64,000 nucleotides of DNA from an uncultured Actinomycetota bacterium (GTDB taxonomy: Bacteria > Actinomycetota > Actinomycetes > JAFAQI01), in contig CAVYQE010000002.1 of NCBI GenBank assembly GCA_963770565.1, positions 256,001 to 320,000 of the forward strand, given 5' to 3'. Under the pieces are notes generated by a model. It saw only the letters and a program-made list of their open reading frames with translations. It did not search any database and was not told the DNA's origin. Shown in pieces: positions 1 to 64,000 of the stretch. The first letter of the stretch is position 1, and the number at the start of each line of letters is the position of its first letter. Made by a program: the position numbers and the translations under genes.

Positions 1-2
1 TG

Positions 3-146
3 ATGGCACTGTGGCGGATCGAGATGACGACCCAGGACGTCGTGGCCCTCAGCCGGGGCATCGAGATCACAGTCACCGCGGTCGACGAGGAGCAGGAGCT
101 TCCGGAGGACTCGATCGAGGTGACGGTCAGCCTCCTCGACCTGTGA
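3..146 (+). CDS. C-terminal part (or short ORF) of a hypothetical protein at the window edge
   Basis: GC3-rich open frame MALWRIEMTTQDVV...SLLDL ending in TGA at 144-146; likely starts upstream of the window. Confidence 0.5.
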   Translation: MALWRIEMTTQDVVALSRGIEITVTAVDEEQELPEDSIEVTVSLLDL

Positions 147-262
147 CCGGTCGAGCCACCCCGGTTCGCGTGTGAGCGCCGAGCCAGCGTTCTCAAACGG
201 TTTGTGAACCGTTAGTGGTACTGGGCTACTGGCGAGCTCAGGTGATCGTTGCAACACCTTCG

Positions 263-781
263 TTAGCAGAGCTGCGTCAGCACCCCGGTGTCGAGGTCGT
301 AGCGGAAGCCGCCGACGACGACGTCCGCGAGGTATGGCCACGACCGCACTCGCTGCACGTCGAGCCTGACCGCTTCCTCCTGGTCAGGTGCGGTGAGGAA
401 CGAGATGCTGCGAGTGTCGGGACCGCCCGCCGCGGCGATCGCATCGTGGACGTCGGCCTCGGTGCTCTCGGCCATCCGGCACTTGGTGTGCGCGATGATC
501 ATCACCCGGTCGACGCCGAGCAGGTAGCGCGCCAACACCAGCGTGCGCAGTACGTCCTTCGTCGCGCGGGCACCGGCGTTGCGCAGGATCTTGGCATCAC
601 CCGGCCGCAGACCGAGCATTCCCAGCGGCTCGATCCGTGAGTCCATACAGGTGACGACCGCGAGCCCCTTGGCGGCGTGCGCCGGAAGGCCGCCGTGCGC
701 GAAGCTCGACGCGAACTGCGCGTTCGACGCGAGGACGTCGGCGAACGCCTCACCGGGCTGATCGGGCTGCTGGGGCGGCAC
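263..781 (-). CDS. Beta-class carbonic anhydrase
   Basis: Zn ligand motifs TCMDSR and HTKC, plus RNAG; GTG start chosen at 781. Confidence 0.9.
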   Translation of the reverse strand: MPPQQPDQPGEAFADVLASNAQFASSFAHGGLPAHAAKGLAVVTCMDSRIEPLGMLGLRPGDAKILRNAGARATKDVLRTLVLARYLLGVDRVMIIAHTKCRMAESTEADVHDAIAAAGGPDTRSISFLTAPDQEEAVRLDVQRVRSWPYLADVVVGGFRYDLDTGVLTQLC

Positions 782-791
782 GAACGGCAGC

Positions 792-1331
792 CTATTCGGC
801 GCGCAAGAGCTGGTAGACGTACTCGGGCCCCTGGTCGGATGGGTCGGGTGAGTCGAGCTCGCCGGACCACATCCGGGTGAAGCCGGCCCGCTCGAGCACC
901 CGCCACGAAGCCGGGTTGTCCTGCTGGACCGTGACGACAATCGACCGCACCGGCCGCCAGGCGAAGACCAGGTCGGCGAACGCCGAGATCGCCGCGGTGC
1001 CCAGACCGCGGCCGACCGCATCCGCCTCGCCGATCAGGTAGTCGATGCCGGCCGCGCCGGTGACATCGAGGATCCCGTCGAACACCGCCACCCACTCCGG
1101 CTCGTCGGCAAACAGGTAGCGCTGGATCATCCCCACCGGCCGGCCGAGCTCCTCGATCACGAACAGCTCGGTCGGATCCGCGCCGTCGATGCACGGGGCG
1201 TACTTCGCCTCGACCGCGTCGAGGTCGGCCGGCTCGCCGCGCCACCACTGGCTGACGTGCGGCTGGACGAGCCAGTGCGCGAGCAGCGGCAGGTCGGCGC
1301 GCACCATCGGGCGCAGTGCGATCGAGGTCAA
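792..1331 (-). CDS. GNAT N-acetyltransferase (AAC(6')/siderophore acetyltransferase-like)
   Basis: WLxQPHVSQWW, GIDYLIGE, GRGLGT and DNPASWRVLERAGF motifs; TTG start overlaps the dapC stop. Confidence 0.8.
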   Translation of the reverse strand: MTSIALRPMVRADLPLLAHWLVQPHVSQWWRGEPADLDAVEAKYAPCIDGADPTELFVIEELGRPVGMIQRYLFADEPEWVAVFDGILDVTGAAGIDYLIGEADAVGRGLGTAAISAFADLVFAWRPVRSIVVTVQQDNPASWRVLERAGFTRMWSGELDSPDPSDQGPEYVYQLLRAE

Positions 1332-2413
1332 GCGCGGGCCGCGTCGAGCCGCTCGACCGCAGCCGCGACCCGCTCGTCCGTCGCGGTCAGCGCGAACCGA
1401 ACGTGCTGCGCGCCGGCCGCGCCGTAGAACTCCCCGGGGGCGGCCAGGATGCCGAGCCCGGCGAGCCAGCTCACCGTGTCCCAGCACCCTTCGCCGCGGG
1501 TCGACCACAGGTAGAGCCCGGCGCCCGTGTCGTCGACGTCGAAGCCGGCCCGGGTCAACGCGGCGAGCAGGGTCGCCCGGCGCGCGGCGTAACGCTCGCG
1601 CTGCGCGATCACGTGCTCGTCATCGCCGAGCGCGGCGATGATCGCGACCTGGACCGGCTGCGGCACCAACATCCCGGCATGCTTGCGCACCTCATGCAGC
1701 TGGGCGATCAGCGCCGGGTCGCCGGCGACGAAGCCGGCCCGGTAGCCGGCCAGGTTCGACCGCTTCGACAGCGAGTGCACCGCCAGCAGACCGTCGTGCC
1801 GCCCGTCGCACACCTCGGGCGAGAGCACCGACAACGGCCGTTCGGCGCCGAAGTAGATGTCCGCGTAGCACTCGTCGCTAGCGATGACGGTGTCGCGCTC
1901 ACGGGCCCACTCGACCACCTTGCGCAGGTGCTCGCGCGGCAACACCCGCCCGGTCGGGTTGCCGGGCGAGTTCAGCCAGAGCAGGTCGAGCCGCTCCGGC
2001 CCGACCGAGACGGTCGCCTCCACCACGCTGCTGGACGCGCCGGCCAGCCGCGCCCCCACGTCGTACGTCGGATAGGCCAGGGCGGGGTAACCCACGCTCC
2101 GTGCCTCGAGCATCAACGGCATCCACGCGACCAGCTCCTTGGAGCCGATCAGCGGCAGCACCGCCTCCGGCGCGACGTCCGCGCCGAACCGCCGCTTGAT
2201 CCACGCCGAGACGGCCGCCCGCAGGTCGGGCGAGCCGGTGGTGAGCGGATAGCCGGGCGCGTCGGCGGCGCTCGCGAGCGCGCGCTGCACCAGGTCAGGC
2301 GTGGGATCGACCGGCGTGCCGATCGAGAGGTCGACGATCCCGCCGGGATGGGCTCGCGCCTTCTCGCCGTACGGCGCGAGGGTGTCCCAGGGGAAGTCGG
2401 GAAGCGAGATCAC
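1328..2413 (-). CDS. dapC: Succinyldiaminopimelate transaminase
   Basis: LPDFPWD, DLSIGTPVDP and PLP-lysine motif SLSKRSNLAGYR; follows fdxA with a GTGA overlap. Confidence 0.92.
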   Translation of the reverse strand: MISLPDFPWDTLAPYGEKARAHPGGIVDLSIGTPVDPTPDLVQRALASAADAPGYPLTTGSPDLRAAVSAWIKRRFGADVAPEAVLPLIGSKELVAWMPLMLEARSVGYPALAYPTYDVGARLAGASSSVVEATVSVGPERLDLLWLNSPGNPTGRVLPREHLRKVVEWARERDTVIASDECYADIYFGAERPLSVLSPEVCDGRHDGLLAVHSLSKRSNLAGYRAGFVAGDPALIAQLHEVRKHAGMLVPQPVQVAIIAALGDDEHVIAQRERYAARRATLLAALTRAGFDVDDTGAGLYLWSTRGEGCWDTVSWLAGLGILAAPGEFYGAAGAQHVRFALTATDERVAAAVERLDAARA

Positions 2414-2754
2414 GCCTCTGCGTTTTCTCCCGCATGCTCGCCCATCGGGGGCAACGCGGCGACGAACGGGTGGTCCTTGTCGATCTTGCCGACCTTGGAC
2501 GCCCCGCCCGGCGAGCCGATGTCGTCGAAGAACTCGACGTTGGCCTTGTAGTAGTCCTTCCACTGCTCGGGCGTGTCGTCTTCGTAGAAGATCGCCTCAA
2601 CGGGACAGACCGGCTCGCAGGCTCCGCAGTCGACGCACTCGTCGGGGTGGATATAGAGCATGCGGGCGCCCTCGTAGATGCAGTCGACCGGGCATTCCTC
2701 GATGCATGACTTGTCGAGCAAATCCACGCACGGCTCGGCGATCACGTACGTCAC
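2410..2754 (-). CDS. fdxA: 7Fe ferredoxin
   Basis: MTYVIAEPCVDLLDKSCIEECPVDCIY...CVDCGACEPVCP. Confidence 0.96.
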   Translation of the reverse strand: MTYVIAEPCVDLLDKSCIEECPVDCIYEGARMLYIHPDECVDCGACEPVCPVEAIFYEDDTPEQWKDYYKANVEFFDDIGSPGGASKVGKIDKDHPFVAALPPMGEHAGENAEA

Positions 2755-2809
2755 TGTTGCAATCCTCCTCGGGGGCTGCCGCTGTCCCTTCTAGTATCGC
2801 GATCACCCG

Positions 2810-3811
2810 ATGCTGATGCGAACCCGGGAGCCGTGTGTGAGCTGGGGTCAACGGGAGCAACCCGCGCTCGGGACGACCGTAACGCTCCAGGTCTCGACGC
2901 CGGTAGGCCCGATCGGGGTGGTCGGCGTGCTCGTCGAGGCCGACGCGGAGACCTGGTCGATCCGCCGCCGCGACGGCTCGATCAGCACCGTGGCGGTCGC
3001 GTCGATCGCCGCCGGGCGAGTCGTACCGCCCTCCCGGGCGATGCGTGCCACCGTCTCCGAGGTCGAGCGGATAGCGGCGCTCGGCTGGCGCGGGCTCGAG
3101 ACCGAAGCGCTTGGCGAGTGGCTGCTGCGAGCCAGCGGAGGGTTCACCGGCCGGGCGAACTCAGCCCTTGCAATCGGCGATCCGGGCCTGCCGATCTCCT
3201 CAGCGGTGGATGCGGTCGAGTCCTGGTACGCCGCCCGCGGCCTACCGGCCCGCTTCCAACTCCCGGTCCGCGACGCCGCATCCGGGCTGGCCGATCTGCT
3301 CGACGCGGCCGGCTGGCACCGCTCACCGACCGTCCACGTCATGACCGCCGAGATCGGCCATGTCTTGCGGGCCGCGACCGGCTCGACCGATCTCGAGCTC
3401 CGCGTCGAGGACCGTCCGGACCGGTCCTGGCTAGCGTGCTACCGGCAGGACGGCGGCGCGCTGCCACCGGCGGCGCTCGAGGTGCTCACGAACCACCCGC
3501 ATGCTTGCTTCGCGTCGTACCGCGCTGATGGCAAAGCAGTGGCCATTGCGCGCGCCGCGGTCGACGACCGGTGGGCCGGGTTGTTCGCGGTCGAGGTCGC
3601 CCCCGACCTCCGCCGTCTCGGGCTCGGATCACAGGTGAGCGCCGCCGCGCTTCGCTGGGCCGGACAGCAGGGCGCGCGGCGGAGCTACCTGCAGGTCACG
3701 GCGGCGAACGGGCCGGCTATCACGCTCTACGAGCGGCTCGGGTTCGTCCGGCACCACGACTACGTCTACCGCTATCAAGACGCGCCGCCGGACGACCTCG
3801 CCGACTGCTAG
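2810..3811 (+). CDS. GNAT acetyltransferase (actinobacterial family divergent from fdxA)
   Basis: WLLRASGGFTGRANS, RRLGLG and NGPAITLYERLGF motifs; start uncertain. Confidence 0.85.
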   Translation: MLMRTREPCVSWGQREQPALGTTVTLQVSTPVGPIGVVGVLVEADAETWSIRRRDGSISTVAVASIAAGRVVPPSRAMRATVSEVERIAALGWRGLETEALGEWLLRASGGFTGRANSALAIGDPGLPISSAVDAVESWYAARGLPARFQLPVRDAASGLADLLDAAGWHRSPTVHVMTAEIGHVLRAATGSTDLELRVEDRPDRSWLACYRQDGGALPPAALEVLTNHPHACFASYRADGKAVAIARAAVDDRWAGLFAVEVAPDLRRLGLGSQVSAAALRWAGQQGARRSYLQVTAANGPAITLYERLGFVRHHDYVYRYQDAPPDDLADC

Positions 3812-3846
3812 GAGGCTGGCTGGCTCTCCATTCGCTCCACCAGGGT

Positions 3847-4422
3847 CTAGTGGCCGTCGGGGGTGACTCCTTCGAGTGAGGTGTAGTTAGCGACCGATCC
3901 AGGATCCGCAACGCCGCTGTCGTTGGGGGCGACGGCGTTGTCGCTCACGTCCAGGTAGCAGGTGTTCCCGACCGGACCGCAGATCATCGGAACGTCGACG
4001 TCGAGTTTCGCCGGCACGAGACCGGCCGGCAAGGTGAACGCGATCGTGCCTGATGTGCCGCTCTTGATCGCGCCACGAAGGTGGACGATGCCCTGCGCGT
4101 CGACCGCATACGCGGCCGGCCGCTCGACGAGGTCGCCGTAGTTCGTCCAGCCGTTCTCCAGAGTGACTGCGTGCCACTTCAGCGGCGGCAGTGTCTTTGC
4201 CTGCGTCGCGGTGGGCACCGCACTGAGCGTGGATTCCTTGATCTGGGCGCCTGTCACGGTGTTGGCCTTCAGCCGGTTTCCCGAGATCGAGTGCTTCTTG
4301 ATGGTGTTGCCGTTGATCAGGTGGCTCGCTTCGCGCCCCGCGGCAGGTGCGGCAAGGCCGACAACGAGGCCACCGGCGGCGAGCAGAAGCGCCGACGCCG
4401 CAGTCAAACGATGGGTACGCAT
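3847..4422 (-). CDS. Secreted protein with a phage tail-fibre-like C-terminal beta domain
   Basis: Signal peptide ending APAAG; GGAG RBS; C-terminal GIVHLRGAI...FTLPAG motif. Confidence 0.7.
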   Translation of the reverse strand: MRTHRLTAASALLLAAGGLVVGLAAPAAGREASHLINGNTIKKHSISGNRLKANTVTGAQIKESTLSAVPTATQAKTLPPLKWHAVTLENGWTNYGDLVERPAAYAVDAQGIVHLRGAIKSGTSGTIAFTLPAGLVPAKLDVDVPMICGPVGNTCYLDVSDNAVAPNDSGVADPGSVANYTSLEGVTPDGH

Positions 4423-4444
4423 GAGTGCTCCCCCAGCTCAGCGA

Positions 4445-5101
4445 ATGGATGGACGGACGGACGCTACCCACGGCCCGACAACTCGGTGGTCGAACGTTGC
4501 ACCACTGCTCGGCCTGTTGTTCATCGTGCTCGTGGTCGGATCGGTCGCGTTCGGCAATACGCCGAACACCAGCAAGTCACCCGCCGCGGTGCTGGCCTTC
4601 TACAACGCCAACCACGGTCGCGAATACACCTCTGCCTTTCTTGCCGCGCCCGCGGTGGTGATCGGGCTGTTCTGGTTCGCCTATCTGCGGAACTGGCTGC
4701 AGCGTGGGGACGTGAATGAGCGATGGGGCTCGATCGCGTTCGTCGGTGGCATCTTGTTCGCCGTCGTCGGTGGTATCGCCGTCGGCATCGAGCTCGCCCT
4801 CGTCGACACCCCGAAGTACCTCACTCCGGACACCGCGGCGGCGTTGAACTTCCTCGAGTCAGACGTGCCGTTCATCATCTCGTCGATGGCCTTCGGCGTC
4901 ATGGCGATCGCCACGGGCATCGCGGCGCTGAAGAGCCAGTACCTGCCGACCTGGCTGGGCTGGCTGAGCCTCGTGCTCGGCATCATTGCGGTGCTGCCGA
5001 TCGGCGACTTCTTCGCGCTGCCGGGCATCGGCGTGTGGGTGCTTCTCGTCGCGGGAGTGATGTGGTTCCGCAAGGACCCCGAAGGTGTGCTCGCTTCCTA
5101 G
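4445..5101 (+). CDS. Multi-pass membrane protein (DUF4386-like)
   Basis: About 6 hydrophobic segments and an LPTWLGWLS motif; start uncertain (4421 or 4445). Confidence 0.7.
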   Translation: MDGRTDATHGPTTRWSNVAPLLGLLFIVLVVGSVAFGNTPNTSKSPAAVLAFYNANHGREYTSAFLAAPAVVIGLFWFAYLRNWLQRGDVNERWGSIAFVGGILFAVVGGIAVGIELALVDTPKYLTPDTAAALNFLESDVPFIISSMAFGVMAIATGIAALKSQYLPTWLGWLSLVLGIIAVLPIGDFFALPGIGVWVLLVAGVMWFRKDPEGVLAS

Positions 5102-5118
5102 CGAGCGTCCAACCCGGC

Positions 5119-6144
5119 CTAGGAGGCTGCCGGCACGAGGTCGAGCTGCCACTCCGACCAGTGCTCCATGAGCTCGAAGCCGAGCGCGACGTTCACCGCG
5201 ACCATGTAGCTGTTCTCGTCGGCGTTCCAGGTGTTGAGATAGCGCACTTCCGGATGGAGCGCACGGAGCTGCCGCAGGTTGGCGATCTTCAGCAGCAGCC
5301 CGAGCCGGTGGCCGCGATGATCTGACCGCACGACCGTGTCCCACTGGTATCCGACCGTCGCCCCGCCGCACGGCAGCCCCATGCTGGTGAAGCCGACCAG
5401 CGTGCCGCTGTCGTCGTGGCGGGCGGCGACCACGAGTTGCTCGCGACGTCGATCGATCAGCGACTGCTCGTGCGCCCGGTAGCGGTCGGCGCCCCATCGC
5501 TCGGGCTCGAGCTGCAGGTCGCCCTGTGGGGGGTCGGTGCTCATCAGGACTCGAAGGTCCGCCATCTGCGGGACCAGTTCGGCCGGGGTGTGGCGACCCC
5601 ACGCGACGGTCGAGTAGCCGGTCGCGGCGGCCTGCGCGTCGGCCCAGAGCTCGGCGTACCGCTCCTCGAACGGTCCGGCCAGGTCGAGCCGGCGACGAGC
5701 CTCGCTGGTCTTGCGCACCGCGCCGAGCGACTCGGCAAAGGACTCACCGGCCGTTTGCTGCTGACCCTCGGCCGCGCGCGGGATCTCGAACAGGACGGTA
5801 CGCCGTCCGGACCCGGCCAGGTCCTGGAGCATCGCGGCGAGGGCGGCTCGGCCGTAGCCGCGGCGGCGGTGTTCGGGATGCACTCGCAGGTCGACGGTCG
5901 CGAGGCTCAGGTTGTCGTACACAGGCATTCGGGCGAGCCCGGCGACGACCGCGGTCCCCGCCACGACGCCGAGGTGCAGGGCGATGTCCTCGTCGCCGAC
6001 CCGGCCGTTGAGGACCGGGCGGAACTCGTCGATCGGGTCGACCGGCAGCGCGACGAAGTCCGCGGCAAGGCTCGCCGCGGACACCGCATGCCAGTCACGC
6101 AGGCCGGCGTCGTCCCTGACCCGGGACATCACGAGACCGCTCAC
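5119..6144 (-). CDS. Tandem-domain GNAT acetyltransferase
   Basis: Two acetyl-CoA motifs, VHPEHRRRGYG and DHRGHRLG, plus TWNADENSYMVAVNVALGF. Confidence 0.88.
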   Translation of the reverse strand: MSGLVMSRVRDDAGLRDWHAVSAASLAADFVALPVDPIDEFRPVLNGRVGDEDIALHLGVVAGTAVVAGLARMPVYDNLSLATVDLRVHPEHRRRGYGRAALAAMLQDLAGSGRRTVLFEIPRAAEGQQQTAGESFAESLGAVRKTSEARRRLDLAGPFEERYAELWADAQAAATGYSTVAWGRHTPAELVPQMADLRVLMSTDPPQGDLQLEPERWGADRYRAHEQSLIDRRREQLVVAARHDDSGTLVGFTSMGLPCGGATVGYQWDTVVRSDHRGHRLGLLLKIANLRQLRALHPEVRYLNTWNADENSYMVAVNVALGFELMEHWSEWQLDLVPAAS

Positions 6145-6229
6145 GTGACCGTGCTTAGCAGGTCTTTACGCGACCCCGCCACCCGATATCAGGTGGCCGC
6201 ACCACGACGCCGATCGGTAACGTCGAACC

Positions 6230-7156
6230 GTGAGCGAGGAACGCCGTGGCACCGGCTTCGGCGTCGCGGCGTACCTGATCTGGGGGTTGTTCCCGCTCTT
6301 CTTCCCGTTGCTCGAACCGTCCGGCGCGATCGAGATCCTGGCCCACCGGGTGGTCTGGTCGCTGGTCGTCGTCCTGGTCGTCCTGCTGGTGTCGGGCAAC
6401 GCCTGGCGCCGGGTGCCGAAGGCGGGCCGGCCGCTCGGTTTGCTGACCCTCGCCGCGGTCCTGATCGCGGTCAACTGGGGCGTCTACATCTGGGGCGTCA
6501 ACCACGGGCACGTCGTCGAGACGTCGCTTGGCTACTTCGTCAACCCGCTCGTGACGGTCGCGCTGAGCGTGCTGGTCCTGCACGAGCGGCTGCATCGCTA
6601 CCAGTGGGTCGCGGTCGGCATCGCCGCGGCCGGCGTCGTGGTGCTGACGATCCAGGCCGGCCGGCCGCCGTGGATCGCGCTGATCCTCGCCTGCACCTTC
6701 GGCACCTACGGATTGATCAAGAAGGTCGTCGGCGTCGAGCCGGCCGCCGGCCTCGCGGTCGAGACCGCAGTGCTTGCACCGTTCGCGATCGGCTATCTGC
6801 TCGTGCTCGGCGGCCACGGACAGAGCACGTTCACCGCGAACGGGTCAGGTCACGCGCTTCTGCTGGTCGCGTTGGGACCGGTCACGGCGGTGCCGTTGAT
6901 GATGTTCGCCGCAGCCTCGTCGCGGGTGCCGCTGTCGCGGATGGGGCTGATGCAGTACCTCACCCCGACCATCCAGTTCGTGATCGGCGTGGCGGTCCGG
7001 CACGAGCCGTTGCCGGCCCTGCGGCTGATCGGCTTCCTCACGGTGTGGGTCGCGCTCGCGATCTTCACCATCGACGGGGCAACCCGGCTCCGATCCCCGC
7101 ACGCTGCGGGTGAGCGGGTCATGGTCGCCGCGGCAGTGCCCGACCCAGTTCCCTAG
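6230..7156 (+). CDS. rarD: EamA/DMT family transporter RarD
   Basis: AYLIWGLFP, EILAHRVVWS, ETSLGYFVNPL and QYLTPTIQF. Confidence 0.92.
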   Translation: MSEERRGTGFGVAAYLIWGLFPLFFPLLEPSGAIEILAHRVVWSLVVVLVVLLVSGNAWRRVPKAGRPLGLLTLAAVLIAVNWGVYIWGVNHGHVVETSLGYFVNPLVTVALSVLVLHERLHRYQWVAVGIAAAGVVVLTIQAGRPPWIALILACTFGTYGLIKKVVGVEPAAGLAVETAVLAPFAIGYLLVLGGHGQSTFTANGSGHALLLVALGPVTAVPLMMFAAASSRVPLSRMGLMQYLTPTIQFVIGVAVRHEPLPALRLIGFLTVWVALAIFTIDGATRLRSPHAAGERVMVAAAVPDPVP

Positions 7157-7160
7157 CCCG

Positions 7161-7223
7161 AGTTGATCATGGCGAAACGAGCGAAAATCGGCGCGGAAAC
7201 GCCGCTTTTCGCCATGATCAACT
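7161..7223. repeat. REP-like inverted repeat between convergent genes
   Basis: Perfect 17-bp IR: AGTTGATCATGGCGAAA (7161-7177) / TTTCGCCATGATCAACT (7207-7223). Confidence 0.85.
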
Positions 7224-7241
7224 TGTCGTGGCGGGGCGAGG

Positions 7242-8216
7242 CTACGAGCCGGAGGCGGATGCGCCGACCCCGGCCAGCCGGGCGTTGTCGATCACCAGGG
7301 CGGCCGGGCCATCGACCAGACGCAGGGTCGACAGCGCGGTCTCGCCGAACGCGTTCTTCACCGCACTCGACAGCGCGATCATCCCGATCACCGCGCCACC
7401 GTGACCCTTGAGCGGCATCGAGAGGAAGGTCGCCATCCCGCGGTCGTCCTCGTCACCGAGCAGGCCACTCGGGTCGGCGAGCCGCAGCTCGAGATCGGCG
7501 ACCGAGATCGACTGCCCCGACACCGCACCGAGCGCGTCGACCGCCGCGTTGAGCATCCCGGAGTACTGCACCTGCGAGGTCTCCTGCGACACCGCGACGT
7601 ACGCCGTGCGCTCTTCCAGCAGCAGCACCGACGCCAGGTCGTACTCGACGAAGCGCCGAAGCACCTCGAGCACGCCGGCGACGGTCTCCTCGAAGCCGTG
7701 GGTGGTCGCGGCGAGCGAGGTCACCTCGGCGGCAACTGAGGTCTCGAACAGCTTGCGGTCCAACAGGTCGCACACCCGCGACAGCACGTCGTCGTCGCTC
7801 AGCTCGACCGGATCGGCCCGCATCAGCTTGCGGCCCTTCAACGCGGCGGTGGCCGCGTCGACGACCTCGTGCACGGCGGCCACCAGCTGCGGTGCCTCGA
7901 AGTCCTTGGTGAAGTAGCGCTCGGCGCCGGTCTGCACCCCCCAGTAGCGGTCACTGGCCGCGTCGAGCGAGGTCAGCAGGATGATCGGGATGTCCGCGGT
8001 CTGCCAGTCGTCCTTGAGCAGCCGCGCGGCGACGTACCCGGAGACCCGGGGCATCTGCACATCGAGCACCACCACGTCGGGCATCGTCCGGAAGACCTGC
8101 TGGACGGTCGAGACGCCGTCTTCGGCAAGGACGATGTCGAACCCTTCCTTGGTCAGCACAGACGTCAAGATGCGGCGCAGCGTCGGGCTGTCGTCGGCAA
8201 TGACCACGGTCGGCAT
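7242..8216 (-). CDS. Response regulator with REC and GAF-like domains and no recognisable output domain
   Basis: REC motifs ADDS, LDVQMP, LLTS, TK; C-terminus has the GAF signature SMPLKG...IGMIALS...LVIDNARL. Confidence 0.85.
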   Translation of the reverse strand: MPTVVIADDSPTLRRILTSVLTKEGFDIVLAEDGVSTVQQVFRTMPDVVVLDVQMPRVSGYVAARLLKDDWQTADIPIILLTSLDAASDRYWGVQTGAERYFTKDFEAPQLVAAVHEVVDAATAALKGRKLMRADPVELSDDDVLSRVCDLLDRKLFETSVAAEVTSLAATTHGFEETVAGVLEVLRRFVEYDLASVLLLEERTAYVAVSQETSQVQYSGMLNAAVDALGAVSGQSISVADLELRLADPSGLLGDEDDRGMATFLSMPLKGHGGAVIGMIALSSAVKNAFGETALSTLRLVDGPAALVIDNARLAGVGASASGS

Positions 8217-8227
8217 AACTGTCTCCT

Positions 8228-10399
8228 CTAACGTCCGACGAGACGGCGAACCGTCTCGACGAGCTGATCCTGGTCGAACTCGGTCTTGAGCAGGTATGCG
8301 CTGGCCCCAGCGTCGAGCCCTGCCCGCTGGTCGTCTTCGCTCACCCGGCTCGTCATGATGACTACTGGCACATGCTCCCAGCCCCGGGTCCGCCGGATGG
8401 TGCGGGTGAGGTCGTAGCCGTCCATGCCCGGCATCTCCACGTCGGAGAGGACCAGGTCGGCCGGCTCGTCACTCAGTCTGGCCGCGCCGTCGGTGCCGTC
8501 CACGGCCGTGATGACGTCGTACCCTGCGCCTTCGAGGATCGCACGTTCCAGCTCGCGGACTCCGACCGAGTCCTCGACAACGAGCACCCGGGCGCGCCGC
8601 AGCGCCGGCTCAGTGGCATCGATCGGCGACAGCAACGACGAGTACGCCGGCAACGCGCGCTGGCTGCTGTCGACGGTGAGCTCGCGGAGGTCGACGAGGC
8701 AGACGACGCTTCCGTCGCCGTCGATTGTCGCGCCGCTGATGATCGGCGGGCGGCCGAGGAACGCGCCGAGGTCCTTGACCACGAGCTCGCGCTCGCCGTC
8801 GAGCGCGTCGACGGCCCACGCGACCTGACGATCGCCTTGGCGAACGACGACTGCGGCTTGGGGCGAGGTGTCGTTGCTGTCGACGCCGAGCGCGCGACCG
8901 AGGTCGAGCAACGGAAGCGTCTCGCCATGACGGACCACTACCGGGTTGCCGGCCAGGGCGTGGACGACCGCGTTCTTCAACGACAGCGACTCGACGATTC
9001 CTGGGACCGGCAACGCGAACCGCTCGGAGCCGACCCTGGCGATCAAGCAGCGCAGGACGCCGAGGGTGACCGGCAGCGTCACGCTGAAGGTGCTGCCCTC
9101 CCCCGCCGCGGACCGCAGATCGACCAGGCCGCCGAGACCCTCGACCGCGGTCCGTACGACGTCGAGGCCGATGCCGCGACCCGAGGCTTCGGTGACCTCG
9201 GTGCTGGTCGAGAAGCCGGGAAGGAACAGGACGTTGTGCAGCGCCGGCCCGGTCACGGTCGAGTCGGCCGGCAGAACGCCTCGGCCGATGGCCTGGACCC
9301 GGAGGTCGTCGTCGTCGATCCCGACGCCGTCGTCGGTGACCTCGATGACCACGGTCCCGCCGGCCGCGCGAGCGGTCACGGTCACCGTGGAGTGCGGCGG
9401 CTTGCCGGCCGCGACCCGCTCGGCCGGTGACTCGCAGCCGTGGTCGACCGCGTTGACGACGAGGTGCTTCAGCGCGTCTGACACGCCGTCGAGCACCTGC
9501 TTGTCGAGCTCGACCTCCTGGCCGAGCATGACCAGCCGGACATCCTTGCCCGACGCGGTCGCCAGGTCGCGGACCACCCTGGGCAGCCCGGCGACGACCC
9601 GGCGGACCGGGACCATTGCGAGGCCCATCGCGCCGTCGCGCACCTGCGCGAGCCGGCCCTGGGCATCGTCGGCGAGCTCATGCAGGTCACGCGACGCCGC
9701 GATCATCTGGTCGTGGGATGCCAGCAGCCGCAACATGGCCTGGTTGGCCTCGCTCGCGCCCTCGAGCGACGGCAGCGCGTCCCGTAGCTCGCGCAGCCAG
9801 TGGGAGGTGTCGGCGACGATCGCGTCGATCGCTCCGCTCGCGCGCTCGAGCCGGCGGGAGTCGAGCTCGGCTTCGCCGACGACGTCGATCAGCTCGTAGA
9901 CCTTGGCGGTCGTCACCCGGACCGAGTCGACGCCTCGGCGCGGGGATTCCTCGACCGGCTCGTCGTCCTCGCCGGCCGGCGGGGTCCAGTGCGGAACGGT
10001 GACTGGTTCCTCGCCGTCGGTAGCCCGCTGCATGGCGTCGGCCAGCGCACTCAGGTGCTCGAGCGGGACCGGATCGGTGACACCGGGCAGCGCGCCGAGA
10101 ATGCCGTCGCAAGAAGCGAGCAGCAGGTCCACCACGTCGCGGCGTACCGGCAGCCGGCCGTCCCGCAAGGCGCCGAGCAGATCCTCCGCGCGGTGGGCGA
10201 CTGCGAGCATCTCGGACAGCCCGAGCATCCGGGCCGAGCCCTTGACCGTGTGTGCGTCGCGGAACAAGCTCACGACGACCTGGCGCGGCGAGGGGTGCTC
10301 CTCGAGCGCGAGCAGCCCAGCCTGCAGCGACGCGACCCGTTCCTCGACCTCGGCGCGGAACGTCGCGAGCAGCTCGGGGTCGTCAGCCCAGCCGGCCAT
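8228..10399 (-). CDS. cheA: Hybrid CheA-like histidine kinase (Hpt-HATPase-CheW-REC)
   Basis: Hpt HTVKGSA; N box NAVDHG; DDGVG; FLPGFST; GRGIGL; CheW domain; C-terminal REC (EDS, DVEMP). Confidence 0.95.
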   Translation of the reverse strand: MAGWADDPELLATFRAEVEERVASLQAGLLALEEHPSPRQVVVSLFRDAHTVKGSARMLGLSEMLAVAHRAEDLLGALRDGRLPVRRDVVDLLLASCDGILGALPGVTDPVPLEHLSALADAMQRATDGEEPVTVPHWTPPAGEDDEPVEESPRRGVDSVRVTTAKVYELIDVVGEAELDSRRLERASGAIDAIVADTSHWLRELRDALPSLEGASEANQAMLRLLASHDQMIAASRDLHELADDAQGRLAQVRDGAMGLAMVPVRRVVAGLPRVVRDLATASGKDVRLVMLGQEVELDKQVLDGVSDALKHLVVNAVDHGCESPAERVAAGKPPHSTVTVTARAAGGTVVIEVTDDGVGIDDDDLRVQAIGRGVLPADSTVTGPALHNVLFLPGFSTSTEVTEASGRGIGLDVVRTAVEGLGGLVDLRSAAGEGSTFSVTLPVTLGVLRCLIARVGSERFALPVPGIVESLSLKNAVVHALAGNPVVVRHGETLPLLDLGRALGVDSNDTSPQAAVVVRQGDRQVAWAVDALDGERELVVKDLGAFLGRPPIISGATIDGDGSVVCLVDLRELTVDSSQRALPAYSSLLSPIDATEPALRRARVLVVEDSVGVRELERAILEGAGYDVITAVDGTDGAARLSDEPADLVLSDVEMPGMDGYDLTRTIRRTRGWEHVPVVIMTSRVSEDDQRAGLDAGASAYLLKTEFDQDQLVETVRRLVGR

Positions 10400-10444
10400 C
10401 GGCGACTCCCGCGGTGATCGTCACCTAGGTTGCATCGGCGCGGG

Positions 10445-12283
10445 TCATTCGACCCTGAACCTCCCGACCGTGCCCCGGACGGTCTCCATCAGGTCGCGCA
10501 GCCGGGCCGCGGAGGCAGCGTGGCTACGCGTGGCCGACGTCGCGCCGTGGCTCGCGCCGGTGACCAGCCGCATCGCGGCCACGACCGCGTCGCTGGCCTC
10601 GCGCTGCTGGCGGGTCGCGCTGGTGATGTCCTCGACCGCGCGGGTGGTGTCGTCGACCCGGCCGCTGATCCGCATCAGAGCGTCCTCGACCGCGCGCTGG
10701 CGCTCCAGTCCCTCCGCCACCGCGGCGGTGCCCTCGAGGTTGACCGCCGAGGTCGCCACGACCTCGTATTCGAGCTCAGCGACGATCCGCGCGATGCCCG
10801 CGGTGGCGGCCCGGGCCTTGCTCGCCAGCGCACCGATCTCGTCCGCGACGGTGGCGAACCCGTAGCCGTACTCACCGACTCGCGCGGCCTCGATCGAGGC
10901 GTTGACACCGAGCATCGTCGTACGCCGGGCCAGCTCGTCGATCGAGCGGGTCATCGCGGCGATCCGCACCACCCGCTCGTCGAGCCGATCGGTACGGGCT
11001 CCGAGCTCCTGCACACGCTTGCCGATGGCCACCATCGAGGCGGTCGACTTCTCGACCGAGACGATCCCGTCGTCGACGTCGCGGCGAGTGGTGCCGGCAA
11101 AGGTGGCCACCCGCTCCGCGGTCTCCGAGATGGAGTTCGCGGTTGCGGCGAGCTCCTCGATCGTGCTGGTCGTCTGTGCCACCGCCGAGGCCTGCTGCTC
11201 GACCGCCCGCACATGGGCGGCCGCGGTGCCGGCCAGATCGCTGGCGTTGTCGGCCAGCCGGTCGGCGACCCCGCTGAGCTGACGAACCAAGCGGCGCAGC
11301 GAGAGCACCGTGTCGGCGAACACCACGGCCAGGGTGGCGGTGGCCTGGTCAGCCGGGTTCTCCAGCGACGGCACCCGGGAGAGGTCGCCGGCCGCCACCG
11401 AGTCGAGCAGCGTGCTGAGGCGACTGACGTCGTCGATCAAGGCCAGGCGCTGCCGGCGGGCCGAGGCAACCGCCTCGTGGGCGCAGCTCGCGAGCGCACC
11501 GGCGGCCCAGCCGAACAGCGGGCAGGCCGGCAGGATGACCACCAACCGGCCGATCCCCGCGATCGTGAGCGTGTGGGAGAAGCCGGCCGCGGCGTAGATC
11601 CCGCACCCGGCCAGGGCACCCACCAGAAGGCCGCGTGACGGCCCCAGCACCGCACCGGCCACCACCACCACCGGCAGGAAGAGCACCCAGGTCGGCGCGG
11701 CCACGCCGTCGGCGTTCGCCACGATCCCGGTGACCGAGACGAGCAACGCAGCCATCAGGACCGAGCCGAGCACTCGCCGGTACCCGGTGCTGAGGCGGGC
11801 GCCCACGTCCGGATCGGTCACGAGGGCGGCGAGCGCCACGGCGGCAAGAGCGGCCGCGATCGCCCAGACCGTGACCGGCAGGGGATGCACCTTCAGCGAG
11901 GTGCTGTTGATCCTCGCCGCCGCGAGGGCGCAGCCGATCAGCAGCAACAGGCTGCCGACGGTCACCCGCTGGGCGACCTGAAGGACGCGCTTGGCGAAGT
12001 GAGTCGCCTTGGCCTCGTCGTAGGCGACGTCGACCGGTTGCTCGACCTCGTCCAGCGACTCACTGACCACGGGCTCGATCCCGACCAGCTCGGCGAGCTT
12101 GCGTTCGACGTCCACCGGCAGCGCAGTTGTGACCGGCGTGACGATCGGCGGCACCAGCCGAAGGGGCGCGGACTCGACCGCGCCGGCCGGCTCGCCGCTC
12201 AGCCCGTCAGCGGTGTCGTCATGGCGGAAGTGGCGGGCGCGCGCCGACCGCCCCGACCCGCTCCGGCTGTTCGAGGCGGTCAT
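10445..12283 (-). CDS. Methyl-accepting chemotaxis protein with multiple TM helices and a degenerate hairpin tip
   Basis: Tip reads LARRTTMLGVNASIEAARVGEYGYGFATVA; about 6 TM segments. Confidence 0.9.
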   Translation of the reverse strand: MTASNSRSGSGRSARARHFRHDDTADGLSGEPAGAVESAPLRLVPPIVTPVTTALPVDVERKLAELVGIEPVVSESLDEVEQPVDVAYDEAKATHFAKRVLQVAQRVTVGSLLLLIGCALAAARINSTSLKVHPLPVTVWAIAAALAAVALAALVTDPDVGARLSTGYRRVLGSVLMAALLVSVTGIVANADGVAAPTWVLFLPVVVVAGAVLGPSRGLLVGALAGCGIYAAAGFSHTLTIAGIGRLVVILPACPLFGWAAGALASCAHEAVASARRQRLALIDDVSRLSTLLDSVAAGDLSRVPSLENPADQATATLAVVFADTVLSLRRLVRQLSGVADRLADNASDLAGTAAAHVRAVEQQASAVAQTTSTIEELAATANSISETAERVATFAGTTRRDVDDGIVSVEKSTASMVAIGKRVQELGARTDRLDERVVRIAAMTRSIDELARRTTMLGVNASIEAARVGEYGYGFATVADEIGALASKARAATAGIARIVAELEYEVVATSAVNLEGTAAVAEGLERQRAVEDALMRISGRVDDTTRAVEDITSATRQQREASDAVVAAMRLVTGASHGATSATRSHAASAARLRDLMETVRGTVGRFRVE

Positions 12284-12372
12284 CGGGGCATCCGGGCGCG
12301 CGGCAGTCGCTGACTCCCGGGTTCGGGGCCGAACGGAGGAGTCACCGATCCGCCAAACGGGTCACCCTCGCC

Positions 12373-12400
12373 AGATCGGCGTACCGCGCTCGCGGCTTGA
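12373..12400 (-). promoter_or_regulatory. Putative sigma28 (FliA/WhiG-type) promoter upstream of the second MCP
   Basis: Minus strand TCAAG-N15-GCCGATCT; the sigma28 consensus is TAAA/TCAAG-N15/16-GCCGATAA. Confidence 0.6.
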
Positions 12401-12415
12401 ATCAGGGTCGGCCGA

Positions 12416-13972
12416 TCAGGCGACCTTGAACTGCGCGATCGAGGCCCGCAGCTCGGCCGCGAGCACGTTCAGCTCGCTCGCGGCGGTCGCCGCCTGCTTG
12501 GAGCCCACCGCGTACTGCTGGGAGACATCCGAGACCTGGGTCATCGCGGACACCACCTGGTCGGACGCCGAGCGCTGCTGCTGGGTCGCGATCGAGATCT
12601 CCTTGGCCGCCGTGGTGGTCTCGTCGACCATCCCGCTGATCCGTTCCAGCGCGTCGACGACACCGCGGGCCAGCTCCGAGCCGACCCGGACCTCCTTGGC
12701 GCCCTCTTCGCTGGCGATGATCGTGGCGTTGGTCTCGCTCTGGATCTCGTTGACGAGCGTGGCGATCTGGCCGGTCGAGTCCTGAGCCCGCTCGGCCAGC
12801 TTGCGCACCTCCGAGGCGACGACCGCGAAACCGCGGCCGTGCTCGCCCGCGCGGGCCGCCTCGATCGCGGCGTTGAGCGCGAGCAGGTTGGTCTGGTCGG
12901 CCAGGTCGTTGATGACCTCGAGGATCCGGCCGATCTCCTGGCTCTTCTCGCCGAGCGAGAGCGCGCGGGCCGCGATCGAGTCGACCCGATCGGCGATCGT
13001 GTCCATCGCGGCGACGCTGGATTGCACGGCCGCCCGGCCGTCGTCCGCGTGCCGCAGCGTCTCGGCGGCGTAGCGCGCCACCGCCTCGGACGTCTCGGCG
13101 ATCTGCGCGGCGGTGGCCGCCAGCTCCTCGATCGTCGAGGTGGTTTCGGAGACTGCCGAGGACTGCTGGGTGGCCGAGGACGAGTGGTCGTGGGCGGTTT
13201 CGAGCAGCTCGCCCGCGGCGGCGCCGATCTGCTCACCACCGGTGCGGATCTGGGTCACCAGGGCCCGGAGGTTCGTCACGGTGTTGGTGAAGGCGGTCGA
13301 GAGCTGGCCCAGCGCCTCGTCGCGCCTCGCTTCAGGCGCCATGCTGACGCTCAGGTCGCCTTCGGCGGCCTGCGCGAGCACCTCGGAGAGCTCAGCGACC
13401 CTGGCCTGCAGCTCGTCGCGCTCGGCCCGGGCCATGGCACGCATCGCCCAGATCGACTGGGACAGCGCACTGTTGAACCAAGTCAGCGCCGGGAAGATCG
13501 GCAGCACCAGGACCAGCCAGGCCGCGGTGGTCGAGTCGACACTGTGCGCGATCAGCGCGGCGATGACCAGCGCGACCGAGTTGGCGACGCCGAGCAGCAC
13601 CGCCTGCCATTGTTTGAGCGTGGTCGCCGCAAACAGCAGAGCCGGCAGGTAGAGGATCCAGAACGGCCCGCGGAGGCCGCCCGACACCGCGACCGCCGCG
13701 CTCACCGACAGCATGGTCGAGAGCAGCAGGACGACCCGGTACGTCGTGATCCGGTGCCGGACATGTTCGAAGCGCTGCTGGAGCGTCGGCAAGACGGTCA
13801 TGACGGTGGCGTTGATGATCGCGAGCACTTCCCAGCCATAGAGCGCGACCAGGTGGATGTGGACGCCCGGGGTGGGGTGGAAGTGCAACACGAGCGCGCC
13901 GATCAGGGCGAGCACGATGCCGACCCAGGTCGAAGCAGCCGCGACGCGGCTCAGCTTCTTGCTGAAGTCCAC
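12416..13972 (-). CDS. Methyl-accepting chemotaxis protein with multiple TM helices
   Basis: Canonical tip [30 protein letters not shown]; GGAGG RBS before GTG at 13972. Confidence 0.95.
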
Positions 13973-14036
13973 AAGCCCTCCTGCACCAACCACTGTCGAA
14001 TCCTTCTTCGAACGATTCGAGGTGCCGCTGAAGCCG

Positions 14037-14603
14037 CTACGCCGAGCGTCGGCCCCTCGGCAGCGCGTCCCGCATCCGCAGCACGGCGGTCACGTCCAGC
14101 ACGGCGATCGGGCCGTCCTCGCGCGGCACCTGCCCGCTGAGCAGGCTGGGTCCACCCGGTGCACTCGCGGGCGGGAAGCCGGCGACCCCCGTCAGGGGCG
14201 TCGTACCTTCCACCGCGTCGACCACCATGCCGACCGCGATCCCGTCACTGGTCAAGACGATCAGCCGGGCGGTGGAGCCGAGTTCGGCGGCCGGAGCGCC
14301 CAGCAGCGGGCGCAGGTCGAGGACGGGCAGGATCCGGCCACGCCAGTTCGCGACGCCGGAGAGCCACTCCGGCAGGCCCGGCACCCGGGTGATCACCGGC
14401 ACCCGGCCGACCTCGGCGATCGAGGAGAGCTCGATCGCGAACCGGCCGGTGCCGAGCAGGATCAGGATGGCGTCGGTGTCGACGGCGGCTTCGGCCGGGT
14501 CGGCGGCGGCCTCCGGGGCCGATTGTCCCGCGCCGTTGGCGGCTGCCGGGATCGTCGCGGCCGGCGCCTCGTCAGGCGCGGTCGCAACCTGCGAATCGGT
14601 CAC
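14037..14603 (-). CDS. cheW: CheW scaffold protein
   Basis: [27 protein letters not shown] and GMVVDAV; GTG overlaps the upstream stop (GTGA). Confidence 0.92.
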
Positions 14604-15040
14604 GTCTGAGGTGTCGGCGCATTCCCTCGTTTGGTGTAGTCCGACTTGATCGCCCGGAAGGTCACGAACACCCCGACCGCGCCGGCGAGGATGCCGAGGA
14701 AGAGCAGCGCGTTGCCCACCACGACCACCCCGGGGTCCACCGGCAGCTTGCCGACGAAGACGACATCGCCGCCCGGGGCGACCAGCAGCAACGCTCCGAC
14801 CGCCACGAACCAGCCGACGATCGGCGCGATCGCGCCGGTGAGAGTGCGGGTCGCGAGGCCGGCGAACGACGCGGCGGCGACATTTCCGACCACGGCGAGC
14901 ACAGCGGCAAGGCCTTCGACCCCGCCCGGCAGGCGCAACGGCACCAGGAACGACTCGATCACGCCCAGCACGACGCCGATCGCGGCCAGCACGACGTAGG
15001 TAATGAGCAGTAGCCAACGCTCGGATTGCTGCGTGGCCAC
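14600..15040 (-). CDS. Membrane protein (DUF6113-like, usual mshB neighbour)
   Basis: Four TM segments with the motif WFVAVG...PGGDVV; synteny with mshB. Confidence 0.7.
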   Translation of the reverse strand: MATQQSERWLLLITYVVLAAIGVVLGVIESFLVPLRLPGGVEGLAAVLAVVGNVAAASFAGLATRTLTGAIAPIVGWFVAVGALLLVAPGGDVVFVGKLPVDPGVVVVGNALLFLGILAGAVGVFVTFRAIKSDYTKRGNAPTPQT

Positions 15041-15080
15041 GCCAAAGGGTACGGCGACGGAGCCGCCGTACGGTAGGCCG

Positions 15081-17051
15081 TTAGTCGCCGGCGTGGACCC
15101 GCTCGGCCTCGCGCAGGTCGATGACCCGCGGCGGCGGACCGGCGGCAGCAGCCGCCTCAAGGACCGCGTTGATTTCCTTGCCGACCAGTTCGTCGCGCTC
15201 GATCAGGGCGTCGCGCAGCGCAGCGACCAGGTGCTGGTTGGCTTCGAGCGCACCCTTGACCGCGAGCTTCTGCTCCTGCAGCAGCTCCTCGACCCGCCGC
15301 CGGCCGTCGGGGTCGCCGAGCACCCGCCCGACCAGGTTGGTGTCGCTGAACATGCTGCCCTGGACCGCCGCGAACGAGACCAGCGTCCCAGCCATGCCGG
15401 CCGCACCCACCATCTGCGCGGCCACGTTGGTCGCGTACAGCAGGTCTCCAGCCGGGCCGGTCGACACATCGCCGAAGAACAGCTCCTCGGCGCATTGGCC
15501 GCCCATCGAGATCCGGATCAGCCCGATCATCTCGGTGCGTGAGCGGGTGTAGACCTCTTTCGCGTCGCCGTGCGCCAGCATGCCCAGGGCCTCTCGACGC
15601 TTGATGATCGACAGGATCTCCAGCCGGCGCTCCGGTGCCATGAGGTACGCCGTCGTAGCGTGTCCGGCTTCGTGCGTCGCGATCAAGCGCTTCTCGTATT
15701 CGGTGTAGCCGACCGGCTGGCCGAGGCCGACCTGCAAGGTCAGCCGGGCGCTCTCGACGTCCTTCCAGCCCATCCGGTTGTCGCCGCGGCGGACCGCGTT
15801 GACCAGCGCCTCGTCGAAGAGCTGCTCGATCATCACCGGGGTGAAGCCCTGGGTGACGCTGGCCAGCACGTCGCGGCGCTCGTCGTCGTCGAGCTCCGGG
15901 TGGTGTGACTTCTTCACCAGGAAGTGGTCGGTGAGGGCGCGGCGGCCGGCCTGGTCGGGGACGTTGAAGGTCAGGGCCCGGTCGAACCGGCCCGGTCGCA
16001 GCAGCGCGGGGTCCAGCGAGTCGGCCCGGTTGGTCGCGGCGATCAGCAGGATGTTGGCGTGCCGCGGCTTTGGTCGAGGCACCTGGCGATGCGGCGGGAG
16101 GAACTTGTTGATCCCGGTCGCGGTGGCACCCCAGAACCTCTGCATGCCCATCGGCTGGTCGAACGACTGCATCTGCACCAGCAGCTCGTTGACCACGCCG
16201 CCGACGCCCTCGCTGATCGCCCGGTTGACGACCGGTCCGGCGAGGGCCGGCTGAAGGAAGCTCGACGGCAGGTTGACCAGTGACCCGCAGCACTGCACCG
16301 ACTTCGACAGCTGGTCGAGCGAAGTCATCGACATCCCGTTGCGGGTGCCGCCGATCGCGTCGATCTCCTCGATGAAACCGATCGCGCCTCCTTCGGCGAG
16401 TGCGGTCTTGCGCAACACCTTGAAGAACCCACGGATCTTCCCGGCGGTCGCGCCGTAGAACATCGACTGGAACGACGTACCGGAGACGAAGAGAAACGGA
16501 ACGCCGGCCTCAGCGGCCATCGCCTTGGCGGTGTGGGTCTTGCCGGTGCCCGGCAGGCCCTCAAAAAGCAGGCCGCGCCTCGGAGTGCCGCCCATCTCGG
16601 AGGCGAAGGTCTTGTGGGCCAGGAACAGGTTGATCGAACGGACGACCTCTTCCTTGACCGTCTCGATGCCCACCACGTCGCTCAGCCGGACGTCGATCTG
16701 CTCCGGCCGGTAGAGCGTGTGCGGTGAGCGCCGCGAGTACAGGATCATGACCGCGTAGCCGAGCACCAGCGCGCCGATGAACAGCAGCGGCGCGATCAGC
16801 AGCCAGTTCACGTGGGGGAACGCGATGACGTCGAACGGACGGTGATCGAGGATCCGCCACCACAGGAAGGCGACCGGGATCCCGAGGTACGCCGTCAGTC
16901 GCCAGAGCCGCCGGCGGCGCTGCACCTCGCGCTTGACCCCGACGTCGGCGTTCGCGACGGCAAGCACCGAGTCGGCGCTCGACAGCAACTGTGGGTCGAT
17001 CGGACGACCGGAGTTGCTCAGGAGCTCGGTCAGCGCCGGTGAACGCTCCAC
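15081..17051 (-). CDS. FtsH-like membrane AAA+ metalloprotease (divergent paralogue)
   Basis: Two TM helices; Walker A GLPGTGKT; Walker B GFIEEID; SRH ATNRADSLDPALLRPGRFDR; M41 motif HEAGH...AEELFFG...GDL. Confidence 0.88.
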   Translation of the reverse strand: MERSPALTELLSNSGRPIDPQLLSSADSVLAVANADVGVKREVQRRRRLWRLTAYLGIPVAFLWWRILDHRPFDVIAFPHVNWLLIAPLLFIGALVLGYAVMILYSRRSPHTLYRPEQIDVRLSDVVGIETVKEEVVRSINLFLAHKTFASEMGGTPRRGLLFEGLPGTGKTHTAKAMAAEAGVPFLFVSGTSFQSMFYGATAGKIRGFFKVLRKTALAEGGAIGFIEEIDAIGGTRNGMSMTSLDQLSKSVQCCGSLVNLPSSFLQPALAGPVVNRAISEGVGGVVNELLVQMQSFDQPMGMQRFWGATATGINKFLPPHRQVPRPKPRHANILLIAATNRADSLDPALLRPGRFDRALTFNVPDQAGRRALTDHFLVKKSHHPELDDDERRDVLASVTQGFTPVMIEQLFDEALVNAVRRGDNRMGWKDVESARLTLQVGLGQPVGYTEYEKRLIATHEAGHATTAYLMAPERRLEILSIIKRREALGMLAHGDAKEVYTRSRTEMIGLIRISMGGQCAEELFFGDVSTGPAGDLLYATNVAAQMVGAAGMAGTLVSFAAVQGSMFSDTNLVGRVLGDPDGRRRVEELLQEQKLAVKGALEANQHLVAALRDALIERDELVGKEINAVLEAAAAAGPPPRVIDLREAERVHAGD

Positions 17052-17200
17052 TGAGCCTCCGGTTCGGTGTCTCTATGCGGTGATTTCGACTAGATACCGG
17101 AGTGTGTCACCGGATCCGGGCTGGTAGACCGGACGGGACCAGGATTCACCCGGTCGGGCTAATCAGATCAAGCCGGTTCCTGCCGATTGGCCCAGCCGCG

Positions 17201-18094
17201 CTACCCGACCCCCGCAAACAGGTCGGTTTCGCGTCCGCCATCGGCCGCGAGCCGGCCGCGGGTGAGCCGGTAGTGCTCGATGCCGAACGCGCCCTGGCCG
17301 ACATCGTTGGACAGGGCGAAGAAGTGGCCGTCGACCGCTACCTGGGTGGGGTAGGCGCGCAGCGCCGCCATCTTGTGGTCGAGGAACTCCCGGGCGTCCA
17401 CGGCGGTGGTGACCTGGTCGTCCGGCACTCCCATCGCCAGGTCCTCCGGCGACGTCACGCCGAACGGCGCTTCCTCGCCCATCTCGCGCAATGCCTCGAA
17501 CGCGATCTGCAGCGTGGACATCGGAACTACCGCCTCGTAGAACTTGGCCGGCGCCCAGGCCTCCCCCGCCGCAGGAAAGCGGTCCGGGTCACCGGCGGCC
17601 CCGAACGCCGCGACCGCGACCCGGTGTGCCTGGATGTGGTCGGGGTGTCCGTAGCCGCCGTTGTCGTCATAGCTCACGACGACCTGCGGGCGCACCTCGC
17701 GAATCACCTGTACGAGTGCCGCGACCGCCTCGTCGAAGTCGGCCTGCCAGAACGACTCCGGCCGATCGTTGGACGGCGTGCCCATCATGCCGGAGTCACG
17801 CCAGCGCCCCGGCCCGCCCAGGAAGCGGTGATCCGTCACACCGAGCGCGGCCATCGCGTCGGCCAGCTCGTTGATCCGGTGCTCGCCGAGCCCGCCTTCT
17901 TTGTCGGCGGCGAGGTGCGCCAGGTCGGGTACGAGGATCTCGCCCTCCTCGCCGAGCGTGCAGGTGACCAGCGTCACCTGAGCACCTTCGGCGGCGTACT
18001 TCGCCATCGTGGCGCCGGTCCCGATTGACTCGTCGTCCGGGTGGGCATGGACGAGCAGGAGGCGGCGGGTCAGCTGACTGTCGGTCGTCGTCAC
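17201..18094 (-). CDS. mshB: GlcNAc-Ins deacetylase (mycothiol biosynthesis)
   Basis: [30 protein letters not shown] and FFALSN. Confidence 0.93.
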
Positions 18095-18122
18095 AATGAC
18101 AGAGATTACGTGGGGAGGCACG

Positions 18123-18413
18123 ATGGCGACCTTGCTCGACGAAGCAGCAATTGCCGCGGCGCTGGCTGAGCTCGGCAGCTGGTCCGGGGATCAGACCGCA
18201 ATCTCACGAACGGTGGATATCCCCAACGATGACGTCGCCGGCTTCCGCGCGGAGCTCGAGGTGATCGCCCGCGAGATGAATCACGACCCCGAGGTCGGCG
18301 GAAGCGGCGGCAACCTCACGATCACGATGTCGACCCATTCGGCCGGCGGTGTCACCGAGCTCGACCTCGAGTACGCCCGCAGGGTCAACGCGCTGCTGGC
18401 CGCCTCCCGCTAA
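18123..18413 (+). CDS. Pterin-4a-carbinolamine dehydratase family protein
   Basis: NHDP...[12 protein letters not shown]; GGGGAGG RBS. Confidence 0.85.
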
Positions 18414-18476
18414 CCGCACCGCCCGCAGCGGCCGCCCGGCGTACCGCCGCGGCCGGCGACATGGTTGTCTTCGGTC

Positions 18477-19592
18477 ATGGCTGATCTTCACGGCACCGTC
18501 GACCCGCGGTTCACCGGCGTCCGCGACGCCCTCGCGGAGCAGCTCGACAACGGCGCAGAGCTCGGCGCGTCGATCGTCGTCGACCTCGATGGCCAGACCG
18601 TCGTCGACCTCTGGGGTGGCCTCGCCGAGCCCGGTCGGCCGTGGGTCGAGGACACCATCGTCAATGTCTGGTCGACGACGAAGACGGTCACCAACCTGGC
18701 CGCGCTGATGCTGGTCGATCGCGGTCAGCTCGACCCGTACGCGCCGGTGTCACGCTATTGGCCGGAGTTCGGCGACAACGGCAAGGACGGCATCGAGGTC
18801 CGTCACGTGTTGTCCCACACCAGCGGTGTCAGTGGGTGGGCGCAGCCGTTCGCCGTCGAGGACATGTACGACTGGGAGCTCTCGACCGCGCGGCTCGCCG
18901 CCCAAGCACCGTGGTGGGAGCCGGGTACGGCGTCGGGCTACCACGCGCTCAACCAGGGCCACCTGGTCGGCGAAGTCGTCCGGCGGATCACCGGACAGCG
19001 GCTCAAGGACTTCGTCCGCGACGAGATCGCCGGGCCGCTCGGCGCGGACTTCCAGATCGGTTGCTCACCCGCCGACGCCGACCGGGTCGCGCCCGTGATC
19101 CCGCCGCCACCGCTTCCGATCGACCTCGCGAGCCTTGACACGAACAGTCCGATGGTGAAGACGTTCACCGGTCCGTTCGCCGACGCCGCTGCGGCCAACA
19201 CCGACGGCTGGCGGGCGGCCGACATCGGCGCCGCGAACGGACACGGCAACGCCCGCTCGGTAGTCAAGATCCAGTCCGCGGTGGTCAGTGGCAAGCTGCT
19301 CACGGCCGAGACAGCCGACCTGATCTTCGACGTGCAGTCCGACGGGGTCGACCTGGTGCTCGGCGTACCGCTGCGGTTCGGAATCGGCTACGGCCTGCCG
19401 CAGTTCGACACCGTGCCGTACATCCCGGAAGGCAAGATCTGCTTCTGGGGCGGCTGGGGCGGTTCGCTGATCATCCTCGACTTCGACCGCAACCTCACGA
19501 TCGGCTACATGATGAACAAGATGGGCGCCGGCATCGTCGGCAGCGAACGAGGCGAGGTCTACCTCCGCGCGATCTACGCCGCCGTGACCTAA
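18477..19592 (+). CDS. Serine hydrolase (beta-lactamase-like esterase family)
   Basis: SxxK motif (WSTTK), LSHTSG, GYHA and WGGWGGS. Confidence 0.92.
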
Positions 19593-19620
19593 CCACAGCC
19601 CCCACCCCGCCGCCGTGCCC

Positions 19621-19703
19621 CAAGCAATGTCACATTGCCCCGCACTTCGTGGGGGCAATGTGACACCACCCCCCGGATCGCCGGGGCAATGTGACATTGC
19701 CTG
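19621..19703. repeat. Triple-palindrome dispersed repeat, copy 1
   Basis: GCAATGT(C/G)ACATTGC-type units start at 19624, 19655 and 19686 (31-bp period; middle unit degenerate); between convergent genes. Confidence 0.92.
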
Positions 19704-19715
19704 GCCGAGCGGCCG

Positions 19716-22700
19716 CTAGGAGTCGGCGGAGGTCAGCGCGGTCGCGTCGGCAGGGTCGCGCGGCGCGTGTACGGCGGCCGCGTCGTCGGCGCCGGGCGGG
19801 ATCCGCTCGCGCAGCGCCGCTGCGCCGAGCCGGTCGGCAATCGCCCGCGCCTCGCCGGCCGCCTTTGCCGACTGCGCCTCATCGCCCGCCTGGGCCAGGT
19901 AGGAGGCAAAGTCAGCGAGCCCGATCGCGAGGTGGTAAGGCGACTTCAGTTCACGCAGCGCCTCGATTGCACGCTCGAACGCTGCTCGCGCCGCCGGCTC
20001 GCCCCGGGCCGCCTGCAGTCTCGCCTGCACCCGCAGCCGGTCGGCCCGAACCACCGGGCTTAGATAGCCGATCGGTCGTTCCTCGCACCAGGCCAGCAGC
20101 CGCTCGACCTCGTCGAGGTCGTCGAGGGCCAACGCGGCGTCGGCAACCACGGGCCAGCACCAGCGGCTTCCTTCGCCGGCCAGACCGATCTGCTCGCCCT
20201 CGACAAGGGCCACCCGCCCGAGCTCCAGCGCCCGCGCGTAGTTCTGCTGAGCCGCCGCGTCGATGCACTCGGTGATCGCGGCCATCATCCGGTCCTGCGG
20301 GCTCTCGGTCGCGGCGAGCCCGCGCACCGTCGTCAGCAGCTCGGGCGACGGCTCAGCACCTTGGAAGACCGCCAGGGTGTGCACGATCCAGGCCAGGTAG
20401 GCGTCGTCGGTCCCGCCCTCGGCATGCCCGCTCGCGCCGACCTCGACCGCCTCGGCCCAACGGCCCGAGAGAATCAGGGCCTGCATGAGGTTCCCGGCGG
20501 CGATCGTCCACATCGCTGAGCCGGCCCGGCGTTGAAGCCGGACGCCGGTCTGCGCGGCATCCACGGCCTCGGCCCAAGAGCCCTGAGCCAGCAGCGAGTC
20601 CGAGAGGTTGACGTACGCGATTCCCAGCTGGTCGCTCTCGCCGGTCACCTCAGCGAGCCGGATCGCCTCCCGATACGCCGACACCGCCTGTACGTGGTGG
20701 TCGGCGCTGTCGTCGATGATCCCTTGCGAGATGAACAGCCGGACGAAGCTGCGGAGCGGAAGGCCCAGCTCCTGGGCCAGCCCGAACGCACGAGCCTCGA
20801 CTTGCCGAGCAACGTCGGTGTTTCCGGAGAACGCTTCCAACGACGCCAGCGAGTTCAGCGCCTCCACGGTGTCGGAGTCCGGATCCCGCTCGAGGACCTG
20901 CAGCGCTTCCTCCAACGACCGGCGGCCCTCCTCGTGCCGGGCCTGACGCCGCAGCACTCCGCCGAGGCTCGCGGTCGTGCGGGCCGCCGCGCGGCGCTGG
21001 TCGTGTGTGGCAAACAGTTCGCGGGCTTGTTCGAACGCGGTCCCGGCAGCCTTGAGGTCTCCCGCTTCGGTGCATCGCTTGCCGGCGAGCTCGTACAGGC
21101 TGGCCGCCTCGAGGTCGGCCTCTTCGGTTCCGAGCGGTCGCAGCAGGTCAGCCGCACTACACAGAACGCGGGCCGCAACGAGCGGTGCACCGGTGCGCTT
21201 GGCCCGATCGGCCGCCCGGGACAGCCGGTCGACCGCGCGACGCCGGATCACCGGAACGTCGTCGTCGTCAGGCACCGCGGCCAACGCGTCAAGCAGGTGT
21301 TGCGCGATGACCTCGGCGACCTCTTCCCCCTCGTCGGAGAACGCCCGCGCGAGGTGGTCGGCGACGGCGAGGTGCCGGGCCTTGCGTTCGCGCCGCGACA
21401 GGGTCTCGTACGCGACCTGCCGGAACATCGTCTGGACGAAGCCGTACTGTCCGCGGTCCGGCGACAGCGGATCCGCCCGGACCATCAGAACCTCGCGGCG
21501 GACCAGATCGGCGAGCTGCTCGGCGACCTCGGCATCGGACATCCCGGAGACCGCAACGAGGGCTTCCACCGGAAAGGTGCCACCGAGGACGGCGGCGTCT
21601 GCGACCAACCGGCGTGCACTCGGCTCGAGCGCATCGAGCCGGGCCGCCAGCAGCGACTGAAGCGTCCCCGGCACCGATAGCTCGCCGATGTCCGAGACGA
21701 GCCGGTAGACGCCCTCGACCGGCTGGACGACGTCTCGGTCGATCAGCATCCGGACGGTTTCGACGGCGTACAGCGGAATGCCTTGCGACTGCTGGGCAAC
21801 TGCCATCCGGGCGGCCTCGGGCATGCCCGACACCAGCCCGTCGATCATCGCGTCCATCGCCGCGTCGTCGAGCGGCTCGAGGGTCAACGACGTGGCATTG
21901 CGCCGCCCGGTTCCCCAACCGGGCCGCCGGTCCTCGATCTCGGGCCGGGCCAGGGTCAGCACGAAGATCGGTACGTCGCGCGACCAGTCGAGCACGTACT
22001 CGAGGAAGTCGAGGAAGCCGCTGTCGGCGTGCTGAAGGTCCTCGACGACCAACGCGACCGGCGTGACGAGCGCGATCTGTTCGAAGAACGTCCGCCAGCC
22101 GGCGAACAGCTCCTCCGTACTCAACGTGCTCTCATCGGTCTCAACCCCGAGCAGCCGGGCCAGTCGGGGACGGACGAAGTCACGGACACCGGGGTCGGCG
22201 ATGTTGAGCTCGAGGCCCGCCTCCAGTTTCTCCGCGGCAACTGCGGCGGACTCCTCCTCCGCGATCGACAACCGCTGCCGGACCATCTCCGCCAAGGCCC
22301 AGAACGCGACCCCCTCGCCATAGGACAGGCAGCGGCCCCGGTGCCAGGAGACGATCGCGGCAAGGCCGTCGATGTACTTGTAGAACTCCCATCCGAGTCG
22401 GCTCTTGCCGACGCCGGCCGGCCCCACCACGGAGACCAGGCGGGCGGAGCGGCGGTCCGCACTCGCGTGGAACAGGTCCTTGATCAACCTCAGGTCACTG
22501 TCCCGACCGACCAGTGGCGCCTCCAGGCCGTCGATCCGCTGGCTGCCGGCTGATCCCGACACAACCCGCTGAGCGCGCCACAGTCGGACGAGCCCGGACT
22601 TGCCCTTGAGGCTGTGGTCGCCGGCCTCGTCGAAAGCGATCGAGCCGCGGGCCATCCGCCAGGTGCTCTCGTCGACGAGTACGCCGCCCGCATCCGCAGC

Positions 22701-23309
22701 GGCCTGCACTCGGGCCGCGGTGTTCACCGCATCGCCGGCGACCATGCCTTGCCCGACCGCCCCAACCGTGACCGCCACCTCGCCGGTGACCACACCGGCG
22801 CGCGCAGCAAGGCTGTCGATGCCGATCTCGCGGGCCAGCGCCCCTACCGCGTCGACTACGTCGAGCGCCGCGCGCACCGCGCGTTCGGCGTCGCCCTCTG
22901 ATGCGGTCGGAGCGCCCCACACCGCCATGACTGCGTCGCCGATGAACTTCTCGACCACCCCGCCGTACCGGCCGATCACGGTTCGGGCCAGATCGAAGTA
23001 GCGCGAGAGCAGCTCCCGCACTTCCTCGGGATCGCGCGCCTCCGACAACGGCGTGAAGCCGACCAGGTCGCAGAACAGGACGGAGCAGACCCGGCGTTCG
23101 GCCAGCGCCGCGGAGTCGGCGGCCGGCGCCCTTGCACCGGGCCCGCCGTCGACACCCACTCCGAGCGGTGCGCCGCAGTCGCCGCAGAATCGCTTGCCGG
23201 CGAGCGCCGGAGCCCCACAGGTCGGGCAGACCGCACTCAGCGGCGACCCGCACTCGCCGCAGAACCGTTTGTCCGGCGGGCTTTCGGCTCCGCAAGCCGC
23301 ACAGTTCAC
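19716..23309 (-). CDS. Class III adenylate/guanylate cyclase with double zinc ribbon, AAA/STAND NTPase and TPR-like repeats
   Basis: Four CxxC motifs; FCDLVGFT, KFIGDA, GDAVNTAAR; Walker A GPAGVGKS; Walker B VVEDLQ; helical repeats. Confidence 0.93.
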   Translation of the reverse strand: MNCAACGAESPPDKRFCGECGSPLSAVCPTCGAPALAGKRFCGDCGAPLGVGVDGGPGARAPAADSAALAERRVCSVLFCDLVGFTPLSEARDPEEVRELLSRYFDLARTVIGRYGGVVEKFIGDAVMAVWGAPTASEGDAERAVRAALDVVDAVGALAREIGIDSLAARAGVVTGEVAVTVGAVGQGMVAGDAVNTAARVQAAADAGGVLVDESTWRMARGSIAFDEAGDHSLKGKSGLVRLWRAQRVVSGSAGSQRIDGLEAPLVGRDSDLRLIKDLFHASADRRSARLVSVVGPAGVGKSRLGWEFYKYIDGLAAIVSWHRGRCLSYGEGVAFWALAEMVRQRLSIAEEESAAVAAEKLEAGLELNIADPGVRDFVRPRLARLLGVETDESTLSTEELFAGWRTFFEQIALVTPVALVVEDLQHADSGFLDFLEYVLDWSRDVPIFVLTLARPEIEDRRPGWGTGRRNATSLTLEPLDDAAMDAMIDGLVSGMPEAARMAVAQQSQGIPLYAVETVRMLIDRDVVQPVEGVYRLVSDIGELSVPGTLQSLLAARLDALEPSARRLVADAAVLGGTFPVEALVAVSGMSDAEVAEQLADLVRREVLMVRADPLSPDRGQYGFVQTMFRQVAYETLSRRERKARHLAVADHLARAFSDEGEEVAEVIAQHLLDALAAVPDDDDVPVIRRRAVDRLSRAADRAKRTGAPLVAARVLCSAADLLRPLGTEEADLEAASLYELAGKRCTEAGDLKAAGTAFEQARELFATHDQRRAAARTTASLGGVLRRQARHEEGRRSLEEALQVLERDPDSDTVEALNSLASLEAFSGNTDVARQVEARAFGLAQELGLPLRSFVRLFISQGIIDDSADHHVQAVSAYREAIRLAEVTGESDQLGIAYVNLSDSLLAQGSWAEAVDAAQTGVRLQRRAGSAMWTIAAGNLMQALILSGRWAEAVEVGASGHAEGGTDDAYLAWIVHTLAVFQGAEPSPELLTTVRGLAATESPQDRMMAAITECIDAAAQQNYARALELGRVALVEGEQIGLAGEGSRWCWPVVADAALALDDLDEVERLLAWCEERPIGYLSPVVRADRLRVQARLQAARGEPAARAAFERAIEALRELKSPYHLAIGLADFASYLAQAGDEAQSAKAAGEARAIADRLGAAALRERIPPGADDAAAVHAPRDPADATALTSADS

Positions 23310-23548
23310 TAGGCGTGCCTCGATTTAGGTCGTGACTTGATCCATAAGGTCACTACGCCAGGCCAACGACTGTCAATCGCGCCTTGTCGGGCGATAAGGG
23401 GCAACTCGCCGTAACGAAGGGCTCGACGCGCCGGTCGAACCAGTGCGATTGTTTGCTCGTCCCAGCGCGGTACGAGTAGGGAGCCCGGCCAAGGACGCCG
23501 CAAAGGTGGCGCACTTCGGACCGGACAGAAGCAAAGGAGTTCAGTCAC

Positions 23549-25195
23549 GTGGCCTCTCGCGGCCGTTACCGCGATGCGCTAAAGCAACGCGACTTCCGCT
23601 TGCTGATCACCTGCTCGCTGATCGACCAGATCGGAAGCTGGTCGTACAGTGTCGTACTCGCGGTCGATGTCTACACCCGCACCCACTCGACGATCTGGCT
23701 GGCCGGACTGTCCGCATCGCGGTGGGCGACCGGCCTCGTACTAAGTGGGTACGCCGGCGCCTTCGCCGACCGCTTCGAGCGCACAAAGGTGATGTTCGGA
23801 TCCGCGCTGCTGTCAGCGGTCGTGATGTCCGGCATCGCGGTGTCGGTCGGGCTGCGCGGGCCGGTGTGGACGTTGCTCGCGCTCACCGTGGTGTCTGCGA
23901 CCGTCGCATCCCCGTATCGACCGGCCGCGGGTGCGTTGACACCTGAAGTGGTCGGGGAGCGGGACCTGGCCGCGGCGAACGGCCTGTTCGCCGCGATCGA
24001 GAGCCTGGTCGTCGTGATCGGCCCGGCGATCGGCGGCCTCCTGCTGCTTACCGGGTCGACGGTCAGTGGCGTGATCCTCAACGCGGCGAGCTTCGTGGTC
24101 GCTGCGGCCATCATCGTGCGTCTGCGGGTGCGTTCGCGCGGCGATGCCGCGCGAGGCGGCCGGATGCTCGCGCAGTGGTTGACCGGCTTCCGGGCGCTGG
24201 CCTCCCAGCAGGTCGCCTCAGTGCTAGTTGCGTTCTGCGCACTCGACTCGATGGTCTACGGCGCGAGCACCGTCATCTACGCTCCACTTTCGCTGCGGCT
24301 CGGCACCGGGGTCAAGGGGTACAGCTACCTGCTCGCCGGAGCCGCCCTGGGAGGGGTGATCGCGGCCGGGTTGGCCAACCGCCTCAGTGCCTCGCGCCGG
24401 CTCGCGCCGGTGATCGTCGGGAGCATCGCGTTGCAAGGCGTGCCCTTCGTCCTCACCGTGTTCACGCACACTCCGGCGGTCGCCTTCGTCCTTCAAGTCG
24501 CGTCGGGTATCGGCATGGTCATCGTCGACGTACTCGCGATTACGGCCATGCAGCGGGACCTCGACGGCGGGGTGATGAGCCGGGTGCTCGGGGCCTTCGA
24601 GGCGATCGTCACCGCGGCAATCCTGTTCGCAAGCTTCGTGGGTGCGGCCGTTCTTTCGCATGCCGGGCTCGACGCGGCGCTCTATCTCACCGGCATCGGC
24701 ATTCCGGCGGTCGCCGTGCTCGGCCTGCCGATCCTGATCCGCGGCGACCGCCGCGCGGCCGCACAGGTGGCCGCACTCGAGCCGTGGGTCGAGGTGCTCG
24801 GTCGGCTGGACCTGTTCACCGGCGCAAGGCGGCCGGTGCTCGAGCAGTTGGCGAAGGCAGCCGAGGAGCAGTCCGTTCCGGCCGGGACCGTCATCATCCG
24901 CGAAGGGGACACTGCGGACGCGCTGTGGATCCTGCTCAGCGGCTCGCTGGCGGTCGAGGCCTCCGTCGCCGGTGGACCGGAGCGTGCTCTCCCGACCGTG
25001 ACCGCTCCGGGGTACGTCGGAGAGCTCGGCCTGGTGCACGGTGTGCCGAGAACCGCGACCGTGCGAACCGCCGAGGAGTGCGACCTGCTGCGGATCAAGG
25101 GCAGCGTGTTCATCGACGCGCTCGAATCTGCGCCGCCCAGCACGGCCTTCATCCAGCTAACCGGTGCGCGCTGGGCCCGCACCGAGGCGAGCTGA
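23549..25195 (+). CDS. MFS transporter fused to a C-terminal cyclic-nucleotide-binding domain
   Basis: MFS motif A GAFADRFER and about 12 TM helices; CNBD motifs IIREGD and GELGL...PRTATV; AAGGAG RBS. Confidence 0.92.
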   Translation: MASRGRYRDALKQRDFRLLITCSLIDQIGSWSYSVVLAVDVYTRTHSTIWLAGLSASRWATGLVLSGYAGAFADRFERTKVMFGSALLSAVVMSGIAVSVGLRGPVWTLLALTVVSATVASPYRPAAGALTPEVVGERDLAAANGLFAAIESLVVVIGPAIGGLLLLTGSTVSGVILNAASFVVAAAIIVRLRVRSRGDAARGGRMLAQWLTGFRALASQQVASVLVAFCALDSMVYGASTVIYAPLSLRLGTGVKGYSYLLAGAALGGVIAAGLANRLSASRRLAPVIVGSIALQGVPFVLTVFTHTPAVAFVLQVASGIGMVIVDVLAITAMQRDLDGGVMSRVLGAFEAIVTAAILFASFVGAAVLSHAGLDAALYLTGIGIPAVAVLGLPILIRGDRRAAAQVAALEPWVEVLGRLDLFTGARRPVLEQLAKAAEEQSVPAGTVIIREGDTADALWILLSGSLAVEASVAGGPERALPTVTAPGYVGELGLVHGVPRTATVRTAEECDLLRIKGSVFIDALESAPPSTAFIQLTGARWARTEAS

Positions 25196-25227
25196 CGCCC
25201 CAACCTCCCGCGCGCTCAACCCCCGTA

Positions 25228-25312
25228 CAAAGCAATGTCACATTGCCCCGCACTTCGTGGGGGCAATGTGACGTCACCCCCCGGATTAGCTGGGCAATGT
25301 CACATTGCTTTG
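25228..25312. repeat. Triple-palindrome dispersed repeat, copy 2
   Basis: Units start at 25232, 25263 and 25294 (31-bp period); termini CAAAGCAATGT...ACATTGCTTTG; between convergent genes. Confidence 0.92.
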
Positions 25313-25792
25313 CTAGAGGCGGAGGGGACGGATCGGCGCCATCACGAGGGCGGGATCGCTGCGCCAGTCGACCCCGGGGACATCGACGTACAGCTCGATC
25401 TCGTTGCCGTCCGGGTCGGCGATGTAGAGGCTGTGGGTCACGGTGTGGTCGCTCGCACCGAGCACGGTGACACCGTCGCGATTCAGCCGGTCGAGCGCCT
25501 CGCGCAGTTCGTCGTCGCTGTCGCCGACCTTCAACCCGAAGTGATACAGCCCGATCCGCCGGCCCTCAGGCTGCGCCGCGGCATCGGGTCCGACCTCGAT
25601 GAGCAACAGCTCGTGGTGGGTGCGCCCGGACGGTGCCGAAAACGCCGCGAACGGCAGATCCGGACCGTCGGCTGGACCCGGCCCGATCTGCCGCCAGCCC
25701 AAGGTGTCCCGATAGAACGCCGCCGACTGCTTGACGTCCCTGACGTAGAGGACGACGTGCCCGAGCTCCTTGACCTCCACCGGGTTACGCAC
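25313..25792 (-). CDS. VOC/glyoxalase family protein
   Basis: LGHVVLYVRD, GLYHFGL and SLYIADPDGNEIELY. Confidence 0.92.
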   Translation of the reverse strand: MRNPVEVKELGHVVLYVRDVKQSAAFYRDTLGWRQIGPGPADGPDLPFAAFSAPSGRTHHELLLIEVGPDAAAQPEGRRIGLYHFGLKVGDSDDELREALDRLNRDGVTVLGASDHTVTHSLYIADPDGNEIELYVDVPGVDWRSDPALVMAPIRPLRL

Positions 25793-26255
25793 CGATCCGC
25801 TGGCGCGCCGTGGCCCGGGCTTCGGTGACCGTGATCGGCCTTCCCGCCTTCTGCAGGCCGGTGAGCGGCATGTTCTGGTAGACCGCCTCGTAGTGGCCGG
25901 CGGACACCTGGTACGTCTCGTGCCAGATCCCGGCGGCCGACAGCTCGCCCTCGGCCAGCCGGTTCCACGCCTTCCAGACCGGCGCGTGCTTCGCGTCGGG
26001 GTTCTTCGCGTACGCCTCGAGCGCGTCGAATGACCGCCAGTACTGCACGATCACGCCGCCGACCGCGCCGAACACGTGGTAGCCGAGGAGGCCCTTCGAC
26101 GGATCCTGCTCGAGCTCGCCGAGCATGTCGATCATCGCCATGAGCAGCTCTCCGGCCGGGCCGGCCTGCTCCGGGTCCCTGAGGTCTGCTCCGATGAGGA
26201 AGACCACGAAGTCACCGTCGATCTGGGCGGTCCAGCGACCGAGGTTGATGTCCAT
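25785..26255 (-). CDS. DUF4188 / monooxygenase af470-like protein
   Basis: FVVFLIG, VQYWRSFDALEAYA, GIWHETY and YEAVYQNMP; start could be 26273. Confidence 0.85.
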   Translation of the reverse strand: MDINLGRWTAQIDGDFVVFLIGADLRDPEQAGPAGELLMAMIDMLGELEQDPSKGLLGYHVFGAVGGVIVQYWRSFDALEAYAKNPDAKHAPVWKAWNRLAEGELSAAGIWHETYQVSAGHYEAVYQNMPLTGLQKAGRPITVTEARATARQRIGA

Positions 26256-26303
26256 GACCCGGGATGCTCCCATGTACTGCCATCGCTTGGAGGCGGTTGG
26301 CAC

Positions 26304-26338
26304 TTGACAAGCGATGCCTTGTACAAGATATTCCTTGT
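26304..26338 (+). promoter_or_regulatory. Tandem palindromic operator overlapping a TTGACA -35 box (probable ArsR site)
   Basis: ACAAG-N6-CTTGT occurs twice back to back (26307-26322 and 26323-26338); TTGACA at 26304. Confidence 0.7.
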
Positions 26339-26382
26339 GAATCCTTCGGCACACCGCCGGAGTCGAGAACAAGGAGCGAACG

Positions 26383-26874
26383 ATGACAACGTCCGCAGCA
26401 GATCTCGTCCACACCTCCCACGACTACCGCTCGACCCGGTTGTTCGAGTCAGCGCCGGAGAAGGTCGTCGAGGCGCTGATTACGACCGAGGGCGTCACGG
26501 CCTGGTGGTCGCCGACGACCGGCTCGGCGGCTCACGGGGGCGAGCTCAGCGTCTGGTTCGGCGAGCGCGAGATGCGCGGCCGCGTGACGGTCACGGACCG
26601 GCCGACCCTGGTGCAGTGGGACGTGGTGTTCTGCGACGCCATGCCGGACTGGGTGGGCACAACCGTGATCTTCGACGTCGCACCGCTCGGCACCGGAACC
26701 GTCCTGTCCTTCACCCACCTGGGCCTCAACCCGCAGCTGGAATGCTTCGCGCAGTGCTTCGCCGGCTGGACGTTCTACCTGGGCAGCCTGGTGGACTACG
26801 TCGACAACGACGGCGGTACTCCGGCGGGCACGACCCCGGAGACGGCGAATGACCACCAGCGCGACATGCACTGA
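26383..26874 (+). CDS. SRPBCC/AHSA1 domain protein
   Basis: ALITTEGVTAWW, WVGTTVIF, FTHLGL and GWTFYLGSL; AAGGAG RBS. Confidence 0.88.
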   Translation: MTTSAADLVHTSHDYRSTRLFESAPEKVVEALITTEGVTAWWSPTTGSAAHGGELSVWFGEREMRGRVTVTDRPTLVQWDVVFCDAMPDWVGTTVIFDVAPLGTGTVLSFTHLGLNPQLECFAQCFAGWTFYLGSLVDYVDNDGGTPAGTTPETANDHQRDMH

Positions 26875-26895
26875 ACAAGAAGGGCCCTGATCGAG

Positions 26896-27246
26896 ATGGT
26901 GACACGAACGGGTGCGGCGAGCGCCGAGGCAACCGACCTGGTCCTGCGCGCGCTCGCCGACCCGAACCGCCGCGCGATCCTCCGGTTGGTCAGGGACGAC
27001 GAGTTGCCGGCCGGCCAGATCGCATCGAACTTTTCGATGACCCAGCAGGCGGTCAGCCAGCACGTCACCCTTCTCAAACAGGCCGGCCTGCTGAGCGTTC
27101 GCCGCGACGGCACTCGCCGGCTGTACGCATTTCGCGCCGAGGCACTCGACCCGGTCCGTGACCTGCTTGCGGAGTTCTGGCCGGATGCCCTGGCCCGCCT
27201 GAAGCGCGCGGTCGAAAGCTCCTACCGCCCAACGGAAACGAGGTAG
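26896..27246 (+). CDS. ArsR/SmtB family regulator
   Basis: ALADPNRRAIL, AVSQHVTLLKQAGL and GTRRLY. Confidence 0.93.
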   Translation: MVTRTGAASAEATDLVLRALADPNRRAILRLVRDDELPAGQIASNFSMTQQAVSQHVTLLKQAGLLSVRRDGTRRLYAFRAEALDPVRDLLAEFWPDALARLKRAVESSYRPTETR

Positions 27247-27252
27247 TTCCCG

Positions 27253-27678
27253 ATGTCGGCAACGCTCGAGGTCACCGCAACCACACGGATCGCGGCGCCA
27301 CCCGAGGTGGTCTTCCCCTACTTCACCGATCCCGCGTTGATCTGCACCTGGCTGACCGAGACGGCCGACCTCGATCCGCGTCCCGGCGGGATCTTCGCGG
27401 TCAACCCGGGCCGGCCCGCGCAAGGGACGTACGTCGCCGTGGAGCCGCCACATCGAGTGGTGTTCACGTGGGGTATCCCGGACGACGCGACCTTGCCGCC
27501 AGGTGCCAGCACCGTCGAAGTGGTCCTCGCTGCCGACGGCGACGGCACCGTCGTGACGCTGACCCACTCAGACCTTCCGGAGGACCACCGACCGTCGCAC
27601 CAGCAGGGTTGGAACCACTTCATCGGCTTGCTGCCGACCGTCGTCGAGTCCCGCACGGGCGGTTCCGAGCCGCACTAA
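27253..27678 (+). CDS. SRPBCC/AHSA1 domain protein
   Basis: APPEVVFPYFTDP, PPHRVVFTWG and HQQGWNHF. Confidence 0.9.
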   Translation: MSATLEVTATTRIAAPPEVVFPYFTDPALICTWLTETADLDPRPGGIFAVNPGRPAQGTYVAVEPPHRVVFTWGIPDDATLPPGASTVEVVLAADGDGTVVTLTHSDLPEDHRPSHQQGWNHFIGLLPTVVESRTGGSEPH

Positions 27679-27688
27679 CATTCCTGCG

Positions 27689-28027
27689 ATGACGCGGTAC
27701 CTGATCTCTTTCGATGACGGCGCGATGAACTTCCCCGAGGAGGAGCTGCCCGACGTGGCTGAGGCCGCACACGCCGTCCTCCATGAGGCCAAGAAGGCCG
27801 GTGCGTGGGTCACCGGCGCCGGGATCCAGGGGCACGACGCGAGCATCGTCGGCACCGATGGGTCGGTCACCTCCGCGGCGTACCCGGGAAGCAAGCCGCA
27901 CATCGGTGGATTCTCGATCGTTGACGTGTCCTCGCACGACGAGGCGCTGAGGTGGGCGGCGAAGTTCGCCGCGGCATGCAGGTGCGCACAAGAAGTCCGG
28001 GAACTGATGGACGACCCGGAGGTCTGA
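27689..28027 (+). CDS. YciI/DGPF family protein
   Basis: YLISF, HIGGFSIVDV, EALRWAAK and QEVRE. Confidence 0.85.
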   Translation: MTRYLISFDDGAMNFPEEELPDVAEAAHAVLHEAKKAGAWVTGAGIQGHDASIVGTDGSVTSAAYPGSKPHIGGFSIVDVSSHDEALRWAAKFAAACRCAQEVRELMDDPEV

Positions 28028-28037
28028 GTCGGGCGTC

Positions 28038-28103
28038 GATCTTCGCGCCCGAGACCACTTACGCGGCGTGTTCCGACAAAACTGGGTCGCGGGCGCGAAG
28101 ATC
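28038..28103. repeat. REP-like inverted repeat between convergent genes
   Basis: GATCTTCGCGCCCGAGACC / GGTCGCGGGCGCGAAGATC (18/19 match). Confidence 0.8.
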
Positions 28104-28111
28104 AATCGGCG

Positions 28112-29188
28112 TCACACGTTGAAGCGGAACTCCACCACGTCGCCGTCGGCCATGACGTAGTCCTTGCCTTCGATCCGGGCTTTGCCGGCAGCGCGCGCCG
28201 CCGCGATCGAACCGGCGGCGACCAAGTCGTCGTACGAGACGATCTCGGCCTTGATGAAGCCCTTCTGGAAGTCGGTGTGGATCACGCCCGCGGCCTCCGG
28301 TGCGGTCGCACCCTTCTTGATCGTCCAGGCCCGCGACTCCTTCGGCCCGGCGGTGAGGTAGGTCTGCAGGCCGAGGGTCTCGAAGCCGACCCGCGCCAAT
28401 GTCGCGAGACCCGACTCATGCTGGCCGTACTCCTCGAGCAGCTCCGCGGCATCCGCGGCATCGAGTCCGATCAGCTCTGACTCGAGCTTCGCGCTGACGA
28501 ACACCGCAGGCGCCGGCGCGACCAGGTCGCCGAGCTTCGACCGCAGGCCCGCGTCGCCGAGGTCGGTGTCGTCGAGGTTGAAGACGTAGATGAACGGCTT
28601 GTCGGTGAGCAGGAACGACTCCCGCAATGCCTCGCGATCGAGCGACGGCTCGCTCGAGATCGGGCGCCCGTCGTCGAGCACCGCCCGCGCGGCCTGCACC
28701 GCGGCAAGCTCGGTACGCCGGTCGGGCTTCATCCGCGCCTCGCGCTCCAACCTCGCGAGCCGGGTGTCGATCGTCTGCAGGTCGGCGAGCATGAGCTCGG
28801 TGTTGATCGTGGCGATGTCGTCCGCCGGCTCGACCCGCCCGTCGACATGGGCCACGTCGGGGTCGGCAAAAGCGCGGACGACCTGGCAGATCGCATCGGC
28901 TTCCCGGATGTGCGACAGGAACTTGTTGCCGAGACCCTGGCCCTCGCTCGCCCCGCGCACGATGCCGGCGATGTCGACGAAACTGACGGTAGCGGGCACG
29001 ATCTTGGCGCTGTCGAACATCGCGCCCAGCACGTCGAGGCGTGGGTCCGGCACGTTGACCACGCCGATGTTCGGATCGATCGTCGCGAACGGGTAGTTCG
29101 CCGCCAGCACGTCGTTTTCGGTCAGCGCGTTGAACAGCGTCGACTTCCCGACGTTGGGCAGCCCCACGATCCCGATCGACAGCGCCAT
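28112..29188 (-). CDS. ychF: Redox-regulated ATPase YchF
   Basis: GIVGLPNVGKST, NYPFATI, DIAG, and TGS domain ending EFRFNV. Confidence 0.97.
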   Translation of the reverse strand: MALSIGIVGLPNVGKSTLFNALTENDVLAANYPFATIDPNIGVVNVPDPRLDVLGAMFDSAKIVPATVSFVDIAGIVRGASEGQGLGNKFLSHIREADAICQVVRAFADPDVAHVDGRVEPADDIATINTELMLADLQTIDTRLARLEREARMKPDRRTELAAVQAARAVLDDGRPISSEPSLDREALRESFLLTDKPFIYVFNLDDTDLGDAGLRSKLGDLVAPAPAVFVSAKLESELIGLDAADAAELLEEYGQHESGLATLARVGFETLGLQTYLTAGPKESRAWTIKKGATAPEAAGVIHTDFQKGFIKAEIVSYDDLVAAGSIAAARAAGKARIEGKDYVMADGDVVEFRFNV

Positions 29189-29305
29189 GCCTCCATTGTC
29201 AGGCAGGCCGCGCCCGGCGGATCTCGCCGCGTCCGAGCGCACCAATCTGGGGGTCCCGGCGCGCCGTGGGCCGAAAGTGTCGGACCGCCGAGCGACCATG
29301 CGGAC

Positions 29306-30706
29306 ATGGACATCGCCGCTGTGCTCATCGCCGCAGTCACGCTGATCGCCGGGCTCGCCGCCGGCTGGGCGCTCGCCGGCCTCCGCGCGTCGACCGCCGC
29401 AGCCACGAGTGGCGCCGAGCGTGACGCGGCCATCGCCGATCGCGATCGGCTCCGCGCCGAGCGGGACACGCTCGGAAACGAGCTGCGCACGGCCGAGCTA
29501 CGGGTCCAGGAGCTGATGACGAAGCTCGAGGCGACCGAGGCCAACGAGGACCAGCTCAAGGACACCTTCGCGCGGATGTCGAGCGAGGCTCTCGATCGCA
29601 GCAGCAAGCAGTTCCTCGATCTCGCCGATCGGCGCTTCAAGCAAGCCGGCGAGCCGTTGACCCAGTCGCTTGACAAGGTCGAGCGGCAGCTCGGCGTGAT
29701 CGAGAAGGACCGCGCGAGTGCGAATGCGGCGTTGGCGGAGCAGATCAAGGCAGTCGGCGACTCGGGCAACGCGCTACGGATCGAGACCGCGTCGCTGGTG
29801 AGCGCATTGCGCAAGCCGCAGGCTCGCGGCCAGTGGGGCGAGCTTCAGCTGCGTCGATGCGTGGAGCACGCCGGCATGCTCGACCGCTGTGACTTCAGCG
29901 AGCAGACCAGCGTCATCACGCTGGACGGCCCCTTGCGCCCGGACCTCATCGTTCATCTGGTTGGGGGCAAGAGCATCGTCGTCGACGCAAAGGTCACGCT
30001 GTCCGCGTTCCTCGAGGCATACGAAGCCGACGATGACGACGTTCGCGAGGAGCGCTTGACCGCGCACGCCCGTCACCTCCGCCAGCACGTCGAGCAGCTG
30101 GCCGCTAAGGCCTACTGGAGCCAGTTCAGCCCGGCACCTGAGTTCGTCGTGCTGTTCGTGCCGAGCGACGCGCTGCTCGCCGCCGCGCTCGATCGCGACG
30201 GCGCCCTGCTCGACGACGCATTCAAGAAGCGCGTGCACATCACGACGCCGACCACCTTGATATCGGTGCTGCGTGCCGTTGCCTACGCATGGCAGCAGGA
30301 GGCCCTCGCCGAGAACGCGCAACAGGTCTTCGAGCTCGGCCGTGAGCTCTACAAGCGGCTCGGCACGTTCGGTGGGCATATGGACAAACTCGGCCGCTCG
30401 CTGACCAGCGCCGTCAACACCTACAACGGCGCGGTCGGCTCGCTTGAGAAGCAGGTCCTTGTCCAGGCCCGCCGGCTCAACGAGCTCGAGATCGTCGATG
30501 GCGAGCTGGCCGGACCGACCCCGATCGAGGAGCCGCTGCGCTCCCTGGCGGCCGGCGAGCTGGTCGAAGGCGCTGAGCAGGCTCGCCCGCTCGTGGCGCT
30601 CTCGCCGCCTCCGGCTGACGACGCCCTCGACCTGTTCACCCGCGCCCCGGACTACGGCTTGACCGAGGGTGAGACCAAACCGGGACCTTCGGCCCTCAAG
30701 GCCTGA
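29306..30706 (+). CDS. rmuC: DNA recombination protein RmuC
   Basis: N-terminal TM and coiled coil; RGQWGE, RPD, VDAK and EFVVLFVP. Confidence 0.93.
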   Translation: MDIAAVLIAAVTLIAGLAAGWALAGLRASTAAATSGAERDAAIADRDRLRAERDTLGNELRTAELRVQELMTKLEATEANEDQLKDTFARMSSEALDRSSKQFLDLADRRFKQAGEPLTQSLDKVERQLGVIEKDRASANAALAEQIKAVGDSGNALRIETASLVSALRKPQARGQWGELQLRRCVEHAGMLDRCDFSEQTSVITLDGPLRPDLIVHLVGGKSIVVDAKVTLSAFLEAYEADDDDVREERLTAHARHLRQHVEQLAAKAYWSQFSPAPEFVVLFVPSDALLAAALDRDGALLDDAFKKRVHITTPTTLISVLRAVAYAWQQEALAENAQQVFELGRELYKRLGTFGGHMDKLGRSLTSAVNTYNGAVGSLEKQVLVQARRLNELEIVDGELAGPTPIEEPLRSLAAGELVEGAEQARPLVALSPPPADDALDLFTRAPDYGLTEGETKPGPSALKA

Positions 30707-30731
30707 CCCGCGGGGCGCCGATGCCCACAGG

Positions 30732-31313
30732 GTGACGTCCGGACCCTCGCCCGAGGGTGTGCTGGAGCTGCGCCAAGCGGCGGCTGCGCTGAAGCGCCAC
30801 GCTGCCCCGCTGCCGAAGCGGCACCGCTGGCTGACCGGAAAGCGGCTGGCGATCATCCTGGTGATCGACCTGGTCGTCGGGTCGCTCGCCTGGCACTACC
30901 TCACCGAGGCACATCCGACCGCGGTCGCCAAAGCCGTGGAGAGCGTCGGGAACGACGCCGCACACAACAACTGGAGCGCGGTCTACAACTCGCTTTGCAG
31001 CTCCGACCGGGCCCAGATCGCCGAGAGTGACATCGCCTCCGCCGGCGAGGGAGCCTTGCTGCAGCTCGGTGGCCTGCATTCAGTCACCGTCACCAACGTC
31101 ACCAACACCCACGTCTCGCTCGGCCCGATCCCGATCCCGGCCGCCGTCGTCTCCGGCCAGCTCGTTCCGCGAATCGGCCCCTCCAGCGCCTACACGGTCA
31201 CCGTCGTACGCGAGGTCTCCGGTTGGCACGTCTGCCTCAGCGCCGGGGGTTACAGCTCGACCGCACTCGGCGTCAACGTCCCGCTCGGGGACGGTCAGGG
31301 ACCGGCTCTCTAA
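30732..31313 (+). CDS. Single-TM hypothetical protein with an NTF2-like extracellular domain
   Basis: One TM helix, then a YNSLC...WHVC cysteine pair. Confidence 0.6.
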   Translation: MTSGPSPEGVLELRQAAAALKRHAAPLPKRHRWLTGKRLAIILVIDLVVGSLAWHYLTEAHPTAVAKAVESVGNDAAHNNWSAVYNSLCSSDRAQIAESDIASAGEGALLQLGGLHSVTVTNVTNTHVSLGPIPIPAAVVSGQLVPRIGPSSAYTVTVVREVSGWHVCLSAGGYSSTALGVNVPLGDGQGPAL

Positions 31314-31318
31314 CCAGG

Positions 31319-32287
31319 TCAGACTGCGGCGGGGCGTTCGCGGCGCAGGTCGTGCGGCAGTGCAAACGTCAGGTGCTCCTCGACCGCGGTGACCTCCTCG
31401 ACATCGGCAAAACCGTTGTGCGCCAACCATTCGAGCACCTCGGCAACCAGCGACTCGGGCACCGAGGCGCCGCTGGTCACGCCGACGGTTGTGACCCCGT
31501 CGAGCCAACCCGGCTCGATGTGGCTGACGTCGTCCACCAGGTACGACGCGGCCGCACCGTTGCTGAGTGCGACCTCGACCAGCCGCAGCGAGTTCGAGGA
31601 ATTGGTCGAGCCGACCACAAGCACGAGGTCCGACCTCGCCGCGATCTGCTTGACCGCGACCTGGCGGTTCTGGGTGGCGTAACAGATGTCGTCGCTCGGC
31701 GGGTCGATCAGCAGCGGGAAGCGAGCCCGCAACGCGGCAACGGTCTCCTGCGTCTCATCAACCGACAACGTGGTCTGTGAGAGCCAGGCCACCCGGGCCG
31801 GGTCGCGGATCTCCAGGGTCGCCACGGCGTCGGGGCCGGGCACCAGGTGAACGCGTTCGGGCGCTTCGCCGGTGGTCCCCTCGACCTCCTCATGGCCCTC
31901 GTGGCCGATCAGCAGGATGTCGACGTCGTCGCGGGCGAACCGCCGGGCCTCGGCATGCACCTTCGTGACCAGCGGGCAGGTCGCGTCGATGGTGCGCAGG
32001 TTGCGGCGCGCCGCCTGCTCGTGCACCGCCGGGGCGACTCCGTGCGCCGAGAAGACCACGACGGCGCCCTCGGGCACCTGCTCAGTCTCGTCGACGAAGA
32101 TCGCACCGAGGCCCTCGAGCTGGGCCACGACGTGGGAGTTGTGGACGATCTGCTTGCGGACGTAGACCGGCGCACCGAAGCGCTCAAGCGCGATCTCGAC
32201 GGTCTGAACCGCTCGATCCACCCCCGCGCAATAGCCGCGCGGAGCGGCGAGCAGCACGCGGCGCTGTGCGCCCTGTGGATCGGCCAT
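31319..32287 (-). CDS. ispH: 4-hydroxy-3-methylbut-2-enyl diphosphate reductase
   Basis: [25 protein letters not shown] and SSNS. Confidence 0.97.
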
Positions 32288-32323
32288 CACGATCCCATCG
32301 TAGGTCGCCCCTAGGCTGAGCCG

Positions 32324-33541
32324 ATGCCGCTGGAGTCCAGCCCCGAGTCGCCGGTTCCGGTTCGCGTCGTCGCGAAGCTGATCGGCGACTGGATCGGCCG
32401 GTTGGGACGGGTGTGGGTCGAGGGCCAGGTGACCGAGCTCACCCGGCGGCCCGGCCAGTCGACCGCGTTCCTGGTCCTGCGCGACACCGCCGCCGAGATG
32501 TCGCTGCGGGTGAGCTGTCGCGGCCATCTGCTTGACGCCCTCGACGCGCCGTTGACCGAGGGCGCCCGGATCGTGGTCTGGGGCCGACCTGAGTACTGGG
32601 CGGCCCGGGGCTCGTTGACCTTCACCGCCTACGACATCAAGCCGGTGGGGATCGGTGCGCTGCTCGCCCGGCTCGAGGAGCTGCGCAAGCTGCTCGCCGC
32701 CGAAGGGTTGTTCGCGGCCGAGCGGAAGCGGCCGCTGCCGTTCCTGCCGCGCCAGGTCGGGTTGGTCACCGGCCGGGCCAGCGCCGCTGAACGCGATGTC
32801 GTCGAGAACGCCCGCCGACGCTGGCCCGCGGTGAGCTTCCAGATCGAGCCGGTGGCGGTCCAGGGCCCGTACGCCGTCACCGAGGTGATCGCCGCCGTGC
32901 AGCGCCTCGACGCCGACCCGGTCATCGACGTGATCGTGATCGCCCGCGGTGGCGGGTCGATGGAGGACTTGCTGGTCTTTTCCGACGAGTCCCTTGTCAG
33001 AGCGGTCGCGGCCTGCTTCACCCCGATCGTCTCCGCGATCGGTCACGAGACCGACACCCCGCTGCTCGACCATGCCGCCGACCGACGCGCATCGACCCCG
33101 ACTGATGCCGGCAAGCTGATCGTCCCCGACGTCGCGGAGGAGCTGGCCAGGGTCAGCGCGCTGATCGACCGGGCCAGGCGTTGCGTCGCGGGCCGGCTCG
33201 ACTCCGAGCAACATCGGCTCGACGCACTACGCACCCGGCCGGCGCTCGCCGACCCGCTCGGCACTCTTGCCGGCTGGCGGCTCGACCTCGAAGCGGTCCG
33301 CGAGCGTGGTCGGCGCGCGACCCTGGGCGCCCTGGCCCAGGCCACCGCCGAGATCGCGGCCCTGCGCGGCCAGGTCGTGGCACTGTCACCGCAGGCGACG
33401 CTTGACCGCGGTTACTCGGTTCTTCAGCGCGCCGACGGCACGATTGCCCGCGACGCCGACGAGCTTCGCCGCGGGGAGCGGCTGACCGGTCGGCTGGCCC
33501 GCGGCCGGGTCCCACTGGTCGTCGAGGAGATGGCGCAATGA
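32324..33541 (+). CDS. xseA: Exodeoxyribonuclease VII large subunit
   Basis: [23 protein letters not shown] and ASTPTDA. Confidence 0.96.
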
Positions 33542-33783
33542 GCGACGCACCCGGCTCGGCCGACCGACCGACCTACGAGCAGGCGCGTGCGGAGCTCGTC
33601 GAGGTGGTCCGGGCGCTCGAAGCCGGTGGCGCGACCCTGGAAGAGTCACTGGCGCTGTGGGAGCGCGGCGAGGCGCTCACCGCGATCTGCCAGGAATGGC
33701 TCGACGGCGCCAAGCAGCGCCTCGACGCCGCCCGGATCGCCACCGGCGAGGCCGAGACCGACGGGGCCGACCCCGATTCGTGA
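33538..33783 (+). CDS. xseB: Exodeoxyribonuclease VII small subunit
   Basis: YEQARAEL...LEESLALWERGE; ATGA overlap with xseA. Confidence 0.95.
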   Translation: MSDAPGSADRPTYEQARAELVEVVRALEAGGATLEESLALWERGEALTAICQEWLDGAKQRLDAARIATGEAETDGADPDS

Positions 33784-33799
33784 GGCCACACCCGCGGGG

Positions 33800-34348
33800 T
33801 CAGTGCAGCGACGCCGCGAGCAGCTGAAGCTGGGCCTGCGTCGCGCTCCCCGTGATGACCTCGGTGAGACCCGCGTTCGTGTGGACCAGCGAATACTCGC
33901 CGCGCGCGGACCGAAGGGTCTGCCAGGCCGCCCCGCCGACGGCGACGGTGCCGGTCGCCGAACCAATCGGCACTCCGAGCACCAATGACACGAAGCCGGC
34001 CGGCGGGCCCACGGTCTCATCGAGCCCGGCGTACTGGGCGCCCGGCACGTCGAACCCGATCTGGAGGTGCGCGGTGGTGCGGGTGCCGGTCAGCGCCGCG
34101 GCGTTGGCCGACCAGCTGCTCGGCAGCGACCGCGGGGTCAGCGCGGGACGCCCGGTCAGCTGGTGGAAGCCGGCGACGTAGTCGCTGTAGTCGGTCGCGG
34201 GAAATCGTTGGGATTTGCTCGGGTGGAACAGACCCGGCACGAAGATCAGCGTCACCGCAGCGATCACCGCGACCAGCCCGAGCGAGCGCACCATGTCGGC
34301 CACCGACTCGCGGCCACGCTTCGGCCTGGCGACGTCAGTCGTCGTCAC
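33800..34348 (-). CDS. DUF4245-like membrane-anchored protein
   Basis: DMVRSL followed by a TM helix; LPSSW motif; typical position between xseB and glpX. Confidence 0.75.
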   Translation of the reverse strand: MTTTDVARPKRGRESVADMVRSLGLVAVIAAVTLIFVPGLFHPSKSQRFPATDYSDYVAGFHQLTGRPALTPRSLPSSWSANAAALTGTRTTAHLQIGFDVPGAQYAGLDETVGPPAGFVSLVLGVPIGSATGTVAVGGAAWQTLRSARGEYSLVHTNAGLTEVITGSATQAQLQLLAASLH

Positions 34349-35498
34349 GGATCCGCACCATCTCATCGAGCACGGCCACGCACTCTTCGGCCGTGGAGAA
34401 GAAGTGTGGTCCGATCCGGATGCCTCCGCCGGGACGGAAGTCGACGATGAATCCACGCTCGATCAGCACCTGATGGACCCGCTCCGCGTCCGGCACGTCG
34501 ATCGTGACGTGCCCGCCGCGGCGGTGCGGGTCGAGTGGTGACCGTACGGCGAAGCCCCGCTCGAGCGCACCGTCCACGATCGTCTGGGTCAGCGCCTGCG
34601 AGCGCTCGCGCACCCGGCCGATGCCGATGTCGACGATCGCCTGGTATCCCGGCGACGCCGCGTAGGCAGCGGGCACATTCGGCGTGCCGCCGGCGAAGCG
34701 CTGAATGCCTGTGGCATAAGCGATTTCGGCCCATTCGAAGTCGAAAGGCCGGGCGTGCGAGATCCAGCCGACCGCGCTCGGCCGGAGCGTCTCCACCAGG
34801 TCCGGCCGGATGTAGAGCCAGCCGTTGCCCGGCCCGCCGCAGAGGAACTTCACCGAGCCGCCGACGCACACATCAATGTCGTTCGCGGTGACCTCGACCG
34901 GCAGCACGCCGGCGGCCTGATAGGCATCGAGGATCAACAGTGCGTCGTGCTGCCGCGCCGCGTCGCGGACCGGCTCGAGGTCGAGCAGCGCCGAGGTCCG
35001 GAACTGCACGAGGCTCACCGAGACGACCGCCGTACGGTCGTCGATCGTCTCGGCCACTCGCTGCGGATCGATCGTGATGCCGTCGGGCTCGTACGGCACG
35101 ACCACGAGCTCCCCGCCATGGCGGCGACAGTGCTCCGACCACATGTAGTGCGTGCCGGGCCAATCCGCTGCGGTCGACACCACTCGGTTGCGGGTGGGGG
35201 TGAAGTCGACGCAGGAGACCACGGCATTGATCGCGTCGGCCACCGCCTGCCGCAGGATCGTCGTGCCGGGTGCCGCGCCGATGATCGCGCCGAGCAGGTC
35301 GGCGACCCGGCCCATCTCCGGAAACCAGGTCGACCACGCGGAGACGCCGTCGGTGTCCCAGAGCGAGGCGAACTCGGCCAGCTTGGTCGCGGTCTCGCGG
35401 TGCATGGCTCCGAGCGAGTTGTTGATCAGGTACGCCGCCTTGCGATCCACGATCGGGTAGTCGACGCGGCGGGCCAGGAGGTCGTCATGCACCCGCAC
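34335..35498 (-). CDS. Kynureninase-like class V PLP-dependent enzyme
   Basis: YLINNSLG, DAYQAAG, GGSVKFLCGGPG and RRGGHV. Confidence 0.85.
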   Translation of the reverse strand: MRVHDDLLARRVDYPIVDRKAAYLINNSLGAMHRETATKLAEFASLWDTDGVSAWSTWFPEMGRVADLLGAIIGAAPGTTILRQAVADAINAVVSCVDFTPTRNRVVSTAADWPGTHYMWSEHCRRHGGELVVVPYEPDGITIDPQRVAETIDDRTAVVSVSLVQFRTSALLDLEPVRDAARQHDALLILDAYQAAGVLPVEVTANDIDVCVGGSVKFLCGGPGNGWLYIRPDLVETLRPSAVGWISHARPFDFEWAEIAYATGIQRFAGGTPNVPAAYAASPGYQAIVDIGIGRVRERSQALTQTIVDGALERGFAVRSPLDPHRRGGHVTIDVPDAERVHQVLIERGFIVDFRPGGGIRIGPHFFSTAEECVAVLDEMVRIRDDD

Positions 35499-35556
35499 AG
35501 CCTGTCATGTCCGAATCCCGCTAGAGATCCGTCCGGCCAGCGGCGAAGATAGATCC

Positions 35557-36993
35557 GTGCATGAGGACCACGACCGCTGCTACCGGGCCGTCGCCAGCCG
35601 CGACTCCCGCTTCGACGGGCGCTTTGTGACCGCGGTCACGACCACCGGCATCTACTGCCGGCCATCCTGCCCGGCGCAGACGCCGAGGCGAGAGAACGTC
35701 CGCTTCTACCCATGCGCGGCCGCCGCCGTCGCAGCCGGCTTCCGGGCCTGCAAGCGCTGCCGGCCGGAGGCCGCACCCGGCTCGCGCGAATGGGACCTCC
35801 GCGGTGACCTCGCGGCGCGAGCCCTGCGGGCGATCGCGGGTGGCGTCCTCGACGGCGCGAGTGGCGACTCGGCGGGTGGCATTCCTGCGCTCGCCCGGTC
35901 ACTCCACGTCAGCGAGCGACACCTGCACCGGGTGCTGGTCGCGGAAGTCGGCGCGGGCCCGCTGGCGCTGGCCCGGACCCGGCGCGCCCAGACCGCACGG
36001 CTGCTGCTCGACGCCACCGATCTGCCGATCACGACGGTCGCGTTCACGGCTGGCTTCGCCAGCCTCCGCCAGTTCAACGACACCATGCGCGAGCACTTCG
36101 GCATGCCGCCCCGGGAGATCCGTCGGCGCCCCTCGGCACAGCTGGCCGGGACCGGTTCGCTCACCCTGCGGCTCGCGGTCCGAACCCCGTACGCCGCGGG
36201 CCCGTTCCTCGGCTGGCTGCGCCCGCACCTGCTGACCGGGGTCGAGGAGCTCGAGGACGCGACGTACCGGCGGGTGCTGCCGTCCGGATCCGTGGTCGAG
36301 ATGCAGATCGGCGGGGATGCGGTCAGCCTCACCACCCGGATCGACGACGTCCGGGCACTTCCCGACACCGTGAGCCGGTGCCGGCGGATGCTCGATGCCG
36401 ACGCCGACCCGGTCGCAGTCGACGCGGCGCTGAGCGAGGATCCGCAGCTCGCGCCGCTGGTGGCGGCCCGCCCCGGGCTGCGCGTGCCGGGGGCCGCGGA
36501 CGGCTTCGAGCTGCTCGTGCGCACCGTGCTCGCGCAGCAGGTCTCACTGACCGCTGCGCACACGTTCGCCCGCCGCCTGGTCGACGCCTACGGCAAACCG
36601 CTGGACGCCCCCTCGGGCACGCTGACCGCCTGCTTCCCCACCGCCGACGTGCTCGCCGACGCCTCCTTCGACGGGATCGGCCTGACCGGCGGGCGGATCC
36701 GCACGGTTCGGGCGGTCGCCGCCGCGTACACGGCGGGTGACCTGACCCTCGACCCGAGCGCGGATCGCGACGAGACCCGCGCCCGGTTGCTGGCACTGCC
36801 GGGGATCGGGCCGTGGACGGCCGACTACGTCGCGATGCGCGCGCTCGGTGACCCGGACGCGTTCCCCGGCAGCGACCTCGTCCTGCGCCGCCGGGCAGCT
36901 GACCTCACGCCAGAACGCTGGCGGCCGTGGCGTTCGTACGCCGCGATGCACCTGTGGATCGACCACCTGATGACGACTGGAGCCTTGGCATGA
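35557..36993 (+). CDS. alkA: Ada-AlkA fusion (Ada Zn domain, AraC HTH, 3-methyladenine glycosylase)
   Basis: TTGIYCRPSC, FRACKRC, HhH motif LPGIGPWTA and WRPWRSYA. Confidence 0.93.
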   Translation: MHEDHDRCYRAVASRDSRFDGRFVTAVTTTGIYCRPSCPAQTPRRENVRFYPCAAAAVAAGFRACKRCRPEAAPGSREWDLRGDLAARALRAIAGGVLDGASGDSAGGIPALARSLHVSERHLHRVLVAEVGAGPLALARTRRAQTARLLLDATDLPITTVAFTAGFASLRQFNDTMREHFGMPPREIRRRPSAQLAGTGSLTLRLAVRTPYAAGPFLGWLRPHLLTGVEELEDATYRRVLPSGSVVEMQIGGDAVSLTTRIDDVRALPDTVSRCRRMLDADADPVAVDAALSEDPQLAPLVAARPGLRVPGAADGFELLVRTVLAQQVSLTAAHTFARRLVDAYGKPLDAPSGTLTACFPTADVLADASFDGIGLTGGRIRTVRAVAAAYTAGDLTLDPSADRDETRARLLALPGIGPWTADYVAMRALGDPDAFPGSDLVLRRRAADLTPERWRPWRSYAAMHLWIDHLMTTGALA

Positions 36994-37478
36994 CCCTCGA
37001 CGCCACCACCTTGACCACCCCTGTCGGCGACCTCACGTTGGTCGCCCGAGACGACGTCCTGGTCGCGGCCGGGTTCGACACCGTCGACGCGATGACGGCC
37101 CGGCTCGACAACGAGCCGGTGACGGTTCGCCCCGACCTCCGCCGGCTGTCGGTCGCGGTGGCGGCGTACTTCGAGGGCGACGTCCACGCCCTTGACGACC
37201 TGCCGGTGTCGCAACCGGGCGGCGACTTCCACCAGGCCGCATGGAAGGTCATGCGCGAGGTGCCACCCGGCGAGACGATCACCTACGCCGAGTTGGCCGC
37301 ACGGGCCGGAAACCCGCAGGCGGTGCGGGCGGCCGGCAGCGCGTGCGCGCGCAACCTGATCGCGCCGATCGTGCCTTGCCACCGCATCGTCCGCACCGGC
37401 GGCGCACTCGGCGGCTACTACTACGGCCTCCCGACTAAGCAGTGGCTGCTGGCCCACGAAGGGCGCTTCGCCAGGTAG
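36990..37478 (+). CDS. ogt: Methylated-DNA-protein-cysteine methyltransferase
   Basis: Active site PCHR, AVRAAG; ATGA overlap with alkA. Confidence 0.95.
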   Translation: MTLDATTLTTPVGDLTLVARDDVLVAAGFDTVDAMTARLDNEPVTVRPDLRRLSVAVAAYFEGDVHALDDLPVSQPGGDFHQAAWKVMREVPPGETITYAELAARAGNPQAVRAAGSACARNLIAPIVPCHRIVRTGGALGGYYYGLPTKQWLLAHEGRFAR

Positions 37479-37487
37479 AACAGCGGG

Positions 37488-38093
37488 ATGGAGTTTTCCG
37501 AGGTCCTGCGCCAACGGCGGATGATCCGCCACTATCTCGACCAGCCGGTGGATCCCGAGGTGGTCGAACGGGTCCTTGCCGCGGGTCTGCGAGCACCGTC
37601 GGCCGGGTTCTCCCAGGGGTACGCCCTGCTGGTACTCGAATCGCCCGAGGACCGGGCCCGGTTCTGGGAAGTGACCGACACCGAGCCCGAGACCGCGAGC
37701 TGGCCGGCCGACACCCGGGCCGGCGTGATGCGGGTGCCGGTCATCGTGGTCGCGCTGTCGTGCAAGCGGGTCTACCTGGACCGCTACGCACAGGACGACA
37801 AGGGCTGGACCGATCGTGACGAGTCACGGTGGCCGGTCCCGTTCTGGCACATCGACACCGGCATGGTCGCGTTGCTGATGCTGTTGCAGGCCGTCGACGA
37901 GGGCCTCGGCGCGCTGTTCATCGGGATGCAGCCCGAGGTGATCCCGGCATTCCGGGCCGAGTTCGGCGTACCGGACGACCATGACGTCGTCGGGGTGGTG
38001 TGCTTCGGTCACGCCGATCCGGAGGCGCCCAAGCGCAACCTGTCCAGCCGGCGCCGGGCGACCGAGGACGTCGTCCATCGCGGCCGGTGGTGA
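37488..38093 (+). CDS. Nitroreductase family protein
   Basis: [16 protein letters not shown] and AVDEGLG. Confidence 0.92.
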
Positions 38094-38109
38094 CCGCCGG
38101 GCGACCGCG

Positions 38110-38712
38110 TCAGCCGGTGCCGACCCGCCGGAGCAACTCGACGAACTCGTCGGCCAGCCGCATCGCCGCCTTCTCGGTCTCCTGCACCGCGACCTCGCGA
38201 CCGGCTTCCGCGACGATGCTGGTCAGGACGACCACGATGGTGTCGCCGAGCGGCTGGTCCACGGTGTCGAGCAAGGCGGTGTTGACTCGGACCCACTCGC
38301 GATAGCGCCGGCGCGCGATCAGCTCGAAACCCGGTGGGCCGCCGCCGTCGAGAAACACCCGGGCGAGGTTGCGCTCCTCCCAACACCCGCGCAGATACGC
38401 CGCGGCTCCGACGAGGAACAGCTGGAGCGTGTCGACGACCCCGCGCGCCCGAGCCTCGCGGACCGCCTCGGCGGCGCGGTGCTCCTGCCGGGCCTGGTAG
38501 TCGTCGAACAGCGCCAGATAGAGGTCGGCCTTGCCGCCGAAATGGTGGTACAGACTGCCGACGCTGGCGCCGGCGCGCGCCACCACGTCGGTGATGTTCG
38601 CGTCCGCGAAGCCCCCAGCGGCGAACGCATCACTCGCCGCCGACAGGAGCGAGGCACGGGTCGCCTGAGCGCGACCCCCGGTGCGCTCACCCGACGTACG
38701 CCGACTCGGCAC
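38110..38712 (-). CDS. TetR/AcrR family regulator
   Basis: [20 protein letters not shown]. Confidence 0.9.
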
Positions 38713-38781
38713 GGCGTCACTCTTTCACTTCCTTCCCCGCTGGGGCGACCAAGTCCCCGACTCGGTGGGAGGATCACGCAC

Positions 38782-39813
38782 ATGACGGACACCACCGTGC
38801 CCGGCTCCCTCCGTGTCGGCGGAGAGCAGCCCGACCGAAACCTCGCCCTCGAACTGGTCCGAGTAACCGAGGCGGCGGCAATGGCCGCGGGCCGCTGGGT
38901 CGGCCGGGGCGACAAGCACGGTGCCGACCAAGCTGCCGTCAACGCGATGCGCCAACTCGTGTCGACCGTGTCGATGAAGGGCACCGTCGTCATCGGCGAG
39001 GGCGAGAAGGACGAAGCGCCGATGCTCTACAACGGCGAAGAGGTCGGCGACGGCAACGGCCCGGACTGCGATGTCGCGGTCGACCCGGTCGACGGTACGA
39101 CGCTGACCGCCAAGGGCATGACCAACGCGATCTCGGTCATGGCGGTGGCCGACCGCGGTGCGATGTATGACCCGTCCGCGCTGTTCTACATGCAGAAGCT
39201 GGTCACCGGCCCGGCCGCCGCGCAGCTGGTGGACATCGAGGCACCGGTCGAGCACAACGTCCAGGCAGTCGCGAAGGCAAAGGGCTGCTCGCCCGAGGAC
39301 GTCACCGTCGTCGTCCTCGACCGTCCCCGCCACGCAGACCTCGTTCAGGAGATCCGGGAGGCCGGCGCCCGGATCCGGTTCATCCAGGACGGCGATGTCG
39401 CCGGCGCGATCATGGCCGCGCGCGACGGCACCGGGGTCGACCTGCTCCTCGGCGTCGGCGGCACCCCCGAGGGGATCATCGCCGCGAGCGCGCTCAAGTG
39501 CCTCGGCGGGGTGATCCTCGGCAAGCTCTGGCCGCGCAACGACGAGGAGCGGCAGCGGGCGATCGACGCCGGCCACGATCTCAACCGGGTGCTTGACACC
39601 AACGACCTGGTCAGCGGCAACAACGTCTTCTTCGTAGCGACCGGGGTCACCGACGGCGAGCTGCTCGAAGGCGTTCGCTACTTCGCCGGCGGCGCGAGCA
39701 CCCACTCGCTCGTGATGCGGTCCAAGAGTGGCACGATCCGCTCGATCCACAGCGACCACAAACTGACCAAGCTCCGCGCCTACAGCTCGGTTGACTTCGA
39801 CCACCACGCCTGA
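38782..39813 (+). CDS. glpX: Class II fructose-1,6-bisphosphatase
   Basis: [29 protein letters not shown] and GGTPEG. Confidence 0.97.
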
Positions 39814-39842
39814 ACACTTCCGCGCTGCGGAACAATGAACGT

Positions 39843-41258
39843 ATGAGCACTGAGGAGTTCCGGATCGAGCACGACTCGATGGGCGAAGTACGAGTGCCGA
39901 AGGACGCGCTCTGGCGAGCCCAGACCCAGCGCGCGGTCGAGAACTTCCCGCTGTCCGGGGTCACGGTCGACCCCGCCCTGATCGCCTCGCTCGGCGCGAT
40001 CAAGTCCGCGGCCGCAACCGTCAACGCCGAGCTCGGGGTGGTCGACGGTGACATCGCGGCCGCGATCGCGGCCGCGGCCGACGAAATCGCCGCTGGACAG
40101 CACGACGACGCGTTCCCGATCGACGTCTACCAGACCGGTTCCGGGACCTCGACGAACATGAACGCCAACGAGGTCATCGCCACCTTGGCCTCGCGGCACC
40201 TCGGCCGCGACGTGCACGCGAACGATCATGTCAACGCCTCGCAGTCGTCCAACGACGTCTTCCCGTCCGCGATCCATATCGCCGCGGTCGGCTCGATCAC
40301 TGCGGGGTTGATCCCCTCGTTGCGACACCTCGAAGCCTCGCTCGCCCGGAAGGCATCGGAGTGGGCCGACGTGGTCAAGAGCGGCCGCACTCACCTGATG
40401 GATGCGACCCCGGTGACACTGGGCCAGGAGTTCGGCGGGTACGCCGCAGCGATCCGCTACGGGGTCGAGCGGCTCGAGTCCTCGCTCCCACGGATCGGAG
40501 AACTTCCGCTCGGCGGCACCGCGGTCGGTACCGGCATCAACGCCCCCGCCGAGTTTGCCCCTCGGGTGATCGCAAACCTGAAGGCCAAGCTCGAATTACC
40601 GCTGTCCGAAGCCCGCAACCACTTCGAGGCCCAGGGCGCACGCGATTCTCTGGTCGAGGCGAGCGGACAACTCCGGACCATCGCGGCGAGTCTCTACAAG
40701 CTTGCGAACGACCTGCGCTGGATGTCGTCGGGCCCCCGCGCCGGGCTCAGTGAGATCCACCTGCCCGATCTGCAGCCGGGCTCCTCGATCATGCCGGGCA
40801 AGGTCAACCCGGTCATCCCCGAAGCGGTCTGCCAGATCGTCGCGCAGGTCATCGGGAACGACGCGGCGGTGGCGTTCGGGGGCGCGGCGGGCAATCTCGA
40901 GCTCAACGTGATGCTGCCGGTCATCGCCCGCAACCTGCTCGAGTCGATCCGCCTGCTGGCCAACTGCTCGCGGCTGCTCGCCGACCGATGCATCGATGAC
41001 ACGACCGCGAACGTCGAACGATGCCGGACCTATGCCGAGTCATCCCCCTCGATCGTCACGCCGCTGAACCGCTTCATCGGCTACGAGAAGGCAGCGAAAG
41101 CGGCAAAGAAGGCGCTCGCCGACGGTAAGACGGTGCGTCAGGCCGTCGTCGACCTCGGCTTCGTCGGCGACGGCGATGGCCAGGTGACCGAGGCCGAGCT
41201 CGACGAGGCGCTCGACGTCCTGTCGATGGCATATCCGCACGGCCGGCCCCACGGCTGA
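39843..41258 (+). CDS. fumC: Class II fumarate hydratase
   Basis: [21 protein letters not shown] and [11 protein letters not shown]. Confidence 0.97.
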
Positions 41259-41348
41259 CCGACGATCGGTTTTCCGTTTCGGTTGACAGCGCCGCGCCGG
41301 GTCGAAAAGACTTCGCCACCGTCGGGGGTCAAACCTGGGGTGGTCACC

Positions 41349-42476
41349 ATGGGTGTTCGGGTTACGACGATCGGTCTTGCTGCCGGCCTCGCTGTCATCG
41401 GGCTGGTGGCGATGCCGCTCACGGCCTCAGCAGCGCCGAAGATCAAAGCTATCGGTGCTCATACGATTCCCGGCAAGACCTACGCGTACGCCGTCGCCTG
41501 TCCGCCCGGCAAGACGGTGCCCAAGGAAACCTGCATGGTGGTCGGCCAGGACACGGCCGGCGGCAATGCGATCTCGCTCGTGCGCCGCGGCAAGCCGGGC
41601 GCGCCGAAGAGCACGACCGGCGGCCTCAGCGCCACCTGTCCGAGTGCCACCATCTGCGTCACCGGCGGCGCCGAGGACTCGAGCACCGCACCGGGCGGCG
41701 TGGTCGGAACGGTCAGCTGGTTCACCTCGGGCACGCTGACGAAGACCACCGTCGTCGACGGAACGAGCGACATAACCGGAGTGGGCTGCGAGACGCCGGC
41801 GTTGTGCGTCGCGTCCGGCTACATCAACGGCAAGTCGACCTCGAGCGGCACGGTGCAGCACGGCGAGGTCGCGATCGTCAAGAACACCTCCTCGACCGTG
41901 CATGCGCACCGGGTCGCCAAGACCGATCAGCTCTCCGGCGTCGGCTGCGACGCCAACGACTCGTGCGTGGTGGTCGGCTTCGGCGGCCCGACCTCGTCGA
42001 CGCACGGCCTCATCATCGTGGTCAAGCACAGCAAGGTCGGCGCGGCACGGACCGCGCCGGGCGCTGGTCAGCTCAACGACGTTTCCTGCGGCTCGTCGAC
42101 AACGTGCTGGGCCACCGGCGAACACCTATCCGCGAAGAAGGGCGTCCTCGAGGTCGTCACGGAGGTGCATAACGGCAAGCCGCTTCATGCCCGTGACATC
42201 CCCGAAGGCACCGCCGCGATCTCGTGCGTGTCCACGACGACCTGCTACCTCGCCGGCGGGAAGGCGCGAGGCAAGAGCGGCCAGTCGAGCACCGGTGAGG
42301 TCCTCCGGTTGGTCAAGGGCCACGTGAAAGCGATCACGCTCGTTCCACACACGATGGGATACAGCGGGATCTCGTGCCCGGTGAGCTCCTCGTGCCTGGT
42401 AACCGGACCGCAGAGCTTCCACAACCCGGGACCGAGCTCCTACTGGCGCTCTGACGTCGTCGTACTCAAGGTCTAA
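41349..42476 (+). CDS. Secreted Cys-pair repeat protein (probable 7-bladed beta-propeller)
   Basis: Signal peptide (ASA-A); seven C-x5(-10)-C-x3-G repeats spaced about 40-55 aa apart. Confidence 0.75.
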   Translation: MGVRVTTIGLAAGLAVIGLVAMPLTASAAPKIKAIGAHTIPGKTYAYAVACPPGKTVPKETCMVVGQDTAGGNAISLVRRGKPGAPKSTTGGLSATCPSATICVTGGAEDSSTAPGGVVGTVSWFTSGTLTKTTVVDGTSDITGVGCETPALCVASGYINGKSTSSGTVQHGEVAIVKNTSSTVHAHRVAKTDQLSGVGCDANDSCVVVGFGGPTSSTHGLIIVVKHSKVGAARTAPGAGQLNDVSCGSSTTCWATGEHLSAKKGVLEVVTEVHNGKPLHARDIPEGTAAISCVSTTTCYLAGGKARGKSGQSSTGEVLRLVKGHVKAITLVPHTMGYSGISCPVSSSCLVTGPQSFHNPGPSSYWRSDVVVLKV

Positions 42477-43144
42477 ACCGGCACGGCCCGGATCCAGCGG
42501 CCGGCCGAGTCCAGCCACCGGTCGAACCTCAACCCTTGCCGGTCGAGCGAAGTCGCGATCTGGGTGTCATCGACGCGCTCGGTAGTGAATCGATGGGTCC
42601 AGGTCTGATCGCCGATGCGATACGTCATGACCGCGGACAACTGCCCGGGCGCCGGGTGCGCGATCTCGCCGAGCGACATCACGACGCCGCCGACCTCGAC
42701 GGTCACCGCCTCGGCCTCATCGAACCAGGCCGGCTCATGTCGTTCGATCACGACGCAGCCGTTGGTCGCGACGTGCCGGGCGCAGGTGGCGAGGAACGCA
42801 TCGCGCTGCGGTGCCGGGCTGTTGATGAGGTGCGAGCAAAGCAGTACGCCGTCGAAGCGGCGACCGAGGTCCAGACCTTCGATGCTGGAGAGCACGGTTT
42901 CCGCACCCGTGATCCGAGCGAGCATCTCGGGTGAGTCGTCGACCGCGACGATGCGGTAGCCCTGGGCGATGAGCGCGTGTGTCACCCGCCCGGCACCCGC
43001 GCCGAGCTCGAGCAACGAGGCCGGCGGCGCCACGGCCGCGGCAACGATGTCCGGCTCGACTCCGGCGGGCAGCGCGGCGTAGACCTCGACCGAGCAGCCG
43101 TCGGCAGTGATCGCTCCAGGGCCGGTACCGGCACCGGGTGTCAC
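42473..43144 (-). CDS. Class I SAM-dependent methyltransferase
   Basis: LELGAGAGR, AVDDSPEML and RRFDGVLL. Confidence 0.9.
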   Translation of the reverse strand: MTPGAGTGPGAITADGCSVEVYAALPAGVEPDIVAAAVAPPASLLELGAGAGRVTHALIAQGYRIVAVDDSPEMLARITGAETVLSSIEGLDLGRRFDGVLLCSHLINSPAPQRDAFLATCARHVATNGCVVIERHEPAWFDEAEAVTVEVGGVVMSLGEIAHPAPGQLSAVMTYRIGDQTWTHRFTTERVDDTQIATSLDRQGLRFDRWLDSAGRWIRAVPV

Positions 43145-43154
43145 GAGCAGCCTC

Positions 43155-44495
43155 CTAGCTGCCGATGTCTTCCAGCATCTCGGTGACGAGGGCTGCGATC
43201 GGCGATCGTTCGGAGCGGGTCAGCGTGACGTGGGCAAACAACGGATGGCCCTTCAACGCCTCGATGACCGCAGCCACGCCATCGTGACGTCCCACCCGCA
43301 GATTGTCGCGCTGCGCGACATCGTGGGTGAGCACCACCCGCGAGTTTTGGCCGATCCGGGACAGGACGGTGAGCAGGACACCGCGTTCGAGCGACTGCGC
43401 CTCGTCGACGATCACGAAGGAGTCGTGCAGACTCCGGCCGCGGATATGGGTGAGCGGCATCACCTCGAGCAGGTCCCGATCGACGACTTCCTCGATCACG
43501 GTTTCGGGCACGACTGCACCCAAGGTGTCGAAGACCGCCTGTGCCCACGGCGTCATCTTCTCCGCTTCGCTGCCCGGCAGGTAGCCGAGCTCCTGCCCGC
43601 CGACCGGATAGAGCGGCCGGAAGACCAGCACCTTCCGGTGCTGCCGGCGCTCGAGCACGGCTTCGAGACCGGCACACAGCGCAAGCGCGGACTTGCCGGT
43701 CCCGGCCCGGCCACCCAGCGACACGATTCCGATCTCGGTGTCGAGCAACAGGTCCAGCGCGATCCGCTGCTCAGCGCTGCGTCCGTGCAGGCCGAACGCC
43801 TCACGGTCGCCACGGACGAGTTGCAGGGTCTTGTCCGGCGCGACCCGGGCAAGCGCGCTGCCCCGTTCGGAGAGCAACACCACGCCGGTGTGACAAGGAA
43901 GGTGGCGGGCCACCTCGAGGTCGAGACTGTCCGCGGCGTACAACGCGTCGACCTCGTCGCCTGAGACGTCGAGCTCGGCCATTCCGGTCCATCCGGTGGC
44001 CACCTGCTCGGCAAGGTATTCGTCGGCGACCAGGCCCATGCTCGCGGCCTTGATCCGCAGCGGGGTGTCCTTGCTGATCAGTACGACGTCGGTGCCTTCA
44101 GCCGCAAGGTTGGCGGCCACGGTAAGAATCCGGCTGTCGTTGTCGGCCAGCCGGTAGCCGGCCGGCAGCACGGACGAATCGCTGTGATTGAGCTCGACCC
44201 GCAGCGTGCCACCCGCGTCGTTGATCGGGACGGGTGTGTCGAGCCGGCCGTGCTGCACCCGAAGGTCGTCGAGCAGGTGCAGCGCCTGCCGGGCGAACCA
44301 GCCGAGCTCGGGGTGATGCCGCTTGGCTTCGAGTTCAGCGATCACGACGACCGGCAGAACGACATCGTGCTCGGCAAATCGATTGAGCGCGGACGGATCG
44401 GCGAGCAGCACGCTCGTGTCGAGGACGTAGACCCGCCGGCGCAACTTGCGCCGCTTGGTCGAGGGGGACACGGCGCTTGTCGCGGCTGGGGTCAC
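43155..44495 (-). CDS. PhoH2-type protein (PIN domain plus PhoH ATPase)
   Basis: PIN motifs [18 protein letters not shown]; Walker A GRAGTGKS; RGRS and IVDEAQ. Confidence 0.93.
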
Positions 44496-44629
44496 GAGGC
44501 CTCCGAGAACGCAGCCGGCACGGTGTCGACCGCCTCGGCCGACGCTACGTCGTGGTCCGTGTCCGCGCGGCGTACGACACGCAACGGTTGGGTGAAGGAA
44601 CGGCTCAGGCCGCGTCCGGGCCCAGCCGG

Positions 44630-45160
44630 TCAGTGCACGCGGAAGGACCGGACCTGGCCGGGCCGCCCGGCACGCCGGGCGCGATGCCCGTCCACCGATA
44701 TCCGGACGGCCCCGGCATTGCCCAGCCGTACGTCGAGACCGTGATGGCGGAACGTCACTCGCTGGCCGGGGTGCAGGATCCGTCGCAGCAGCAGATGTCC
44801 GTGGCGGGTGACCTGGATGTAGCAGTCGGCGCCGGCATCACGCACCACCAGCGCCGGCGGTGCCGGCCGATGTCGATGGGGTGTCCGCTTCGGCTTCGCG
44901 GTCGCCGGTGGCGCCGGGCTGGCCGGCGCAGCGGCGATCACTGGAGGGACGACCCGAGGAGTCCGCGGTGTCACTACCCCTGCGCTGCGCGGCGCCTGGC
45001 CCTGAGCGATGGCGTGGCCGAAGGCAACCCCGCCGACCGCGAGAACGGCGACCGCGGTCACGGTCGGGACGACCGCTCGCTGCCGCGACGGCGGCTTGCG
45101 GTGCCGGCCACGATGGCCATGCGAACGCACCGCGTGCTGCTTGCGATGACGTCCGGCCAT
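44630..45160 (-). CDS. Single-TM protein with a RodZ-C/DUF4115-like domain
   Basis: Basic N-terminus (GRHR), TM helix, Pro-rich linker, then [15 protein letters not shown]. Confidence 0.7.
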
Positions 45161-45228
45161 GAATTCATCATCCCTTGCAGGACGCGAAAACCCTGGCAAC
45201 CAAGGCCGGTCGGGGAGTTGTCGACGGC

Positions 45229-46031
45229 TCAGGCGCCGTGCCGCCGCTCCCGTTGCGCGTATGAGCGCAGGGCGCGCAGGAAGTCGATCCGCCGGAAGTC
45301 CGGCCAGAGCGCGTCGCAGAAGTAGAACTCGGAGTGTGCGCTCTGCCACAGCAGGAACCCGCCGAGCCGCTGCTCTCCCGACGTACGGATCACCAGGTCG
45401 GGGTCCGGCTGGCCGCGGGTGTAGAGGTGGTCGGCGATGTGCTCGACGTCGAGCACGCCGGCCACCTCCTCGAGCGACGCGCCGCGCGAGGCGTGCTCCT
45501 GCAAGAGGCTGCGTACGGCGTCGGCGATCTCGCGCCGGCCGCCGTAGCCGATCGCGACGTTGACCACGATGCCGGTCTTGTCGCGGGTGGCCTCGTCGGC
45601 CTCCTTCAGCGCCCGCACGGTCGAGTCGCGCAGCAGGTCGAGCGAGCCGACCGGATGCACGCGCCACGGACGCTCGGGGGCGGCCAGATCAGTCACCGTG
45701 GCCTCGATGATGTCGAGCAGCGGCAACAGCTCCTCGGGCGGCCGGCTGAGGTTGTCACTCGACAGCAGCCAGAGCGTGACGACCTCGACGTGGGCGTCGC
45801 TGCACCACCCGAGCAGGTCGACGATGTGGTTCGCGCCGGCTGGTGCCCTTGACTGACGTTGCTGGCGCCGGACGCTCTGGCCCAGCGGCGGTTGCCGTCG
45901 AGGATGACGCCGACGTGGCGCGGGCGCGGGCCGTCTCCGAGCGACCGCTCGAGCCGGCGCTCATAGAGCCCGTAGATCGGCACGTACGCCCACCCGGCAG
46001 CCCTCCTCACGTGCAACGGTAGCCGCCACAA
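45229..46031 (-). pseudogene. Short-chain Z-isoprenyl diphosphate synthase (Rv1086-like), split by a 1-bp frameshift near 45840
   Basis: [13 protein letters not shown] lies in one frame and IRTSGEQRLGGFLLWQ in another; restoring one G gives [16 protein letters not shown]. May be a sequencing error. Confidence 0.8.
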
Positions 46032-46047
46032 CGTGTAGTAGGCGGAC

Positions 46048-47865
46048 CTATCCGAGTCGGGCGTTCAGAGTGTCGAGCTGCTCCCAGAGCAGGCCCGGGA
46101 GGTGATCACCGAACCGCTCGTAGTGCGGGCGGACGAGAGCGGCCTCTTCACGCCAGGCTTCGGGGTCGACCGAGAGCAGCACGTCGAGGGCGTCCGCGCT
46201 GATGTCGAGCCCGTCGAGGTCGAGCGACTCAACGGTCGGCACCCGGCCGATCGGGGTGTCAGCGGCGTCGGCGGTGCCGGCGATCCGGTCCGAGATCCAC
46301 TTCAGAACCCGGCTGTTCTCACCGAAGCCCGGCCAGACGTACTTGCCCTCGGCGTTCTTGCGGAACCAGTTGACGAAGTAGATCCGCGGCAGCTTGGCCG
46401 GGTCGGCCGACGCACCCAGCGTGAGCCAGTGCCCGAAGTAGTCGCCCATGTTGTAGCCGCAGAACGGCAGCATCGCGAACGGGTCCCGGCGAAGCTCGCC
46501 GATCTTGTTCTCTGCCGCCGCGGTGCCCTCGGAGGCGACGTTCGATGCGAGGAAGACGCCGTGCGCCCAGTCGAACGACTCGGTGACCAGCGGGACGCTC
46601 GTTGCGCGCCGGCCACCGAAGAGGATCGCGTCGATCGGCACGCCGGCCGGGTCTTCCCACTCGGGGGCAATCGTCGGGCACTGCGACGCGGGTGCGGTGA
46701 ATCGGGCGTTGGGGTGCGCGGCGGGTTCGCTCGACTCGGGCGTCCAGTCGTGGCCCTTCCAGTCGATGAGGTGCGCGGGCGGCGTGTCGGTCAAGCCCTC
46801 CCACCACACGTCGCCGTCGTCGGTCAGGGCGACATTCGTGAAGATGCAATTGGCGTTCAGCGTCGCGATCGCGTTGGCGTTGGTCGACTCGCCGGTGCCC
46901 GGTGCGACGCCGAAGAAACCGGCCTCGGGGTTGATCGCGCGCAGCCGCCCGTCATCACCGAAACGCATCCAGCAGATGTCGTCGCCGATGGTCTCGGCCT
47001 TCCAGCCTTCGAGGGTCGGCTGCAACATCGCCAGATTGGTCTTGCCGCACGCACTCGGAAACGCCGCCGCCAGGTAATGCACAGCGCCTTCGGGTGAGGT
47101 CAGCTTCACGATCAGCATGTGCTCGGCGAGCCAACCCTCGTCGCGGGCCATCACGCTCGCGATCCGCAGGGCGTAGCACTTCTTGCCGAGCAGCGCGTTG
47201 CCGCCGTACCCGGATCCGTAGGACCAGATCTCGCGGGTCTCCGGGTAGTGAACGATGTACTTCTCGGAATTGCAGGGCCAGGCGACATCGGCCTGTCCCT
47301 CGGCGAGCGGCGCACCGACCGAGTGCACGGCCGGCACGAAGAAGCCGTCCTCGCCCATCGCGTCGAGGGCGGCCTTGCCCATCCGGGTCATGATCTTCAT
47401 CGAGATGACGACGTACGGCGAGTCGGTGATCTCGACCCCCAACGCCGAGATCGGCGAGCCGAGCGGCCCCATGCAGAACGGGACGACATACATCGTGCGG
47501 CCGCGCATGCAGCCGGCAAACAATCCGTTCAGGGTCTGCCGCATCTCGGCCGGGTCGACCCAGTTGTTCGTCGGCCCGGCGTCGGCTTCGCGCTCGGAGC
47601 AGATGAAGGTCCGGCTCTCGACCCGGGCAACGTCGGCCGGGTCGGACTTGGCATAGAAGGAGTTCGGTCGCTTCTCGGCGTTGAGGCGGGTCAGCGTGCC
47701 TGCGGCTTCGAGCTGGCGGGTGATGCGGTCCCACTCCTCCTCGGATCCGTCGCACCACTCGACCCGGTCCGGGGTGGTCAGCGCCGCGATGTCGCGGACC
47801 CAGGCGGCGAGCCGGCCATGTTTGGTCGGCACGGCCTCGAGGCCGGGAATCGGGGCGGCAGCCAT
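46048..47865 (-). CDS. pckG: Phosphoenolpyruvate carboxykinase (GTP)
   Basis: [30 protein letters not shown] and NWFRK. Confidence 0.97.
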
Positions 47866-47988
47866 GACACTCTCCTCGGACGAGCCACGCGTCGAAAACG
47901 GTATGACGCGGAACGCATTGGCGCTGGAAGGACGCCAAGCATAACGCTTGTCCGGTATTTCCCGCTACGCGGGCCCTGCATCCACCGA

Positions 47989-48501
47989 TCAGCCCGCTGC
48001 GGCGTCCGGCCCCTGCTCGCGCAGCCGCTCGACGTCGCTGAGCGCTGCGCGAAGCTCGCCGAGCCACTCGCTGCTGTGCTGGCCGACCAGCCGCACACAC
48101 CAGGCCAGCGCGTGCGAGCGCGAGCGTGCGACGCCGGCGTCCACCAGGGTGTCGAGCACGATCCGCTCCGGCTGCCGCAACCTGGTCATCACCGGTACGG
48201 CGATCCGGGTGAACATCGTCTCGGTGTCACCGCAGCGGGCACCCCAGGCCACCTTGCGGGCAAAGCGGTGCTCGGCCTCGCGGGCGATCTGGATTCGCCG
48301 CTCGCGGGTGTCCTCGCGGAACCTCGCGATCCGCCCGGCCGCCGCCTCGGCCCGCGCCGCGTCATCGCCGTCGACCTCCGCGGGCGCCTCGAGCGTGCCG
48401 ACGACCACGATCTCGTCGCGGTCAACCGTCACCTCAGGTGCGGCGGTGAACCACTCGGCCGGTACTCGACCGGTGAACCATGCACTCACGTCTTCGGCCA
48501 T
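47989..48501 (-). CDS. Conserved actinobacterial protein with a C-terminal ribbon-helix-helix-like domain
   Basis: VPVMTRLRQPERIVLDTLVDAGVARSRSHALAWCV has a CopG-like beta-alpha-alpha pattern; start uncertain. Confidence 0.75.
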   Translation of the reverse strand: MAEDVSAWFTGRVPAEWFTAAPEVTVDRDEIVVVGTLEAPAEVDGDDAARAEAAAGRIARFREDTRERRIQIAREAEHRFARKVAWGARCGDTETMFTRIAVPVMTRLRQPERIVLDTLVDAGVARSRSHALAWCVRLVGQHSSEWLGELRAALSDVERLREQGPDAAAG

Positions 48502-48534
48502 CTGCAGCTCACCCACACTCTCGTTGTCCGCTGG

Positions 48535-48560
48535 ATGATTACAGGTAATCATGTAATCAT
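48535..48560. promoter_or_regulatory. Octamer operator (GTAATCAT x3)
   Basis: ATGATTAC-AG-GTAATCAT-GTAATCAT: an inverted pair plus a direct repeat just upstream of the RHH-like gene. Confidence 0.7.
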
Positions 48561-48590
48561 CCCGGGGACCAGCCCGTTCGCCAAAGGCGA

Positions 48591-48672
48591 AAGCAATGTC
48601 ACATCGCCCAGCGCTCAGCGGGGGGATGTCACATTGCCCCCACGAAGTGCGGGGCAATGTGACATTGCTTGG
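48591..48672. repeat. Triple-palindrome dispersed repeat, copy 3 (inverted orientation)
   Basis: Units start at 48593, 48623 and 48654; spacer CCCCACGAAGTGCGGG is the reverse complement of the spacer in copies 1 and 2. Confidence 0.9.
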
Positions 48673-48692
48673 CCCGGAGCGGCGCTGAGGGA

Positions 48693-49277
48693 TCAGGGGC
48701 GCTGAGCGGGCGCCGGGTGGTAGCGCATGCCGTCCATCAGCAGCGCGACCAGCCGGCGGGCGTGGTCACGCCAGTCCTCGCGGTCGGTCGCGAGGCAGAT
48801 CCCGCTGACCGCCCGGAGCAGGTCCATCGGCTCGACGTCGTCGCGGATCGCGCTGGCGCGGACACCGGCATCGACGAGCCCCGTGACGGCGGCGGTCACC
48901 CGCCGGTGGGACTCCGCGAACAGCTCTGAGTCGGCGCCCACCACGGACTTCAGCGCGGCCGCCATCCCGCGCTTGGTCGCGACGTAGGCGACGAAGCGCT
49001 GGAGCCACTCCTCGAGTGCTTCGCCGGGCGGGCACTCGGTGGCCAGCTCGTCCGCGGACTCGCAGAGCAGCTCGACCTCATGCCGATAAACCGCTTCGAT
49101 CAGCGCGTCCCGAGTGGGAAAGTGTCGGTAGAGGGTGCCGATGCCAACGTCGGAGCGGCGGGCGATCTCCTCGAGCGGTACGTCGATTCCGCGCTCGAAG
49201 AACGCAGCCGCGGCCTCGGTCACGAGCCGGTCGTGATTGCGGCGGGCGTCGACGCGCATCGGTCGCGTCGTCACCAT
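48693..49277 (-). CDS. TetR family regulator
   Basis: RVDARRN and IARRSDVGIGTLYRHFPTR; GAGGAG RBS. Confidence 0.93.
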   Translation of the reverse strand: MVTTRPMRVDARRNHDRLVTEAAAAFFERGIDVPLEEIARRSDVGIGTLYRHFPTRDALIEAVYRHEVELLCESADELATECPPGEALEEWLQRFVAYVATKRGMAAALKSVVGADSELFAESHRRVTAAVTGLVDAGVRASAIRDDVEPMDLLRAVSGICLATDREDWRDHARRLVALLMDGMRYHPAPAQRP

Positions 49278-49383
49278 CTCGGTCTCCTCACCGGCGGCCG
49301 TGGCCGCAGAAACGCCTGTGCACCGGAATTGTCACCGGTAGCGGGTTGACTGGCTGTGGAACCAGCCAAATAAATCAGCTTGC

Positions 49384-49427
49384 AACCGGAGGATGCCTCC
49401 GTTATAGTACCGGAGGAACCATCCGTT
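49384..49427. promoter_or_regulatory. Two TetR-type operators in the divergent tetR/MFS region
   Basis: ACCGGAGGATGCCTCCGTT and ACCGGAGGAACCATCCGTT, 24 bp apart. Confidence 0.7.
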
Positions 49428-49476
49428 TTCATCGATCGTACTGCAGCGGGCAACCGTCTGCGTGGAAGAAGTAGTC

Positions 49477-51006
49477 GTGAGCATCGATTTCCGTACCTCT
49501 GCGGCCAGCCGCGAGCAGCTGCACCGCCGCCACCCCGGCCTGGTCCTCGCCGTGATCCTCACCGTTCAGCTCATGGTCGTGCTCGACGCGACCATCGTGA
49601 ACATCGCGCTGCCGCATATCCGGACCGCGCTGGGCTTCTCGACCGCCAACCTGTCCTGGGTCATCAACGCCTACACCCTGACCTTCGGCGGCCTGCTCTT
49701 GCTCGGGGCCCGAAGCGGCGACATCCTCGGGCGCCGCTCGACCTTCATCTGGGGCATCGCGCTGTTCACCGTGGCCTCCCTGCTCGGTGGGTTCTCGCAG
49801 AACCCCGCCGAGCTCCTGATCGCCCGCGCCGCCCAAGGCGTCGGCGGCGCGTTCGCCGCACCCTCAGCGCTGGCACTGCTCATGACCATGTTCACCGAGG
49901 GTCGCGAGCGGACCAGGGCGATCGGGCTCTACACCGCGGTGTCCGTCGGCGGAAGCGCTGTCGGGCTGCTCGCCGGCGGCGCCCTCACGCAGTGGGTGTC
50001 ATGGCGCTGGGTGCTGTTCGTCAACGTGCCGATCGGCATCGTGGTCGTCGCGCTCGCCCGGATGGTGATCCACGAGACGCCGCGACACAAGGGCGCCTTC
50101 GACCTGCTCGGCGCCCTCACCTCGACGCTCGGCATGGCCGCACTGGTCTATGGCTTCGTGCGCGCCGCCACCGGCGGCTGGACCGACCCCGACACGATCG
50201 CGTCCTTCGTCGGCGGCGTCGTCCTCCTGGTCTGGTTCGTGCTCACCGAGCGCCGGGCCGCGTCACCGATCACGCCACTGCGGTTGTTCGCGGATCGCAA
50301 CCGGGCCAGCTCCTACGTCGCCCGGCTGCTTCTGGTCGCCGGCATGATGGGGATGTTCTTCTTCCTCACCCAGTTCCTGCAGAACGTCCTCGGCTACAGC
50401 CCGATCCGCACCGGCCTGGCCTTCCTGCCGATCACCATCGTGTTGTTCGCGGCGTCGCAGGTGACCTCACGGGTGCTGATCGAGCGCTTCGGCCCGCGGC
50501 CGTTGATGATCGCTGGGGTCGCGATCTCCACCCTCGGCCTGCTCTGGATGACGCAGCTGTCAGCGGGCAGCTCGTACCCGTCGCTGCTCGGACCGCTGGT
50601 TCTGTTCGGCACCGGCAACGGCCTGTCCTTCGTGCCGCTCACCACCGCATCGCTGGCGGGCGTCGCTCCCGAGGACGCCGGCGCGGCCTCCGGCCTGGTC
50701 AACGTGATGCAACAGGTCGGTGGCTCGCTCGGGCTCGCCGTCCTGGTCACGGTCTTCGGGTCGGCCAGCCGGCACGCAGCGACCCATGCCGCCGCCGGGC
50801 TGAGCGCGGTCGCCCGAGCGAACCACGCGTACGTCGCCGGCGCCGACCGCGCGTTCCAGGTGTCGACCGCGTTGCTGTTCGCCACCTTGCTGATGGTGAT
50901 CTTCGCGATCCGCACCGAGACGACGCCGTCGTACCCGACGCTGGAAGAAGAGTTGATCGAGGAGCTGGAGACGGCCGGGTCGATCAGCGCAGTCGCGTCA
51001 GGTTGA
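49477..51006 (+). CDS. DHA2 (EmrB/QacA) MFS efflux transporter
   Basis: LDATIVNIALP, GDILGRR, WRWVLFVNVPIG; about 14 TM helices. Confidence 0.94.
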   Translation: MSIDFRTSAASREQLHRRHPGLVLAVILTVQLMVVLDATIVNIALPHIRTALGFSTANLSWVINAYTLTFGGLLLLGARSGDILGRRSTFIWGIALFTVASLLGGFSQNPAELLIARAAQGVGGAFAAPSALALLMTMFTEGRERTRAIGLYTAVSVGGSAVGLLAGGALTQWVSWRWVLFVNVPIGIVVVALARMVIHETPRHKGAFDLLGALTSTLGMAALVYGFVRAATGGWTDPDTIASFVGGVVLLVWFVLTERRAASPITPLRLFADRNRASSYVARLLLVAGMMGMFFFLTQFLQNVLGYSPIRTGLAFLPITIVLFAASQVTSRVLIERFGPRPLMIAGVAISTLGLLWMTQLSAGSSYPSLLGPLVLFGTGNGLSFVPLTTASLAGVAPEDAGAASGLVNVMQQVGGSLGLAVLVTVFGSASRHAATHAAAGLSAVARANHAYVAGADRAFQVSTALLFATLLMVIFAIRTETTPSYPTLEEELIEELETAGSISAVASG

Positions 51007-51829
51007 CCTCGACCTCCAGGGTGGCCTGGCCGCCGCCGGAGTGGACCCCGCGCAGCGGCGCGACATCGGCGTAGTCGCGCCCGCGGGCCACTCCGACGTG
51101 GCGGTGGCCGATCTCCTGGTGGTTGGTCGGATCGAAGCCCCACCAGTCACCCGTCCACGTCTCGATCCACGCGTGTGATTGGCCCTCGACCCGCTCGCCG
51201 ATCTCGGCGCCCTGCTGCGAGTGCAGGTAGCCGGAGACGTACCGCGCCGGGATCCCCATCGACCGGATCACGACGAGGGCGACGTGCGCGAAGTCCTGGC
51301 AGACCCCCAGCCGCGCTTGCCACGCCTGTGCCGCAGAGGTGTGAACGCCGGTGACCCCTGGCTGGTAGGTCAGCGACTCGTGCACCCACTCGGTTGCAGC
51401 GAGCACGGCGTCGACCGGGTCGTCATGCGCGGCCGCCAGCTCCCGCCCGCGTCCGGCCAGCTCATCGTCCTGCGCGGTGTACGGCGTCGCAGCCAGCAGC
51501 TCGGCATAGGTGTCGAGGACGTCGGCGGTCGCGAGATCCGGCCAGCGCATCCCCCGCGCCGGGTCGCCGGCGGCCTCGGTCTCGACCACCGCACCACTGC
51601 TCAGGACCAGCCGGTCATGCGGCTCGATGATGTCGAACGCGGTCACCTGGGTGCCCCAGTAGTCCCAGTAGCGGCGGACCTGGGCCGTCGGCTGCGTCGT
51701 GAAGCGCACGTTGACGGTCGACTGATGCAGGTCGGTGATCGGCGTCATCCGTGCCTCGTTGTACGACGACCGCACGGACGTCTCGTACTGGTACGTCGTG
51801 TGGTGTGCCACATCGAGTCGCCACGTCAC
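50984..51829 (-). CDS. Transglutaminase-like protein
   Basis: Catalytic triad in GVCQDFAH, SHAW and FDPTN; ARGRDYADV. Confidence 0.94.
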   Translation of the reverse strand: MTWRLDVAHHTTYQYETSVRSSYNEARMTPITDLHQSTVNVRFTTQPTAQVRRYWDYWGTQVTAFDIIEPHDRLVLSSGAVVETEAAGDPARGMRWPDLATADVLDTYAELLAATPYTAQDDELAGRGRELAAAHDDPVDAVLAATEWVHESLTYQPGVTGVHTSAAQAWQARLGVCQDFAHVALVVIRSMGIPARYVSGYLHSQQGAEIGERVEGQSHAWIETWTGDWWGFDPTNHQEIGHRHVGVARGRDYADVAPLRGVHSGGGQATLEVEVNLTRLR

Positions 51830-52767
51830 GACGACCGCCCTGCGACCCACTCGACCGGCGCCGAAGCGCGGAAGAAGCGGTCGGACACCGCGCCGGTGAC
51901 CGCCGCGCAGGCCCGCTGGATCTCGTCGAGTCGTTCGGCGAGCCCGACCTCGATGTCAGCGGCCCGGGTGAACTCCAGGTCCGTCCGGGTCCGGCCGAGT
52001 GCGAGCAAACCGGCGTCGGCCACGCCGATCCGGGAGCTCGATGCCGGCACCAGCTCCGTCAACCGCCGCTCAGCCGTTGAGATCGCGGCATACACCGACC
52101 GCGGGAACAGCCGGTCCAGCAACAGGAACTCGGTCGCGTGGCGCGGGTCGAGACTGCCGCGATAGGTCCGGAGGAACGACTCGTATGCGCCGCAGCTGCG
52201 CAGCAGGGCGTTGCCGGAGTTCGAGGGGTCGACGACGACCTGATACAGCGACAACGCGCGCACGGTCATGTCGGCGCGCTCGAGGCTGCGACCGAGCACG
52301 AGGAACCGCCAGCCGTCGTCGTGGCTCATCGTGCCGTCGACGAGACCCGACACCAGCGCGGCGCGCTCCTTGACGAAGTTGAAGTACGTCGTCGGGCTTC
52401 CTCGACGGGCCCGGGCGCGCTGGGTCGGCAGCTCGTTGTGGGTGGTGTTGAGGCACAGCCACATCTCCGAGGAGATGACTTCGCGGACCGTCCGGGCGTT
52501 CTCCCGCGCACCTTCGAGCGAGCTCCACACCGGACTGCTGGTGTCGAAGGCGAGCCGATCGAGCACCAGGTCGGTGTCGAACGACCCTTCGTCGAGATCC
52601 TCGGTGATGCCGATCACCGACAGCAGCGTCCGGCAGGCCTCGACGTCGCTCGCCGAGGACTCCTCGAGCAGCAGGTTGACGGAAACCTCGAGCATCCGCG
52701 CGACATCCTCGGCCCGCTCGACCAGGCGGCCGATCCAGAACAGTGACTCCGCGACCCGGCTCAGCAT
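51826..52767 (-). CDS. Alpha-E domain protein
   Basis: MLSRVAESLFWIGRLVERAE; second ER motif GRSLERAD; FPRS. Confidence 0.94.
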   Translation of the reverse strand: MLSRVAESLFWIGRLVERAEDVARMLEVSVNLLLEESSASDVEACRTLLSVIGITEDLDEGSFDTDLVLDRLAFDTSSPVWSSLEGARENARTVREVISSEMWLCLNTTHNELPTQRARARRGSPTTYFNFVKERAALVSGLVDGTMSHDDGWRFLVLGRSLERADMTVRALSLYQVVVDPSNSGNALLRSCGAYESFLRTYRGSLDPRHATEFLLLDRLFPRSVYAAISTAERRLTELVPASSSRIGVADAGLLALGRTRTDLEFTRAADIEVGLAERLDEIQRACAAVTGAVSDRFFRASAPVEWVAGRSS

Positions 52768-54335
52768 TCGTCGACCTGCTGTTGTTGTTGCTGGGCCTGG
52801 CCGCGATGCGGCGCGGCGGCCGGCACACCGACGTGCAACTGCCCGCCGACCGACGCCGAACCACGCCCCGCGCTGCCCTCGACCAGATCGGCCGCGCCGC
52901 TGAGCACCCAGGTGTCCTTCGATCCACCGCCTTGGCTCGAGTTGACGACCAGGCTGCCCTCGACCAGGGCCACCCGCGTCAATCCGCCGGGCATCACCCA
53001 GACCCGCTCGCCGTCGTTGACCGCGAACGGGCGCAGATCGAGGTGGCGCGGCACGAGCTCGCCGTCGACCAATGTCGGCGCGGTCGACAACGGCACCACC
53101 GGCTGCGCGATCCAGCGGCGCGGATCGGCGATCACGTCGCGGCGCAGCTTCGCCAACTGGCGTTCGGTCGCCGACGGCCCGATTACCAGCCCGTAGCCGC
53201 CGGAGCCGTCCACCGGCTTGAGCACCAGCTCGGCGAGGTGGTCGAGGACGTGTGCCCGGGCTTCGGGCTCCTCGAGCCGATAGGTGTCGACGTTGCGCAG
53301 CAGCGGTGTCTCGCCGAGGTAGTAGTCGATCATCGCCGGTACGTAGGTGTAGGCGAGCTTGTCGTCGGCCACACCGTTGCCGACCGCGTTGGATATGACG
53401 ACGTTGCCGGCGCGCGCCGCACCGAGGATGCCGGGGCAGCCGATCACCGAGTCGGGCCGGAAATGGACCGGGTCGAGAAACTCGTCGTCGATCCGCCGGT
53501 AGACGACATCGACCCGTTGCTCGCCCTCCGTCGTACCGAGGAACACCACCCCGTTCCGGCTCACCAGATCCCGGCCCTCGACCAGCTCGACGCCCATCTG
53601 GCGCGCGAGCAACGAGTGCTCGAAGTACGCCGAGTTGTAGGCGCCCGGTGTGAGCACCACCACCAGCGGGTCGGCGACCCCCGCAGGCACCGACTCGCGC
53701 AACGCCGACAGCAGCCGGGAGGGATAGCTCGACACCCGGCGGACCCGCTCGCTGCCGAACAGGTCGGGCAGCACCCGGGCCATCGTCCGCCGGTTCTCCA
53801 GCACGTAGCTCACGCCGGAGGGAGTTCGCAGGTTGTCCTCGAGCACGCGCAGCTCACCGGTCTCGTCGCGCACCAGGTCGATGCCCGCGACGTGAATCCG
53901 TACGCCGTTGGGCGGCTCGATCCCGTGCGCGGCCCGGTGGAAATGTTGAGAGGTCGTGACCAGCCGGCGCGGCAGCGCGCGGTCGGTGAACGCCCGCCCC
54001 TCGCCGTAGACGTCGGCGAGAAACGCTTCGAGGGCGCGCACCCGCTGAGCGACGCCGCGCTCGATCAGGCTCCACTCATCGGTGCTGAACAGCCGTGGCA
54101 CGACGTCGAGCGGAAACGGCCGCTCCTCGCCGGACAGCGAAAACGTGACGCCGGCGTCGGTGAATGCACTCGACAGCGCGTTGCCGCGCGCCGCCAGGTC
54201 GGACATCGACAGCGACTCCAGCGCCGCCACCACGGACCGGTACGCCGGTCGCGGTGACCCGTCCGGCGCGAAGACCTCGTCGTACGCGCCGGTAGCTCGC
54301 TGTCGCTCGAGGTAGCCACCGAGCAGGTCGCCCAT
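52761..54335 (-). CDS. Circularly permuted type 2 ATP-grasp protein
   Basis: LEDNLRTPSG, NSAYFEH, VYRRIDD, GVADDK and VNSSQGGGSKDTW; poly-Q tail. Confidence 0.95.
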   Translation of the reverse strand: MGDLLGGYLERQRATGAYDEVFAPDGSPRPAYRSVVAALESLSMSDLAARGNALSSAFTDAGVTFSLSGEERPFPLDVVPRLFSTDEWSLIERGVAQRVRALEAFLADVYGEGRAFTDRALPRRLVTTSQHFHRAAHGIEPPNGVRIHVAGIDLVRDETGELRVLEDNLRTPSGVSYVLENRRTMARVLPDLFGSERVRRVSSYPSRLLSALRESVPAGVADPLVVVLTPGAYNSAYFEHSLLARQMGVELVEGRDLVSRNGVVFLGTTEGEQRVDVVYRRIDDEFLDPVHFRPDSVIGCPGILGAARAGNVVISNAVGNGVADDKLAYTYVPAMIDYYLGETPLLRNVDTYRLEEPEARAHVLDHLAELVLKPVDGSGGYGLVIGPSATERQLAKLRRDVIADPRRWIAQPVVPLSTAPTLVDGELVPRHLDLRPFAVNDGERVWVMPGGLTRVALVEGSLVVNSSQGGGSKDTWVLSGAADLVEGSAGRGSASVGGQLHVGVPAAAPHRGQAQQQQQQVDEC

Positions 54336-54365
54336 GGGGGAAGGTTAGAGCCGCCGAGCGAGCGG

Positions 54366-56321
54366 CTAGGCGTCGGCCGCGCCGCGCGTGCCCACCCGGT
54401 CGGCAAGTGCAGCGGGGTCGGTCGTCGGCGCGTCGCACACGAAGCCCCTGCAGACATACGCCGCGCCGGGCGGCCGGTCGGCGAGCAGTGGCGAGTCACC
54501 CCCGGTCACGACAACGGCGCCGGGTGAAGTCGCGCGCCGGGCAATCGCGGCCAGCTCCGGTGCCTCGACGACGGCGATCTCCAGTGGTCCCGCGAGGAGC
54601 GCTTCGGCTGCGGCGGCCGACCATCCGGCGAAGCGCGGGAAACGCTCGATCAGCGGCGCGGCCTTGCCGAGCGCGACCACGGCGGTGTCGCGAAGGTCGG
54701 CGCGACCGGTCAGGGCCGACGCGGTCAGCATTGCGGCAACGACCGACGAGAAGCCGGACGGGGTCGCACCGTCGGTCGGGTCCTGTGGCCGGCGAACCAG
54801 CCGCTGCGCGTCGTCGGCGGTATCGAAGAAGCCATTGGAGCCGTCGTCGAAGTGCACGGTCGCGACCTCGATCAGTTCCTCGGCGAGGTCGAGCCACCGG
54901 CGTTCGCCGGTCGCCTGGTGCAGGGCGAGCAATCCCTCGCCGAGATCGCCGTAGTCCTCGAGCACACCGATCGGATCGCCGACCACGCCGTTGCGCGACA
55001 CTCGCCGCAACCTGCCGTCGACGACGTGCCGCTCAGCGAGGAACTCGGCGCATCTAGAGGCCGCGTCGATGAAGTCGTCCCGGCCGAACAACACGCCGAT
55101 CTCTGCGAGCGAGGCGATCGCCAGCCCGTTCCACGCGGTGACCACCTTGTCGTCACGAGCCGGTGGAACGCGCTGCGCCCTGACCGCCAGCAGCCGCGCG
55201 CGTTCCGCGCGGTACTCGTCCGGATCAGTAGGGTCGCTCAGCAGCTGAAGCACCGACCGACCGTGTTCGAAGGTGCCCTCCGGGGTCACGGTGAAGATCG
55301 CCGCCGCCCGTTGGCCCACCTCGTCCGGAGTCCAGACGTAGTAGCGACCCTCATCGCCCTCGCTGTCGGCATCGAGTGAGGAGGCAAAGCCGCCGGACTC
55401 GGTCAACAGGTCGGCGAGCATCCACTCGCAGGTCTCGATCGCCACCCGCCGGCCGAGCTCGGCGGCGCAGAGCCGCCACCAGTGCGCGTAGACCCGGGCG
55501 AGCAAAGCGCTGTCGTACAACATCTTCTCGAAGTGCGGCACGACCCAGTGCGCGTCGACCGAATAGCGGGCGAAGCCGCCGCCGAGCTGGTCGTACATCC
55601 CGCCGCGCGCCATTCGCTCGCAGGTGATGTCGACGATCTCGGCGCTGCGACTCGAGCCGGATCGAGCCGCGTGCCGCAGCAAGAACTCGAGCACCATCGA
55701 CGGCGGGAACTGTGGAGCGCCGCCGAAGCCGCCGGTCACGTCGTTGTGACGGTCCGCCAACGCGGACGCCGCAGCATCGAGACCGGTCGCGGTCACCCCG
55801 GAGCCGGACAGCGGGGACGCTGCGCGCTCGTTCAACTCCGCCACGATGTGCGCGCCTGATTTCTCGATCTCATCCCGACGGGTCGTCCACGCCTCGACGA
55901 TCGACTCGAGCAGCCGCCGGAACGACGGCATGCCGGGCCGGTTGTGCGGCGGGAAGTAGGTGCCGCAGAAGAACGGGTCGCCGGTCGGCGTGAGGAAGCA
56001 GGTCATCGGCCAGCCGCCGCTCCCGGTCAGCGCCTGAGTCGCCTCCATGTAGACCGCATCGACGTCCGGGCGTTCCTCCCGGTCCACCTTGATACAGACA
56101 AAGTGCTCGTTGAGATATGTCGCCGTCGCCTCGTCCTCGAACGACTCGTGCGCCATCACGTGACACCAATGGCAACTGGAATAACCAATACTGAGCAGTA
56201 TTGGCACGTTCCGGCAGCGAGCTTCAGCAAATGCTTCGTCGCCCCACGGCCACCAGTCAACGGGATTGTCCTTGTGCTGCAACAAATATGGGCTCGTCGA
56301 GGACGCGAGGCGGTTGGCCAT
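54366..56321 (-). CDS. YyaL/SPATA20-like thioredoxin-domain protein; the first ~55 codons appear to be supplied by the inserted element
   Basis: NRL..SPYLLQH, CHWCHVM, GGWP and PHFEKMLYD; the 5' codons are visibly AT3-rich compared with the rest of the gene. Confidence 0.93.
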
Positions 56322-56378
56322 GTAGTCGACTCTAGGTCCTACGCGAACGAGTACCGAGACGTGTCGGATCGTGCCGAA

Positions 56379-56404
56379 AGACATACGGGACAGACACAGG
56401 AAAC
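56379..56404 (+). repeat. Degenerate 13-bp tandem repeat (putative integrase arm site, left)
   Basis: AGACATACGGGAC-AGACACAGGAAAC resembles the repeat at 59068-59094. Confidence 0.65.
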
Positions 56405-56542
56405 CAGTGACCAAATCTGTCTAAGGGTCGCGTTAGACATGTGAGACCTCGGCGCCCCCCGCGTGTTCGTGACTGCGAACCAGTGGCAGTCTTTGTCCAG
56501 TCTGGGCTTGTACTCCTTTCTCTATCTATGTAGATTTACGAC

Positions 56543-56848
56543 ATGAGACCAGTGCGAGTTACCTCTGCAGCCCTGAGCGTCATGGCGTGTCTGGCAGCTG
56601 GGTCCGAGGAATGGCGCCATGGGTACGAGCTGTTGGCCGAGACCGGGCTGAAGTCCGGATCGCTGTACCCGATCCTCATGCGCATGGCCGAGCGCGAATT
56701 GTTAGAGGCGGCTTGGGAGCCTGATCCGCCGGCAGGACGTCCACCTCGACATCTGTACCGGCTGACGCCATCTGGGCGTGAATGGTTGCAGGCCGCCAGT
56801 GCTGTTCGCGAACGGCGCACTGTCGCGCGGCTCGAGGCGGCAACATGA
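56543..56848 (+). CDS. PadR family regulator
   Basis: HGYEL, GSLYPILMRM and RPPRHLYRLT; TCTA-N6-TAGA palindrome at 56521-56534 upstream. Confidence 0.93.
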   Translation: MRPVRVTSAALSVMACLAAGSEEWRHGYELLAETGLKSGSLYPILMRMAERELLEAAWEPDPPAGRPPRHLYRLTPSGREWLQAASAVRERRTVARLEAAT

Positions 56849-57732
56849 TCGTGGTGATCGCCTCGCTGGTACTCGCCGCGGCCGCCGTCGTTGTGACGCG
56901 TCACGGCGCCAACGATGGTGTCGCTGCGCTGGTGATGCGAGAGCTGGCCGGACCGGTACCGTCCGCGGAACGGACGTGGATCTCGGCCATGCTCGCCGAG
57001 CACGACTCAATCGACGATGCCCGTCTTCGGCGAGCGTTTGCTCGTGGTTGTCTTCGCGCGATGCTGTTCTCGCGTTGCGAGCCTGATCGGACGGCCACCC
57101 TGATCGGTGGGGTGATCGGCGTCGCTGCCCTAGGCGCTGCGGGTCTTGCGGCCGCTGGGTTGGTTCGCTATCCCGGCCTGCGCGAGGGTTGGTTGTGGAT
57201 TGTTGTTGCGACGGTGTTCGTGTTCGCCGTCGCTGGCTATGCAGTGATCGGCTTGTGGCTGAGCCAGCTCGGCTCTGCGGCCACACGGAGGATCGGCCTG
57301 ATGGCTGCCGTGCCTGCGGTCGTCATCGGATGGTGGGCCGGACACTCCAACGGCGTCGTCTCCTCGGCAACCCTCATCCTGCTCGCGATTCCGGTTGCGC
57401 TCGTTGGCGCGGGCGTGGCGAGGAGTGAGCGCCACACTGACGAAGCCGGGGTCGCTGTCGGCTGCGCCGCCGTGGCGGCCGGCCTTTTCACCTTTGTTGC
57501 CTACGCCTCGACGACATTCATTACCGGTGGCGGGCAAGCGACCGCGTCATCGCTGCAGCAATTCACACAGAGCGGCGCGTCCAGCTACCGGGCGTGGGCG
57601 ATCGGTGACCACCTGGACGGAGCGGTCTTCTTACTTCTCTTCGTGCCGCTCGTCGCGGGCGCTCTCGGCATGCTGTCCGCACACCTCGCCGCGCCGAGTT
57701 CCTCATCCGCCGTTAGCCAAACTCTCGAGTAG
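56845..57732 (+). CDS. PadR-associated multi-pass membrane protein
   Basis: ATGA overlap with PadR; WISAMLAE...FARGC motif followed by about 7 TM helices. Confidence 0.8.
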   Translation: MIVVIASLVLAAAAVVVTRHGANDGVAALVMRELAGPVPSAERTWISAMLAEHDSIDDARLRRAFARGCLRAMLFSRCEPDRTATLIGGVIGVAALGAAGLAAAGLVRYPGLREGWLWIVVATVFVFAVAGYAVIGLWLSQLGSAATRRIGLMAAVPAVVIGWWAGHSNGVVSSATLILLAIPVALVGAGVARSERHTDEAGVAVGCAAVAAGLFTFVAYASTTFITGGGQATASSLQQFTQSGASSYRAWAIGDHLDGAVFLLLFVPLVAGALGMLSAHLAAPSSSSAVSQTLE

Positions 57733-57849
57733 GCGATGAACTCGATCGTGCCACGGGACAGCGGCAGCGCGTCGAGCCGACGACTATCGGAACCTCTAAC
57801 TAGGAATAGCAAATCGCTAGACTGCCTTATAAGTTGCTAGATTCGCTTC

Positions 57850-59022
57850 ATGGATGCAATCCGCAATCCCTATTCGCCCGGCGCAGGCCGAGCCCCGGCC
57901 GCGCTGGTCGGACGGGACAGCGAGCTACGCACCTGGCACGTTGCGGTCGAACGCGTTCAGGCAGGCCGTTCTGCACAGTCGATCGTTCTCTATGGGCTAC
58001 GCGGAGTCGGCAAGACCGTGCTGTTGTCGGTCTTCCAGCGGGAGGCGATCGCACGCGGGTGGATCGTCGCGCAGGTCGAGGGCGGCGCTGGCAAGGGCCT
58101 TCGCGACGCCCTCGGCGACGCCCTGCACGCACCGCTGTCGGATCTGGCCCGACCGAGCGCCGGCAAGCGGTTGCTGCAGGCATTGAAGACGGCGTTGAGC
58201 TTCCGCGCTTCGGTGGACCCAACCGGATCGTGGAGCTTTGGACTCGATCTATCTGAAAGCCTCGGCGGCGGCGCCGACACCGGGTCGCTCGAAACCGACC
58301 TAGCGAAGTTGGTTCGCGATCTGTCCGCGGCAGCCAGCGAGGAATCCCTCGGACTAGCCATCCTCATCGATGAAGCGCAAGACCTCACCTCCGAAGAGCT
58401 GACGGCCGTGTGCGCCGCCGCGCACCAAGCAAGCCAGAACGAGTGGCCATGCCTGTTCGCGCTCGCCGGTTTACCGAGCCTGCCCCGAGTCCTCGCCGAG
58501 GCGAAGTCATACGCAGAGCGGCTGTTTACGTACCACCACATCGAACAACTCGCACCGGCCCTGGCGCGCGAAGCACTCGTCGAACCTGCGGCCGGCGAGG
58601 GTGCCGGCTGGGACGACGACGCAGTAACACTCATCCTTGGTGAGGCCGCCGGCTACCCATACTTCATTCAGCAGTTCGGCCAAGAAACCTGGGACGAGGC
58701 GCCAGGATCACCGATCACCATCGCCGACGCGCGTGTTGGCGCCGCACGGGGACGAGCGGCGCTCGACGACGGCTTCTTTCGAGCACGGTGGGACCGGGCC
58801 ACCCGGGCCGAACAGCAATATCTGCGCGCAGTCGCTGACGACGGCGACGACGGCGCCAGTTCCAGCGAGGTCGCACGCAGACTGGGCAGACGACCGACCA
58901 GCCTCGGCCCAGCCCGAGCCAGCCTGATCGCGAAGGGACTCGTCTACGCCCCGGAACACGGCGTGATCGCATTCACAGTGCCGGGGATGGCCCACTTCAT
59001 CCAGCGGCAACCGGACACGTAG
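57850..59022 (+). CDS. AAA+ ATP-binding protein with a C-terminal winged HTH
   Basis: NPYSPGAG; Walker A GLRGVGKT; Walker B ILIDEAQ; GYPYFIQ; RASLIAKGLVY. Confidence 0.88.
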   Translation: MDAIRNPYSPGAGRAPAALVGRDSELRTWHVAVERVQAGRSAQSIVLYGLRGVGKTVLLSVFQREAIARGWIVAQVEGGAGKGLRDALGDALHAPLSDLARPSAGKRLLQALKTALSFRASVDPTGSWSFGLDLSESLGGGADTGSLETDLAKLVRDLSAAASEESLGLAILIDEAQDLTSEELTAVCAAAHQASQNEWPCLFALAGLPSLPRVLAEAKSYAERLFTYHHIEQLAPALAREALVEPAAGEGAGWDDDAVTLILGEAAGYPYFIQQFGQETWDEAPGSPITIADARVGAARGRAALDDGFFRARWDRATRAEQQYLRAVADDGDDGASSSEVARRLGRRPTSLGPARASLIAKGLVYAPEHGVIAFTVPGMAHFIQRQPDT

Positions 59023-59067
59023 CGGCGGATTGTCGAGCCGTTGTGAAGGTCGACCTCAGCGTCCTCG

Positions 59068-59094
59068 CAGACATACGAAACAGACATACGAAAC
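59068..59094 (+). repeat. Perfect 13-bp tandem repeat (putative integrase arm site, right)
   Basis: CAGACATACGAAA x2, about 90 bp from the right junction. Confidence 0.75.
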
Positions 59095-59160
59095 CCGGGA
59101 AGCACCAACCCAGAGCGGTCAGATTCGTCACGACTTGAGCGTGTACGGCAGCTCTCTTCG

Positions 59161-59346
59161 CTACTGCACGCTCGGAATGCTGACGTGGCACCAGTGGCAT
59201 GCGGCGTACCCGACGCTGAGTAGGACCGGCACCTCGCGGCGGCGGGCCTCGTCGAACGCTTCGTCGCACCACGGCCACCAGTCGACCGGATTGTCCTTGT
59301 GCTGCAATAGATACGGGCTCGCCGAGGTCGCGAGACGGTTAGCCAC
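59161..59346 (-). pseudogene. Truncated native 5' fragment of the yyaL-like gene
   Basis: [26 protein letters not shown]...CHWCHV, then SIPSVQ and a stop; GAGGGAG RBS; host-like GC3 codons. Confidence 0.88.
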
Positions 59347-59395
59347 CTGCTCGCTCCCTCGGCATCGGACAGATTCACGACGACCGTACCTGTTG

Positions 59396-61504
59396 CTAGG
59401 TCGGGGCGGTCGTCGAGGAGCTTGCCGCGGTCAGGTCGTAGACGGTTGTCCCGCCGATCGTGGTTGCGGTGTAGTGCGACTCGACCCAGGCGGTGATCTG
59501 GCTCGCGTCGTCGCTGCCACCCTGGGTGGATCCACCCGGGCCGCCGAAGCCACCTCCGGCAATGAAGTAGTGGATGTCGCCGGCGCGCACGAACGCCTCG
59601 AACTGCGCAAGCGACGGCGCCTGGTCGGTGCCGTTGAACCCGCCGATGGCCATCACCGGCTCGTCCACTGCGAGTTGATAACCCGACGCGTTCTCGGCAC
59701 CGATCGTTGCGGCAACCCAGCGGTACGACGACGCGTCCGCCTTCAGCGCCGTGGCCAACGCGGAGCTCACGCTGCCGGCATTCAGCAACCCGCCGCCGCC
59801 CTGTCGGCCGCCGACACCTCCCGCGCCGGGCTGACCGAAGGGCGTTCCACCCTGACCTTGCGCGCCGAAGCCGGGCACACCCAAACCTTGGCCGGTGAAG
59901 CCCCGGCCGCCGAGACCCTGGCCACCAGGTCCGTTGGTGCCGCCGGGCAGCCCGCCTCGCCCACCCTGACCGGGCGTCCCGAACACGGTCGTCACGGCCG
60001 GGCCGGCGGACGGGATCGCCCCGGTGTGACTGGTCGCCGCGGTGTCGAGGGAGTAGGCAACCGGGCCGGCCAGCGCGACCACCAGCGCACCTGTCGCGAT
60101 CAATCGGCCGGCACCGAATCGACGTACCCGATCGAGTGGCAGGAGCACGGCGACGGCGGTGAGCAGGCCGACCACCAGGATCGCGCTGCGAAGCCACGGA
60201 TGCCACGCCGGGCTGCGGGCGAGCAGATGGTGTGACCACACAGCGGACACCGCCACCGTCACCGCGATCACTTCGCGCGACCACCATCCGTCGCGCGCCT
60301 GCCACAGGCTCACGGCGCCGATTCCGACGAGTGCGCCGATGGCCGGCGCCAGTGCGACCGTGTAGTAGGGGTGGATGATGCCCTTGCCGAAGGAGAAGAC
60401 CAGCCCGGTCACCAGCAGCCAGCTCACCCACAGCAATACCTGACCGCGCCGGCCCGATGCCTCCGGCGTCCGGCGCAATGCCCACCAGGTCCCGGCCGCC
60501 AGCAACAGCGCAGCGGGAATCAGCCAAGAAACCTGGCCGCCCATATCGGCGCCGAACAGCCGGGTGATGCCGGTCGCCCCCCACATGCCCGTGCCGCCGC
60601 CACCACCACCGCCGCCGACACTGCCGGTCTCGTTACCGGTGAGCCGGCCGAGCCCGTTGTAGCCGAAAGCCAGCTGCAGGATCGAGTTGTCGGTCGAGCC
60701 GCCGATGTACGGCCGGCTCGACGCCGGTGTCAGCATCACCGCTGCCACCCACCAGCCGGCCGCGACGACGACCGCGGCACCTGCGGCGAGGAGCTGGACG
60801 ATCCGCCGGCGCAGCGTCGTCTTCGCATAGAGGAGGTAGACCAGGCCGAAGCCGGGCACGAGGAAGGCTTGCAGCATCTTGGTGATGAAGCCGAAGCCGA
60901 CCAGCGATCCGGCGAGCAGCAGCCATCGGGTGCTGGCCGACTCGAGCGCCCGGGTCACGGCGTACGCCGCACCGACGAGCAGCAGGACGAGCAACGCGTC
61001 AGGATTGTTGAAGCGGAACATCAGCGTGGCGACCGGGGTGGTCGCCAAGACCAGCCCGGCAATCAGTCCCGCCGTCGCCGAGAAGTGTCGTCGCACGGTG
61101 GCGTAGAGCAGGCCGACCGCGGCAACACCTTCCAGCGCCTGCGGGACCAAGATGCTCCACGCGTTGACGCCGAACAATCGCGCCGACAGATCCATCACCC
61201 ACAGCGACGCCGGCGGCTTGTCGACGGTGATGAAGTTCGACGAGTCGAACGACCCGAAGAAGAACGACTTCCAGCTGGTCGACCCGGCTTGCACGGCGGC
61301 CGAGTAGAAGCTGTTCGCCCAGCCGGACCCGCCGAGGTCCCACTGGTAGAGCAGCGCGGTCGAGGCGAGCAGCGCGATCAGCGCGGGTCGCGCCCAAGCC
61401 GGGTCGTCCGCGCGGCCGCGAAGCAGTCGTCGAGCCCACGCCCGGTCTCCGGAGGAGTCGACGGCGTCCGCCGGGGCAACGTGATCGATGGTGGCGGCGG
61501 TCAT
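59396..61504 (-). CDS. GT39/ArnT-like (PMT-type) integral membrane glycosyltransferase
   Basis: [25 protein letters not shown], a Gly-rich loop and GGFNGTD. Confidence 0.92.
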
Positions 61505-61597
61505 GTGATCAACGGTCGAGGCTGTTGCTGGGAGAACGCTGGAGCCCGGCTGTCCCCTTGCGCACAAGTCCGCGCGACCCGCGCGGAGGCGGGTGAG

Positions 61598-62035
61598 CTA
61601 GTCGTTGAGCAGCGACTCGAGCACCGGCAACAGCTCGATCAGCCGCCGGACATCGTCGTCCGGCATCTTGGACAACCGCTGAGCGAGCGAGGCAGTGCCG
61701 ACACTGCGCGCCCACTCGAGCTTGTCGGCACCGGCGTCGGTAAGCGCGATGTACGCGGTCCGGCGATCGGCCGGGTCGCCGGTGCGGGCAAGCAGTCCGG
61801 CCTCCTCGAGGCTCGCGACCAGCCGGGTCGCGGTCGGTGCACTCACGCCTTCGCGGTCGGCCATGTCGCCGATCCGCATCGAACCGCCGGTCTCGACCGT
61901 GACCAGCGCCGACCACTGTGACGGCGTGAGACCACCCGGGCTGTTCTGGCGCAGCTGCCGGGCCAGCCGCGCGATCGCGACCCGAAGTCGCGCGGCCGTC
62001 GGCGCGTAGGCGATCGCCTCGGTCTCAATGGTCAT
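61598..62035 (-). CDS. MarR family regulator
   Basis: LTPSQWSAL, SAPTATRLV and DPADRR. Confidence 0.93.
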   Translation of the reverse strand: MTIETEAIAYAPTAARLRVAIARLARQLRQNSPGGLTPSQWSALVTVETGGSMRIGDMADREGVSAPTATRLVASLEEAGLLARTGDPADRRTAYIALTDAGADKLEWARSVGTASLAQRLSKMPDDDVRRLIELLPVLESLLND

Positions 62036-62208
62036 CGAGGGTCATCCGGATCGGCCGGCGGCGGCGATTCGAAGCTCTTCGGCACTTTGCCGAGGTGCCG
62101 GGTCATCGATCGGAAGAGGAAGTAACAGGCCACCGAGAGCCCGACTACGACGAGGAACGCGATGAAGCCGGCGCCGAATGCGCTGTCGCCGCTCGCGAGC
62201 AGCGTCAC
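62032..62208 (-). CDS. Small single-TM protein downstream of mca
   Basis: GFIAFLVV...[12 protein letters not shown]; GTGA overlap with the mca stop and ATGA overlap with marR. Confidence 0.75.
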
Positions 62209-63086
62209 CGTCTGGCCTCGTCCTTGATCCCCGCGAACAGGTCGTCCTCCGGCTTGGTCGTGTCGACCAGCGATCGGGCCAGCTCGTAGTCCTCGGTCGG
62301 CCAGGCCTTCTGCTGGATCTCGAGTGGGCAGGCGAACCAGAACGAGGTTGGATCGACCTGGGTGGCGTGCGCGATCAACGCCTGGTCGCGCACCTCGAAA
62401 TAGTCGCCGCACGGCACCCGGGTGGTGACCCGGTAGCCGAGGTCTGGTCGCTCGGTCCACTCCTCGAGCCGGTCCTTGTACGGCGACTCGAGCCCGGCCT
62501 CGACCATCGCCTCGTGCAGCGCAAGGAAGCGATTGCGGTGGAACGTCATGTGGTAGTAGAGCTTCAGCGGCTGCCAAGGCTCACCGGTGCCGGGATAGCG
62601 GTCGGGGTCGGCAGCCGCTTCGAACGCCTCGACGCTGATCTTGTGACACATGATGTGGTCAGGATGCGGATAGCCGCCGTTCTCGTCGTACGTCGTCATG
62701 ACATGCGGCCGGAAGGTCCGCACCACGCGAACCAGTGGCTCGGCCGCGTCCTCGAGAGTCTCAAGGCCGAAGCAGCCCTCGGGCAACGGCGGCAGCGGGT
62801 CGCCCTCGGGCAGACCCGAGTCGACGAACCCCAGCCAGGTGTGGTGCACCCCGAGGATCTCGATCGCCTTCTGCATCTCGTGATGGCGGATCCCGCTGAG
62901 GTTGGCGTTGACTTCCGGAGTGTCCATCGCCGGGTTGAGGATCGAACCGCGCTCCCCACCGGTGCAGGTCGCCACCAGTACGTCGACGCCCTCGGCGACG
63001 TAACGGGCCATCGTGGCGGCGCCCTTGCTGGCCTCGTCGTCCGGGTGGGCGTGGACGGCAAGCAGACGCAGCGGTGCATCGGTCAC
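62205..63086 (-). CDS. mca: Mycothiol S-conjugate amidase
   Basis: [28 protein letters not shown] and GGYPHPDH. Confidence 0.96.
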
Positions 63087-63127
63087 AACGCAATGGTGTC
63101 ACGAGCACCACGGGTAACCTGCTTGAG

Positions 63128-63622
63128 ATGAGCGACGCGAACCAGACGTGGCTGACCCAGGACGCCTATGACCGGCTCGCCGCCGAGCTGGAGCACCTCT
63201 CCGGCCCGGCGCGGACCGAGATCACGGCCCGGATCGCGGCGGCCCGCGCCGAAGGCGACCTGAAGGAGAACGGCGGCTACCACGCCGCCAAGGACGAGCA
63301 GGGCAAGATGGAGGCCCGGATCCGCCAGCTCAACCAGCTGCTGCGGGACGCGAAGGTCGGCACCCCTCCCTCGGCCGACGCCGGGGTCGCCGGTCCAGGC
63401 ATGGTCGTCACCGTGCGCTTTGTCGACGGAGACGACGAGGAGACGTTCCTGATCGGATCGCGCGAGGAAGCCGCGGTCAGCGACATCGCGGTGTATTCCG
63501 CGCAGTCGCCGCTGGGCAAGGAGCTGACCGGGGCGAAGCCGGGCGAGACGGTGACCTACACCGCTCCCAACGGCAACCAGATCGGCGTCCAGCTGCTCGA
63601 GGTCAAGCCGCACTCCCGCTGA
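63128..63622 (+). CDS. greA: Transcription elongation factor GreA
   Basis: WLTQDAY, EGDLKENGGYHAAK and SPLG. Confidence 0.97.
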   Translation: MSDANQTWLTQDAYDRLAAELEHLSGPARTEITARIAAARAEGDLKENGGYHAAKDEQGKMEARIRQLNQLLRDAKVGTPPSADAGVAGPGMVVTVRFVDGDDEETFLIGSREEAAVSDIAVYSAQSPLGKELTGAKPGETVTYTAPNGNQIGVQLLEVKPHSR

Positions 63623-63645
63623 CCTCGCCGCAACGCCGGTTCCCC

Positions 63646-63746
63646 GTTTCAGCACACAACGAGACTGGCCGCCGTCCGCAGAATCGGAACCGCGGTCGCC
63701 AACCGCACAGGTGGCGGGGCGTTGTGGCGGCGTCGTGTGCTGAAAC
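63646..63746. repeat. ~100-bp element with terminal inverted repeats downstream of greA
   Basis: GTTTCAGCACACAACG / CGTCGTGTGCTGAAAC (15/16 match). Confidence 0.7.
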
Positions 63747-63820
63747 CGGCGTACATGAAAGAAGTCTCATTGCCGATACATCATGAGAGCGCGACCGAGC
63801 CCTCAGCCTGAAAGGGCAGG

Positions 63821-64000
63821 ATGCAGCCGACTCATGCGGGAGGTGCAGCGGTGGCTGGCACGTGCGCGCAGCCTGCGCTGGCTCCGGCAACCCGGTGGTC
63901 GGCCCCCGGCCGCGATCCGGCCGCCCTTCCCCGGCTGCTGCCGGTCGATCCGAGCACGCCGGTCTCGCTGGCCGGCCACCTTGCGAGCGTCGGCGCGCCG
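63821..64000 (+). CDS. N-terminus of a CDS running off the window (possibly a NuoF-like oxidoreductase)
   Basis: Open frame from ATG at 63821 with LPRLLP...SLAGHL; the family guess rests on a short motif only. Confidence 0.4.
   Translation, partial: MQPTHAGGAAVAGTCAQPALAPATRWSAPGRDPAALPRLLPVDPSTPVSLAGHLASVGAP

Follow-up and report, generated by a model that had tools for sequence, protein, structure and literature searches.

A decayed integrase-less island at the start of yyaL in an uncultured actinobacterium, probably the remnant of a site-specific element

The window, a stretch of 64,000 nt of DNA from an uncultured Actinomycetota bacterium, carries at 56158-59182 a segment that we consider, with a probability of roughly 80%, to be the decayed, integrase-less remnant of a site-specific island. 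The island would belong to, or be sister to, a family of elements whose 468-aa integrase recombines at TGCCACTGGTGCCACG, the sequence coding for the CHWCH motif of yyaL.

Duplication of the yyaL 5' end and contents of the island

A repeat search of the window found codons 1-55 of yyaL twice in direct repeat, at 56158-56320 and 59183-59345, the copies being 163 nt long, 79% identical, gap-free and spaced by 3025 nt; the island is flanked in this way by direct repeats from its own target gene. By pairwise alignment the copies are alike from their start codons (ATG at 56321 and GTG at 59346, both on the minus strand) to just past ...TGCCA(Y)TGGTG(Y)CACGT, the CHWCHV codons. The two methods agree with an earlier note on this DNA, which had described a colinear duplication of about 55 codons without indels, 3,025 bp apart; its observation that both copies reach CHWCHV, the 59346 copy stopping six codons later and the 56321 copy continuing to 651 aa, likewise holds. 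The features are as follows.

54366..56321, minus strand: intact yyaL/DUF255 gene, 651 aa (ORF; Pfam PF03190, Thioredox_DsbH/DUF255, E 6e-77 over profile positions 2-162 of 163; GC3 step at codon 55)
56158..56321, minus strand: replacement yyaL 5' end from the island, codons 1-55 to the GT of codon 55, one arm of the direct repeat at the integrase-side junction (repeat, alignment, GC3)
56158..56174, minus strand: core copy A, TGCCATTGGTGTCACGT (CHWCHV), where the likeness to copy B ends (alignment)
56379..56404, plus strand: two tandem 13-bp units, AGACATACGGGAC AGACACAGGAAAC, 58-83 nt upstream of the yyaL ATG (repeat search)
56543..56848, plus strand: PadR-family transcriptional regulator, 101 aa (PF03551 E 3.5e-12; GC3 0.65)
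56845..57732, plus strand: hydrophobic protein of about 295 aa, a membrane protein (ORF; no family match)
57850..59022, plus strand: AAA_16 ATPase, 390 aa (PF13191 E 8e-18; weak C-terminal winged-helix match, MarR_2)
59069..59094, plus strand: two perfect tandem 13-bp units, AGACATACGAAAC twice, 89-114 nt inside the far junction (repeat search)
59161..59346, minus strand: displaced host yyaL 5' end (the stub), a 61-aa ORF of GTG, codons 1-55, then SIPSVQ and a stop six codons past the junction (ORF, alignment, GC3)
59183..59199, minus strand: core copy B, TGCCACTGGTGCCACGT (core comparison)

The far junction lies at 59183, and the stub, whose residues 3-55 match PF03190 (E 2e-26), adjoins a glycosyltransferase gene. 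Cores A and B differ at 2 of 17 bases.

Three ORFs were found within the island. The ATG of the membrane protein at 56845 overlaps the PadR stop codon (ATGA), with the longest ORF there beginning at 56782, and this protein had no match in Pfam, NCBIfam or PADLOC. The ATPase is the final gene ahead of the far junction. A homologue 80% identical to it lies inverted between the same flanking genes in G001, and one 32% identical occupies the same end position in locus L083. No clear defence-system match was obtained for the cargo, PADLOC returning only a weak SngB hit for the ATPase (E 0.0016). The ORF list and the Pfam search bear out the earlier statement that the island encodes no recombinase, and they revealed no conjugation genes within it either. 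When 56322-56542 was read by eye no integrase remnant was seen, so that the tie to the 468-aa integrase family rests on the layout of the att sites and not on a gene. The stretch 56322-56497 upstream of yyaL is on the island side and is conserved in G002-G004. No Rfam family or tRNA was found in or near the island, and a promoter scan of it gave no sigma-70 consensus site, a consensus that covers actinobacterial promoters poorly. One terminator-like hairpin lies within the membrane-protein gene, fewer than expected from shuffled sequence.

The composition of the island is unlike that of its host, as is looked for in integrative islands: G+C falls to 0.59-0.67 over 56000-59500 against 0.69-0.74 in the flanks, and the cargo has a GC3 of 0.65-0.75 compared with 0.85 in the flanking gene. 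Within codons 1-55 GC3 was 0.655 in the full yyaL gene and 0.855 in the stub, confirming the contrast drawn earlier between a 56321 copy rich in A/T wobble codons and a host-like 59346 copy. In the full gene GC3 rises to 0.89 in the following 145 codons, and every later 55-codon sliding window has a value of at least 0.764. The copies differ at 24 third positions; at 15 of these the full gene has A/T where the stub has G/C, and at 4 the reverse is true. The same low GC3 was observed in integrase-adjacent yyaL genes (n=70), with 0.74 in codons 1-55 versus 0.92 in codons 56-200, whereas the difference between these two codon ranges was only -0.12 to +0.06 in 12 relatives of the window's own order (families f1 and f2) that have no yyaL stub on the contig. 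These two comparisons support the view that the incoming copy is the one now joined to the gene. The yyaL gene would be a hybrid, with codons 1-55 derived from the island and codons 56-651 from the host. The signature is not universal. Among ten integrase-less islands of other families it was present in five (G030, G131, G090, G277 and G292; -0.11 to -0.31) and absent in five (G033, G027, G397, G080 and G255; -0.09 to +0.11), and a few integrase-adjacent yyaL genes also do not have it (e.g. L095, L105, L119). Third-position identity above the composition expectation, compared over 63 integrase-adjacent yyaL genes, was +0.29 for codons 1-49 against +0.22 and +0.15 later, which is in the expected direction but too weak to count.

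Island ends and integrase-bearing relatives

The 5' end of yyaL was found in 336 of the 401 sampled genomes of the class, and as a single copy in 314 of these 336, so the uninterrupted gene is the norm. Stubs that end at TGCCACTGGTGCCA(C/G)(G) and then diverge were found at nine loci (L055, L063, L114, L119, L089, L108, L083, L106, L110) and further in G131, G397, G004, G007 and the window. The earlier proposal that the CHWCH-coding site is the target of recombination is strengthened by such stubs ending at TGCCACTGGTGCCACG in many unrelated Actinomycetota, and by a family of putative tyrosine recombinases located at the start of yyaL. Shorter stubs, ending at about aa 35-45 in G003, G030, G033, G027 and G080 and at about aa 31-34 in G292, are attributed here, without proof, to later erosion.

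G004, an independently assembled congener, has the same stub, junction, post-junction sequence and glycosyltransferase neighbour as the window; about 120 nt after the junction are common to both, beyond which the genes are different, and in G004 the full yyaL was found on a separate contig. The independently assembled G003 also has its stub beside the same flanking gene, and the pattern recurs in complete genomes, e.g. G131 (one contig). An assembly artefact, which the earlier note had named as a way its reading could fail, is ruled against by the junction in G004 and by copies that, at 79% identity, are too different to be confused, and we regard its probability as negligible. G001 and G002 have no stub and carry other DNA between the flanking gene and yyaL; the 15-kb stretch of G002 was considered as an intact element and rejected, its genes looking ordinary and neither an integrase nor a stub being present. 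An empty site, that is, the glycosyltransferase gene directly joined to an intact yyaL, had been proposed as a check, and none was seen among 40 relatives. Metagenome contigs from soil and rhizosphere that contain 5-20% of the sampled words gave short identical pieces (e.g. 56168-56370 and 56608-57112); over 55900-59700 none of them bridges a junction, and they are silent on excision or a circle. Contig joints skipping 3041-3170 nt were rejected as excision products, their sides of 20-25 letters with 90% likeness being the single-copy yyaL of other organisms.

An N-terminal integrase remnant beside yyaL in G027, G033 and G080 matches proteins of 468 aa, some of them with PF00589. In 74 of 79 loci the start of yyaL lies upstream of this putative tyrosine recombinase, divergently and no more than 400 bp away, with a median gap of 122 bp; of the remaining five, L103 and L113 were judged adjacent by eye, and in L082, L092 and L108 the flank upstream is missing. 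The query integrase P0003 scored 25.8 bits against PF00589 (cut-off 27.1; profile positions 7-168 of 172) and 23.1 bits against PF14659 (cut-off 22.6), and several family members are listed with precomputed PF00589. GLRLGE, KNHTIHEVPL, NLRHHAAT and LNHY, picked out by eye in the 468-aa protein, we take to be its tyrosine-recombinase motifs. A phmmer search of PDB with the integrase gave nothing significant. A phage origin was rejected because none of 50,697 phage records matched the integrase, and a plasmid origin because only one of 72,556 plasmid records did, and distantly (25% identity). In the window genome, which is 94.9% complete, P0003 had no match at E <= 0.01, and all 15 PF00589 matches lie outside the window; one of the 35 genomes of the window's family (G019) has the integrase 106 nt from the yyaL 5' end.

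In the integrase-bearing islands the replacement 5' end is low in GC3 and two tandem 13-bp repeats lie on the inner side of each island end; where both ends were seen (L055, L063, L114, L119) the two cores are identical. Islands at the yyaL site measure 2-10 kb, and four bounded examples contain no conjugation genes. Their cargo includes a DUF433 + DUF5615/PIN_10 pair, in our reading of the toxin-antitoxin type, HTH_3 (Xre-type) regulators, an N6 methylase with a specificity domain, an AEP-TOTE helicase, and ThiF, JAB and DUF6602 genes. Nested or tandem arrangements were seen at L083, L106, L110 and L119.

The att ends of the window island are homologous to those of the integrase-bearing members in the end point of the core and in their 13-mers, the units at 56379..56404 aligning in register with AGTGATRCACGAR twice. 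L055 and L114 have two tandem 13-mers at both ends on the same strand, L119 has them at the far end only, and those of L089 are inverted together with its stub. From this likeness the units at 56379..56404 are putative arm-type integrase sites on the integrase side, which might in addition act as a promoter or operator, and those at 59069..59094 putative arm-type sites of the far arm. Two differences count against the link to this family, namely that the window 13-mer AGACATACGAAAC is unlike the family 13-mer AGTGATRCACGAR, and that the far-end motif GAAACCGCAGGTCAGAG, conserved in integrase-bearing islands, is missing from the window; because of these the original integrase may have been a different, unseen relative. 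The integrase-side 13-mers match the far pair at 22 of 26 positions. Genome-wide, exact copies of the window 13-mer occur only at the island's own ends, and its five one-mismatch singles are no more than the control (9). The exact double 13-mer gave 0 matches in a metagenome-wide scan, and when up to three mismatches were allowed in the 38 genomes of the order, it matched only G000 (the window genome, one of the 38), G004 and G413. The G413 match is upstream of yyaL, and no integrase adjoins it. A 32-nt stretch including the far 13-mers is identical in G004, where the surrounding 641 nt are 73% identical, which suggests that the far block is still constrained and would fit a live site better than a dead one.

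These ends also bear on a route without a site-specific recombinase, either a Campbell-type integration of a circle carrying a foreign yyaL 5' fragment or an insertion after a local duplication. One crossover with such a 5' fragment should in principle yield the same topology of a stub and a full gene, and the window has no recombinase. Such crossovers would, however, scatter over the 165 nt, whereas here differences between the copies extend as far as codons 51, 53 and 55 and place the exchange within the final few bases. Over a dozen unrelated genomes share this end point, and in-register 13-mer pairs at both ends are not expected from this route. We therefore hold it to be very unlikely.

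Proposed origin and present state

In the site-specific reading, the circular attP would have consisted of a far arm with two tandem 13-mers about 100-135 nt from the core, the core itself, yyaL codons 1-55 in reverse orientation with a ribosome-binding site and promoter region, and a second 13-mer pair followed by a divergent int gene. Recombination with the chromosomal core would have stranded the host's own promoter and codons 1-55 at the far junction, where they form the stub, and placed host codons 56-651 in frame behind the promoter and codons 1-55 of the island; by this fusion yyaL would have stayed intact. The integrase and most of the original contents would later have been lost or replaced, the PadR regulator, the membrane protein and the AAA_16 ATPase remaining, while both cores and both 13-mer pairs survived and the cores drifted apart. 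Since the cores have drifted and no cognate integrase was found in the genome, the island is most likely fixed, and we regard it as an old, probably immobile relic comparable to a CIME.

The earlier note had left a choice between such a relic and a non-autonomous cassette mobilised in trans. If still mobile, the cassette would be a CIME in the strict sense, retaining working attL and attR and receiving its integrase from an incoming related island; the surviving cores and 13-mer pairs agree with this, the 32-nt identity between G000 and G004 hints at constraint, the nested and tandem loci indicate that related islands land beside residents, and one genome of the same family has a full integrase at yyaL. 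The window genome, however, shows none of the family integrase and no exact 13-mer away from the island ends, its cores differ where those of the four integrase-bearing islands do not, the integrase-side 13-mers have drifted, and the interior varies among congeners around the same junction. On the missing integrase, the diverged cores and the differing congener contents the relic is favoured, and present mobility is judged unlikely.

A wider and more speculative reading, which we think has some chance of being right but is more probably wrong, would make the yyaL-targeting islands an undescribed, phylum-wide family of mini-islands. Their attB would be the CHWCH active-site codons, present in most Actinomycetota, and one attP arm would be a working copy of codons 1-55, synonymously recoded towards A/T wobble bases. 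Low GC3 would then be selected and not a passive foreign mark; it might suit the attP architecture by making the DNA from the core to the 13-mer arm sites bendable, or it might curb RecA-mediated loss between attL and attR. The window variant, with 13-mer arm sites perfectly conserved between two species, would represent a second specificity group mobilisable in trans by an unseen integrase.

Significance and comparison with known systems

Under the relic reading, the duplicated gene start is explained as the scar of a specific family of mobile elements, and about a dozen similar integrase-less islets in other Actinomycetota are tied to one clade of integrases. The yyaL site appears as a small hotspot that gathers toxin-antitoxin, restriction and other conflict genes. 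As the target is short and nearly invariant (336 of 401 class genomes), the integrase together with its att sites might be used as a tool for integration in a broad range of actinobacterial hosts. With its double role as coding sequence and attP arm, the 165-nt stretch offers a natural case of how overlapping constraints shape synonymous sites. In the literature, no paper was found on yyaL as an attachment site or on this family of small actinobacterial islands.

The kind of element is already known, SXT in prfC being the comparison. Hochhut and Waldor reportedly found in 1999 that this element gives its target a new 5' end and promoter and that the gene still works. Similarly, the incoming DNA here provides yyaL codons 1-55 and the upstream region, and the conserved gene has an intact 651-aa ORF whose first 55 codons bear the codon signature of the island. 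SXT/R391-type elements are described (PMC2791158) as inserted by a tyrosine recombinase in the 5' end of a conserved chromosomal gene. The yyaL islands differ from these in the phylum of the host, in the target (yyaL, at its CHWCH motif), in the integrase (468 aa, at the edge of PF00589) and in size (2-10 kb versus ICEs of about 100 kb). The window copy has no integrase, and by ORF and Pfam search neither an SXT-type Int nor conjugation genes are present in it.

Like the CIMEs of streptococci, the window island carries no integration or transfer genes, and related loci are tandem or nested. In place of the attL and attR of CIMEs it has both cores and both arm-repeat pairs, the cores differing at 2/17 bases and the integrase-side 13-mers having drifted. 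CIMEs were defined in Firmicutes, at the 3' ends of genes for tRNAs or proteins, and experiments have demonstrated that they are mobilised, whereas mobility of the present island, with drifted cores and a cognate integrase absent from the genome, seems unlikely. As at defence and toxin-antitoxin hotspots, related islands carry putative toxin-antitoxin, methylase and helicase genes, the cargo in the window having no clear defence match. Islands and prophages that bring a replacement for one end of their target, as at tRNA 3' ends and icd, regenerate the gene from the attP copy and leave the displaced fragment at the far junction. Unlike these, the yyaL islands replace a 5' end including its putative expression signals, with 165 nt of coding sequence, and the replaced stretch sits between the core and the arm repeats, so that the coding sequence doubles as an attP arm.

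Duplication of the yyaL 5′-end and the genes between the copies

An earlier note had described the first ~55 codons of yyaL as present twice, 3,025 bp apart and without indels, and this observation was confirmed in every detail. The features concerned are as follows:

56321 to 54366, minus strand: intact yyaL/DUF255 gene, 651 aa (ORF call; PF03190 match)
56543-56848, plus strand: PadR regulator, cargo between the yyaL copies
56845-57732, plus strand: hydrophobic protein with no family match, cargo between the yyaL copies
57850-59022, plus strand: AAA_16 ATPase with a weak winged-helix tail, cargo between the yyaL copies
59346 to 59161, minus strand: yyaL stub, 61-aa ORF (ORF call; PF03190 match)

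A repeat search returned 56158-56320 and 59183-59345 as one gap-free direct repeat, with 79% identity and a spacing of 3025. In the alignment, homology of the two copies was found to run from the start codons to directly after ...TGCCA(Y)TGGTG(Y)CACGT (CHWCHV), the motif that both copies had been said to reach. Past this junction the long copy reads MAHESFED and continues into the full gene, and the short copy reads SIPSVQ-stop, halting after 6 codons. The stub was indeed host-like and the gene copy rich in A/T wobble codons: G+C at third codon positions (GC3) over codons 1-55 was 0.855 in the stub versus 0.655 in the full gene, where the lowest value of any later 55-codon sliding window was 0.764. 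Among the 24 third positions differing between the copies, the gene copy has A/T against G/C of the stub at 15, and the reverse holds at 4. As the copies differ as far as codons 51, 53 and 55, any exchange would be confined to the last few bases.

The claim that the island encodes no recombinase was likewise upheld by its three ORFs, and no recombinase, tRNA or Rfam family was detected in it. The island is single-copy in its genome; its G+C drops to 0.59-0.67, and GC3 of the cargo genes is 0.65-0.75 versus 0.85 in the gene flanking it. Between the stub and the end of the PMT_2 glycosyltransferase gene upstream of it are 50 bp.

The exact empty site, for which the earlier note had proposed comparing relatives, was absent among the 40 relatives searched. 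In the congener G004 the stub has the same junction as in the window (CHWCHV then SAASV) and lies beside the same glycosyltransferase gene; ~120 nt past the junction are homologous to the window, followed by other genes, and the full yyaL is on a separate contig. In G003 the stub breaks off past codon 38, and yyaL is likewise on a separate contig. G001 is without a stub and carries, between both flanking genes and in opposite orientation, an ATPase gene of 80% amino acid identity (L036, G001:C56:14000-21000, at 3299-4465), with no PadR or membrane gene. G002 is also without a stub, ~15 kb of ordinary-looking genes separating the glycosyltransferase gene from yyaL; this stretch (L028, G002:C33:40000-59000) includes a number of short ORFs but lacks any mobility gene, and at about 2400-9000 its G+C is 0.62-0.65 versus 0.68-0.73 in the flanks, which may be older island debris. 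G002, G003 and G004 share the window's sequence upstream of yyaL, from 56322 to about 56409-56497. Within 56401-56505, the motif AACCAGTG(A/G)C..TCT.TGTC occurs twice, ~77 nt apart, in the window genome and G004, and once in G002 and G003; perhaps the promoter region underwent a small local duplication there.

A probable recombinase family adjoining yyaL

In three genomes (G027, G033, G080) the short remnant of a conserved ORF (...APAGEGEPxKRVLRRASSEEE...) adjoins the yyaL start divergently. Searching with this remnant for longer proteins gave 197 matches among 415 candidates, most of exactly 468 aa and several with PF00589. One of these matches, P0003, scored 25.8 bits against PF00589 (cut-off 27.1), with nearly the whole profile covered, and 23.1 bits against the SAM-like integrase N-domain (cut-off 22.6). 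By eye it contains GLRLGE, KNHTIHEVPL, NLRHHAAT and LNHY, which we take to be the Arg, Lys, Arg-His and Tyr motifs of tyrosine recombinases. The phage collection contained no counterpart of the integrase, and the plasmid collection a single distant one.

The locus survey, with one genome per species, covered 79 loci from Nocardioides, Marmoricola, Isoptericola, Sinomonas, Cellulosimicrobium and others. A divergent yyaL start lay <400 bp upstream of the integrase gene in 74/79 (median gap 122 bp); of the other five, L103 and L113 were adjacent by eye, and L082, L092 and L108 were without upstream flank. The adjoining yyaL was full length in 66 loci, and in L083, L106, L110 (about 9680-9990) it was a 54-55-aa stub only, which indicates nested or tandem insertions. 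Far-end stubs were found inside the 10-kb flank in L055, L063, L114, L119 (two), L089 (inverted) and L108, and gave island sizes of ~5.6-9.3 kb. The two stubs of L119 follow one island in succession (17131-17328 and about 18792-18923); together with the stub-only loci they point to islands having accreted at the yyaL site, in tandem or nested. A small ORF (...DDPRxxFLxAxEVMxRYGWGKTKGYxNLKxRxLVPxPVMxHPDRWRxDQLL...), without a Pfam match, recurs in the islands (L055, 14096-14521; L063, 16551-17204; L083, 7518-7763; L025, 5987-6514) and in our reading resembles an excisionase-type helix-turn-helix protein.

Stubs reaching the CHWCH motif all end at TGCCACTGGTGCCACG and then diverge from yyaL, which, with the integrase family adjoining this gene, bears out the CHWCH-coding site as the target. 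At eight loci the 50 nt past the junction form a conserved island end, ...GACGAAACCGCAGGTCAGAG; a GAGCGTG ~10 nt past the junction is common to the window, G004, G007 and G397, all of family f1. The recoding also recurs: in integrase-adjacent yyaL genes (n=70), GC3 was 0.74 in codons 1-55 versus 0.92 in codons 56-200 (mean difference -0.18), and in 12 relatives of families f1 and f2 of the window's order, without a same-contig stub, the difference was between -0.12 and +0.06. It was -0.24 in the window, -0.17 in G002, -0.16 in G001, -0.12 in G003 and +0.04 in G004. The low-GC3 signature was missing in 5/10 integrase-less islets elsewhere and in a few integrase-adjacent genes.

A tandem pair of 13-mers (AGTGATRCACGAR) lies 46-59 nt from the yyaL ATG in the integrase-bearing islands; L055, L114 and L119 have the pair a second time, on the same strand, 123-136 nt in from the far (stub-side) junction. 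The window has counterparts at both ends:

56379-56404: integrase-side 13-mers, AGACATACGGGAC AGACACAGGAAAC
59069-59094: far-end 13-mers, AGACATACGAAAC twice

At either end, a MAFFT alignment put these in register with the repeats of the family; the bases that come next are similar too (ACGAAACCCGGGAAG versus ACGAAGCCCCGGAAA). By analogy with lambda-type att sites, the 13-mers may be arm-type integrase sites, in which case the 165-nt replacement coding sequence would lie within the P arm of attP. In L089 the pair is inverted along with the stub; far-end stub, conserved end motif and 13-mers (about 14391-14615) are all on the unusual strand, and this layout suggests inversion between two att-related sequences. 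Another genus of the window's bacterial family also has a related double 13-mer, with 2 mismatches, ~66-90 nt ahead of the yyaL gene (L127, G413:C71:160700-163724, about 1501-1525). The divergent ORF beside it encodes, by eye, an ArsR-like helix-turn-helix, and an integrase is missing; an island end of the window type, or a regulatory site resembling it, thus extends beyond one genus. Junction, recoding and 13-mer likeness together support the earlier reading of an integrative island bringing a replacement yyaL 5′-end.

Stubs and islets across the class

When 401 class genomes were queried with 55 yyaL residues (tallies include unpublished genomes), the 5′-end was matched in 336, with >=2 matches in 22; extra copies were placed for 21 of these, G396 being left out. 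The search for yyaL fragments elsewhere that the earlier note had advised thus gave eleven of 21 placed genomes with a same-contig, same-strand stub 0.6-8 kb upstream of the full gene (G000, which is the window genome, G027, G030, G033, G080, G090, G131, G255, G277, G292, G397). A second copy lay on a different contig in seven (G003, G019, G024, G025, G057, G077, G395); G379 has two long copies on separate contigs, and in G021 and G350 one frameshifted yyaL scores twice. Beyond that count, the relatives set holds the stubs of G004 and G007, the latter 4.5 kb upstream of yyaL on the same contig.

No intact integrase was found in these islets of the surveyed class genomes. Among the genes they carry are a pair of DUF433 and DUF5615/PIN_10, in our reading of toxin-antitoxin type, HTH_3 (Xre-type) regulators, and those for an AEP-TOTE helicase and for an N6 methylase with specificity domain, as well as ThiF with JAB and DUF6602. 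In the 8-kb islet of G397, between yyaL and its stub (L037, G397:C45:75500-86500, about 1700-4800), adjacent DUF6602, Prok-JAB and ThiF (E1-like) genes with Peptidase_M78 look like a ubiquitin-like conjugation conflict system. In the 6.4-kb islet of G131 (L038, G131:C1:670000-679500, about 1300-7100), two ORFs of 434 and 270 aa are much like a gene pair of L055; a 734-aa AEP-TOTE primase-helicase protein is encoded there too, as is, by eye, an IS3-like two-ORF transposase. This islet has no integrase left, yet the conserved GAAGCCGCAGGTCAGAG motif of the family persists at the far end.

State of the window island and known systems

The earlier note had left two alternatives, a reduced relic or a cassette mobilised in trans. 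We favor the first, at a probability of roughly 0.8: the window island is a remnant, old and without integrase, of an island that targeted yyaL, because no P0003 homologue was found in its 94.9%-complete genome (nor in 34/35 genomes of its family), the 15 PF00589 matches of the genome all lie outside the window, and no further exact copy of the 13-mer occurs anywhere in that genome. Moreover, the window cores differ at 2/17 bases, those of L055, L063, L114 and L119 being identical, the integrase-side 13-mers have drifted, and congeners share the junction with different contents. The missing homologue, the differing cores and the drift equally make a live, trans-mobilised cassette improbable, although both island ends are complete, G019 shows full islands circulating in the window's bacterial family, and a 32-nt block with the far 13-mers is identical in the window genome and G004 amid surroundings of ~73% identity, which looks like constraint.

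The significance of this remnant lies mainly in the island family that it reveals. Neither the yyaL/DUF255 target nor this integrase clade was found described in the literature, one paper naming yyaL merely within the genes of a figure legend; large island catalogues such as TIGER/Islander (PMC12424338) may list yyaL islands. SXT/R391 elements restore the 5′-end of their target gene, and in this mechanism the yyaL island matches them; that target is prfC, at whose 5′-end they integrate according to PMC2791158. The integrase-less state fits the definition of a cis-mobilizable element (CIME) in PMC5704250. Given both likenesses, the kind of element is already known.
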